Positions 1-64,000 of a DNA stretch of 64,000 bases are shown here, piece after piece. The stretch is taken from positions 91,946,001-92,010,000 of the forward strand of contig NC_043005.1 in the NCBI RefSeq assembly GCF_006345805.1. Reading direction: 5' to 3'. Both the position numbers and the translations under genes were made by a program. Origin of the DNA: Octopus sinensis. Taxonomy: Eukaryota. The number at the start of each line of letters is the position of its first letter. Positions within the stretch are counted from its first letter, which is position 1. The notes below the pieces were generated by a model. The model did no database searches. It had not been told where the DNA came from and was given only the letters and a program-made list of their open reading frames with translations.

Positions 1-470
1 GGCTGCCACCAAGACTACATGGGATCCACGGGACTATCACTCAGACGTAGATGCACACTGCATCGACAACAGATTGCATTCCCAGAATACAGAATGATAC
101 CTTTTAGTGAGCACATTGAGAAATGCGAAAAGCAACTACTACCACAATTTTTAATCTTTCCATTTTACCAATGTGCTATCGGATCATCAACACAAATTAG
201 ACTAAACAAGGAAACATTCTTCATTGAAAAGTACAAGCCCAGACTTAACCATGCCAACATACTGATACAGAGAAATTCACACCAAGGGAAAGGAAAAATT
301 TTTAAGTGATTATCTCCCTTACACCGGAAGAAATCACTCATTACCTCTCCTTATTTAGAACTCTTTTGAACATAAACATAACGATAACTCTATTCAACAT
401 AAACATAACGTCGCAAGAAATTTGAAAAGCTAAACGCGAAACCGGTCTTTCTTCTAAATTATGTCATTGT
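1..470 (+). mobile_element. Penelope-like retroelement 3' end: C-terminal half of GIY-YIG endonuclease plus 3' pLTR
   Basis: Frame 1-309 reads GCHQDYMGSTGLSLRRRCTLHRQQ...IPFSEHIEKC...FPFYQC...RLNKETFFIEKYKPRLN, matching the Y-x-G-x-T...R..H / E..FI....P.LN half of PLE GIY-YIG domains. A hammerhead relic (GAAACCGGTC, 438-447) follows the stop. Confidence 0.8.
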
Positions 471-789
471 AAGGAAAAAAAAATTTTTAATATTCTTCAG
501 ACATATTGACACAAATATATATATTTTTTAACCTTTAAGCCTTCTGTAGTTTTTTCACTTTTTACTATTTTCTATATATTCAACCACGTGCTTTCACAAA
601 CCAACTTTCTTATCTATATATATACATATACATATATGTATATACATATATAGACATATATATATACATGTATATATAGACATATACAGGTATATTTATA
701 TACATATACATAAATATATATTAATAAAAGGAATTCCAACCTTGTCTGATTTTCACGTTTAATTTACAATCTTATAATGATATAAGATA

Positions 790-2340
790 ATATAATATAA
801 TAAAATAAAATAAAATAAAATAAAGTAATAGAATGTTAAATGTTCATTCTGATTGAGCTAGTACTTTCATGCATTAAATTCTGCAATCTTCAGGTTCATG
901 TAGTAGTGGTGACAGTCATGCTTCACAATTTTTGACTGTAGCGAGATGATTGAATCTGTGTAGGCTCCAGATTGCTAGGTTTTGCAAATTGTATTCTGAC
1001 CAATCAGTGTGTAGTATCACTCAATTACTTAAACTGATTGGTTGGTTGAGCTGATTGGTTTAGGCGTCACGCTTTGTTGGACATGTCAAGAGTCCTGTAT
1101 TTTAACCCTGGCCGAGGCAGCAATTGTTGGGCTATTTTTAGAAATGTTGTAAATAGCCTTTGTCAGAGATTTTTATATTTTTATATTTCAATTGTCATCA
1201 TCATCATTGTCAGCACCTTAATTATTGTTGCTAGTGGTGATGGTGGTGGTAAGAGAACTTTTAACCCTAAATAAGATAATTTTCCTGCTATCTAAGTATT
1301 ATTATTATTGCTTATTTAGCTTGGGTTTGAATTTATCAATAAAATTCTTTTCTCTGATTTTCCTCTCGATTTCACTTGGGCTGTGTAATTTGTAGAATGG
1401 AAATATTATATATATTTTCCGACCACATGTTACTAGGTGGTTACTCAAGGGTATCTGACAGACCTCTGGGTCTCTAATCTGTTGTCAGTGTACACGTGAA
1501 CGTTCTGATAGTGCATTTCCCGTCTGACCTACATATATTTCTTCACAATTTGGGCATTTGATGCAGTAAATTAAATTTCTGCTTTTGCAGTTCATATTCG
1601 CGTTTGTGAATATTTTCCCGGTTTTTGTGTTTATATATTGGCCGGTATGTATGAATTGGCATGTGCCACGATGGCTATCATTGCATTTAGATACAGTGAA
1701 TGTTTGGTCTTTGTTGCTAAGGTCAAATTTTGCCTTTGTTAGTAATTTTTTCAAGTTTTTAGGCTGTCTTTTACTAAGAACCATAGCTCGATCCGTGATT
1801 ATGTCTTTTAATTCATTACTTTGGGCAATGATTGGTAGGTTTGCTTTGGCAATGTTGAAGATATTCTGGTGACATGGGTTGTGTGTCACTATGAATGGTA
1901 TGACTTGTTCTTGTTTTCCTCTTCCTTGGGTTGTCCTAAGTTGTTGTATGGGTATTTTTATCGCCTGCTGTATACCATTTTCTATAAGTAGAGATGGGTA
2001 TTTTTGTTTGAGCAAAAATTCTCTTAGTTCTGTTAGGCGTTTGTTCCTGATATTTGCATCTTCTATAATGATACAAATTCTTCTGGCTAGGCAGTATGGG
2101 ATGTTGCGTTTTGTATGCGGTGGATGGCACAACTTAAAATTTAGGTATTGATGTGTGTCTGTGTGTTTATAGTATATATCTGTGGTGATGGTGGTGTCTT
2201 TTTTAATTACCATTATATCTAGGAATGGTAATTTGGTACTACTCATCTCCTTTGTAAATTGGAGAGATGGGTGTAGGTTGTTCAGGAGGATATTGAACTC
2301 TTCCAGAGTATTTAGAGATTCTGTCCAGATTATAAATGTA
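790..2340 (-). mobile_element. 5'-truncated Penelope-like retroelement (RT C-terminus/thumb, GIY-YIG, 3' pLTR); pseudogenised
   Basis: ORF 1485-2411(-) reads TFIIW...LNNLHPSLQFTKE...LPFLDIMV...IYYKHTDTHQYLNF..CHP (PLE RT just after the missing YIDD), then a CxxC linker and LIYCIKCPNCEEIYVGQTGN..SER.RVH (GIY-YIG). Premature TGA at 1485-1487, with homology continuing beyond it. The first ~24 aa of the ORF are microsatellite-derived. Ends in a hammerhead motif and a (TTTTA)n tail. Confidence 0.9.
854..898 (-). ncRNA. Minimal type I hammerhead ribozyme motif in the PLE 3' pLTR
   Basis: Minus strand reads tgaac CTGAAGA t tgca-gaatttaa-tgca t GAAA gtac TA gctca: intact core, 4-bp stem II, palindromic AGTACT stem III, stem I 4/5 paired. 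Confidence 0.7.
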
Positions 2341-2433
2341 TATATATACACACATACACATATATATTCATATATACATCCATATATATATATATACATA
2401 CATACATACATGTGTGTAATCTATCTATCTATC

Positions 2434-2492
<59 letters not shown>

Positions 2493-2537
2493 ATGTGTGT
2501 GTGTGTGTGTATGTGTGTGTGTTTGTATGTATACATA
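2341..2537. repeat. Compound (TA)n/(CA)n/(TG)n microsatellite
   Basis: Seen directly. Other microsatellites lie at about 615-720, 3108-3200, 4390-4420, 28036-28070, 38892-38938, 45695-45726, 49840-49892, 54885-54930 and 55428-55490. Confidence 0.95.
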
Positions 2538-3105
2538 GTGAAACAGTACAAAAGTGAAACTATTTATAATTGTTGCTCTGTCCAAAGTTTCACTTTTATT
2601 CTTCAAGTTTTGAAATGTAATATGGACCCAGTGTCAATGTTGCATTGTTTTATTTAAAAAAAATTACTTGTTCACGCTCTTGCCATCTCATAGTATTTGA
2701 CTTGATTTGATTTGGGTGAGCTGTTTGAGAATGCATTGGGAACAGACAGAGATACAAAGGATGTTCTATATATATAGATTACTTAGATGTAGTTTTGGCA
2801 AATCCAATGTAAACATGTATTTACTACAAATCTGACATGAACAAGTACTGCTGAAATTTACTACTTATTACTTAGACATCTCTCTAATGGGTTTTTTTTT
2901 TATCACCACTTTTATCATAATCTAGGTTGGATGGCTCTGTCAATTTGTATACATGCATAACATACATTTGCATAAATCATTGTTTTTTTTTTATGAGTTA
3001 GATGCTTTATCTAATGCTAAACGTTCAATTATTGTCATTTAACCTGCCCTGCTAGAAATAATAGTCAAACTATTGATCAGCACGCAGATCTAGATAAATC
3101 TTGTT

Positions 3106-3180
<75 letters not shown>

Positions 3181-4387
3181 GTATATATATATAAATATAC
3201 ATACACACAAACAAGAGATTTATGTATATGTATGTATGCATGTGTGTTGTGTGTGAGAAAACTGTGAAAGGATTGAAAATGCATTGAAGTCTTATACATA
3301 CATATATTTCTTGCTTAGTTTTATTTTTTAACATAAGGAGTAAATAGTTTTTTCTGTGTATCTCATATATGAAAGCAATAATGCAAAAATATATTTTCGT
3401 ATAATGAATGTTTTCATAGAATAGTTTTACTGAAAATATATTAGTATATGTATTCACGAGGTGAGTTTGACAAACAACATATTTAAAAGGGAGAAAGAAA
3501 AAAAAAATCACGCAACTTTACATTTTTCATATGAGAAAAGTTTTAGTGAATAAGTTTTTCTCTATGTTACAGCCAAAAGAGATTTTGTAATAGAAGAAAA
3601 ATTGTATTATAAATATATATTCTTTATATAACATGTATATATGACAACCATGTAAGTCATTTCTCTCCATGCCACTGATGTTGCCAAAGGGTGAAAACAA
3701 AGGAGTGATATAGCTTGGCACCACTGCTGTTGCTGTCAGAACATAAAGAGCTGGAATAGATACCATAAGTGATTTTGCTTGCTGTTTCAATAATTCCAGC
3801 ACCTCATTGTCCTGGAAGTGTACTTTATTTTATTAATTCCAAAAGATGAATGGCAAAGTTGACCTTAGCAAGGTTTGAACAGCTTTCAAACATCACCTGA
3901 CATTTTAGCCAATGCTTTAATGACTCTGCCAGTTCACTGCCTCACACATAGAGGATTCACTTAACATGCAGAGGATTTACCTTGCACATTGATATGATGT
4001 ATGACTTCTCATCATAACTGTTATATCTGAACTGTTATAATATTAAACATTCCTGATGTTTTCTTATTACTCTCCAACTGTGTATCTTCAACAAACACTC
4101 AATGATATCTCTGTTCAATAATTCTTACAACCTCTACGCTATGACTCTTCTCAAACTGTTCTGCGCCGGCTCATTTATACTAATTAGTAGAGTTCACTTA
4201 ACCAATCACGAGAGTGTACAGATTCCCCAAAAAACACACATAGAGGATTCACCCTACATATAGAGAAACACAGATAGAGGATTCTGTTTAACCTGTTACT
4301 CTCCCATCACTTTACTTCAGTTATTGTTTAAGTTGCTCAAATCGTTAGATAAATGTAACAAACAACAAACCTGAAATTGTTGCATAT

Positions 4388-4424
<37 letters not shown>

Positions 4425-4786
4425 CCTGTTTAAGAGTTACCAATTTATATATTGTTAAAATCTTGTGTTGCATGAAATAATGGTTTGTAAGTTCAATTCC
4501 AGTCCATGCACCTTTACATAATGAATATGTAGCTGATGGTGAACAGAGATTAAATCCTTTTAATTGTCTTATTTTAGAGGCTAATGAATAGCAGAAATAG
4601 CATAGGACTGAATTAAATACAAAGCAGTATACAGTTACAAATTTTTATGTTCTGAGTTCAAATAACATTGGAGCTGACTCTACCAGTAAAACCAAGAACT
4701 GTTCTTGGATGAATAAAATTAACTATAAATGGTGGGATGATAGAATCTTTAGAACATCAGACAAAATGCTTGTGGTATTTAGCTAT

Positions 4787-5017
4787 GGCGGTGAGCTGGC
4801 AGAAACGATAGCATACCGGGCGAAATGCATAGCCGTATTTCGTCTGCCGTTACGTTCTCAGTTCAAATTCTGCCAAGGTCAACTTTGCCTTTCGTCCTTT
4901 TGGGGTTGATAAATTAAGTACCAGTTACGCACTGGGGTCGATATAATCGACTTAATCCGTGTGTCTGTCCTTGTTTGTCCCCCCTGTGTTTAGCCCCTTG
5001 TGGGTAGTAAAGAAATA
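4787..5017 (+). mobile_element. tRNA-type SINE, family A, with target-site duplication
   Basis: GGCGGTGAGCTGGCAGAAACG...GTTCAAATTC (A/B-box-like) head and AAAGAAATA tail. TSD ggtatttagctat at 4774-4786 and 5018-5030. Four related copies in the window. Confidence 0.9.
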
Positions 5018-6874
5018 GGTATTTAGCTATGGCTATATCATGAGATCATATCCCACCAATCTCAACTTTGTTGTACATCCTTCAGAGGCTTGAAAAAACC
5101 AAATCCCAGTGTGAGGTAGATTTAGTGTTCTTATGAAGCATACCAGATTTGAATGAAATTATAAGAGTAAGAACTTCTCTGCAAATGTATGACCCTAAGC
5201 CAGAATTAGAAATCAATATTCTTGTATTCTGGTACCCACTGCACTTTTTACAAATGAAAATGAAATGGAAGAAATGTGAAGAAAATCATTTTGATTTTCA
5301 TTTCTTGTCCAATAATTAGGTACTCAGAAAATTGTTTTATAATGAATGCTTTTCTCTGAGCAATAAAAGAAATACATTTGATGTTAAGAAGTTTTTGCTT
5401 TATTATGTTATTGCCTATTCTTTGTTACTGGTTGCATTTGGCGCAATTCCTAGATTATATCATGTTTACAGAAGATCAAAAAATTTTGATCACTTCGCAG
5501 CTCCAGTAACAATGAGTACATCACTCGGGCATAGCTGACATATTAAGAGAGTTTATAGTTTCTTAGAACCATATGTCCATTTTCTGCTAAATCAGAGATG
5601 TGAAAATTTGCTTAATAGCAAATGCTATGACAGTTACTTTAGTCTTGCAATCTCTAGAAATTTCTTAGAAACATTATAGGTGTTAGATCATCACAGCATT
5701 TCTTCTGTCATTGAATGAATTTTTGATGTAGATGCCAATTAGTATTGTGCCAAGCAACAGTAGCTGGAAGCATTTGTATCTGTGTCTTAAGCCTACAAAT
5801 AAGTCCTAATAGAATGTTACCTACAAATAAGTCCGAATAAAATGTTCCCTGTGTCCATATTTTGACATACATTGTACATATTTTTTTCTGACATTTATCA
5901 TAAATGAAATATAAAACATCTATAGCTAAAACAACTTTTCCTTTCTGACTTTCTATTTCAGTTCGTTAATGAAACTATTTTTAAAAATCATCTTAAATAG
6001 ATCACAAATTCTTAAGAGTTGCTTGTTTTAATAACTTAAGTATAACAAGTACTGATACTATATTCTTTCTTTGTTCCTAATCAATTTGATTATTCAGTAT
6101 ATAGAATAAAATTAGTTAATTTCAAATTACTTTTCTGTAGCACATGGAACTAGATGCAAAAGGGTCTTGTAATTTATGTTTCCAAATTCTACTGAAATTG
6201 GCTTTTCTTTTTATTTTTCTCGAGTTGATATCAGTAAGATATTGCAAATAATAGAATGAATATCTTAATACTTTCTTCAATTCTAGGGTCAGTGAGGATG
6301 TAAAGAGCCCTGATGGAATCACTCTTTGTTTTTGGATTAGAGGCAAATGTCATGTATAGGATGCCACCATTTGCTAATCACATGTCTTTGATGCTGTGAT
6401 GAAGATGGAGGTTACTTCATCTGTATCTGAAATAAAGCACTGAAAATCTGTCCATACAGTTTTCTACCTGTGGCTTTTGAGATGTTGCAGGGTGCTGAAC
6501 TGCTGAGGAGAAAGCTTTTAACATTGTTAGCATTTCGTCTCCCTGAAGTGCCAGATGATGCTTGGGAAGATGCTTGGCTATTCCAGCACCATTACCTTGC
6601 AATCTCTCCAGGTAATGTCAAGATTATGTTGGAGTGTTTCAACAACTTTAAAGGGAAATGCAAGTTTCCTCTGTTGGTGGAGTGTGTAGGTGTCTATCTT
6701 GATTATTTATTTACTGATTTTCTTTTATTTTTTCTCCATTTCTTCCATAAATTTAAAATCCCAAATTAAATCTTGAGATAATAAATATTAGAATATTTAA
6801 AAAACGATCATTTATATTTCTAACTTATGAATCTTGATACTGTGTGTAGCTAAAGGAGATTATTATTAAACAGC

Positions 6875-7254
6875 AAAGCACCATCCGAATGTGGCCAATG
6901 CCAGCGCTGCCTTGACTGGCTTCTGTGCCGGTGGCACATGACCTGCTGTGCTTGAGGAGACCTATTGAGTCAAGTACATCAACATCAAAATAAATATCAA
7001 ATGAAAATTGTAGTTGTGATCTCTGTGCCGGTGGCGTGTAAAAAGCACCAACCGATCATGGCCGCTGCCAGCCTCCCCTGGCACCCTCCCCTGGCACCCG
7101 TGCTGGTGACATGTAAAAAGCACCCACTACACTCACGGAGTGGTTGGCGTTAGGAAGGGCATCCAGCTGTAGAAACACTGCCAGATCAGACTGGAGCCTG
7201 GTGCACGTCCAACCCGTGCTAGCACGGAAAACGGACGTTAAACGATGATGATGT
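6875..7254 (+). mobile_element. SINE or LINE-tail element with (GAT)n tail, family C
   Basis: ...GGTTGGCGTTAGGAAGGGCATCCAGCTGTAGAAAC...GGACGTTAAACGATGATGATG. Reverse copies at 30907-31170, 37825-38190 and 60290-60410; degenerate + copy at 61755-61950. Confidence 0.8.
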
Positions 7255-10200
7255 AGTCGAAACTTAATATATTTTTGATAAAAAATGAAACAAACCAAAA
7301 AAACATGTCTGCAGCAGACAGAACTTCCCAGTTTTGAACTGTGGGTGTAAATTTACAATGTTTATTTTATTTACATGGATTTATCAATGATATTTATACA
7401 CTCAGTTTTTTTTTGTTTGTTTTTGTATGTACCTGTCATGTATGTCACACTTACTTCAAAGAAAGAGGTAAAAAGGTTGAAGGGAGAGGTACAAAGAAAA
7501 AGAGAAATAAAAGGTGTTAAGCAGAGGAGGCATACTTGAAATGAGTGGCAAAGCGGGAGAGCGGGGAGGGACAGAACCAGAGGAAGTATAGTTGAAGTGA
7601 GAGGCAAAGTGGCAAACAGGGGGAAGTAAGAGAGAGAGAGAGGGGTGGTGATTAATAGTGCTGAGAGGTAAGAGAAGTATAATGTGTTAAATGCAGAAGG
7701 ACATTTAGAGGCAAAGAGACATAGAGGAAGGAGAGGGGATGGAGGGGGAAAGGAGAGAGATTTAGAGAGATAGACTGAGTGAAGGAAGAGAGTGGATAGA
7801 GAATAATAGTGAAAGATAATGAAACCATTCTCATACAGAAAACGCTGGAAAACTTTTCATTGAAAATATGGAAATTCCAAAAAGAAATGTTGCCTATCTG
7901 TCTGTCTGACAATTATTCTCTCTGTCTGCCTCTCTCTCTGACTCACACACATTATCTCCCCCCCCCCATCCCCCTCTGTCTGTCTCACTCTCAGCAAATA
8001 GCTGAGAATGTTACTGCTACTTTTCTACTGCTGAAGGGAGAGGTAAAATGTTTATCAGTATTTTCAGAGTAGACTGATGCATACATCGAAAGAAAAGTAG
8101 ATACATAGATACACACATTGTTAAATTAAAAGCAGGTGAGAGGAAGGACACAGAGGAAGTGAGAGAGAAAGTGAGAGAGACGGTAGATTCATAGATCAAA
8201 AGAAAAGTTGATACATAGATACATTGTTAAATCAAAGACAAATTACTACAGCTAATATTGGATGTCACTTTCACTTTTCATTACCACATGAGGATAAAAT
8301 TAACTCACAAGTGGCTGAGTACTCCACTGACATGCATACCATTAATGTAGTTCTCAGGGAGATTCAGCCTCACACAGAATATGACAAAGTTGACCCTTTC
8401 AATTACTGCTACAACTCATTTTGGCCAGCTGAGTGGACTGGAGCAAGATAAACCTTCTAGTGGTTGGAAGAAAAAAGATTCTATATAGGGGCAGGAAAAT
8501 CTTTTTAGTTGATAGGGTCACTATGGGTGTTAATCCGGTCCTAACAACAGCATTTCTGGGTCTCACAGATCTGGAAGCCAAGCTCCCAGATAAATACCGA
8601 TGCACAGTCTGTTATCAAATTGAGTATGAGTTCAGGGCAAAGTCACTACACGATGAAATAGCAATTATTTCGTCTTAGCTTTCACTGTTTATACTAAACA
8701 CATGACATTTTTGCATTATGATATGGAACATTTTCTTTTCATTTAGTCTTTTTTAAAAATGGCACTCAATTACTGAATCTTTTGACACCTCATATGTCAC
8801 ATATATATACTAAGACAAACACAGAGAGACATACATTCACACATGCCTCAGGCATATCTCTGTCCCTCTGTGTATGTGTTTCTCATTTTAGATGTATATG
8901 TGTATGTGTGTGTCAGTTGTCACATAAATGTATGCATACTCACACACTAATACGCTGTCACATACACTCACATACATATACTTCTCAGCCATCAGCCTAA
9001 AGTTGTAATGAACACACACACACACTCACAGATACATACACTCATATAGAAAATGTAACGTCATGGTGGTGGTGGTGGTATAAAATGTCATTTATGATAG
9101 TTGACTTACAGAAAGGTTATAATGTTAATTTTTGTAATGCAATATGTAAATGAAAATAAAGTTTATTTGGTAGCCGAAAGATTACTGAATCTTTTGATAC
9201 CCCATACCCTAATTGGCAACTAAGTTTTTGAATGCATAAGGAACATGCACACATGCACTCACACACACACTGCTTTATATATTAAGATATATACATATAT
9301 ATATATATATATATAACATACATACATACACAGAATCTTATTTGTATTCTCTAATGCAATAATCATTGTTATAGTTGCTTGAGTTTACTTTTACAATCAA
9401 TGCTTGTTGATAGGGGTTCTAAACCTGAAAGCTTTGCACATATATTGCTTACATGCCTAGAATTCCACTTGTATTACCTAACGCAATAATCTTTGCTTAA
9501 GTTTACTTTTATAATCTGTGCTTGGAGTTCTAAACCTGGAAGCTTAACAGACAATGTGTAAAATCTGTAGGTGCTACCAAGAGTGGCAGGATAAGAAATC
9601 GAGCCCAGGGCAGGAAATCCAACAAGACTGAAATTGTTTCGATATTTGAGGAAATGATATGTGCTTACTAATATTGTTCCTACTCTATATTTGGCTTCTC
9701 TATTAATAGTGCTTGCAAACTTTTAACATTTCCCTTCAATATGCAGCTTACTATTACTGCTTTGTTGCTTATAAATATGAAATCTTTCTCAATGATTTAT
9801 GTTGAAAGACTGTTTCTGTGGCTTCTTTGCAAAAATGCTTCACAAGATACACAAACTGTACACCTGGAGTTCTCAGTTTTTCTGATTTCACGGCACTCTG
9901 GAAATCAAGTGAATAAAAAGAAATAAACTAATACTACACATCACATTGAAATTTTTTGTTTTAAAAAAGTCTTTTTTAAAGTTTAAAAAAAAAAGAAAAA
10001 AACAATTTGAATGTTGCTTGCTTAGCTTGTTGTGTTAATTGTAATTGTAGAGAACAAAATTATGAATAATAACATTGTTTAAGATGTTGAAACATTAGTA
10101 TGATTTTCTAAAGCTTACAATTTTAAAAACCTGCTGTTATAATTAGATACCTCTTGCAGGGCACTAGTGTGTTTCACTTGAGAACCACTACAGTACATAC

Positions 10201-11537
10201 TAAGTTTGTTTAATATCTTTAAAATTGACTGTTAATGTTAAGTAAAACCATTGAAAAATGGATCCAGCTAAATACAAATTCATTTCCCTTCTTTTTTGAT
10301 ATTGTTGTGTTTACACATGCATAATATCTCTAAAAACTATATTGTTTTAAACCTATTATATGTAGAATATCATACTGTTTTAAGTCAGAATATCAAAATA
10401 TTTTATAATTAAATATTTTATCAGTCAATTTGATATAATATTTATTTTTTAAAATGTTTAAATAAATGTAAATGAATAAGTAAAATATTGGTAGCATTGA
10501 ACTGTGTTCTCTTTATGAAAGCTTCATGTGTTAAGTTTTTGCTTTTATAAATTTTGCATTCAGTGGGGATAAAAGCCAATAATATAAGAAAAATTATTTA
10601 GAATGTCTAAATAATTTTCCTTATATAACTGTTGTTGTCATTTGAAATTTGTTATTATTTTGAGTTTAAGATTTATAATTTACTAATGGATTAAAGGACA
10701 AATGTTTGAAATCCTTATAAGTTTTGTTCATGTGGATTTGACTGATTTTCACATATTTTAAAATTTTGGATTATAATTTAATATGCTGTGTCTGTATCCC
10801 AAAAGCATGTGCATAATACTGTATGATCAAAAATCTTGGCATGTTGTGTTCATATAAACTTTGCTTTGCTATTTGCTTGTTTTGTTGTTTTAATTTGTTG
10901 AAATTATTCATACATTTTTATTTATTTATTATTATCCTACTGCATAACTCAGAGAAAACTACTTGCTACCAGTGCAGTTATTTCCTCATTAATGAATGAT
11001 TAATTGTTAAATTTAGCATCCTCCCTACTTATACCTCTGTTACTATAATAATTTACGAGGGTCTAGTGGGCCTACAAAAAGCTATAGCTATCAAATCATT
11101 TTGTACTTCATCATATAACTTTTTTTTTTATATGGAAGTTGGGGGAAAGAAAGGAAGAAACTACTTCAGTGATGAATACAAAGCTAACTGGGAAATGACT
11201 AGAAAATTGAGAGCTTATAGTTGTGAGATTTCATAGAGAAATGATTGAATAATCACTAAGATACATAATAATACTTACAGTTACTTTGAATAAGCTTTCA
11301 TAAGCTCTGGTCAACATAACTGGCATTTCTTTGAAAAGCATCTCACTCTCAAACTGTTTTTTTTTTTGCTTGGATATTTCTGGTCTCTTCAGAGCAAGTT
11401 ATACACTTGGCTGTTTTAACACTGAACATCTGTTGTTACTCTAAAATAGCTGAAGTGCAAATTGCAACAGAGTATTCTTTTTGTAGCTGAAAGGTACTCT
11501 TCCTTCATCAATAGCATTCTAGACCTCATCAAAAAGA

Positions 11538-11601
11538 AAGCCATTTAATGGACTTGCTTAACTTTTCTGAAGAAAAGTTAAGCAAGTCCATTAAATGGCT
11601 T
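11538..11601. repeat. Perfect 64-bp palindrome (31-bp arms, 2-nt centre)
   Basis: aagccatttaatggacttgcttaacttttct GA agaaaagttaagcaagtccattaaatggctt; arms are exact reverse complements. Confidence 0.95.
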
Positions 11602-12780
11602 CTTATTATCTAGATTACAGTTACTGTGAAGCAGTGTTATTCATAGCCATACTTCTGCCATTAATACAATAGACTTTGCTTATTTTTAAAATTTACTTAC
11701 CTTTCCTCACTCATACCCTAAACTATCAGATATAATCACCTATTCATTTCTAGTTGTGTGTCTAGCCAAACATTACATGGTGTTCTTTCTGAAGAAGAAG
11801 GGCGTTGCACAGCTATTCTGTATAACTCTATTTCTTCTTATATATTCATTCCAAAGAGTATGATATGAGTATATCATAGTATACTAAGATAGCATAAATC
11901 TTATCATTCTCATTCATCCTCTCTTATTATTATGTTTAGAAAGTTCTGCTCCTTGAGTTATAGCAATTGCTTTTCTCATTAGATGTGATGAAAGATATAT
12001 AATTACAGTATATATTTCAAAAACAGCAAGTCATGAATAAACTATTTACATTAGTTTCCATCATTAGTTGCTTAAGAAAATGTTAACATGATCTGCTTAA
12101 TGATATTCTACAAAAGGGGTTTGATGGAAATCATGGAACCCAGTATGTCTACCCAAATGATAAGTATAAACTAGTGTAAAATAAATACATAAAAATTTCT
12201 GAATAAACTCAGTCATCCAGCAAAAATTGATGCATAATATTTTTGCTGTAGAGGGAAGATGTTGTTAGGGAATAATGTGGAACTAATATTAGGGCTAATA
12301 TTTTTAGATTCTAGAAAATAGAAAGGGATTAAGGGAAAACAATAGACAAAATCAGGTTAAAAAATAGGCAAAACCTAAAATATATCTCCCACATTTACAT
12401 GCTTTATTAAGTCTATCTTCTTCTAGTTCTTTATCGCTTCACTTAATCCACTATCCATTATTATCGATAATAATATACTTTATCATTGATTTAAAGAATA
12501 CTTTCACATATAATTCCCACTTTTAAGTTAAGGGTTATGCATGTCTGTGGAATGCTCAATCACTTACATGTTAATTCAAAAACAGGTAATTCAATTGATT
12601 GAACAGGTGAATCCTTATCATCAAACATTAGAGAAAAATAAACTCTCTCTCTCATAAATGGGAAAAGTATATATATATATATAAAAGAAATGATTGCAAT
12701 TCAGTTGAATTAGGTACTTAAGTTGAAGCACCAAGTCAGCCTGGTATGATCCACACAGCTTGAAGGCAAACAAAATCAAA

Positions 12781-13236
12781 ATAAGCAACAGGATATCAAG
12801 AAGTGATGCAGTACAACCATTTCAAACAGCTTCATTTAATTGAACAATGCAATCATTACATCAATTTAAATTAAGTGCCAGCTGATTATGGCACTTCATT
12901 TGAATTGATGTATATTTCTTTATTGCCCACAAGGGGCTAAACATAGAGGGGACAAACAAAGACAGACAAAGGGATAAAGTCGATTACATTGACTCCAGTG
13001 CATAACTGCTACTTTATTTATCGACCCCGAAAGGATGAAAGGCAAAGTTGACCTCAGTGGAATTTGAGCTCAGGACGTAACGGCAGACAAAATACTGCTA
13101 AGCATGTTGCCCAGCACACTAACGTTTCTGCCAGCTCGCCGCCTTATTTGAATTGATATAATGATTGCATTGTTCAATTAAATGGAGCTGCTTGAAACGG
13201 TCGTACTGCACCACTTCTTGATATCCTGTTGCTTAT
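12781..13236. mobile_element. Fold-back (hairpin) MITE-like element with ~100-bp inverted arms, interrupted by a SINE
   Basis: Left arm ataagcaacaggatatcaagaagt...aagtgcca (12781-12880), 8-nt loop, right arm tggcactt...gatatcctgttgcttat, split by the family A SINE. Confidence 0.8.
12913..13143 (-). mobile_element. tRNA-type SINE family A, nested in the fold-back element
   Basis: Reverse complement of the family A sequence. TSD atttgaattgat at 12898-12909 and 13146-13157. Confidence 0.9.
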
Positions 13237-14631
13237 ATATATATATATGCACATACATACATACATATATTCAAAAGCAGTTTTAGTTGAAACTTCCCTG
13301 CATGTTGTTTTATTCACTTGTTTCCCATTCTGAAGTAACCTATGGCGTGCAAAAAATTTCCACCTCACCACATTTTGAGAAGCACTGACCTAAAGCATGC
13401 TTCATTTATCAAATAGCAATTCCCTTGTCTATGCTACACGAATTATCTTCAACAATTTACGCCAAATAAAAGTAAATTTCTTGACTGTTTTCAGCCATTC
13501 TGTTGCTCTATACTCCTAGTTAAAAAAAAAAGGAAAGCATTTAAAGTACCACATTGTTGTGTTGTTAAATGACCTCATTAAGATACTTCAAAGAAAACTA
13601 ATATGTTTAGTGGTGCTGTCAATGTTTGTAATGCTTTTAGTCAATAGAGTGTTGATTAAGATACCTGCAGATAATTTAAGATTAAATTGGAATGAATGCA
13701 TTTTATACTTTTTCCATCCTGAAAACTGACATTTCTTATGGGATAACCTGATACTTATCCTATAAAATTAATGTTTTTATACACTGTAACATTGTCCCTT
13801 CTGAAATAAACAGAACCAACACACACAGATGCATGCATACACACAATTCGTTTCCTTTCCATCAACTCACTAAAGTAATGTTTTCAAGATATTCCAATGA
13901 CAAATATTGATATTTTTGTTGTTCACTAAAATAAATTTATTTACCCTCAAAAGGGTGGTGCATAGTAGAATTGGTAGTGTTGTGATATTTAGTTATACCT
14001 CTTTATATCTTGTGTTCAGATCTCTACAAATCATTTAAAGTTACCACAATCTCAAAGCATTAATCGCTATACATTATCTATTATCCACTATAATTTCTAT
14101 GCATAATTTATTTTTCACTATAATCTGTTTACATTAATTTCACTACTATTTTTGCACATTATTTATTCTTATTAAATAACTCTACACATAGTTTGGTTTT
14201 TAACAAAATCTTTACCATTTAATTTTTATCATGATTTTTATTATTTTTATCATCACCATCAAACTATTGTACTGCCCAATATCTATAAAATACAGACTTG
14301 TTTATTAAAACAGCCAGTATGAGTAACGTGCTTTTAATATTAAGCTCTATGGAAAATTTGGAGAACTCTTAAAAGGAATGTTAGGATATTGTAACATCTC
14401 TACATTTTGTTGATGGTGGAATGTTTTGTTATTCAATTGTAATTCAGTTTTCATCTTAAGCTGAATATTAAGTTAAATATTTTGCTTTCATGTTGTCTTA
14501 GAAAATATGGATCTAAATATCTGGCCAGTTATATGAATTCTTGAGTTCATATGACACTTAGCATTAATAATATTTATTACACAACAAACATTGTCTCCAG
14601 TTGTTAACTTAAGTCATTCTATGTCTATTAA

Positions 14632-14852
14632 CCCTTTAACATTTAAACCGGCCATATCCGGCCCAAATATTTAACCTGTTCTGTGTTCAAACTGGCCGGA
14701 TCTGGCTTTGCATACTTATCCTACAATGTCATTCTAAGAATAAGCAACTACATCCTCAAAATTTTAATGCTACGATGTCTTTGCATGATTAATTCAAAAC
14801 AATGTGAATAAATAAGCATTACATTTGACAGAATGATCTGAAAGCTAAACGG
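14632..14852. mobile_element. piggyBac-type MITE
   Basis: TTAA (14628-31) CCCTTTAACATTT...AAAGCTAAACGG TTAA (14853-56): TTAA target duplication and CCC/GGG-like termini. Second copy at 39558-39753. Confidence 0.75.
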
Positions 14853-15929
14853 TTAAACAACATGGCATTGCCAGTGTGAAAAACAACTGAATTTCTATAT
14901 TTTTCATTGCACAAATTCTTAACAATTAAATTTTTGAAAGTCAGTAATCCTGCAAAGAACTAAAGCAAACTAATATCTAATGTCTCAGCACAACATCTTA
15001 TTCTTAATTGTTTCTTACACAGGCAAGGAACTTGAGATTTTTCCTCTGTTAAGAGTGGGGAGCATTATCCACTTTTCCAAAGATATTCAATTATTAGTGG
15101 TGTCTCTGAGGAATCAAGAACAAGCCATTGATCTTGCATACTACAAGACTCTATTGTGCTTATTGATTATGAAAAATAATAATAAAAGTGGGGATTTGGA
15201 AGAATAATTAGTGTTCTGACTCTTCATGTTCTGATTTCAAATCTTACTGAGGTCAGCTTTACCTTTCACCCCAGGTCAGTACTGGGGACAATGCCTCTCA
15301 CTGAAATTTCTGGCCTTGTACCTAAATTAGAAACAATCATAAATAATAATATAATGTTTCCTAATTAACTTAAGCACTGAACTGATTAAAGATCATCCTG
15401 ATTTACTTGTTTGCAAATATGAAACTGGATTTAAAATGATTTCAGTTGTTCTTCCTAACACATCTATGTAAAATATCCTTTTGTTTTTGAGCCAATGTTT
15501 TTGGTTGCAGAGTAGGTTCTAAAAGAGATCAAGTGATAAAATATCTCATTCCAAAGTTGTTCTCAAACACACATCCTACTCATTGCAAACTGAAAAAGGT
15601 AAAAAGAAATTAGCAAGAAATATTTATGAGAAAAAAGATAAAATTAGATTCCATTCACATTAGCCATGTAGAATGTTCTGTGATTATTTTTGTGATTTGT
15701 GTGTATAGGAAACAAGAAAGAAAAATTAAATTTGTAGAGTTACAAAACAAATGAGGTTTCAAGATTATTGTTGATTATATGCTTGGAACATTCACAGTCA
15801 TCTGTTTTACATTGTAACCAAGCAAAATAGACAAAACTATGATTATAAGATATGGAAATGGTGTAGTTTTCAATTTTGCAAATGAAAGTTCAGTGAGTGA
15901 GCGTCCTTAATTTCTGCAAACATATTGAT

Positions 15930-16600
15930 GTTTCTTGAAACGATTTATGTTATACTAAGATTTGTCAGTGAAGCTATGGATGAGAGTCTCGTTCAATGTG
16001 GCTATTTGAGTCATAATTTTTTATCTATCAGTTGTTGTTCTCTATACTTCCCTTTGATCGTTATTAAAGAGGAAGGTGGCTCCATTCACAGTGCACCACC
16101 AGTGTGTTCATTTTGGTTGTTTGTTTTTACCTTCTAATTGTAGTTAGCTTGTATTGAAGGACTTCTTTACAGTCTTTAAGTTTCTATGGTGATAACCATT
16201 TGTTGCATCTATCAGTGGATAACTTTCCATGCAGTACGCATTTCGAAAGGTAATACTTTTCCATCTTGGATGTGTTGTACTCAACTTATATGCATCTTGA
16301 GAAGCCTGGCTATATTACTGGCATTTCTTGTCACATGGAATAATTCAGCATTCATGACCACGTCTCTTACTGAATTTTATTGATTGTTTATAGATAATAC
16401 TGATGGAAGAGTTCAAGGAAATGTAGAAATTGAGTCAACTTGATAGTCATTGACATGACTGTTTTATAGACTCTGATTTTTGGGACTATCATCAGATTTT
16501 TTTTTTTTTTGCTTTTCCAAGAATTCACATGTAGTTTGCTGAAGGTTCCTTTGTTCACCTTGATTAGTCTACTGTCCACTTTTTGGCCAATCTTTGGAAT
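15930..16600 (-). mobile_element. Degenerate RTE-clade LINE 3' fragment (RT C-terminus)
   Basis: Minus-strand translation ...GTFSKLHVNSW...KIRVYKTV...LELFHQYYL... resembles the RTE post-RT region (AF..L...VW....TK..VY.....LE.FH..CL). Many stops and frameshifts. Confidence 0.6.
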
Positions 16601-17063
16601 AAAGAAAATGCTACTTCTATTAACGTATTACTCCACTCCAAGATGAAATTGTAGCTAATTATCTAACTGTAATCATTCATATTCCTTCTTAATGATTAGA
16701 TTTTAATTCTTTGAGAATATGTGATGATATCTTGGAGCAGAGTATTGTTTTAAAAGAAATACTTTAAGGCGAACAATTACCATGATACTTTCTTCTATAT
16801 ATTGATGGTTAAGGTAACGCTTTTTCTGTATAATGGAAAATAATATAGATCAGTCCAAATCTACATGAACATGCTCATATTTTAAATGAAATTTAATAAT
16901 CATTAAAATTTTTTTAAATCAATGCATCTGAGACTTTATAATGTTATACCTATCATGACAGTGTCTCAAATTATAGAAATAGGTCTACCTTAGCAACTAC
17001 TTTTAAAACATAACAATTTCAAGTTCTGAACCATCGTTAGTTTTAACTTTTTACTCCTTGCAG

Positions 17064-20000
17064 AAATTGAATCTGTCAAACCTTTAGGCCTGGTAGATAA
17101 GGAGGATGGTGATGTACTTACCTTTACTGGAGAGAAGCAGCAAGTTCATTCTGACCAATTTGGTGAATCTGATAAGTCTAAACATTCTACAATGTCTGTG
17201 CAAAAAGAATCTGATAGTCTCTTTTCTGCAAACAGGGGAGATGTTAAAATTTCTCCTGGCAAAACTTTAGACATTACAATGAAAAAAACTGAAGAGTCTT
17301 ACTTAAATGAAATACCTGAAGGAAAAGTTCATTCAATACAGAAGCCAAGGTTTCCTTTCCAAAGTACTCCGTCAGCTGACAGTTCCAGAAAGATGTTTGA
17401 GCAATCTCCATTTACTGAAGATGATAAAGCAACAAAAATGATCAAACAACCCAGTAAACAGACAGTTGACCTTCATAACAACGAAGTTGAAGAGGAAAAA
17501 GTTGGATTTGTCCAAAAATCTAGATTTCCATCTAATGTCAATATGCCAAGTCAACTTCCGACAAAAATTTTTTATGACAAAGAAGACAAAGACCACAAAG
17601 AGGAACTTGTCACCCCCAAAATAACATCAACACATGAAACTAAACGAAAAGTTGTAAAGGAATATCAACAGGCAGATGAACAAGCACGTTCTGATTTAAA
17701 AGACCCATCAACCAAATTGTCAACAAAAGTCCTACATGATACTGATAGTAAAGACAAATTTCTTAAAAAACCAGTGAAAGATACTAGTGAAGAAAAATTT
17801 GGGGTGGCAGATAAGAATGTACTTCTAGCTCCATCAATTCCATCATCAGGTGATAGTCAACATAGTGATAAAAGTTCCTCTCAGAACATTGGTGGGAAAA
17901 TTACCAACAAACAGCCTCCAAAGGAAGATGATTCATTTAATCCCTTTGATAAATACTATAGAATTAAAAAGGACATCAAAATATCTCCCAGTAATACAGA
18001 TGGCTCTGAAAAAGTTTCTACAGTAAATTTAGAAAAGCCTACAGATGGTGAAATGCCTGAAGAAAAACTTGAGGCAACAGACAAGCCAAGGCTTCCTTTC
18101 CAAGCTTCTCCTTCAGTTCTCAGTTACAAAAGAAAAATCTTTGAGCAATCTCCATTTACTGAAGATGATGATAAAGCTAGGAAAATGGTCAAGCAACTCC
18201 CTAAACAGAATAACAAAATAGAAGAGGAAAAAGTTGCAGTTATCCAAAAATCTAGATTTCCATCTATCAAGAAATCAAATCAACTTTCAACTGATAGGGA
18301 GAGTAAGGATGATGCTCAAGATAAGAAAGCTGTCCCTCAAATTTCAAAACTTGATAAACCAAAAGATGAACTGACAGATAAAAAATCGTACTCTCTCTCA
18401 AAAGACCCAGTTCTACATGATACTGACAGTAAAGACAAAATTCTTAAAAAACCAGTGAAAGATACTAGTGAAGAAAAATTTGGGGTGGCAGATAAGAATG
18501 TACTTCTAGCTCCATCAATTCCATCATCAGGTGATAGTCAACATAGTGATAAAAGTTCCTCTCAGAACATTGGTGGGAAAATTACCAACAAACAGCCTCC
18601 AAAGGAAGATGATTCATTTAATCCCTTTGATAAATACTACAGAATTAAAAAGGACATCAAAATATCTCCCAGTAATACAGATGGCTCTGAAAAAGTTTCT
18701 ACAGTAAATTTAGAAAAGCCTACAGATGGTGAAATGCCTGAAGAAAAACTTGAGGCAACAGACAAGCCAAGGCTTCCTTTCCAAGCTTCTCCTTCAGTTC
18801 TCAGTTACAAAAGAAAAATCTTTGAGCAATCTCCATTTACTGAAGATGATGATAAAGCTAGGAAAATGGTCAAGCAACTCCCTAAACAGAATAACAAAAT
18901 AGAAGAGGAAAAAGTTGCAGTTATCCAAAAATCTAGATTTCCATCTATCAAGAAATCAAATCAACTTTCAACTGATAGGGAGAGTAAGGATGATGCTCAA
19001 GATAAGAAAGCTGTCCCTCAAATTTCAAAACTCGATAAACCAAAAGATGAACTGACAGATAAAAAATCGTACTCTCTCTCAAAAGACCCAGTTCTACATG
19101 ATACTGACAGTAAAGACAAAATTCTTAAAAAACCAGTGAAAGATACTAGTGAAGAAAAGTTTGGGGTGGCAGATAAGAATGTACTTCTAGCTCCATCAAT
19201 TCCATCATCAGGTGATAGTCAACATAGTGATAAAAGTTCATCTCAGAACATTGGTGGGAAAATTACCAACAAACAGCCTCCAAGGGAAGATGATTCATTT
19301 AATCCCTTTGATAAATACTACAGAATTAAAAAGGACATCAAAATATCTCCCAGTAATACAGATGTCTCTGAAAAAGTTTCTACAGTAAATTTAGAAAAGC
19401 CTACAGATGGTGAAATGTCTGAAGAAAAACTCGAGGCAACAGACAAGCCAAGGCTTCCTTTCCAAAATGCTTCTTCATTTGTCAATTCCAGAATAAAAAT
19501 GTTTGAAAAATCTCCACTTACTGAAGATGATGATAAAGCTAGGAAAATGATGAAGCAAGCCCCTAAACAGACAGATAATAAGAAAGTAGTAGAGGATGAA
19601 ATTGGGACTACCATAAAACCTAAATTTCCATCAGGAATTTCCTCCCCAAATTGGTCTTCTGTAAAGAAAGCAAATGAAAAAATTGGGAAAAATCTAAAAG
19701 CAACAACTCCTGTAAAAACAAGGGACACACCAGATAATACAGATTTTATTGACAGATCTGAGTTAAAAATTCAAATCCAAGAAAAACAAAGAATTGTATT
19801 CTCAAGAAAGAAACCCAGTGACAGTGTATCAAGGAATTTCCTTGAAAGAAATATTAAAGACTCCTCAGGTGAGAGAGATTCTACATGTACACCAGCTAAG
19901 AGCTCTTCAGAGCAAGTAAAGGATGTTAAAAAGAAGAAAAATTCACAAATAGAAATCGTTCCAGTTGCAGGAAAATCTAGATTTCCATTTCGAGGAGAAG

Positions 20001-23000
20001 CGCCACATCATCATTTGAGTAAAGATACTTCAGAGAATCAAGTGGCTGATGTGAAGGACGTTATGTCTAAGCAAATTTCAGAGTCTCGGGAAACAGAAAA
20101 CAATAGAAGTGGACAAGTTTCTGATAAAGATCACACCATTCAACATAAACCACAAACAGATTTTTACAAAACTAATATCCAAGACTTCCACTCAGATTCT
20201 GGTATCCAGTACCCTAATTCTCAAAAGGATCCTACTTTTCTTTCTACAAAACCAAAAAGTGTTCACTTAGTTGATAATTCTAAAAGCCCTATTCAAGACA
20301 AAAAAGAAGTAATTTCCTCTGTTAAGGAATCCCAGTTGGATTCTTTTTCACATAAAGATAAAATATCACCATCCTTGCCTTCACCTTCAAATAACACTAA
20401 CCAAGTCTCAAGCATAAGATCTGAACAGAAGGGTGTATCCGATCCTGAAAAATATAACAATGATAAACTCGGGTTATTATCAGCAGCCAGTGATGGTAGA
20501 AAGGTACCCATCCATCCTGATCTAATATCATCTACAAATGATTGGATAGATCATAAAGAAACTAAATTACCATTTAGTTCCAGAGAAACCATCAAAAGAA
20601 GTAAACCTAAAACTTCTAATAGTTCTGGAAATATTTTATCTGTAGGTCATGTGGTCCCTTCTGATGTAAGACCTCAGTTAGCATCAAAACCAGTAACCGA
20701 TAAGCCTACAGCTAGTAGTTCCCTTTCTAAGCCTATTACTGCAGCCCAGACCTCTCAGCAGACGTCTCTCAATTGGATAGATCGAAAAGAGACATTCTTT
20801 TCTGCTGAGCGCACAAAAGCAACAAGAAGAAAGCACAAATCTGAAAAAGATGAGTCAGATGAGAAAAAATCTACATCTGATGATTATAAGTCATTTCCAG
20901 AGAAGTATCCTGAAAATAGACCAGGTAGAGTTGATCAAAGTCCTTCTTCTAGGCATTCCCAATCAGATAATAAAGTAAAGAAATTCTCAAGTAGTAATTA
21001 TTCTGAAGTAAAGGAAGTTGGAATTTGTGAAGCTAAGCAAAAATCTGGTTTGATAACTCCCCCAGTTAAGGAAATAACTTGCAAAGCTCCATTAAAAATA
21101 AATATTGATTATAAGAGTGAAACAGCTGTAGATTGTCCCAAAGATGTGGTATCAACACCTCACTGTGAATCTGATAAATCAACTGCTAACATATCCAATG
21201 TTCATGATGAACAAACTGATAAGAAGAATATACCAAGTTATGAAAATGTAGGGGTGTTCAGTGAACCTGATATGAAAATGAATTTAGAAAATGAAACATC
21301 TGGAACCAAATCTGCTGATAAGCATGTGGCAAATTTGGCTTCTCAAAAAACAAAAGATGGACCAGATGAAAAGATATCTTCTGACAAACTTGTAACAAAC
21401 AAGACTCCTCCAAAATCAAAAGAAACAACTTTTGGTCCGGATATAAAGGAACCAGATGATAAACATGTGGCAGAAGTTACTTCTTCAAAATCAAGAGAAA
21501 CAACTTTTGGTCCAGACACAAAGGTATCAGCTGATAGACATGTGGCAAATTTGGCTTCTCCAAAAACAAAAGAGACAACGTTTGGACCAGATGAGGATAT
21601 ATCAGAGAACAGACATGTGGCAAATTTAGTTTCTCCAAAATCAAAAGAGACAACATTTGGTTCCGAAGAAAACATACCTGCTGTTAAACAGTTTGCAAAA
21701 ATGACAATACCCGAAACAAAAGAATCAGATGAAAAGATATTTGCTGTCAAACTTGATGCAAATTTGAATTCTCCAAAAACAAAAGAGACAACCTTTGGTC
21801 CAGATGAAAAGACACAAGATGATAAACATGTGGTAAATGTGGCTTCTCCAAAAACAAAACAGACAACATTTGGCCCAGAAGAAGACATATCTGTTGTTAA
21901 ACAGTTAGGAAAAATGACATTACCCAAAACAAAAGAATCAACATTTAGTCCTGACAAAAACATATCTGCAGACAAACATGTGGAAAATTTGGCTTCTCCA
22001 AAATCAAAAGAGACAACATTTGGTTCAGAAGAAAATATAACAGCTGACAAACATGTGGCTAAGTTGGCTTCTCCAAAAAGAAGAGAAACAACATTTGGTT
22101 CAGAAGATAATATATCAGCTGACAAACATGTGGCTAAGTTGGCTTCTCCAAAATCAAAAGAGACAACATTTGGTTCAGAAGAAAACATATCAAATTACAA
22201 ACATGTGGCAAAGTTGGCTTCTCCAAAAAGGCGAGAGACAACATTTGGTTCAGAAGAAAACATATCAGCTGACAAACATGTGGCAAAGTTGGCTTCTCCA
22301 AAAAGAAGAGAGACAACATTTCGTTCAGAAGAAAACATATCGGGTGACAAACATGGGGCGAAGTTGGCTTCTCCAAAAAGAAGAGAGACAACATTTGGTT
22401 CAGAAGAAAACATATCTGCTGACAAACATGTGGCAAAGTTGGCTTCTCCAAAAAGAAGAGAGACAACATTTGGTTCAGAAGAAAACATATCAACTGACAA
22501 GCATGTGGCAAAGTTGGCTTCTCCAAAATCAAAACAGACAACATTTGGCTCAGAAGAAAACATATCTGTTGTTAAACAGTTAGCAAAAATGACATTACCC
22601 AAAACAAAAGAATCAACATTTAGTCCTGACAAAAACATATCTGCTGACAAACATGTGGCACATTTGGTTTCTCCAAAAACAAAACAGACAACATTTGGTT
22701 CAGAAGAAAACATGTCAGCTGACAAACATGTGGCAAATTTGGTTTCTCCAAAATCAAAAGAGACAACATTTGCTTTAGAAGAAAACATATCTGCTGATAA
22801 ACATGTGACAAACTTGGCTTCTCCAAGATCAAAAGAGAAAACATTTGGTTCAGAAGAAAACATATCAGCTGACAAACATGTAGCAGATTTGGCTTCTCCA
22901 AAATCAAAAGAGACAACATTTGGTTTAGAAGAAAACATATCAGCTGACAAACATGTAGCAGATTTGGCTTCTCCAAAAAGAAGAGAGACAACATTTGGTT

Positions 23001-25733
23001 CAGAAGAAAACATATCAGCTGACAAACATGTAGCAGATTTGGCTTCTCCAAAATCAAAAGAGACAACATTTGGTTCAGAGGAGAACATATCAGCTGACAA
23101 ACATGTGGCAAACTTGGTTTTTCCAAAATCAAAAGAGACAGCATTTGATTCAGAGGAAAACATATCAGCTGACAAACATGTGGCAAATTTGGCTTCTCCA
23201 AAATCAAAAGAGACAACATTTGGTTCAGAAGAAAACATATCAGCTGACAAACATGTGGCAAATTTGGCTTCTCCAAAACCAAAAGAGACAACATTTGGTT
23301 CAGAAGAAAACATATCAGCTGACAAACATGTGGCAAATTTGGCTTCTCCAAAATCAAAAGAGACAACATTTGGATCAGAAGAAAACATATCAGCTGACAA
23401 ACATGTGGCAAATTTGGCTTCTCCAAAATCAAAAGAGACAACATTTGGTTCAGAGGAGAACATATCAGCTGACACACATGTGGCAAATTTGTTTTCTCTA
23501 AAATCCAAAAAGGCAGTTGGTTCAGAAGTAAGTGTATCTGCTGATAATGAAATATTACCAAAAACAACAGTTTTGCTTTCAAACAGAAAATTGGACAATA
23601 ATGAAGCAGTTTCATCCGACCATCCTGAAGAATTAGCACAGGACAAAGCTAAAAAAAGGATTGGCAGCAGACCAAAACAGGAGAACAGAGTTTCTGCTAG
23701 CCGCACACTACCTACTATTACTAGATATGTATCGAGTCTACAGAGTGAAAGAACTCCACCATCCATCAAAAGCCCTACAGAATTAGATAAACCAAGTAGT
23801 TCTTCACTTGATGTCCACTCTACAATGACCAGTGGTAAACTAGAGCTAAGTATTGATGATAAAAAAGAGAACAGTGATACAACTTTGGTCCTTAGTAAAC
23901 CTGAGGATGAAGCTGTTTACTGGATTGACAGAAAAGAGAATACATTTTCTCCAAACTGTAAAGCATCATTGAAGAAAAAGAAACCTGTAATTTCTCAGTC
24001 ATTTGAGGAAAAATTATCATCAGGGTTTGGATTACAACATAAACCTTTATCAGCTACTTCTATTTCATTTGGAAATGAAGTTTCTCAATCAAAGAATGAA
24101 TCTGAAGCAGTCAATCTTAACTCTGTGTCAGAAGATGCACTCTCCAGTAGTAAAGTAATACCAAGATTCAGTTCATGGATTGGTTTTAAGAAAAATGATT
24201 CTACCCCTGAATCAGTTGGAAGTGCTAGCATCAAGCATAACCAGAAACAATACTCCATGCCCATGAAGGAAGATAAAAAGTTAGATGTTAAGGATTTAGC
24301 ACAAACAAATAATACCATAAAACAATTTAATGATGTGGTTGGAGTAAATAGACCTTTACCTCCTGCGCCATCTATGACCACCGATGTTTCAGAGCCATTG
24401 CTAGATTGTTGGGTTGAAAGGAAGGAATCTTTTCTTTCTGATTCCAAAGCAAATTCTGGACATTGGATATATACACACACAAGACCACAGTTATTTGCTA
24501 AAAACGACAATAACATAGAAACTTCTGGGAGAAGTGAAAAGTCTAATGAATTTGTTAATTATGAATCTAGCTATGGGAATGAACCGGAAACTCCCAATAC
24601 AGCTGATTTTCCTATAAAGGAAAACAAACTTCAGCAAAAAAGTATTGAAGACACATATTTGAATAAAAAAGCGGCTTCTGAATACGGCCTTGACAGTGTA
24701 AATTCTAATGAGGATGTCTACCCTCTGGAGGAAGAAGGTATAAAATTAAAAGTTGAATTAGAATTTAATCAGGGTGTTAGCAGAACAGATACTCAGGCAC
24801 CTGAGGATCAATCTTTTACTTTTGTCAAGGAATACACTTCTGTTGAACCTAATAGTTCTCAGTCTGAAAAGTTCAGAAAACCATCTCAATCAGATAGCAA
24901 TAACAAAGACTTGTCCAAAATGCCTGAGTCTGGAGTATATTTTGTTGAAATGAATTCTGATGATGGTGAAGAATCAAATATCTCTGGTTATCCTGTTGAA
25001 TACAATAATGGCATTATATCATATTCATCATATCCCAAGCAACAAAATCTGTCATCAGAGCCTTATGCAGAATCAGACCCTTCTAAACAGTCAAGTTCTG
25101 ATCATTATGAGCCACAAAAACCTACAATGAAATTGAGACAGTCTCAGAAAAATTATTCACCTCATTTCACTGAAAGTGTAAACGAAACTGAAATTGATTC
25201 ACACTTTGAGAATAATTCGGAAGCAGACATGCTATCCAAATGGAATGATACTAATAGTCCTGTCAAAGCAAAATCTATTACATCAGATTTTTCTCCTAGA
25301 GAAAGAAATTATCAAGACACCCCATCGTTTTCAGAATCTTGCTCATCTCGAAGTCATCCTGTTAGAGAAATGTCTCCAATTGCAAATCTCCGTGATATGG
25401 TTCTCAATGATGAAAAACTTGCATATCAACAATTCCTAAATAAGCCTTCTGGAAACTACAAAAACTTAAAACAATCTCCTGAAAATCAATATTCATCAAA
25501 AGCACTGAATTATCGTTTGTATGAGGATGACAATATCTTTAAACCCACAGAATTAAGTGATGCTTTTGAATATACTTCGTCTACTTCGGAAATGTTACCA
25601 AATCCTGCTGCACCCAACCGGAACAAAACAAAATATAACACTCAACCATCACATAAATTTGTTCAGTCAGATTTAACAGATTCCTCTCAACAGTATGTAA
25701 ACACTGATTCATCTGATTTTGTTGTGGACTCAG
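17064..25733 (+). CDS. SYTL4/5-like: Synaptotagmin-like protein, giant internal exon (8,670 nt, 2,890 codons, phase 1/phase 1), low-complexity and repeat-rich
   Basis: Acceptor ttttactccttgcag| at 17063; the frame is open from 17066 through ORF 17192-25747. Donor CAG|GTAGAC after 25733 leaves one base (G), which joins the next exon's GG in frame. Attachment to the C2 exons is inferred from phase compatibility and the absence of an intervening gene. Confidence 0.75.
17732..19465 (+). repeat. Coding tandem repeat, 681-bp (227-aa) unit, about 2.5 near-identical copies plus an older diverged copy at ~17250-17730
   Basis: ctacatgatactga recurs at 17732, 18413 and 19094 (period 681). By eye, about 4 differences between copies 1 and 2 and about 6 in the partial third copy. 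Confidence 0.95.
21290..23550 (+). repeat. Coding minisatellite, 75-bp (25-aa) unit SKETTFGSEENISADKHVANLASPK, 27 recognisable units plus 3-4 degenerate ones
   Basis: catatcagctgac recurs at 23161 and 23236 (period 75). Units counted in the ORF translation. Confidence 0.95.
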
Positions 25734-26255
25734 GTAGACATCTTTGATATCCTCTCATAAACTCATATCAACAATACTGACAGCCTTCCTTTTAATTTGT
25801 TTTTCCTACTTTCTTCGTAAAGTGAAGAACTCTCTTTTATTATATCAACTAACCACTGTATCAGTATCTATTATTTGGGCAATAAAGTGAATTTATACCA
25901 TTTATTCAATTTTCTCAGCTAACATGAACTTGTGCACCTCTATTTTTATATTTTATACTTTGTATTGTCCTGTGCACCTCTATTCTTAACATTTTGAATT
26001 TCTGTTGGTTATATATTGCTCAGAATTATCCCCACTTTTAAATAAAATTACTTTGATATTTATTTTAAACCTTCTGTTATGCTTGTAGAGCTTTGATGGA
26101 ATTATCTCAATAAACTGGTAAAATTTTCCGACTTCTATTAATACATCCAAAACTAGTGAATACTAATTTTGTTTTTGTCCATCTTCCTCATGTTGATGCA
26201 AATTATTTAAAGTATATTTTCTAACAATTCTAATCGTTTGTATTATCCTTTTAAA

Positions 26256-26620
26256 GTGCAGGCATGGTTGCAATGTTAAGAAGCCCCCTTTGCAACCATG
26301 TGGTTTTGTGTTCAGTCCTACTGAGTGACACCTTTGGCAAGTGTCTTCTACTATAGCTTGGACTGACCAATGCCTTGTGAGTGAAATTTGGTAGGCAGAA
26401 ACTATAAGGAAGCCCATCATGTGTGTGCATATATATACACGTGTGTGTGTGTGTGTGTCTTTGTGTTTGTGCTTGTAGCCACCAAAAGAGATAGAATAAG
26501 TAGGTAAAAGAAACTGATAGAATAAGTATCAGATTTAAAAATAAATACTAGGGTCAATTTGTTTAACTAAACCCTTCAAGGTATTGCCACAGCATAGCAC
26601 TGAAACAAGTAAAAGATAAA
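26256..26620 (+). mobile_element. tRNA-type SINE family B (central TG/TA tract), degenerate
   Basis: Head ...GGTTTTGTGTTCAGTCCTACTG..GGCAAGTGTCTTCTACTATAGC, tail CTGAAACAAGTAAAAGATAAAAG. Related copies at 38720-39150(+), 42510-42852(+), 44657-45050(-), 55274-55702(+) and 59881-60273(-). Confidence 0.8.
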
Positions 26621-28034
26621 AGTTAAAAAAAAGAAAACTAATCATGTCTATTGATAATGTGACCAAAGGAATTTGGATTATGTTATGAGCAATGTATTAT
26701 TTAAAAAATAATTATTGTTTAGTTAAAGACTGAAGATCAGCAATAATGACATTTTAAGGCCCTCGTGGATAAGTATGATTGATGTGACTGTATTCAGTTT
26801 AACCTTCTGAAAGTTGGTGTCCTCAAGAAAATTATTGGTAGTGTGAAATTTCCAAAGAGCTGCACCTTTTGAAACTATCAAATGTGGATTTTGGTGGGTG
26901 AGAGACAGGAGGGATAACAAAGAAAGGGAAGCGATATCAAGTCAACTTAGGTGGGTGGGTTTCATAGCCCTTTTTCAGGATAGTAGAAGACACTTGCTCA
27001 AGAAATGAGGAAGATATAGTAAAAGTAATAGAAGAGAAGAAACAGTGTTTGGTAAAGGCTCCATTACCAATACTCTAGAATCAGCTGTTTACCGTTTTTT
27101 TTCATTTTTTAAATCCAATGGCAGTTGAATCCTAAATTATATCACAAGCATTTTCTGTTTGTCATGGTCTGCTATAGAAACCTGACCCTGTACTAATTAG
27201 TTGCTGACACATTGCTGCTACTTGGAATTTTAGTCTCATTTATTCTCCACGGATAGAATTGAAGACATTTTCAGAAAGACTCATTTACTTAGCTTGAAGT
27301 TATCAAGTATATGATACAGGGGGATCACATTGTTTTCTGTAGAGATTCCTTAAGGAATAAAGCATTGGTAAATAATTGACATTAGGAGAGAGGGAGAGAG
27401 AGATGGCTTAGTCTGTTCATCATCTGAAATTTTATTTACTATCTATTAATGTCATATATCAATAACAGTGACAGTATTAGGTTTATCCTATCAAATTAGT
27501 TGTTCATATTTTAATATGTTTAGCACTCACAAGGAAATTTACCTCTCCTGCTTCAGTTATGCAAAAATAACTATTTTTGCATAAAATTATTATTGTCATC
27601 AGAATCTATAGTGATATTGTATTCTTAACCTCCATTCTTGTACGTTAGTATGAATTTGACACATCTGTAATACGGTACCAATTCGTTTGTATTGATTCTG
27701 TGTCAATTCTTATGTGAGGCACATTGTTCTCTGATGCTATCTTACTTCTTCCTTCCAAGTTATTCTTGGTCTCTCTCAACCACAGTGCACTTTACTCTCA
27801 ATAAATGGCTCTTTTTCACCCAGCATGTATCATCTACTCACATTACATGTTCTTACCAGTAAAGATGTCTCTCCTGCATAATCTGGCCAAGCAACATAAG
27901 TTAAGTATGCCCTAAAGTTATCTGTGTGTTCTAAATTAATAATTTTAAAAATGACTATAACCGGTGGGATTTACAGAATGCTTAGGGGATTTGTTTTGGA
28001 GGAGGTGGTAACCTTAATTCAGAAGTATAACTTT

Positions 28035-28071
<37 letters not shown>

Positions 28072-28464
28072 TTTCATGGAAAGTAAAACTTTTATAAGTA
28101 TTTATTTTTAGCTAAAAACGCTTTATATTAATAACCATATTTTAGGCTAATATTAATTATAATTTAAAATAAAAAGTATTTTTCTTTTTAATCATACTTT
28201 ATAAAATCTGCAAGTTCAAAATAATTGCATAGATTAATCTAACACTTTCTTTTTTATAGTTGGTCACTTGCATTAACATCAAACACTCATGTGTTGGTCT
28301 GAGGCAAATTGAATGATGCATGTGACCTAAGAATACATTACAATCCATTTCAAGGTTTAGACGTATCACTTTCTAGCCAATAGATTACCATTTTGACTCA
28401 CTCATTTGTTCACTCATAGCACTTTGTTGATCATTTCCTACTTGTCATATTTTTAATCACAAAT

Positions 28465-28597
28465 GAGATACCCAAAGAACAGGATATCTGACTCACTAGA
28501 AAGAGCAGTTAAACTCCAAGCCACTAATTGGAGTTTAACAGCTTGGAGTTTAACTGCTCTTTCTAGTGAGTTAGATATCCTATTCTTCGGGTATCTC
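28465..28597. repeat. Near-perfect inverted repeat: 57-bp arms, 19-nt loop
   Basis: gagatacccaaagaac...aaactccaagc / gcttggagttt...gggtatctc; 3 non-Watson-Crick positions. Confidence 0.95.
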
Positions 28598-29074
28598 TTT
28601 TGTGTTTGAACGTACACTGTATTCTTCTTTGAATAACATATAGTCTATTGACTAATTTTTTCCTTCTTGCTAGACCACTGGTAACTAAGAATTTTTTCAA
28701 AAAATATTCTTGCTACCCTAAGATTTTAATTAATGATAAAATGTCATATTTTTAAAGTAATTTCATTCGGCAATGATACAATTTTTATAGTTTGCTTTGG
28801 AGTTTCTCTTTCTCTTTTTTTTTTTGCTCATCAATGTTTCTGGTTTATTAAAAAGGGTTTTATCACCTGTGAAAGTAATTGTTCTGGAAAGACCATCAAG
28901 TCATATTTGGTAATTAACCTCAGTGTTTTGCTATTGAGTTTCCTTCAGAGTTCAATCTATCCCACAAGAGGAATTGGCCTCAGTCAATTGATAATAAGAT
29001 GAAGAAAATGCCACAATAAAAGATGCCTTGGCCCCATTATAAAAGATTAATTTATGTGAGGGAAATGTGGAGGT

Positions 29075-29395
29075 TAATATTTGTAAATGGACAATTTCTC
29101 AGCAGGACAGTGTGTGTAGACATCTGTAACGGGACAATGGACGTTGACATTTGTAGAGAGACATTGAATTTTGATGTTTGTAAGGGACAGTGAATATTGA
29201 CATTCTTAAGGGGTAGCAAATGTTGACATTTGTAAGGGGAAGTGTTGATATTCATGTTGATACATGCAAGGAGACAGTGTTGACACTCCTATGAAGATAG
29301 TGGAAGTTGATACCTATAAGGGGTTAGTGAAGGTTGAGACATGCAAGAGTTAAGTGAAGGTTGAAATTTGCAAAGGATTTATGAAGATTGACCCT
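29075..29395. repeat. Degenerate minisatellite (~20-27-bp unit, gacatttgtaagggacagtgtt / gttagtgaaggttga)
   Basis: Recurring TTGACATTTGTAAGGG-like and GTGAAGGTTGA-like motifs. Confidence 0.6.
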
Positions 29396-30569
29396 TTTCT
29401 ACGTATATTATAAAGTTATGATTGAAATAATTGAAGAATCACAACAAAAAAAAATTTTAAAAAACTCCTTGGTTTCAACTTCCTGAGTCATAATTTGATG
29501 CAGTGTTGTGTTGCATTTAATGGTGAAGTACTAAACATGTACTCAGTACACTTGTGTATCAGAGTAGATGTTGGTGCTGAGTCAAGTAGAAACCAACAAG
29601 TTGTTTATCTATGGTGCTGAGACCAAATCTTCTGATATGGAATAAAAGAAATATTGATTTAGTATATTGGTACAATGTCAGAAGTTTGTGGGAGAGTCAA
29701 TTGAATGGGTCCCAGTACATGCCTTGGAAACATTTTATTGATTCTGAAAGTATAAAAGCAAAATCAAAGTAGAGTAAGATTTGAACTCAAATGCAGAGGA
29801 ATGAAATCAGATGCCTTAAGTCTTATGTTGTGCCAGCTCTGCTGTTCCACTACCTTTTTAATAGCGGAAAATTTTAGAAGTAAAAAAAATATGAATGAAT
29901 AAAAAAAGGGTTTATTGTTTGTACTGTGGGTTACCAAAATGTCTGTTGATGAAACGTTTTTCTTTAAGTTTGTGTAATATGTTTTGTTCTTTATTTTCTT
30001 CAGACCCAAAAGTAAAAGCATAAGAAACATGTAAAAATTTCTGTCAGTTATATACTTACTATAAACACAAAATCTTATTTAAATTAATTTGCATTTTTTT
30101 TTTCATTTATTTTTGCATTTGTTTCTTTTTTATTTTCCATGCTTGAATGAATCTTTGAAAATTTGTTTATGAATTGTTGGAATTTCGCTTTTTTCACCCT
30201 TTTTAACAACTGGATGTCCAGTCAGGTAATTAAAAGCAAGCAAACATAATGTCTGTTTGCACAGTAGTTCAGTTGATTAAGTTCACAGCCATTGGGAGTT
30301 GACCAAATGTTTCTAGAAAGAGCAATAAGCCAAAGAAACGAAGCCAGAAAGGAAACATACAGGTGAGACAATAAAAAAAATACTTATTGGATCAGACCTC
30401 ATATAACTCATTCCAACATGGAAAAGCCAGTGTAAAAGAACAGTGATGATTATGATTTGATTAATATAACAAAAGAAGAAGCTAATTGCATAACTAATTC
30501 ATTACTTTGCTTACAATTGATTTCTGTTATTTAGAATTTATTTCACCTTTAATTTGTTTGTATTTTTAG

Positions 30570-30766
30570 GGAAGAAACAAAAGCATGCATCTCAAGCAAG
30601 CAGTGAGGATGCCCGATCTGAAATCAGCAATCAGAGCTATATGTATGATCAACAAAGTGACAGCAGTTCAGTTCACACCACACCAGACCACCGAACCAAT
30701 GGAAGCAAGCGTAGATTAGACATAGACCCATCTTTACCATCAATCACAATATCAGAAGCTGAAGGG
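30570..30766 (+). CDS. SYTL4/5-like: Slp exon (Ser-rich linker, GKKQKHASQ...ITISEAEG), phase 1 to 0
   Basis: tttgtatttttag| acceptor and |gtgagt donor; open frame within ORF 30554-30787. Confidence 0.8.
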
Positions 30767-30906
30767 GTGAGTTTTTGCTTTGATTGATTTACTTCTGTAA
30801 GGTTTCTGGTGGTGGGAGAGATATTGTAAGCACTAAAGTTGGGATTGGCTGTAAAACAGGATATGGAGTGTAAGGTGACATAGATTGGAACTGGTAGATC
30901 AGACCA

Positions 30907-31170
30907 TCATCATCATCATCATTTAACGTCCGCTTTCCATGCTGTCATGGATTGGACGATTTGACTGAGGTCTGGCGAACCAGAAGGCTGCACCAGACTC
31001 CAGTCTTGATCTGGCAGAGTATCTACAGCTGGATGCCCTTCCTAACGCCAACCACTCCAAGAGTTTAGTGGGTGTTTTTATGTGCCACCAGCATGAAGGC
31101 TAGTCAGGCGATACTGGCAATGGCCATGCTCAAATGGTGCTTTAATGTGCCACCTGCACAGGAGCCAGTC
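30907..31170 (-). mobile_element. Family C element (CAT-repeat end on + strand)
   Basis: catcatcatcatttaacgtccgctttccatg...gatgcccttcctaacgccaaccactcc. Confidence 0.8.
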
Positions 31171-33700
31171 CTGTGAACAGTGAAAGAGATTTGATACTAG
31201 AGGAACTTTGAAGCAAACACTGAATGAGGATGATGTTTGAAGGCATTGAAACAGGATGACAATGAAAGAAGAAATTAAAAGGAATTTATACTGAGTTTGT
31301 ATTTTAAGGAAGGCTGCTTTTGATTTCTTATGTTGGTCCAAGGGGAGGGTTTCAATAATTTAAAACTAGTATACTTCTGTTATCGATGCTTGGGGGATGA
31401 GAAGCAAAAGCAATCCCTCTAGGATTTGAACTCATATGTAAAGTGATGTAACTGGACATTAAAATTGCATTTACTCCAATACATTACTGATTCAATGTAT
31501 TGAGGTACATTTAATTTAAAAGCTGTTATTGATATTATTAAAGTTTATAATTGGAAAAGGTTAGTCTTAAGCAATAAGACTGCTGATAGCACAAGCCAAA
31601 ACTGGAGTTCTTATATGGTCACTGAACCTACAAGAAATGGCAATCAAATCTCTCAGACCATACTCTGTCTTAAAATAAGGCAGGTGATATGGAATAATGA
31701 AATCTTAGCTATACTTTGATTGGAAATAAGGCAAGATAGTTATGACTAGATTGTCTTAGACCAATAGATCAGCTCAAGTGAGGCTGACTTGGGAGTCAAT
31801 GACAATAATTTTTTGGACATGAGTGAGTTCTTGAGATTCTTGTTAGAAAGAACTTACATTTAATCCCATAACAGGAAGCTGTTGAACCAGTCTCTAGCTT
31901 AACATGCTAGAAACAGTAGTTAGGAATCTTCCTAAAATCATACTCTACTATCTTGGAAAAGATGGAGATCTCTCAGATTGCTTAATCTAATATAATCCTA
32001 AACACCTCTGAAAAGACAGAATGAGAATGTATTTGAACATCGGTTTGTTCAAAGAATACTCTCTTAGAAAAGATCAGGATATCTAGGATTATAACATAAT
32101 GGAATCTTAGACATTAAAAGAGATGATGGTTGGAAAGTTTTTGATGATCAGTTTGCTCAATCAGCACTGACTGACAGTTCATCAACAACACCACATATAA
32201 CGAGTTGAGTTCAATTACACTTTCTGATGAAGTGCTGTAAGTATAATGTTTTCTTCACAATAATATGATTAAGTACAACTGACATGACTCGTTTCTTCTA
32301 AGACACCTACTCACATTGCAAGTCACAATTGAACTGTGTCTAATGACATGATACAATTGTGTGCTATTAACTCACTGCATAAATAATTGAAGTGTTGTAA
32401 AAATTAATTAATGCATTAAAGTACTTTAACTTTTGCACTAATATTCTTCTCTTGGGTTCTCAGTCTTTTTTAATTTGTGATGCTCTGGAGATCGAATAAA
32501 AATAATTACTCTTTTTTAAAAATTTTTTTTAAAGAATTGCTTTAAAGTTTAAAATAATGTTAGAAAAATGTAGAAATCTGTTGCTTACCTTGTTTTATTA
32601 ATCATACTTGTGTGTAAATTAAAACAAAATTTTCAGGACACTCCAGTATTAATATAAATTTTCTGAGGCCTTAAATAATATTTTTAGAGGTCCATAGCAC
32701 CCCTCGATACCTCTTGCAATGTACCATTTCAGAGCCACTGCTTTAATTGGAGTCTAATGCTATCTAGCCTACAAATACTTTACTCAGTCATTTGTGATGT
32801 GTGTGAGTATGTGTGTTTGAGTGGATGCATGCATGTGTGTGGACTAGTGGATGCATGTGTGTGTGTAAATAAAATAAAGGGTAAATTACCTGAATATGAA
32901 GCATGTATTTCAGAAATTGTCAGTCACTTGATTTCAAGTGAGACGTGTGTTTAACTTGATGTTTTCTTTCAGGATTATGATTTAAAGTGTAAACAGTGTT
33001 TTAAATTGTTTATTGATGATAAGTCTGAGAATGTAAAATGGTTGAAGAGACATATTTCAAGTAAATGTATCTCACTCGGAGTTGTACTTCTCTAGCAAGT
33101 GACTTGATCTGAGACCTCATGTTGAAAACTGAAACAATTACATGATGGAAGAGCCATTTTGACCATTTAAAACACACAAAAACTGTTAAATTCACTTTTA
33201 ATTTATTTCATTTTTAATTGATTTCATGTAGTGTTGAAGTTTCCATTGCATAACGGCAACCTGGAGCTTAGTCAGTGACTAGCTCACAGCTGTGTGATGA
33301 AAATATTGACATCTCATCACTGGCTTGGGAATGAAATTTGCTTAGGGGGTGCAAACCCAAGTCCAAAAATATTTACAAAAAAGGTCTTTTTTTTTGTTAT
33401 TTTTGTGTTTTGTTCTTTGACAAGGAACCTAACTTCAAGCTACTTTTTACACATCGCTTTTTATTTACTGTTTTCTAAACCCGAGGAAAATAAGTAGGGC
33501 TGCAAAACTTCTAGGGGGTGCACTTGCACCACCTGTTCCTGGGCACATGCATCTCATGAAATAAATGAAAGGTGAATTCAAGAGTTTGTCTGTATCTTTA
33601 AATGGCTCTTCCATGATGAAATTGTTAATGAAACTAGTAGTAGCGGTAACCAACTGGTAGACCTGTTTCTTTATTGTGGAATTTTTCTTTCTGGCCTCAG

Positions 33701-33817
33701 TTAGCGTCGACTCATGGCGAAAGTGATGGGGAAAACCACGATTTTCTTATGAAAGGCAGCCAATCTATACGCAGTGGACAAAGCATGTCTTCCAGTCTTG
33801 GCTTGACATCATCGATG
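33701..33817 (+). CDS. SYTL4/5-like: Slp exon (LASTHGESD...SSSLGLTSSM), 117 nt, phase 0 to 0
   Basis: ttctttctggcctcag| acceptor and ATG|gtaaga donor; 39 codons. Confidence 0.85.
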
Positions 33818-33987
33818 GTAAGAGAAACGGTTGATCTCCCTCCTTTACACCCGAAGCACAAATAAGCCTCCACATGAGCTGATTGGCTACAGTGACATAC
33901 AAACAAAACAAAACAAACACAAAATTACTTTCTGGAGAAGAGATAGCTGGCAATTTCCTGCTTTTCTCTGTTTTGCTTGCTCCTGTC

Positions 33988-34210
33988 TACTCACATCATC
34001 TTTAGCTTATAGTCACCTTTTGGCAAAAAAAAAAACCCTCAAAAAAACCTTGTTTGTTCACATCACCTTCAGCCTATTTATAACCACTTTTTTCTGGCAA
34101 AAAAAAAAAAATCATCTTGTTCTCTCACATCACCTTCAACCTACTTATAACCATCTTTTGGTAAAAAAAATAATCTTGTTTGCTCACATCACCTTCAGCC
34201 TACCTAGAGT
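33988..34210. repeat. Degenerate tandem repeat, ~60-bp unit x4
   Basis: cacatcaccttcagcct..ttataacca..ttttggcaaaaaaaaa..atcttgtt recurs four times. Confidence 0.75.
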
Positions 34211-34639
34211 CACTTCTGGATAGATAATTTATGCACAGGTTTAAGGTTTAAAATTTTCCCTTACACTTGAACCTTCCAACATTGGACCCACTTTTCTCCT
34301 CTCTTAATTTTGCACTTGGTTCATCAACTTTTGTAATGAATTTGTTTTATATCAGTAACCTGCTTTCACCATTTGTTGTTTCTGAAAAAAAGCAACAAAC
34401 TGCACTCTCACAAGAAATTCTTAAATGTTGAAACTTTCTTTTAACATTGTTCCTCTCCTTGCATTCTGCTGTTTTTCACTCAGGTAGGTTATAATTCTGT
34501 TCTCTATTAATGAATCAATTATTGAAAAAAATGCAAACAACTATTTTGTATATTGCCTCTTCATCCTCATCAATCCATCACTTCATGTATTCTTCTCTAT
34601 TATATTTGTATCATGCTAATTAAAACCATCTCGTTTCAG

Positions 34640-34824
34640 GGAAGCCGTGACAGTCTAAGCAGTTACTACAGCAATGCCGGTGAAGTCAACTATGGTAAGA
34701 TAAATGTGACTGGTGACATTCAGTTTGGTTTGGACTATGACTATAAGACAAGTTGCCTTGAAATTCGGGTCAAGCAGTGTCGTAATTTAGCCCCTGCTGA
34801 TGTCAAGAAGAACAAATCAGATCC
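34640..34824 (+). CDS. SYTL4/5-like: Slp exon, start of C2A (GSRDSLSSYYS...GDIQFGLDY...QCRNLAPADVKKNKSD), phase 0 to 2
   Basis: tcgtttcag| acceptor and |gtaaga donor; the S..S.YS.AG...G...V.G.I.F motif is typical of Slp4/5. Confidence 0.95.
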
Positions 34825-35881
34825 GTAAGAAATATCTATTTTCTTTGAAGTATTGTATTTTCTGGCAAACAAGTCAAATTGTAGAGACCAAAATTTACAG
34901 TCAAAATATGCAGGTTGACTAATACACCAAGAGGACTTTGGAGGACTAAAAATTCTATGTGAAATGTTACAGGCTCTTCTAAAATAGTGACACATCATAT
35001 ACTGTATGAACTTGTATGCTGGAAACTACAGCACGTTTCTAATATCTTGCCTTTGTTTGATTGTATATATTTATTTTTATAATTTAAAAATAGGATAAAA
35101 TTTTTATAAGAATTTATTAAGTAGTTAGCTAGGAGGGACTTTCAAAGTCAAAACTACTAAAATAAACATTTTATTATGGCATTTATGTGTAATAATACCC
35201 TCTATAAAATAAAAATTAATATATTTATTTTTATAAATATATATTCATATTACTTCATATACAATTAGTGAAATATTGTGTAAAAGTTGTTTATTGATCG
35301 CAAAATTAGCTAAGTGTGAGTGATTTTACTCTGCAAGTTTATTCCAAAGCTTTCCATATCTCAAAAACAGTGAACATTTCAAAACTCATTGTAATTTTCT
35401 GCTGAAATGAGCCATGTAACTCAAATATTTGGAGTGAAGTTGATTTAGTATGTATTTGGAAAGACCTTTCGTGATAGGTATCACAGTGCTAGTCTTATGT
35501 CAATTGACTAATTAATTTTCAAATTTGTTCACTAATGACAACAATTTATAAATGGATGAAAATCCAAGAACCAATCTTAAATGTGTAATGGAAATGAAAA
35601 TGGATAAGGGTGTATAGTAATAATACCTTTTTCCTTTTTCTGATATATAATTCTTATGATCTAAAATTTATTATTTCCATTTGCCTTAAATGTAATGATT
35701 TAAACATTTTTGGGGTATATAGATATTAGAGGTACTGATAATAGAAATTGTATTTAAAAAAAAATTGTTGTTGTTTTAGAAATTGAGATCCCTCATAAAA
35801 TTATTACTTAATAATGTGAGGGCATTTTTATAATGTTTCCTCAAATATGATTTTCTGATTGCTCGTGTTTGTTTCATTCAG

Positions 35882-35984
35882 GTATGTTAAAAGTTACCTT
35901 TTACCAGATAAAACTAAAACAGGCAAGCGGAAGACTAAAGTAAAGAAAAACAGTCTGAATCCTACATTTGATGAAACACTCAGG
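35882..35984 (+). CDS. SYTL4/5-like: Slp exon, C2A polybasic strand ([35 protein letters not shown]), phase 2 to 0
   Basis: gtttcattcag| acceptor and AGG|gtaagt donor; too short for the ORF track, translated by hand. Confidence 0.95.
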
Positions 35985-36078
35985 GTAAGTAAAGATATAT
36001 TTTCCATTATTATTATTATCCTGTGAGTATTACTTTTCTACACTGTCAGGAATTGAACTGCTCGGCAATCCTGCATTA

Positions 36079-36455
36079 TATGAGGTGGCATCAAAACATT
36101 CCTGGACTAGTTATGTTTAATAAAAAAAACAACTTATTTTACATCATCTCCTTTGAAATCGTCACCTTGCACAGCAATACGCCAGTCCCAGCATTTCTAC
36201 CACTTTTGGTACCCAGCCTGGTAGTCATTTTCCATAAGTGAGTTAAGGACCTCCTGTGATTCACTCTTGATCTTGACAATGGTGTTAAAACGGTGATCTT
36301 TGAGCTGTGTTTTCATCTTGTGGAAGAGATGGAAGTCCACAGGTGCTAAATCTGGTGAATAGGGTGGGTGTGGAAGTGATACCATTTTGTTTTTGGTGAG
36401 AAACTGACGAGTGGGGAGGGCTTGGTGACAGAGTCCATTGTCATTGAGAAGTATT
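36079..36455 (-). mobile_element. mariner transposase 3' relic with terminal inverted repeat
   Basis: ORF 36197-36385(-) HPPYSPDLAPVDFHLFHKMK (mariner YSPDLAPxD motif); TA then TATGAGGTGGCATCAAAACATTCCTGGACT terminus. Confidence 0.85.
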
Positions 36456-37824
36456 TGATATTTTGTACTCGCATCTCTGCGACAGTCAGTTTAAAAAATA
36501 AATCATGTCTTTTTGTTTCAAATTTTTGAAAACTTAAAAAACACTTCTTTCACTTTAATGACACCAAGCAAATTCCTGGTACCATGTGTAACTGGTGTCC
36601 CTAAAGTGAAACCCCCAAAACAAAAACTAAAAACAGATGAAAAAAACAGATGATTGAAAGAAAAAAAATCTAAGGAATAAAACCTGAAAAGCTGAATGTG
36701 TGTGTGTGTGTGTTTGTGTGCAAATATATAAAGAATGGTGGTTGGAATTTTGTATCAAACTGGCTTTTGGGTGTGGCTGATAGGTATGTTTTTGTGTATG
36801 TGTGTATATGTATGGGTATGTTTGTATGTATTGCTGTTTTGAATTCATTCCTGTGATTGAACTTAAATTGATTTTGTGAATGAAACAAACAAGATCCTGA
36901 ATAAGAAATGAATGTTTAATATGACAAAATTTCAGATTCTTTTACACCATTTTAAAAGGAGGCTGATTTTGTGACTCAATCAAACTAGATCCAAGTACAG
37001 TGAATACCATCCTCCACCACTTTCTTCTCATGTGAAGTACATATGTATTTCAATGATTTCTATCAAATACACTCTCTTTCTTGAGCATAAAAAATCCTCT
37101 TCCCAGGTGACAATAACTTATATGTCAGATTGTTGCACAAGTTTTAGCTGTTTTGATAAGGGAAATTGGAAAGGTTTGAAAGGATTTCATTGGCATTTAC
37201 TTGTGCCAAAGAGCACTCTTTCGATAGACAACATGTTGATCTCATAAGTGTCGCATGGTGGAAATAAATGCAATTACCAAACTTTCAATTCATTATTTCG
37301 TGCATATGCAAAACAACATCCTTTATTTTTTAATCATTATCTGCTGATATCAAAATAGGTAATATATTGAAAAAGAAAAATATTTTCTAGGGTGAGGTAG
37401 TATTTCTGACTTCAAGGGTCAAAAGGGGGCCTTTGGCCAAAATGGGTTGAGAACCTTTGCTCTTGACACTTTGGTAGTTTATCATTGTTGAGTATAAAAC
37501 AGCCTGAAAATTAATAATTATCATTATAAACATTTTCTTGTTTTTTGTAAATTTAATTTACTGTATTTGATGACAAACATGACACACATTTTTCCCCTCC
37601 ATGAAATATCTCTAAAAGATCACCCCAGGTCCTTACCATATTTTCCAGCACACAAGCCAAATTTTTTCAGACCAAAATTTACAACCCAAAAGGTAGGTTA
37701 CTTTATACACCAAGACAACTTTGGAGAACCAAAAATTTCATGGGAAATTCAGTAGGGTTTGGAAAGATAGGGACTATATTTGAATATTTAAACTACAAGT
37801 TTACACTACGTACTACATTGACTT

Positions 37825-38190
37825 CATCATCATCATCATCATCGTTTAACGTCCGCTTTCCATGCTAGCATGGGTTGGACGGTTCAACTGGGGTCTGGCA
37901 AGCCCGAAGGCTGCACCAGGCCAGTCAGATCTGGCAGTGTTTCTACAGCTGGATGTCCTTCCTAACGCCAACCACTCCGAGAGTGTAGTGGGTGATTTTA
38001 TGTGCCACCGACACAGGTGCCAGACGAGGCTGGCAGACGGCCACGCTCAGATGGTGTTTTTTATGTGCCACCGACACAGGTGCCAGACGAGGCTGGCTGA
38101 CGGCCATGCTCGGATGGTGTTTTCTTATGTGTCACCGACACAGGTGCCAGACGGGGCTGGCGGACGGCCACGCTCGGATGGTGTTTGCAG
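37825..38190 (-). mobile_element. Family C element with an internal ~58-bp unit repeated three times
   Basis: catcatcatcatcgtttaacgtccgc..., then tatgtgccaccgacacaggtgccagacgaggctggc..acggccacgctc.gatggtgttt x3 at ~37998-38187. Confidence 0.85.
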
Positions 38191-38349
38191 AAAATACAGT
38201 ATGTGAAGTTGGGCTTATAAGGCACTAAAAGTCTTTTTCTACTGCTGAAATTGGGGTTTATCTAATGTGCCTGTGCATCCCTTATTCTATAAATACAGTA
38301 TGTTTTTATTTGTGAAATTGTCTTTTATTCACTTACCTTTCTCTTTTAG

Positions 38350-38703
<354 letters not shown>

Positions 38704-38719
38704 TGATCAAAAATCTTTA

Positions 38720-38887
38720 GATGCAGACATGGCTGTGTCATTAAGAAACTTACTTTGCAACCACATAATTTGGGGTTCAGTCCCACTGTGCAGCACCTTG
38801 GGCAAGTGCCTTCTACTAAAGCTCTGAGCCAACCAATGCTTTATGAGTGAATTTGGTTGATGGAAACTCTGAAACTGTGCAGAAGAC

Positions 38888-38935
<48 letters not shown>

Positions 38936-39150
38936 TCCCTCACATGCACACACACACGTGTGTGTTTCTCCACTGTCACTTGACAACTAGTGTTGGTTTG
39001 TTTATGTCTGTAACATTGCAGTTTGGTAAAAAAAAAAAAAGAGACTGATAGAATAAGTACTTAAAAAAAAAAAAATTTGTTCAACTAAACCCTTTAAGGC
39101 AATGCCCCAGCATGGTCACTGTCCAATAACTGGAATAAGCAAAAGCGAAA
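38720..39150 (+). mobile_element. tRNA-type SINE family B
   Basis: ...GGGGTTCAGTCCCACTGTGCAGCACCTTGGGCAAGTGCCTTCTAC..., central (CT)n, tail. Confidence 0.8.
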
Positions 39151-39557
39151 AAATTATTGGCTTTGCATACCAAAAAGTAGTTTGGGTTGAGAATTGCATT
39201 TATTTGGCAAATGACTTTGTCTCAGGTTGTTTGTTGAAGCTAAAATATCTTGATAGTTGTTTAAAAAACACATAGGCCGTTGTTATATTTATTTTATATT
39301 TACTTATCTTTTATTTGTAAAGTAATGTATACTATTAAGCACCAATGTTGGCATACATTCACAACCTGTTCAGTGTGTCTGTGGTGTTTATTTTGTCCAA
39401 GCTACTCAGGCTCCTCTTTATCAGCCTCTTACATAAGACTGGAAACCTGTGATTGGTCCACTGGAAACCTGTAACAAATGGTGCTGATTTTCATAAAATG
39501 TATGATGTAAAAAGAAAACTAAGTAACTTAGAATGAAGAAACTGTGCTTTGTTTTAA

Positions 39558-39753
39558 TCCTTTAGCATTTAAACTGACCCTATCTGGCCCAAATATTTTA
39601 TCTGTCTCTCACACCTACCCTACAATGTAATTTTGAAAATAAACTGTCACATCTTAGAAATCTCAAAGCTACAAGATAATGCATGATTAATTCAAAACAA
39701 TTTGAATAAATAAGGGATACATTTGACAGGGAAGTCACCCAAATGTTAAAGGG
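39558..39753. mobile_element. piggyBac-type MITE, second copy
   Basis: TTAA TCCTTTAGCATTT...AAATGTTAAAGGG TTAA; body shared with 14632-14852. Confidence 0.75.
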
Positions 39754-39841
39754 TTAAGAAAGCCACAGGGACCAACAAAACTAATAAACTATTTCAATAA
39801 TGAATTAACAGTGATAATTTTTTGTTTTTTGTTTTCTGTAG

Positions 39842-40065
39842 CAAGAATATTTGCCATCATCTCTTTCATACAAAGGCGAGCTGACCTTATCGTTAAAGTT
39901 TGTAACTGGTGATAAACTGCTAACGGGGTCCACAACATCTTTAAAGCACAGTAGAGAAGGCAGATCTGAAGTTTCAGATGGAGGACAACTTCATGTTTAC
40001 ATTAAAGAGGCCAAAAATTTGACAGCAGTTAGATCTGGAGGATATTCTGATCCTTTCTGCAAAGG
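39842..40065 (+). CDS. SYTL4/5-like: Slp exon, start of C2B (QEYLPSSLSYKGELTLSLKF...LHVYIKEAKNLTAVRSGGYSDPFCK), phase 0 to 2
   Basis: ttttctgtag| acceptor and GG|gtaagt donor. Confidence 0.95.
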
Positions 40066-40114
40066 GTAAGTTGTTTTACTAAAATGATATATGGCAACAA
40101 AACAATTCTCTATC

Positions 40115-40520
40115 TGGGTGATGGAGCAATGGACATTGAATGTGCAAAGGCTGGGTAGAAGTAAAGTTTGCATGCTTCACTGGATATGTAATATTGGTGT
40201 GCATGAACAATGAAGCATGAGTGAGCTGACGAAGGAGTCAGCTGTAGTGTGCAAAAGAAAGACTGAGATGGTATGAGCAAGGAAGATGTGTACAAAGAAT
40301 GAGGATTTGGTGAGAAAGGGGTCCAAGTGGTACAAAAGGAGGACCCCATAAAAGAGAAAACAAAAGATGTGGAAATAATTGATGAGGGCTGATCTCAGGA
40401 TGCTGAACATCAAGAATAAGATGGCAAGGGATAGCAACAAGGGATGAGACACTATAGTGGGAAAAACTTCTTTAGTCCATGTGAGTAGGGAAAAAGAAGG
40501 TGATAATAATGACAGTGATT
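40115..40520 (+). mobile_element. Degenerate RTE-clade LINE 3' fragment
   Basis: ...MLHWICNIGVHE...KKRLRWYE...ADLRMLNI... (RTE MLRW.CNV / RLRWYGHV region); stops and frameshifts. Confidence 0.65.
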
Positions 40521-42509
40521 TTATATACATACATACTAGGTTAGAAACCAGCTCCTTCTCTTTTGGCAAGAAATCTTGAAATAAAACTGAATAATAACAT
40601 ACATATATACATACATAGATATGCGCATGTCTAGACATGCAACTGTATACATGAGACTACATACATAAAACAAAACATACAAATCTGCACATGCACTGAC
40701 TCCAAATACTGCACATTTACACACATGCAAAAATAACCTTGTTGATGTTGAAATTCTAATGAAGGATCCTTGGATCTGGGTTAGAAACTAACTCTTTCTC
40801 TATTGGCAAAAAAGTTTGAAATAAAGCTGAATAATGACTTACATATATACATATAAGCATGTTGTCAATCCTTACTCATACCCAGCATAGGTAATGTCTC
40901 CTCTAGTCTAATGAACAACAGCCCAGATATGCTTTCATGGATGATTGTAAACAAATGACATCGGTTTTATGAACAGTAACCCTTTGTTCACAATCAGTGT
41001 GCACATTTCAAGACAAGAGGAAATATCGTCTGATTCATCATATCGAACAGAAAACTGATTATTTGTCAATTTCTTCACATATAATATGTGAATTAAATAA
41101 TTTCAAATGTAGCCCATAAAGAAAATAAAGAATATCTATCACAAGTTATCTAAAGGAACATATAGATGTTTTGGTAAGTTTTCGCTTCGTTGCAGAACTG
41201 AAAACTTGACAGTTACTAGTTTGACCACAGAAGAGAGCATTGGTGTATAAGCGTGTTCTCTTTCTTTATTCTCATAACCAGTTTCTGTTGCTTTGACTTA
41301 TATATTAAATAAATCATAAAGGAGGCATACCTTGTATTAGTTCAATCTATATTTAAGGAATTTTCTTGCTGACATTTCATCTTGGTATTGGTCACTTTTC
41401 ATTAGAAGGCACCATTATTATGTCTTCTGTTTAGTAGGAATGTTTCTATTATTCTTCTTTATGTTTCAGTAAACATTTTCTCTAACCACCTCTTAATATC
41501 ATAAGTAATTTCTAGATCACTATTCTGCAGCAGCCACTATTAACACAGTAGTTATATAATCCATTTAGAAACTAAAGGAAGTTGTATGTGTGTGTGTGTG
41601 AGCTCATGTTTATAAATTGACTTAACTTATCTAACATCTAGTTGTTCATGCTTTGATGATGGCTAATTTTTTTGTATCTGCAATGCTTTCGATGTATATA
41701 TGGCTTTCTTCCATTTTAGTATTTCCATTTTATGTTACATTTTGGAAGTTTTTCATTGACTATTTAGAGGATATGGCTTTAGCATATTCATTTCTTATTA
41801 ATCACAGTTGTTATGTATGGCTGTTTTTATATCCTTCTTACTTGTTTGATCAACTTTGTTACATCTGCTATCTAAACTTTTCTTCCATTTTCCTTCAAAA
41901 GCAATTTGTGTATTTCTAATCTTTCTGGTATATTGCCAGCTTATGGAATCACACATTAGAACATGAAGTATATCAAACTTTGGTTGGCAGATCTATTTTT
42001 GTGCTGGTAACACATGTAACCATCGATATAATACGTATGTCAATCCGTTAATACTTAAGCTCTTTTGTAACACATGTTGCTGTGTGGGAATATTTGAATA
42101 TGTATGTATTTGATCGCATGGAAAATAAGTGCTAATATGTGATCATAATGATTGACTCTTTTGGTTTTGATGAATGTGAGATCCAAGTTGTTCCATCTAC
42201 AGAACCACTTAGTTAATGAGTTATGGTGGAAATAGATGAGTTTTATAACAAATACTCATACCCTTAATATAATCTTCATGCTAGAGTAGTGTAGCACTGT
42301 TTGACATGACTGGGCCCATGAATCACAAATAGAGCCCATTAAATGGGCTTATACAATTTCTGTCTACCCAGTTCCATTCAAGTCAACCCAAGTCCATAGT
42401 AGAATATTCTTGCCCAAGCCATCATGCAGAGAAGTCACAGTTAGAACCAAGTGACTGTGCAGCAAGCTTATTAATCTCACTGCCACAAGCCTAGGGTTGT
42501 AAAATGTTT

Positions 42510-42852
42510 GGCTATGACTGTGTGATGAAGAAGTTTACTCTGCAACCGCACAGTTTTGGGTTTGATCTCCCTGTGTAGCACTTAGGGCTATTATAGCCTC
42601 GAGTTAACTGATGCCTTTTGTGTGAAATTTGATTGATGGAATCTGTAAGGAATATGTTTATATGTGTGTGTGTGTCTGTGTTTGTTTATGTCTCATAACT
42701 TAGTGGTTCAACAAATGGATATTAATAAATAGATATAATAAGTATCAGATTTAAAAATAAGTTCTGGGGAGATGAGTTGATATGATTGACTAAACTCTTG
42801 AAGGTGGTGCCCAAGCATGGTCACAGTCCAAAGTCTGAAGCCAGTAAAAAAA
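42510..42852 (+). mobile_element. tRNA-type SINE family B, degenerate, ending ~25 nt before the C2B exon acceptor
   Basis: Head ...TTTTGGGTTTGATCTCCCTG..., TG tract, tail ...TGCCCAAGCATGGTCACAGTCC...AAAAAAA. Confidence 0.65.
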
Positions 42853-42875
42853 TCAAATTGTATCTCACTTTGCAG

Positions 42876-43084
42876 GTATTTATTACCAGAAAAGAACCGA
42901 TCATCAAAGCAAAAAACTCCAGTGGTAAAGAAAAATTGCAACCCGGTTTGGAATCATTCCTTTATATTTGAAGATGTGTCTGCTAGTTTATTGGCTGACC
43001 GATGCCTAGAACTCACTCTGTGGGATTATGATCGTATATCAAGTAATGATTTTCTTGGTGGCGTTCGACTGAATTTAGGATCAG
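42876..43084 (+). CDS. SYTL4/5-like: Slp exon, C2B core (GYLLPEKNRSSKQKTPVVKKNCNPVWNH...LWDYDRISSNDFLGGVRLNLGS), phase 2 to 1
   Basis: ctcactttgcag| acceptor and CAG|gtaaga donor. Confidence 0.95.
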
Positions 43085-44656
43085 GTAAGAATTTTTGCTC
43101 ATCATGTTATGCTAGTTTTATTATAAGAACATTATACTAAGACATGTAAAAGGAAACTGTATAGAATCCTTTTGTATGCTTGTTTGTGAATATTCTGCAT
43201 CTTTGTGTGAGGCTGTCTGGGCAAAATGGTGATGTCATGTTTACAGTCCTTGTGAAACATGTAGCTTTACACTTTCAAAGTCTAATGGAATAAATAAAAA
43301 CACACACACACACATCTATATGTATGTCATCCCATTAAAATCTTGATTATTTTGTAAATTAATTGAAACATCTAGTTAGTGTATTTCATTACTTTTGCAT
43401 TAAGCTGAAGCAACTGCAATTAGCTATGTTTACTTCATTCTCAAGCATTTCTTGAGGCCACTTCTATGCCACCCCCAAACAATCTATGAAAATAGAGTGA
43501 TTAATTTATTTCTAATTAAAAATAAACAACTATGAATACCTATTTTTAAAATACATTTTTTACTTATTTATATTTATTTATATTTATATATTTATATTTA
43601 TTTATATTTATTTTCAATTAAAGAGAAGCTGTGAGTGAAACAAAATGAAGCCATAACTGTTTAAAAATTTAGTCAATATGAATTGAGATCTTGATCATCG
43701 AAGAATTTATTAGAAGTATGAAAAACTAATAGAATGCATAAGTTTTGTCTGAATTTTCTCTTCGATGGGGATATAGGTAAATGCATCTAGCTTGGGGAGA
43801 AAAATATTTGATGATAATACTAATAAACATTCGTTCTACATAAAATTATCAAAACTGGAGAGGCATATGTTAAATTTTATTGATAAAGTTTAACCATAAT
43901 TAGTATTTATTAAGATTGTTATTGTTCTAGAACTAAAGATATCTGGTTGATAGTAGAGTAAATGTCCCAGCAGTTTGTTCTTAGTCATTGGTGCTATGCT
44001 ACAGTCATTGAAGAGTTGTTCAGCTCTCAATGCTCCAATTCACTCAGAATTGGTAAATAGATACCAAAAGAGGACATTCTCAATGCTTTAATTATTGACA
44101 ATACTTTAGAAATCAAATTACATGGCAAGATGTTTTCCAGTGCTGAATTTACTTCTCTCTACTTGCTTGTAAGCATATTAGGATTCCACTGTTCACATCT
44201 ATATGCTCCAGTGTATGTAAACAGATCTGCTGCAACAGTATCTGACTCTCAGGCATGTAGATGGAAGATATTTTAATTTTGGTTTACATTAGTGTTTGGG
44301 GATACAGGAATAGCATTATAATCCTAATAACTATCTAGCTTCTTAGCTGGATTAACCTTCCTTGCAAGTTGAGAAAATTGTGGTTTAATACTATTGTACA
44401 AGATATAGATTTTTACACTAACGACACTGTTGTATTTTTGTCTTTTTATGTTTTCTTTGTAAAAAGTAGCATGTAGAACAAACGAATAGAGAATATACTT
44501 AATCAAAATATTTCACAATTAAAAACAAGGTGGAATTACATTACTGCTGCTGTAAGATTTTATCACTTGTTCCATTTGTTTCTTTGTCAGAAAAATACTT
44601 GTAAGTCGTTTAAGTGGTGGCAGTAGGGCAGATGGTGGTGGTTGTGGTATATCCTA

Positions 44657-45050
44657 TTTACTCTTTACTTGGTTCAGTCATTTGACTGCGGCTGTGCTGG
44701 AGCACCGCCTTTAGTCGAGCAAATCAACCCCAGGACTTATTCTTTGTAAGCCTAGTACTTATTCTATCGGTCTCTTTTGCCGAACTGCTAAGTGACGGGG
44801 ACGTAAACACACCAGCATCGGTTGTCAAGCGATGTTGGGGGGGGGGGCACAAATACAGACACACAAACACATACAAATACATAGATACGATGGGCTTCTT
44901 TCAGTTTCCGTCTACTAAATCCCCTCACAAGGCTTTGGTTGGCCTGAGGCTATAGTAGGAGACACTTCCCCAAGGTGCCACGCAGTGGGACTCAACCTGG
45001 AACCATGTGGTTGGTAAGGAAGCTACTTACCACACAGCCACTCCTGCGCC
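44657..45050 (-). mobile_element. tRNA-type SINE family B, young copy
   Basis: Near-complete reverse copy (GGCGCAGGAGTGGCTGTGTGGTAAG head at 45050); tatttactc is repeated at both ends as a likely TSD. Confidence 0.9.
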
Positions 45051-45209
45051 TATTTACTCAGCATGATATAACTTTTTTTTTGTTTTGTTTTATGAGTTAA
45101 CACTTGCCAGTTAATGTAACATAAATTTTGTCAACAAAATATATAAAATCTAGAAAATTCTTGTCTGATGTATTTTTAAGTAATATATTTAAAAAATTCT
45201 TCTCTTTAG

Positions 45210-45349
45210 GTATTTGTGGTCGGAGATATGTTGATTGGATGGATGCTGTTGGTGATGAAATCTCATTGTGGCAGTCAATGATATCTCGACCAAACACTTG
45301 GGTTGATGGAACTCTTATGTTACGTGCAAACATGAGTAACAGAATGTGA
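45210..45349 (+). CDS. SYTL4/5-like: Slp terminal exon (GICGRRYVDWMDAVGDEISLWQSMISRPNTWVDGTLMLRANMSNRM*)
   Basis: ttctctttag| acceptor; the VDWMD..G.E..LW..M...P..W..GTL.LR tail is characteristic of Slp4/5; TGA at 45347-45349. Confidence 0.95.
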
Positions 45350-45692
45350 CAGCAGCCATTCTATGAATATGCACCACTGTAGGTGATTATTTTTCATTAA
45401 GAGTTAAGTGATCATGTACAAAATGAACAAAACTCTTGAAACCACCTCATCTTTAAGGAATTACAGCTTTGTTGGTGATAAAGAGTATGTGAGAGGCCAC
45501 AGCTTACTTGATATATGCTGCTTGTATTACTGCCACAAGGAAGCTCAAGGAAAAAGAAAAAAGAAAACAGGCTGTGATTGTATGAAAGGCAGTTGCTTCA
45601 GTAAATGGTTAACAAAAGAGCAGTTGTGTTTGGAGATGCCATTTCACAAAAGCCCAAGCTCTTTTTATAAAATAATCTTTCTTTCTTCCTTT

Positions 45693-45734
<42 letters not shown>

Positions 45735-48700
45735 GCATGTGTGTGTGCCTGTGTGTGTGCCTGTGTGTGTGCCTCTGTATATGTGTGCATGTATGCTATT
45801 GTTTCCAATTTATTCTAAAATTTCAAATTACAAATGATTGATAAATGAATATCTTGAAAATTAGATTATATTTGTATATTTTCAATACTGAAATGAAATG
45901 ATTACTTGATTGACACAAATACAACTTTAAAAAATATAAATTTAAAGTATGAAAAATACAAAAATATAGATTAAATGTTTAAAACTTTGAATGCATGATT
46001 TTTTTTTCAACTGAGATTATTATAACATGTAACTTGTAACTTTGTAACATTATTTGGCAGTTCAAGTGTAAACACAATATTATAATAAACTTAAGTTCAA
46101 AATTACTTGCAATTCTTGAAATGGCTATTTTGCCTTAAAAAACAATTTAAAGCTCATATCACAGTACCTTAATTAAATTAATAGATTGTTTAAATGTTCT
46201 AATATCCCCACAGAAATGTTTGTAAAGGCCTCATTGATTAGATCTAAGAAGGCTTGTCTACTGATGGAATATAATTTAATTAGCATGAAACATTAATTCT
46301 GTGAATTGTTTATCTTTCAGTGAACTTGAAATATTGAATTGTTATCAATAAAGATCCATTTCTTGTTTTTAGATCATTTCACATTCTATTAGTTTATGAT
46401 GGTATTAATCCCAAATAAAACTCATGCAGGGAAATTTTAGTTGCCTTTTTCTAACCCTTGCCTCACATGCCCATGTGGGTATGGGATATAAACTTAAAAA
46501 AAAAAAACCCCAAGACCTGGAAGTTAGGGCGATAATGCAAAGCATGATAAAATGATAATTAGCTAGTAATTTCCAATTGTACACCAGTCATATTCCAGGC
46601 AGCTAATGCCAGAACTTGACCCAGGATTCTGGCAGCTTTAAGCTATGTTCTTTTGAGTTATATTCCTGTTATGTACTTGGGAGTCTAATTTATTAAGTTG
46701 TGCAATTTTGTTTTACCTATTCTATTCCTTAAGATATATAGATATGTTGTTTGCTAAAATAAAAAAGAATGTGTGGGGAGATTAAAGTATTTATAGATAA
46801 CTATCACAATATAACTGTGTGTGATTGTAAAGCATTTTCAGAATTTATTTTTAAATATATTTTTAGAAAAAAATTAAATGAGGTTATGAATGCTAACAAC
46901 ACATATGAAAGATTTAAAAAGTTTATATCATTTTTATATTTGTCATTTGTGCTTGCATCCTTATTTAATTCTTTTTTAAAAATATATAAATATGTATTCT
47001 CTTTCCAATTCTTGACAAGTCTTTTACAAAAAATTATTTATTTACAAATAAATGTAGAATAACTTCATTATCATACACTGCTTGCATTGGAAATCAAAAT
47101 ATATTTATAAGTTGTATACTCAGATCAGAATTAAGGAAAAAGAAATAAGCCACTTTATTGCAGCCTTATAACAAGTAATTAATGAGTATTTAATGTCATA
47201 ATAACAGCAATATTATATAACACTTTTTAGTACTGTTTTCTTTCTAAAATATTTCTACTAAAGACAGAAACCTTTGTTTCTCTAAGAATATGCAAATTAA
47301 TATTAATCAATCTTATAAAATACTCTTGATATTTATAGCTCTTTTTTTTTAAAAACATTATTGGCACTAAATAATTTTGAAATTGGATTCATTTTTAGCT
47401 TATTTTGTTTAAATTAAAGTTATACCGTTGCTTTTAATGACTATATTGTATCATTTGATAATGAAAACTTGAATTGTTAATTTTAATAGCAATATTCTCC
47501 CTATAAGGACACTTCATATGTTGAAACCAATTACATTTTAACAAATTTCTCCTAAAAATAAAGCATATTTAATTTTTAGTAGGAATGCAAATATTCCCTA
47601 AACATCTTTATCAATGCTTCTTGCATCCCTAAATGATTTCTAAGAGCTTCAGCGCCCTCTTATAATACTGTTCAGGGTATAAATTTTCAGTTTGCTTACT
47701 TCCAGAATTATTTTAAAACAGTTTTGCTGCTTCTTGTTAGTAAATGTAGCTTTACACTTGACTCTTATTCCATCAAATGCAGAAAGAATTGCCATTTTTC
47801 CATTTCTGAAGAATGTATTTTTATCATATTAGTTTTGATTGTTGTTGATTCCTTTGTTAAGTTTGCAAGAAGGCATTTCTTGTAAACATTCCTTCTCTGT
47901 TCAATGCATGGTCTGAAGCTTAGTCTCAGCTTAGACAGTTCTACATTTTTCTTTCCTTTTTCATCAGTTTACACCTTACATGTCTAACATTTTGGTTAAT
48001 GAGAAATTAAATTCTTTTTTATTATTTTTTCACCTATGTTGTTTTTACCAGTTAAATATTTGTTTCTTTTGTTTTAAATCCTTTTGAGTGAGAAATGTTC
48101 CAACCTGTAGACATTTTAATATCTAACTTATCTAAATTGTAATTTATCTAACTACTGCTGAAAACTCATACTAATCTGTTGGTTTGTTATTTTGCTACAC
48201 TTATTCATATAATTAAATGCTTTTATGAGTTAGTTAACTTTTATTTACATACAGATACTGAATTAACTACTGTGTTAAGAAATAAACATGAGTAATTATA
48301 TAGTTATTAGAACTGTTTCAGTGTGCTAAATTTCAACTTATACTTTTTATATACCTGTTTTCAATAAAAGAATATGAAATATGAAGATATTTTTCCGTTT
48401 CTTTAACTCTATAAAAATAACTCAAATATAAATTCTCTTTATCCCTCCAAAATAAATTTTTAAAAAATACAAAAAAAAAATTATTTTTCAATTTTTCATT
48501 GCAAACAATTGTTTGAGATATTTTTGTGGACGGGTAAATTATCGAACGCTGACTCACAATTATGATGTCTTCTCCATTGTACATTTTGTTGTTGACCAGA
48601 TAGCTTTGGTCTTATCAAAATCTGTCAGCAATGCTCAACATTTTGGGAGTAGTTTTTGGAATTTGGAAAGATCATTTCAGTCTCACTGTTTAGCATCCGA

Positions 48701-49474
48701 GGGTTTAACAACTTATCTGTGTGGTGCCAAGATGTAAAGTGGAGATAGTGCACTACCATTTACACCAAGTCCTTTCAGTTGTCAAAAACATGTCTTAGTA
48801 GTTTTCAGATCTATATTCTTGTGTGTTTTAGCAAGATAGACAAAAAATTCCAAATTAATCTACTGATGATGAATATGTGGCATAAAAGTTGTTCAAAACT
48901 ATCTGAAACCAACAAAAGCAACCATAACTAGAAGGCATCACAGGAGCAAACATTTTGGGGAATTTTCTTAGTAGAAGATAATTTTAGAAAATCTGGATTT
49001 AGAGTTAATCAGACTTTTAAAATAAATTTAGACTAGTTATTAAGTACAATGTATGCCAGCATTGTACTTTAAAAAAAACATGTTAAACAATGATGATGAT
49101 GATGATGAATAGGTCAAATTCATTTTGATTATTTTATGAATTATTCTATTGATTTGAACTACATCATATAGAATTATATTACCATCATCTTTTCTCCATT
49201 TCATTCATGTATAAAATTATTTGATGCACTAATAGTGAGCGAGAAAGAAAATTGTTTACTTACAAATGATTTCCCACATTCATTAGTACTGACAGGGCAA
49301 AAATGTTTACTGAAAATCATTTCAATTGTAACTCTGCGCAAGATAATCCACCTACCTCAAAAAATGTAAAAAAATAAGAAAGAAATTAAAGATAAAATTA
49401 TAAAAGTTTCTGAAAAATATTTTGAAAAATTCTATTTGAAAATTGTTATCAAACAAAATTAACAGAGCCATATG

Positions 49475-49715
49475 AAAATTGTTTGATGGTTGTTTCTAGC
49501 ACATCTTACAAATCTAAATTGTTTGATGACTGTTGCTAGCACAATGTGTCTTATAAAGTCTGTTTGATTGCTGCTAGTAGAATGTCTTACAAAGTCTAAT
49601 TGTTTTGATGATTGTTGCTAGCACAATTGTGTCTAGAGGTCTATCTTGTAGTTATTGAGAATGAAAATGTCTTTAAATGTCTCATTTATTTTATGGTTGT
49701 TGCTAGCACAATAGT
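49475..49715. repeat. Degenerate tandem repeat, ~40-45-bp unit x4-5
   Basis: ttgtttgatg.ttgttgctagcacaat..gtctta.aaagtct recurs. Confidence 0.7.
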
Positions 49716-49841
49716 TGTAGTTCTTTTATTTTATAAAGTTTTCATCAAGTGTTCCAAAACTATTTCTCAATGTCCTGTGTATTTTTTCACTTAAATCTAA
49801 AAATCAAACAAAAAAAGAAAGAAAAGAAAACACACATCATG

Positions 49842-49895
<54 letters not shown>

Positions 49896-52800
49896 TATGT
49901 TTGTAAAAAGAACTGCTCAGAAAATATTGTTTTGGGGACATAAAGTAATGCCCAAATAAAAACAAGATGAGAAAACAATGTAAGTAAAGTGTTTTTTCCT
50001 CTCTACTTCTGAACAGTTTGTTTATTGAAATATTCTTCATGAAATGAGTAGAGGGGAACATAGAGTTCAATGTGAAAGTGTTTCTATGAATGAAAACTAA
50101 TTATTTAACTTTAAAAAAAAAACAATTTCACTTATACCTTTTTCCTTTTTGGTCTGGCTGTTATCTTTATGTCAAGGTTCCTAATTTTTCAGGTATCAGG
50201 CATAACTTATTGTTTTTGTTGTTTTTCTGATTTTTTTTTCTGTTATAAAGATACATAAAAGCTGACCGATAATTGTTTATTAATTTGGTCTGCTGTGATA
50301 TTAGGTGTTTGAATATATTTATGGAATTTGTGATGGACATTTTAAGGAGGAATTCTTTTCAGTTTCAAAGATTTCATTGCACACATAATCTCATACACAA
50401 CATGAACATCCATAACCCTACAGTAAATATTATTGTCTTTTTATTATTTGTTTTCAAAAGCTTTTTTCATCCCGATTCAGGATTTGTTTCAGTGAGGCAA
50501 AAGAAAAACCTGAAATTTGATATTACATAACTATTTTCCATGATAAATTACTTTTTGACTGGCTTGTTAATTGTTGATATTCAGTCAAATATCAAACAGT
50601 CTTGTGTTTAATTCAGTTTTAAGAATAAATAAAAACAAATGAAAAAAAAAACAAAACCAGACAAAAAATGCTCGAAATTTAAGAACCATATTTTTCTTTT
50701 CAGATTACAATTATTTTGCTCATGATAAAAAAATGTTTTTGTTTAAGGATCATTGAATTTCTTGTTAGCTAAAGTTTTTTCAGTGCTGACTAAAATGTTC
50801 CTTGTGTTTTTGTTATCGATTATTCAGTTACAATTGTTAACATGCATGGATATTATCAGTCAGCTAGCAAAACAAAAAAAAAAATTGAAAGTGTGTCCTA
50901 TAAGAACATGGAGTTTGTTTCTTTTACGTAATTCCCATTTGTCTATTTCTATTTCCAATCATAAACGTATACCTGAACTGAATTCTTTGTTAGAAGTTAT
51001 TTTTTAATGCAATATCCATTTTTTTTTTCTTTTTGGAAAACAGAGAAAAATATTTAACAGATTTTTTAAAATCTTTTATTGGTATGTTTTCTGTTCAAAT
51101 GACATTTTAATTTTATTCATCTTTACCTGTTCATATATTACTTAACTTGCAGTTATTATTATTATTTCATGACTGCATTTGCTATAGAAATGATTAAATG
51201 AGCCAAATGTGACACTAAAACCTCACTGTGTGTCTTGTAAATTCATTTGATCATGTATAAGTTTCTAATTAATATAATCTTTACAATGAATCAAAATGAT
51301 ATTTTCTTTCATTTGCATTTGTTTTATAAGAAGAAAGCAATCAATTTCAATTTAAAACAGGCATTTTCCTGTGAATATAGATAAATTATAGGATTATTTG
51401 AAATTAACTGTTGTCCTTCAAGAATCACCACTTGAGAATTGTAGAGCCTCTAGCCCTTAACAGGTTAAACTTTAAGGTCTTAAAGTGAGTTTGTTGCCCA
51501 CTGCAATATAAAAACTTACAAATAGTCTTATTCTTAAAGCTGTCACTGCCTTGTAGACCAATGAAGTTTAAAAACAATTCAGTGAATATTTTGTAGAAAA
51601 TGTTGCTGATTCTTTGAATATTTAAGTCCTGAATCACAACATTAAGCAGTCAATCATGCAAGTTATAACAAATCTAGTTTCTTATAATACAAAAAGGTTT
51701 TATTGGTAAATGTACCGGCTATTTAGAAAATGACTTCCTCATAAATTAATTAATTAATTTTACAATAAACTATTTTTAGCCTTGCTCTTAGCACAATTTT
51801 ACAATTTTCTTATGGTTATTACAAATTAAATATAAGAGAAAAGAGTTAGATATCAGATGTTTATCTAATTGGTAATGTAAAATATTGAAACATTAATCAA
51901 TTTTGTTTTTCTGATTCTTGCTTTAAAGATTTAAAGAGAGAAAGAATGATTGTGTGTGTGTGTTTGTGTGTATATGAGTCAGCATAGATTTTTATCTTTT
52001 TTGTCAGGATACACTTTTAGAAGTTGTGATTGAATAAGGGCCTTTTAAATATGAAGAGAATTGGACCTTAACACTATTGATTTTATTTTGAGGATTTTAA
52101 ACTCAAAAGTTCTTTCAATGGTTTCATTATAGATCTTAAATTCAAGATTAAATGTACTTACTCAAAACAGTAATAGAGAAGAATTTAATATAATTTGTTT
52201 TTCTATGAATGGTTCCATAAAATATAATACAAAATATCTTGTATGAGATAATTTGATCAACTAAGAAAGTTACTTACTTGAAAGATCTGAAATAGCTGTC
52301 TAAATTAAATGTATTTCTTTCTTTAAAGTTCATCTAGATTATTTTTTACTTAAAAACTTTCAGATACATGTGAAATTAGGTTTCCTTTTTGGTATAATTA
52401 AGAAAACAATTCATCCTTAACACTAAATCTAGTGTTAAACAGTGGAATGGTGAGATACAGAATAAAGAAATATTAAAGAAAATCCTATGTGGCTAAATTA
52501 ATTAATACCATGTAATAAGAAAAATTGAAAATGCCTTAATCACAGCACAAATTCACTCTGCTCTAGCTTTCCATCTACATATGAAATGTTTTGTGTATGT
52601 ATCAGCAGAATTTCAAACAAAATTTGGTACAATGAAATGCCATGATTTATTGTATGGTTTATCAATTTACCACACAGAATTCTTTCATTTTCTTTAAGAT
52701 AATCTAAACTATTAATTCTTAGATAGGCACAAAATCTCAGACTTGTAGTATATAACCATGATGTCATGATTTCCTCAAGAGTATTAGCTATGTAAATGAA

Positions 52801-54340
52801 TAGAAATGGTTACAAATGGAAATCAAAATCCGATTACATGTTTAGTTCTCCTGAAGACTATTCATGTATCACCTACCAAAGAAAATTTATTGCCTTGGTA
52901 TAAAAGTACAGCTTTTTTGGAGGAAGAAAATAGAATAATGTGACATAATAGTGTATATAAAATAGGGAATTGGAGCCAGTTTTTTTTTTACCTCAGATCA
53001 CTGAGAGTTTGCCTCTTGCAAAAAAGTTCTTACCATCAAAATTAAGATGTTAAAAATGAAAAGGTTTTATGAACTGATAATTTGATAAAGAAGCTTTACG
53101 ATAACTATTATTTCTTGCATAAAAGAATTTGCAAGATCTTTCTCTGATCTCAAAGTAAAACTTTTATCTTGATTGTTACAATGTCATCAAGGTCATTTGC
53201 TTTTTATGCATTTATCTATGTCATACAATCAGTTTTCACCAACAATAATTTAATAATTTATATTGCCTTGAGTCTTTACAATTATATTGATAGAAATGCA
53301 AAAAAAAAAACCCTTACATTGTATAAATTTAAGTGCTACTAATTAATTTTCTAGGAAACTTTATATATTTAATATAGCCAAATTATTCCAATATTTTCCC
53401 TCTTTTTCAAAAGTCAATTCTACTTAAAAACATCTTTTCTATTTATGGGCTCCAAATATTGTATAATGTTGAGAAACAAAGAAACTTTCCCTTTACTGGT
53501 ATTTATTTCCATTTTTTCTTTCTTTCCACACATATAGAATATAATCATATAAATAAAAACACTCGTCTGATGTTTCATAAGCAAAACCATCTACTTAAAT
53601 GTCTCGTCCATATTTTATCTTTTGCACAGCCCATGGCCTATAGAAACAGTCTTCTCTACGGCTGTTTCTATAGGCTGTGCAAAAGATATTTTTTACTCTT
53701 TCTTTTTAATATTATTTAAGAAAAGCAAATTTTGTTTATCTTTTGGAAAAACAACTAATTCCAAACAGGATAAAATTCCAGAGCATAGATACTTCTAATT
53801 TTATAACAAAAAAAGTAGTTTAAATTTTGTTGAAAAATATTTAAGGTCAATCCATTGTTAAGTGTCACAAAAGCTAGATATATATTTTTTATAGATTAAG
53901 TACTTTTGAAAAAAAAGCATCTGTAGCCTAGTTTGATGTGCTTATATGTTGTCTCCTGGCAACATATAGGTGTAACTCTAGAATCATATTAAGTTCAGTG
54001 TAAAATAAGAGCTAACTTTATAATATCATTTAGAAAATATTTCAATTAGATCTGAATTAAAATATGCTGGAATAACTTATTTATCGAAGTTGGTAAAAAC
54101 AATGTATGAATAATACTTTTGTGAAGTACATTATGATAGAAAGGCCACTCTGTCAAGAAGTTTCTATCTTTTATATAGGTTCAACTAAATCTTTGACTCC
54201 CATTAAGACAGCATTAATCAGCTACTAACAATTTTTATCTATGTTATGTTAATAAATGTTATTTAATTAAACATACGTTGATATAAAGATATTAAATAGA
54301 TTAAAAAGAGAATGTGATTTCCATATAAACTATTATTTCT

Positions 54341-54569
54341 TATTTCTTTGATGCACACAAGGGACTAAACATAGAGGGGGACAAGCAAGGACTGACAAAT
54401 GGATTAAGTCGATTACATCGACCCCAGTGCATAACTGGTACTTTATTTATCGACCCCAAAAGGATGAAAGGCAAAGTCGACCTGGGCAGAATTTGAACTC
54501 AGAACGTAACGGCAGACGAAATACTACAAAGCATTTTGCCCGGTGCACTAACATTTCTGCCAGCTCGCC
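54341..54569 (-). mobile_element. tRNA-type SINE family A
   Basis: Reverse copy; ctattatttct at 54330-54340 and 54569-54579 is a likely TSD. Confidence 0.9.
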
Positions 54570-54883
54570 TATTATTTCTGCCTTGACCAAGATATGTATG
54601 AATGCCAACATAGCAGTGTTTCATCATATTTTTAAGAGTATATTTGAACAGAATATTTAAAGATGTTTAAGAATATAAATGGTCCACCCAGCCACCTTTT
54701 ATTGAAAATTGAACGCTTTTCCAATCTCAAATGCCATAATTCCCATAAGCAAGAAGTTCCCCCTTGCCTGCAGACATTATAAGCAGTCGTTTTTAGCTGT
54801 TTCCACTAACTACTGAATCTGGGTACATTATTTCTCCCTGAATTGAAACCAATCCATTCTCAACATTACATTTTGTTGGCAGC

Positions 54884-54935
<52 letters not shown>

Positions 54936-55184
54936 TGATTATTTTAACATGCAAATATGATATGACCATCCAAATAAGTTGTACATACACACATACACAC
55001 ACACATTGGGTCAAGCCATAAATAATGTGGTTTTCTTTTAATTGCATGAACTAAAAGTTAGAGGGGGATGGGATAAACTACCTGCATCAACTTGCCATAA
55101 AAGCAGGTAGTAATTTTACCTTATTCTTAGTGCAAGTTTTGAAGAGTGCAGTTTGATTTTAACAGTTATTTTTTCAAAGCTGTA

Positions 55185-55262
55185 ATGAGTTCAATAAAGG
55201 CAACAAAGCTTTATGAGTTCAATAAAGGCAACAAAGCTTTATGAGTTCAATAAAGGCAACAA
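55185..55262. repeat. 28-bp tandem repeat x3
   Basis: atgagttcaataaaggcaacaaagcttt at 55185, 55213 and 55241. Confidence 0.9.
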
Positions 55263-55273
55263 CGCAATGGAAA

Positions 55274-55702
55274 GTGCAAGGAATATTAGGTAAGTAGCTT
55301 GCTTACCAACATGGTTCCGGGTTCAGTCCCACTGCATGGCACCTTGGGCAAGTGCCTTCTACTATAGCCTTGGGCCGACCAAAGCCTTGTGTGTGGATTT
55401 GGTAGACGGAAACTGAAAGAAGCCTGTTGCATATATATATATATATATTATATATATATATATATTATATATATATATATGTAATTATATATTTGTGTTT
55501 CTGTGTTTGTCACCCCAACATCGTTTCACAACCAATGTTGGTGTGTTTACATTCCCATCACTTAGCAGTTCAGCAAGAGAAACCGATAGAATAAGTACTA
55601 GGCTTACAAAGAATAAGTCTTGGGGTCGATTTGCTCAACTAAAGGTAGTGCTCCAGGATGGCCGCAATCAAATGACTGAAACAAATAAAAGAATAAAGAA
55701 TA
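55274..55702 (+). mobile_element. tRNA-type SINE family B
   Basis: ...TAAGTAGCTTGCTTACCAACATGGTTCCGGGTTCAGTCCCACTG...AAATGACTGAAACAAATAAAAGAATAAAG. Confidence 0.9.
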
Positions 55703-55704
55703 GT

Positions 55705-56313
55705 AGATGAGGATTGGATAATAAGCATAAGCCATTGTCAGCAGTGTTTCCAGAAATTCCGAGCTGGAAACTACAGCCTAGAAGATGAGCCTCATCCTGG
55801 AAGATCTGTAGAGCTTGATGAGGACGTCTGCAAAACCTGGTGGAATAAAATCCCATCATAACAGTTGAGGGGCTAGCAGAGAAGCTTGGATTTAGTCATT
55901 CAAGTCAGTACCATCTTTGGTTTCAGGATGAAAGGTGTTCTTCTATCAGGATAATGCTCAGCCACATACAGCAAGGATGACAGTCCAAAGGCTGGAACAG
56001 TTTGAATGGGAAGCGATACCCCTCCCACCGTATTCACTGGACATTGCCCAATCTGATTATCATTTATTCCGCCGTCTTCAAAATCATTTGGACGGAAAAA
56101 ATTTGAATTCTGTAAATGAGGTTAGAAAAGTACTGGATGTGTATTTTTCATCATGGACAAGTGAATTTTGGAAGAGAGGCCTTGCAAGTCTACCAGATAG
56201 GTGGAAGAGCATTGTTGAAAATGAAGGAGCATATATTAAAAAAGAACTTCGTTTATCTTAATTTTGAAAAATTAAAGAAGTACAAGAGAATCACATTATT
56301 TATGGGACGACCT
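55705..56313 (+). mobile_element. Internally deleted mariner element (HTH remnant joined to the DD34D C-terminus and 3' TIR)
   Basis: CFQKFRAGNYSLEDEPHPGRSVELDED (mariner HTH2) then FYQDNAQPHTA...PPYSLDIAQSDYHLFRRLQNHL...LPDRWKSIVENEGAYI; terminus ttatttatgggacgacctaata followed by TA. Confidence 0.85.
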
Positions 56314-56421
56314 AATATATATATTATACATCAAAGAATCTATACATTTTGCAATGCACATGTTCAGAATATCATTTCTAACAATATCCTTGTCTCCTCC
56401 AAAATAGAATTTCCACATTAA

Positions 56422-56657
56422 GGTGGCGAGCTAGCAGAAACGTTAGCACGCCGGGCGAAGTGCTTTGCGGTATTTCGTCTGCCGTTACGTTCTGAGTTCA
56501 AATTCCGCCAAGGTCGACTTTGCCTTTCATCCTTTCGGAGTCGATAAATCAAGTACCAGTTACACACTGAGGTCGATGTAATCGACTTAATCCCTTTGTC
56601 TGTCCTTGTTTGTCCCCTCTATTTTAGCCCTTTGTGGGCAATAAAGAAATAAGAAAT
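56422..56657 (+). mobile_element. tRNA-type SINE family A, young copy
   Basis: GGTGGCGAGCTAGCAGAAACGTTAGC...AATAAAGAAATAAG; aattt[c/t]cacatt flanks. Confidence 0.9.
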
Positions 56658-57422
56658 AAATTTTCACATTGATTCTGATAGTTCTTCAGACATAATGTAA
56701 GCACCCTGCAAAACAGGGATATGTTTCCTGCTAACCTAAATTTGATATAGAAATCTGTGTATGCATTTGTAGACATTAATATTTGCACATATTATTTGTT
56801 AAGTATAGCATATTTCCAAACAGTGTTTTGTTTGAATTACATTTCAGTATCATGTTTGACTTATATATGTACACACATACACACGTCTGTGTAAGATGTT
56901 GAAAATGGAGGCAAAGATTATATGTGCGTGCATACATTTGTTGTGACTATGATTTACCTTGTACATTTCTTTGTTGTCCCTCCATCCACTATGCTACCTT
57001 TTTTGTTACCCCTCCCCACATACATACATACATGCACACACACATACATATATATACCCACAAATAATGATATATTCATGTGTGTGTGTGCTTGCATGCG
57101 TACATGTATTAAAAACTTGACTATACTCCTGTTTTTATCTTTTATATTAAGAACTTTTCAGATTTCTTAATTAGTCCTTTATTAATGTTCCCAAGTCTTT
57201 TAACATTCTAGACTTTTTTCAGTCTATTGTTGCCATTTTATTGCGAGCATTTTTTAGATGAATGTTGGCACATCTGCTTCTTATTCTTTATTATTAAACT
57301 CGACATTGTTCAGAAAATAATTTGTCTGTAGTTTGTTGCTAGGGATATGTTATCGATCTCAGAGCAAAAATTCTGCATTGTATTTAGCTCTTCCAACTAA
57401 TCTTTTAGTATAAGATAGATGT

Positions 57423-57733
57423 ACATTATTTACATTTGACGGATATTTGTCCTCATCTTGTTTGTTGTTAACACAATGTTTCGGCTTCATCAGGTGTCTT
57501 GGAGAAATTTTGAACCTGGGTTCTCATTCCTAAGGTATTTTTTGATATTATTATTATTCAGGTCACTGCCTGGAATTGAACTCATAATCTTGGAGTTAGT
57601 AGCCTGCGTGCTTAACCATTACACCATATGTGGCAATTATGGAGTGAATTTTAGGGCTTATAAATCTAATATTTTCCTATCCTTCCTTAATACCAGTTCC
57701 CATATGCTATTCAAATCTACACTCAGGCAGTGA

Positions 57734-57772
<39 letters not shown>

Positions 57773-57940
57773 CATCGAAAAATACCTTAGGAATGAGAAC
57801 CCAGGTTCAAAATTTCCCAAAGACACCTGATGAAGGCTGGAGGGTATATCAGCCGAAACGTGTTAACAACAAACAAGATGAGGACAAATATCCATCAAAT
57901 GTAAATAATGTAGATAATTCATGTCTTAATTATGGAACTG
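57423..57940. mobile_element. Penelope-like insertion: minus-strand 3' end (ORF tail, tRNA-like cassette, hammerhead) plus an inverted partial pLTR, with a 12-bp TSD
   Basis: Inverted arms at 57421-57572 and 57724-57912. TAAGATAGATGT at 57411-57422 and 57941-57952. Minus-strand VDLNSIWELVLRKDRKILDL* at 57720-57658. Hammerhead cores at 57470-57498(-) and 57822-57864(+). Confidence 0.8.
57822..57864 (+). ncRNA. Hammerhead ribozyme motif, degenerate (stem III/cleavage triplet deleted)
   Basis: gacac CTGATGA a ggctg-gagggtatat-cagcc GAAAC gtgtt. The sister copy on the - strand has gacac CTGATGA a gcc GAAAC att gtgtt (stem II deleted). Confidence 0.65.
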
Positions 57941-59362
57941 TAAGATAGATGTGTTATCAATAATGTTTTGTATGATATGCTGTAACTGCAATGGCTTCTT
58001 GTTATAAATGTCAATTGGACCATCTGTCAAATTTTATGAATTTCTAGTTGTTCAATCAACCGTACTACTTATGAACTGTGACTGAGTTTGGAAGCAGGCA
58101 TGACTGAGTTAAAACAATTTACTTTGCAATCATGAAGTCCTCAGTTCAATCCTGCTGAATGGTAACTTAACCTCAGATTGTAAGTCTGAAGGAATTTGTG
58201 TAGACAGAAACCGTGTAGGAACCCAATTGATCCATGGAACATGTAATTCAAAAGTCCAGCCTTTGAATTCCATGGCAATACTGATTTTATCATCTAAAGG
58301 CATACATTTTTTGTAAAACACTCAATCATTTTGTGCATTAATTCGATGAACAGTTGTTTTCCCAACCAGCTGCTCATGCATCAAAATAGATATGCGAGTC
58401 CATTGTTATGTTGGCTGAGGTGTTCCATCAACATACTCCTTAGACTAAGCAGGTTGCTGTGTGTTAAATGAATCTAAAAATATCCAATACAGTCTGTTGA
58501 CAGACTGTCTCGCAGATTTTGTCTACCCTGTTTCACACAGGTTTACTCAAGGTTATTGTAGAAGTCACTTGCCCAGGATTACTAAACATTAGGATCTAAG
58601 CTGGTACAGCATATTGTGATAGTGAAATGAACTGAATTTCTTAACATTCAGCCGTATATGCACAGATCTCCTTGTTTGTAAATGTATGTCCAGCTGGTAA
58701 GATAGTGTAACAAGACCTACTGGTGTTGCAACACTATAATAACAGCTAATTACAAAAATTAAGCCATGTCAACAACAAAACTCTGAGTTAATTAATAAAT
58801 ACCAGCTGACCGGCTTATTTTACAAACGCAGATGCAAATGAGATTTATGAACTTCATAACTGTTTCTTGGCAACTGAGGACATATGTAATGAACATAGCC
58901 AGTGCAAAAATGAGATGGTTTTACAATTAGAAGTATTTCTGTCTTGTACAGAGTTCTCAAAGATTTAGGATAATAGTACAAAATCATAACTGCTAGATAA
59001 TGTACTCTACTAAAACTAGTTAGATTTTAACGGTCAGCATTTGTTTGTTGTTGAAAGAAAACTATTGTTAGAATGAATTAGAAACATGCAGATCATTGCC
59101 ATAATACATCTGCTTTTATGGCAGGCATCAACTGTTGCAATGATTCACTCAGAAGATAGGATTACTGAAATCTGGAAACTTTTATTGTCCCAAACATGGT
59201 GTAAAAGAAAAATTTAGAAAATATAAAAAGTCTTTCATAAAAAAAAACAAACTGCTGCACAGTTGCCTTCTTAAAAGAAACCCCGCCACACACACAGACA
59301 TATAAAGACATGCTCATATGCATATATCCTCCACCCAACAATATATATATATATATATATAT

Positions 59363-59880
59363 TTCCTGTGTTTCTGACGAAGAGCTCCGCTCGAAATGTT
59401 AAACCCTCCTTCTTTCCTGAACGTCCAATAATACTATACTTGTTCCACGTCCTCGCGTTGTTTTCTCTTTGTGTTTTTATGTTTGGATTAACTTTATATA
59501 CCACACGCTCACACGGACCTCGGCCTTCTGACTGACATGGATAACCAATTTCTGGATTTTTACACCTACGGATTACTGTTATCATTCATCCGGAGTACAT
59601 CACTGTAATCGTGATTGGAAATCAAAAAATTTGTCCATGACTCTTCCACTTTTTCCTCGTCCTCTTTTTACCTTTCTGCTTCTACTTCCACTTTTCTTTT
59701 CCTCCGTCTTCCCTTCCTTGGATCTTTCCTTTTCCTATGTTTCTGAAGAAGAGCTCCACTCAAAACGTTAAATCCTCCTTCTTTCCTTCTTTCCTGAGCG
59801 TCCAATAACACTATACTTGTTCCCCGTCCTCGTGTTGTTGTGTTTTCTCTTTGTGTTTTCATGTTTGGATTAACTATATA
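59363..59880 (+). mobile_element. Tandem direct pLTR-like repeats, each carrying a minimal hammerhead (period 369 bp)
   Basis: Repeat copies at 59363-59500 and 59732-59880; cores CTGACGA at 59374 and CTGAAGA at 59743. Confidence 0.8.
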
Positions 59881-60273
59881 CTCTTTACTCTTACTCTTTT
59901 ACTTGTTTCAGTCATTTGACTGCGGCCATGCTGGAGCACCACCTTTAGTTGAGCAAATCGACTCCGGGACTTATTCTTTGTAAGCCCAGTACTTATTCTA
60001 TCGGTCTCTTTTGCCGAACCGCTATGTGACAGGGACGTAAACACACCAGCATCGGTTGTCAAGCAATGCTAGGGGACAAACACAGACACACAAACATATA
60101 TATATATATACAATGGGTTTCTTTCAGTTTCCGTCTACCAAATCCACTCACAAGGCATTGGTCGGCCCGAGGCTATAGCAGAAGACACTTGCTCAAGATG
60201 CCACGCAGTGGGACTGCACTCGGAACCATGTGGTTGGTAAGCAAGCTACTTACCACACAGCCACTCCTGTGCC
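59881..60273 (-). mobile_element. tRNA-type SINE family B
   Basis: tactctttactcttactcttttacttgtttcagtcatttgactgcggcc...ccacacagccactcctgtgcc. Confidence 0.9.
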
Positions 60274-61019
60274 TATATATATATATATCATTATCAAGGT
60301 CATCATCAATATTTTAACATCCACTTTTCCATGCTTGTATGATTCAAACAAAACTTGTTAAAGCAAGTTTTCTACAGCTGGATATTCTTCCAGTCACCAC
60401 CCTTCACCTGCAAGCTAGTATGTCCTTTAGTTCTTCAAATAGTCACAGCCCAATGGCTGGACATAATTTCATGGAATATTACAAACAGTTGATAGCTTTT
60501 GTATGAAAGGTGAAATTGTTTGCAAATGGCATGAAAGTGTTAAGACAAGGACACACATGCACACACACACACACATATACAATGGTAATGTAGTTTAGAG
60601 GTTCACTTGACATTTATGTCATTTCAGGTTTAGTTCTACTGTGCAGCAACCTAATCACATACTTTCTGTTATATAACCAAAGCCTTATAAATGGATTTAG
60701 TTGACATCATATATGTGTGTGTGTGTCTGTATTTGTGTGAATAATTTTGTATTTCCTTCATGTCTATGTGTCTGTTTCACCCATTGGTTATAAACAATGA
60801 CTGCAGATGGTGTCATTTGCTTGCAGTCCATTACAAAAGCTTGCCTGGGCTTCTTAGTAAGTCCTGACATGTGCGGAATGAGCCTGACATGTGTGACTTT
60901 TGTCAACAAAAGGCTCATTTCGCTGTGTCCAGGCTTTTTGCTGCTTGATAGCCTTGGAGATTATTGAATGCTTGAAAAGTTCCCTAGAAATGTTAGTTTC
61001 TGTTGTGTCAGACATCTAA

Positions 61020-61620
61020 TTAACAGTGGAATAGGTGTTTAGAGAGCGTGGTAGCTAAAGTAAGAACAGATTGAAAGAAGTTGAAGGAGCTGTGATTTAT
61101 GCCCTCAACAGAGCACTTCTTAAGGATGATGGGCACATTGTGCACGGCATGTCTATGAAATGCAATGTTGCATGAGAGTGAAACGTGGCTCTTGAACAGA
61201 AATAATTTGCAGGGACTTGAAACAATTGAAGCAAGCATGCTTCATTTGATGTGCAATGTAAGTATGCATGAATGATGAAGTATGAAAAAACTGAGAGAGC
61301 AACTGAGTATAAGAGGAATCAGATGTAATGTGCCAGAGAAACGTCTTGTGTGGAAATGTGATGTGTCAATGTGTCATCTCCAAATATTCACTTGATATAT
61401 GGAGTAAGAAGTGGTGCACACTTAAAGTTCATGGAACTTGTGGAGGAGACTAAAAAAGACATGGGCTGAGGGAATGAATACTGATTGAAAGACATTGCTT
61501 CTTGTAGTGGCAGAAAGAGACATGATGAATGATGATTCATGACACTGGAAAAGATTCATGTAGCAGTGCAAGCATGGCAAATCAAAAGTTACCAAAATAG
61601 TGATGGAGACTGAGACATAT
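61020..61620 (+). mobile_element. Degenerate RTE-clade LINE 3' fragment
   Basis: ESVVAKVRTDWKK..E...NAMLHESETWLLNRNNLQGLETIEASMLHLMCNVSMHE...LREQLSIRGIRC (RTE ML.GSETW / MLRWMCNV region); multiple stops. Confidence 0.75.
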
Positions 61621-62639
61621 ATGTTGGTGAACAAGCAAAGCTATGGAATAGTGAGGTCCCAAAAGTTGTGGCAAGAACAGGAATTTTCCTCAAGTGCTGA
61701 TGCCACTAATCACTATAAAAGTGGAAGGACATAGAATGTCTCTGGTACTGGTGCTAAGAAAACAGCACAGTAGTTGGTGTGAAGAAGGGCATCCAACCAT
61801 AGAAACCAAGTGAAACTGAAACACAACAATGGAGTCCCATTCTCTGACATGTCTAAATGAGCAGTACCACTGAGTATGTGCTGATCCTAACTGGCAATTT
61901 ATCTACCACATGCCAGCAGAGAATGTAGATGTAAAACAATGAAGATGAGAAATATGTATGTATGCATAAATGTGTATAAATATCCCTCATTAGGCCTCGT
62001 TTCCTTTGTAGTAGTAGGTGCATAATAAAATGATGACAATAAGGGATTTTTCACTTTCATTTTTCAGATGCTATTCTTTTCACTTTTAAGTTTCATATGC
62101 CATTGTTTAACTTCCCTGTTATTGTTTTCACTGTAAGTCTATGTTTTCAATCAATATTTACAAACAAACAATGGCAAATCACTGACTGAAAGAAGTTCAC
62201 AATTACTGATGTAAGTAAGTTCATAATTTACTGTCAGATGTATCTTCATAAAGTTCACTTCAACCTGTACGGTTTTGTGTCTTTCTGTTGTTGACAGTTT
62301 CTGGTTCCTTCGATACTGGCTCTTTGGTTCACTGAGTGACTAATTTCGCTTCAACCCATACAATACTTTATTTTTCATTAAAATTTTTTATTTACTTTCT
62401 GCCCATCATATTAAGAAACATAATTTCCATTACCATAATTTCTGCACAAAATGGAGAAAATGAAACAAATATGGAGTGGGGAAAATTTCTCAAAAATAAC
62501 CCCCAATTGTTTTTCCCCAAAATTCCTATGTCCTTGGAATCTATACAGTCCAAGGTATATTTGCAGACAATTTCATTAAAAATATCCATTTTTCTGAAAG
62601 TTAATGTCATCTAAAGTCAGGAGTGGGAGAGCACAGAAA

Positions 62640-64000
62640 TCTGTAGTTATGCCAATTTGTCTACAATGTCAAGGTCAGTCAAAAGAATGCCTCTGTCTAA
62701 GGAAAGAGAGATTGCTGCAGAAAGGGAAGCATACCAAGAAACAGACTGTGCACAACAAAAGTCAGAGCATCTCAAAGTGATGAACAGAGGTATGCACAAC
62801 TGACAAGGAATAGCATCTCCACCACAAAACGAAGAGCAGTTGCAACAGCTCAGAGAAGCAACTTCTATGAAGCAGCTTTCAATTATGATCATTATGCAGA
62901 TCATTATACCGATAATACTAGAGTTTCCATTGGTGCAGTGATAATTGAGTGCATACATTGTAAAGCAAAGAAGTAGTCTGGAGAGACACCTGGACTGTGC
63001 TGCAGTGGTGGAAAGGTTATCCTCCAACCTCCAGAGCCATTGAAGAAACTGTTGCCATCAACTGACCAAGACTCCAAGCACTTCCAAAACAAAATTAGAC
63101 AATACAATGCTGCACTACAGATGACATCATTTGGAGACATAAGAAATATAACTGAGCCAGGATTCATACAAACTTTCAAGGTCCAAGGTCAAATTTATCA
63201 TCGGATTGGCTTTCTACTACCTCTGTCAAATGAATCACCAAAATCCCTTCAAATATATTTTATGGATGATTCTCAACAAAAAGGCTAAAAGAGGTGCAAG
63301 AACATTTACGGCATCAGGATGAACATTGTAGTGTCTCTGCAAAAGATGCTGCATAACAACAACAACCTGATCAGAAGCTTCAAGACTGCACTTGAAACAA
63401 TTCCACATGACTCCATCGATTACAAAATAGTTGTCAGATCAGACAAGAAACCATCTGGTCAGCATGGAGGGAGGTTTAATGTGCCAACAACAAATGAAAT
63501 GGCTGTGCTTCGGGTTGGGCAAGAACACAACAAGCGTGACATTGTCATCCATCTCAGAGTCAGCATACTGACAGACACAGTCCAACTACAAATGGAAGTT
63601 CCCAAAGATACCACACTTCAAGCGCTGTCAAGATGATGAATTCGCTACAAGACTGCTATACAATGAAGTTCCACAATTCCATACCTGGTACCAAAACTGA
63701 TGGAAAAGATGTGCACTTGGAGTACCCACACATCATCTGGGAATCAAGAAAACAGACACACTTGGCAGAGTCTATGTTGTCCATCCCAACAACTCAGAGT
63801 GCTTCCATTACACCATGTCAAGAGACCCACATCATTTACAGCATTATGTACGGTTGATAGCACAATATGTCGAACATATCGCTAGGCTTTCCGTCTCAGA
63901 GGTCTTCTTGAAAATGATGCACACTGGGATGTCACTCTGAGAGAGGCACAAATGTGCAAGTCTCCTATGCAGCCGAGAAACCTCTTCTCCATCATGGCAA
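62640..64000 (+). pseudogene. Helitron Rep/Hel gene relic: N-terminal zinc-finger-like and Helitron_like_N region fused to the post-Rep segment; runs off the window
   Basis: CIHCKAKK*SGETPGLCCSGGKV; HFQNKIRQYNAALQMTSFG; TFKVQGQIYHRIG..LP; LQIYFMD; GRFNVPTTNEMAV; then LLYNEVP...TLGRVYVVHPNNSECF...HHVKRPTSF...TVD..ICRTY...GLLENDAHW..TL.EA. In-frame stops and frameshifts. Confidence 0.9.

What the first reader, a model, noticed from the sequence alone, without database searches (positions are those of the whole stretch)
17064..25733. Giant 8,670-nt symmetric exon turning a Slp/bitesize protein into a >3,300-aa scaffold
One uninterrupted 2,890-codon exon begins and ends in phase 1, so it can be skipped without frameshift. 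It encodes a Ser/Lys/Glu/Asp/Thr-rich, probably disordered region that would separate the upstream Rab-binding domain from the C2A/C2B membrane-binding tandem by thousands of residues. Large alternative middle exons are known in vertebrate Slp2 and Drosophila bitesize, and giant exons in ankyrins. I know of no description of this size and repeat content for a cephalopod Slp. Inference: a tissue-specific giant isoform acting as a long vesicle-to-membrane tether or cortical scaffold.
Basis: partly seen in the sequence, partly recalled or inferred. Interest (0 to 1): 0.75.

Follow-up and report, generated by a model that had tools for sequence, protein, structure and literature searches.

The report
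Giant last exon of octopus Slp
The 8.7-kb open exon is real and transcribed, but it works as an alternative last exon that gives an octopus Rab-binding (Slp-type) protein a 2,900-residue repeat-rich tail in place of its membrane-binding C2 domains; this layout is already in public gene models and resembles vertebrate exophilin-5.

Summary
The open frame at 17064-25733 is real: it has an AG acceptor, 2,905 open codons (chance about 1e-82) and a Ser/Lys/Glu/Asp/Thr-rich, hydrophilic sequence. It holds 3 x 681-nt repeats and about 28 x 75-nt repeats.

It is not a cassette between the Rab-binding domain and the C2 domains.
- The frame runs only four codons past the proposed GT donor to a TGA at 25745-25747.
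- Thirty-one of the 32 NCBI Octopus sinensis isoforms of LOC115215841 (all 20 sequences held here but X32) end there.
- All three O. bimaculoides models stop 31 codons earlier, so the donor is not conserved as coding.
- Contigs from four transcriptome-like runs read straight through the GT and end at 26036-26073, at or just past an AATAAA.
- No contig joins 25733 to 30570.

The Rab-binding exons lie 57-252 kb upstream of the exon, outside the window, and are spliced to 17064 in the public models. The genome encodes a 3,330-aa protein with no C2 domain.

The C2A/C2B exons (30570-45349) are expressed in separate spliced contigs. These carry 30 nt of an upstream exon that lies outside 25000-30999. 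The likeliest candidate is the exon that also feeds the giant exon.

Best reading: an alternative terminal exon that gives an exophilin-5-like isoform of an Slp4/5 orthologue. Scallop has a comparable C2-less isoform.

The parts
17064..25747 (+). Coding part of the giant exon. The acceptor AG is at 17062-17063 and the exon starts in phase 1. It holds 2,889 full codons, then four read-through codons (G R H L) and TGA at 25745-25747.
   Evidence: The 19 O. sinensis isoform sequences that end ...VVDSGRHL match it.
25748..26073 (+). 3' UTR of the giant terminal exon. AATAAA sites lie at 25881, 26041 and 26109. Contigs end at 26036, 26062 and 26073 in three runs; a fourth runs on to 26419.
   Evidence: (table 8)
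25734..25739 (+). It is weak, unused in the data examined, and not conserved as coding in O. bimaculoides.
17500..19542 (+). Three tandem 681-nt (227-aa) units. Copies 2 and 3 are nearly identical throughout; copy 1 matches them over about 440 nt.
21363..23510 (+). Tandem array of about 28 units of 75 nt (25 aa, consensus EENISADKHVANLASPKSKETTFGS), 82% matches. It is open in several frames on both strands, which explains the minus-strand ORFs listed there.
20543..24427 (+). Span holding five short W-[IV]-x-x-K-[EK] motifs, four of them W[IV][DE][RH]KE followed by F. They start at 20543, 20774, 23921, 24176 and 24410. Four are kept in O. bimaculoides.
29264..29322 (+). 5' exon of the NCBI model 'synaptotagmin-like protein 5' (XP_029640499.1). 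No contig joins it to 30570; it is probably a model completion.
30570..30766 (+). First exon of the C2 branch (phase 1 in, phase 0 out). It sits in spliced contigs of 0.3-1.7 kb in all four runs.
   Evidence: (table 8)
33701..33817 (+). Linker exon of the C2 branch.
34640..34824 (+). C2A exon 1.
35882..35984 (+). C2A exon 2 (Pfam C2, E = 9e-7).
38350..38511 (+). C2A exon 3 (Pfam C2, E = 2e-7).
39842..40065 (+). Linker and C2B exon 1.
42876..43084 (+). C2B exon 2 (Pfam C2, E = 2e-17).
45210..45349 (+). Last coding exon of the C2 branch, including the stop codon.

Best explanation
The window holds the 3' half of the octopus orthologue of Slp4/5 (Drosophila bitesize). Four upstream exons, outside the window, encode the Rab-binding Slp-homology/FYVE_2 domain and a 290-aa linker. 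From the last of these (phase 1, ending ACAG) the transcript has two outcomes.

(a) Shown: splicing to the acceptor at 17064. The transcript then runs through 8.7 kb of open frame, reaches TGA at 25745-25747, and is cleaved and polyadenylated near 26060-26075. This gives a 3,330-aa protein made of the Rab-binding domain plus a long hydrophilic, repeat-rich tail without C2 domains.

(b) Inferred: skipping that terminal exon and splicing to 30570, which is in frame. This would give a classical Slp of about 881 aa with C2A-C2B.

The giant exon is therefore an alternative last exon, not a cassette.

By analogy with the C2-less Slac2 proteins, above all exophilin-5/Slac2-b, the giant isoform should be recruited to Rab27/Rab3/Rab8-type vesicles by its N-terminus. 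Its tail, which carries repeated short motifs, would then bind partners that are still unknown, rather than docking the vesicle to the plasma membrane. Rab binding and tail function are inferred, not shown.
For: Terminal use of the exon:
- Nineteen of the 20 O. sinensis LOC115215841 isoform sequences retrieved end ...VVDSGRHL, which is the read-through of the GT; none has a C2 domain.
- Three O. bimaculoides models end 31 codons earlier, at ...YNTQPSH.
- In four transcriptome-sized runs from three studies and two organism labels, contigs of 2.6-3.0 kb cross 25733 unspliced and end at 26036, 26062 and 26073, close to AATAAA at 26041-26046. One runs on to 26419. No 25733>30570 joint is listed, although joints with sides of only 20-24 nt are.
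- The runs behave as RNA: exon 30570-30766 is bounded exactly at AG/GT in all four, and intron depth is low.

Upstream link:
- The models read KKT-E-IESV across exon 4 to 17064.
- The N-terminus matches FYVE_2 at E = 4e-18. It also matches the Rab27-binding domain of melanophilin (2ZET, E = 3e-10), Slp4 and rabphilin.

Same locus as the C2 exons:
- Mussel, zebra mussel and nemertean Slp4/5 align collinearly with the octopus SHD exons and C2 exons.
- Exon 4 ends in phase 1 and exon 30570 starts in phase 1.
- In three of four runs the exon-30570 contig carries exactly 28+2 = 30 nt (k-1 for k = 31) of an upstream exon ending AG that lies outside 25000-30999. That is what a de Bruijn branch at a shared upstream exon would give (the k = 31 reading is my inference).

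Precedent: Pecten maximus LOC117327904 has isoforms X1 (SHD+C2), X2 (SHD plus a roughly 400-aa tail without C2) and X3 (C2 only).
Against:
- NCBI annotates the C2 part as a separate gene in both Octopus species (XP_029640499.1, XP_014784551.1), each with its own short 5' exon. This would fit two genes rather than one.
- Contigs drop rare variants, so minor use of the 25733 donor cannot be excluded.
- The runs are labelled only 'RNA? (a guess)'.
- No sequence similarity links the tail to exophilin-5 or to the scallop tail.
- Rab binding and disorder are inferred from sequence only.
Confidence: 0.75

Rival explanations
1. Gene fission. In octopods the ancestral Slp gene has become two independent genes. 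One is an SHD-plus-giant-tail gene (LOC115215841) that ends at about 26.07 kb. The other is a C2-only 'Slp5' gene with its own promoter downstream of it. The giant exon is then the constitutive last exon of its own gene.
For: NCBI annotates two genes in both O. sinensis and O. bimaculoides, and Argonauta hians also has a C2-only 457-aa model. No public protein of 365-1160 aa or 1589-5056 aa was found that joins the octopus SHD to the C2 domains.
Against: The 5' ends of the C2-only models differ between species, and the O. sinensis one needs an unexplained 8-nt piece between 29322 and 30570. No contig joins 29322 to 30570. Instead, the exon-30570 contigs carry 30 nt of an exon that lies outside 25000-30999 and behaves as a branch point. 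Phases match for exon 4 to 30570. Scallop keeps both outputs in one gene.
Confidence: 0.2
2. The exon is an in-frame (phase 1/1) cassette that places about 2,890 residues between the Rab-binding domain and C2A/C2B in a tissue-specific isoform of about 3,770 aa.
For: Phase arithmetic allows it, and CAG|GT is present at 25733. Other animals do have internal spacers of 1,500-3,000 aa between SHD and C2. Only four runs of unknown tissue were examined, and contigs drop rare forms.
Against: No joint was found in four runs, and the contigs read through. None of the 20 O. sinensis isoform sequences retrieved uses the donor. The word search over 1589-5056 aa found no protein with the giant exon plus C2. 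O. bimaculoides has its stop 31 codons upstream of the equivalent donor. The donor lacks +4A and +5G, unlike the gene's used donors.
Confidence: 0.05

Closest known systems
Exophilin-5 / Slac2-b (EXPH5), vertebrates
   Same: Both have an N-terminal Rab27-type binding domain, then a very long tail without C2 domains that is encoded largely by one giant last exon. For EXPH5, pathogenic variants from c.1395 to c.5786 all lie in exon 6 (PMC4695416). EXPH5 is a Rab27 effector in exosome and vesicle traffic (PMC10511049).
   Different: No sequence similarity of the tails was detected. EXPH5 was not in any tool's hits here, so it was never compared directly. Human EXPH5 is about 2,000 aa (my knowledge), against 3,330 aa here. 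The octopus tail has young tandem repeats. The octopus exon sits inside a locus that also carries C2A/C2B exons, whereas EXPH5 is a separate gene.
Pecten maximus LOC117327904 isoform X2 (XP_033741031.1)
   Same: It is a molluscan Slp4/5 orthologue. About 540 N-terminal residues (SHD plus linker) are shared with the C2-bearing isoform X1, followed by an alternative tail without C2.
   Different: The tail is only about 400 aa, has no detectable similarity to the octopus exon, and has no 25-aa array.
Drosophila Bitesize (Btsz) and other giant Slp proteins
   Same: Same family. They have many isoforms and large alternative exons that encode disordered regions with binding functions, such as the Moesin-binding exon 8 (PMC10153138). 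Predicted proteins of 2,000-3,300 aa with a matching SHD and the C2 tandem occur in arthropods, amphioxus and Mytilus; a 4,365-aa mite model has the C2 tandem but no SHD match.
   Different: [quoted passage not shown] In octopus the giant exon ends the protein. None of the 150 representatives resembles the octopus exon.
Melanophilin/Slac2-a and MyRIP/Slac2-c
   Same: They have an SHD with zinc fingers and no C2 domains; the best solved-structure match of the octopus N-terminus is melanophilin with Rab27B (2ZET). They link Rab27 vesicles to myosin and actin (PMC10511049).
   Different: They are much shorter and have defined myosin- and actin-binding regions. No such region was recognised in the octopus tail.

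Membership tests
Synaptotagmin-like protein (Slp4/5, bitesize) gene | N-terminal Slp-homology / FYVE_2 Rab-binding domain with zinc fingers | tested here: met
   Pfam FYVE_2 E = 3.7e-18 over residues 9-120 of the O. sinensis protein. PDB matches are melanophilin 2ZET, Slp4 2CSZ and rabphilin 1ZBD. The exons lie upstream of the window.
Synaptotagmin-like protein (Slp4/5, bitesize) gene | C-terminal tandem C2A-C2B | tested here: met
   For the locus: Pfam C2 matches exons at 35.9, 38.35, 39.9 and 42.8 kb. The octopus and Argonauta 'Slp5' models map to these exons and hold two C2 domains. The best profile hits are Slp4/Slp5.
Synaptotagmin-like protein (Slp4/5, bitesize) gene | SHD and C2 tandem present in one polypeptide | tested here: inconclusive
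   This holds for bivalve and nemertean orthologues. For octopus no model or contig was seen that joins them. It is supported only by phase, collinearity and the branching upstream exon.
Giant isoform as a classical Slp (vesicle-to-membrane tether) | The giant exon's product is followed by C2A-C2B | tested here: not met
   There is a stop at 25745-25747. The models end there, the contigs read through to a poly(A) site, and no 25733>30570 joint is listed.
Slac2 type (Slp homologue lacking C2 domains), exophilin-5-like | SHD present, no C2 domain in the protein | tested here: met
   Pfam finds only FYVE_2 in the 2,482-aa isoform and nothing in the 2,889-aa exon. The precomputed Pfam annotation for all isoform clusters is PF02318 only.
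Slac2 type (Slp homologue lacking C2 domains), exophilin-5-like | Orthology or sequence similarity of the tail to EXPH5, melanophilin or MyRIP | not tested
   No EXPH5 sequence was returned by any tool, so no comparison was made. Pfam and PDB searches give no match for the tail. The resemblance is architectural only.
Slac2 type (Slp homologue lacking C2 domains), exophilin-5-like | GTP-dependent binding to Rab27 or related Rabs | not testable with these tools
   Needs pull-down or two-hybrid assays with octopus Rab27, Rab3 and Rab8.

The most novel reading that the evidence does not exclude
One molluscan Slp4/5 locus makes both a C2-bearing Slp and, through an alternative last exon, a C2-less Slac2/exophilin-5-like Rab effector. 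This dual output would be old, because it is present in scallop as well as octopus. It would offer a model for how the vertebrate C2-less Slac2 genes arose: duplication of such a locus followed by loss of one branch. In octopods the C2-less tail has expanded to 2,890 residues by recent tandem duplication and carries lineage-specific W-I-D-R-K-E-x-F motifs that are likely binding sites.
Probability: 0.3. Interest if true: 0.5.

Novelty: new member of a known kind. Interest (0 to 1): 0.35.

Why it matters
The result corrects the reading of a striking feature. The giant exon removes the membrane-binding C2 domains rather than spacing them away from the Rab-binding domain, so the predicted cell biology changes from a tether to a Slac2-type adaptor or a competitor for Rab.

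It also suggests that two NCBI genes (LOC115215841, and 'synaptotagmin-like protein 5', with the giant one called 'titin' in the newer O. bimaculoides annotation) may be the two outputs of one Slp locus. Together with the scallop isoforms, it gives a testable link between the Slp and Slac2 architectures.

The protein itself is already in public annotation, and giant disordered Slp/Btsz forms are common, so the surprise is moderate.

Tried and rejected
- Pfam on the 2,889-aa exon gave nothing.
- A search for the N-terminal exons inside the window found none.
- The word search with the giant exon found only Octopus proteins, none with C2.
- The C2B exon was searched against 1.84 billion representatives. 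No octopus protein appeared among the best 150, and none resembles the giant exon or exon 30570.
- The Mytilus Slp query found no octopus hit.
- A profile of homologues plus octopus exons, entered as separate rows, found Argonauta Slp5, and through its cluster the O. sinensis and O. bimaculoides C2-only models. It found no SHD+C2 octopus protein.
- The W-motif and the K[PS]RFPF motif were sought in 293 other fetched proteins and found in none.
- A protein-level match on contig C21 proved to be an unrelated 25-nt satellite.
- The end of isoform X32 (…PKT-IQN) maps to 26145 without an AG acceptor. I left it as an unexplained model detail.
- The bacterial promoter/terminator scan is irrelevant to this genome and was not used.
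- The earlier finding returned by the search of earlier findings (an inversion 32 kb beyond the window) has no bearing, and a word search gave nothing.
- No paper mentions LOC115215841.
- The spliced model was never joined. Exons were searched and aligned one by one, by reference.
Full report
**What is in the sequence**

The window is G000:C9:91946001-92010000 of a 2.72-Gb octopus assembly. On the + strand one frame is open from 17030 to 25744, which is 2,905 codons. With 6.3% stop trinucleotides in this AT-rich window, the chance of that is about 1e-82.

A polypyrimidine tract and AG end at 17063, so an exon starting at 17064 begins in phase 1. At the other end CAG|GTAGAC lies at 25733/25734. 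However, the frame continues for four codons (G R H L) to TGA at 25745-25747.

The translation is S/K/E/D/T-rich. Its mean Kyte-Doolittle value is -1.06, and no 60-residue window rises above -0.35. It has 32% charged residues with a net charge near zero. Pfam finds nothing in it.

It contains three 681-nt units. Copies 2 and 3 are almost identical, and copy 1 matches them over about 440 nt. It also contains about 28 units of 75 nt at 21408-23510.

**What it is attached to upstream**

A word search with the exon found O. sinensis LOC115215841, 'uncharacterized protein', with isoforms X1-X32 of 2,482-3,205 aa. It also found an O. bimaculoides protein that is 85% identical where alignable.

These proteins start with a Rab-binding Slp-homology/FYVE_2 domain (Pfam E = 4e-18). 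That domain matches the Rab27-binding domain of melanophilin, the Slp4 zinc finger and rabphilin.

None of the 436 N-terminal residues is encoded in the window. They map to four exons at C9:91710798, 91753849, 91799084 and 91905190, which is 57-252 kb upstream of the giant exon. The last of these ends ACAG|GT in phase 1. The models read KKT-E-IESV across the join to 17064.

**Cassette or last exon**

Four lines of evidence say last exon.

1. Nineteen of the 20 O. sinensis isoform sequences retrieved end ...VVDSGRHL, which is the read-through of the GT. None has a C2 domain.
2. All three O. bimaculoides models (2,064, 2,927 and 3,013 aa) end 31 codons earlier, at ...YNTQPSH. The stretch holding the proposed donor is therefore not conserved as coding.
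3. I laid Logan contigs of four transcriptome-sized runs (three studies, two organism labels) on 25000-30999.
   - In all four, one contig of 2.6-3.0 kb crosses 25733 without a splice.
   - In three it ends at 26036, 26062 or 26073, close to AATAAA at 26041-26046. In the fourth it runs on to 26419.
   - No 25733>30570 joint is listed, although joints with sides of only 20-24 nt are listed.
   - The runs behave as RNA. Exon 30570-30766 appears with boundaries exactly at its AG and GT in all four, inside contigs that continue into sequence not on the stretch. Intron depth is low.
4. The GT has neither +4A nor +5G, unlike the GTAAGT/GTGAGT donors used elsewhere in the locus. It is the only phase-1 GT in the last 150 nt.

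The 'symmetric exon' is thus a formal possibility rather than an observed splice pattern. The genome encodes 436+1+2889+4 = 3,330 residues.

All 19 full-length NCBI isoform sequences held here are shorter than that by multiples of 25 or 227 residues. The 75-nt unit contains both a GT and a CAG. These 'introns' could therefore come from copy-number differences between the individuals sequenced, or from repeat misalignment, rather than real splicing. I could not test this.

**The C2 exons**

Eight exons between 30570 and 45349 encode a linker and C2A-C2B. NCBI calls them a separate gene, 'synaptotagmin-like protein 5' (XP_029640499.1, 467 aa; O. bimaculoides XP_014784551.1; Argonauta 457 aa).

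The predicted 5' exon at 29264-29322 is doubtful for three reasons:
- it differs between the two Octopus species;
- it needs an unexplained 8 nt to reach 30570;
- no contig joins it to 30570.

Instead, in three of four runs the contig holding exon 30570 extends exactly 28 letters beyond an alignment that already includes two extra matching letters (AG). That makes 30 letters of an upstream exon that lies outside 25000-30999. Thirty is k-1 for 31-mers, so I read this as a graph branch at an upstream exon with two alternative continuations.

Exon 4 fits: it ends in AG, is in phase 1, and also splices to 17064. This is an inference, because I did not see the letters.

Independent support that the SHD exons and the C2 exons form one orthologous unit comes from two results. 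Mussel, zebra-mussel and nemertean Slp4/5 proteins align collinearly with the octopus exons, which were entered as separate rows and never joined. The profile's best hits are Slp4/Slp5 across animals.

**Comparison with what is known**

Predicted proteins of 2,000-3,300 aa with a matching SHD at the N-terminus and the C2 tandem at the extreme C-terminus occur in an ant, mites, a spider, a scorpion, a beetle, amphioxus and Mytilus trossulus. A 4,365-aa Tetranychus model has the C2 tandem but no SHD match. A giant spacer in this family is therefore not new. None of these proteins resembles the octopus exon.

Drosophila Btsz has nine isoforms, all with the C2 domains (PMC10153138).

The architecture found here, an SHD plus a very long C2-less tail from one huge last exon, is that of exophilin-5/Slac2-b. 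Its exon 6 spans at least c.1395-c.5786 (PMC4695416), and it is a Rab27 effector (PMC10511049).

Pecten maximus LOC117327904 provides a molluscan precedent within one gene: X1 is SHD+C2, X2 shares about 540 residues with X1 and then has a roughly 400-aa tail without C2, and X3 is C2 only. The tails share no detectable similarity.

**Mechanism proposed**

The choice is between two events: splicing of exon 4 to 17064 followed by polyadenylation near 26.06 kb, and skipping to 30570.

The giant product should bind Rab27/Rab3/Rab8-type vesicles through its SHD. It cannot bind the plasma membrane through C2 domains. Its tail is likely disordered and multivalent, with:
- eight K[PS]R[FL]P motifs;
- four W[IV][DE][RH]KE motifs followed by F, where about 0.001 would be expected by chance; three of them, plus the related WIGFKK site, are kept in O. 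bimaculoides, and none occurs in 293 other fetched proteins;
- about 28 copies of a 25-aa unit.

It may act as an adaptor, as Slac2 proteins do, or as a competitor of the C2 isoform for Rab. This part is inference.

**Limits**

- Run kinds are guesses and tissues are coded.
- Contigs cannot exclude rare junctions.
- The joined spliced model was not built or searched.

**Verdict**

The ORF is real, expressed and already annotated. The cassette and tether interpretation is not supported. The exon is best read as an alternative last exon that makes an exophilin-5-like isoform of an Slp4/5 orthologue.

Noticed in passing
window 21343-23769, minus strand: ORFs of 281, 524 and 339 aa on the opposite strand lie wholly inside the 75-nt tandem array. 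They are open only because the repeat unit lacks stops in those frames, so they are not evidence of genes.
   Followed up: partly
window 26200-26399 and 30800-30999: Summed contig depth jumps to 4,000-16,000 in all four runs, and many short joints link 263xx-266xx to 3090x. These are two copies of a high-copy interspersed repeat flanking the intron.
   Followed up: no
L008 (G000:C21:10029358-10033242), positions 1500-2757: A 25-nt satellite (about 50 copies, 93% matches) gave spurious protein-level matches to the 25-aa repeat region. It is unrelated to the gene.
   Followed up: yes
O. bimaculoides XP_052826917.1 (P0319): The newer NCBI annotation names the orthologue of the giant protein 'titin'. 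This looks like a misnomer, probably driven by size or repeats. Its N-terminus is exon 4 of the Slp gene preceded by a different first exon.
   Followed up: partly
O. sinensis isoforms X21 (P0011) and X32 (P0016): X21 replaces the SHD exons with a short alternative N-terminus ahead of exon 4, so a giant isoform without the Rab-binding domain is also predicted. X32 leaves the exon at about 23566 and ends in three codons that map to 26145 without an AG acceptor.
   Followed up: partly
window 1-306 and 55700-56260, 62600-63940: Open segments here look like transposase or retroelement fragments (for example ...FYQDNAQPHTAR..., mariner-like, at 55932-56258). They lie outside the gene's coding exons.
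   Followed up: no
G000:C1205:10317-10544 (L001): This is the only other FYVE_2 match in the genome at E <= 0.001 (E = 2.4e-8, with one TAA inside). It may belong to rabphilin or another Rab effector.
   Followed up: no
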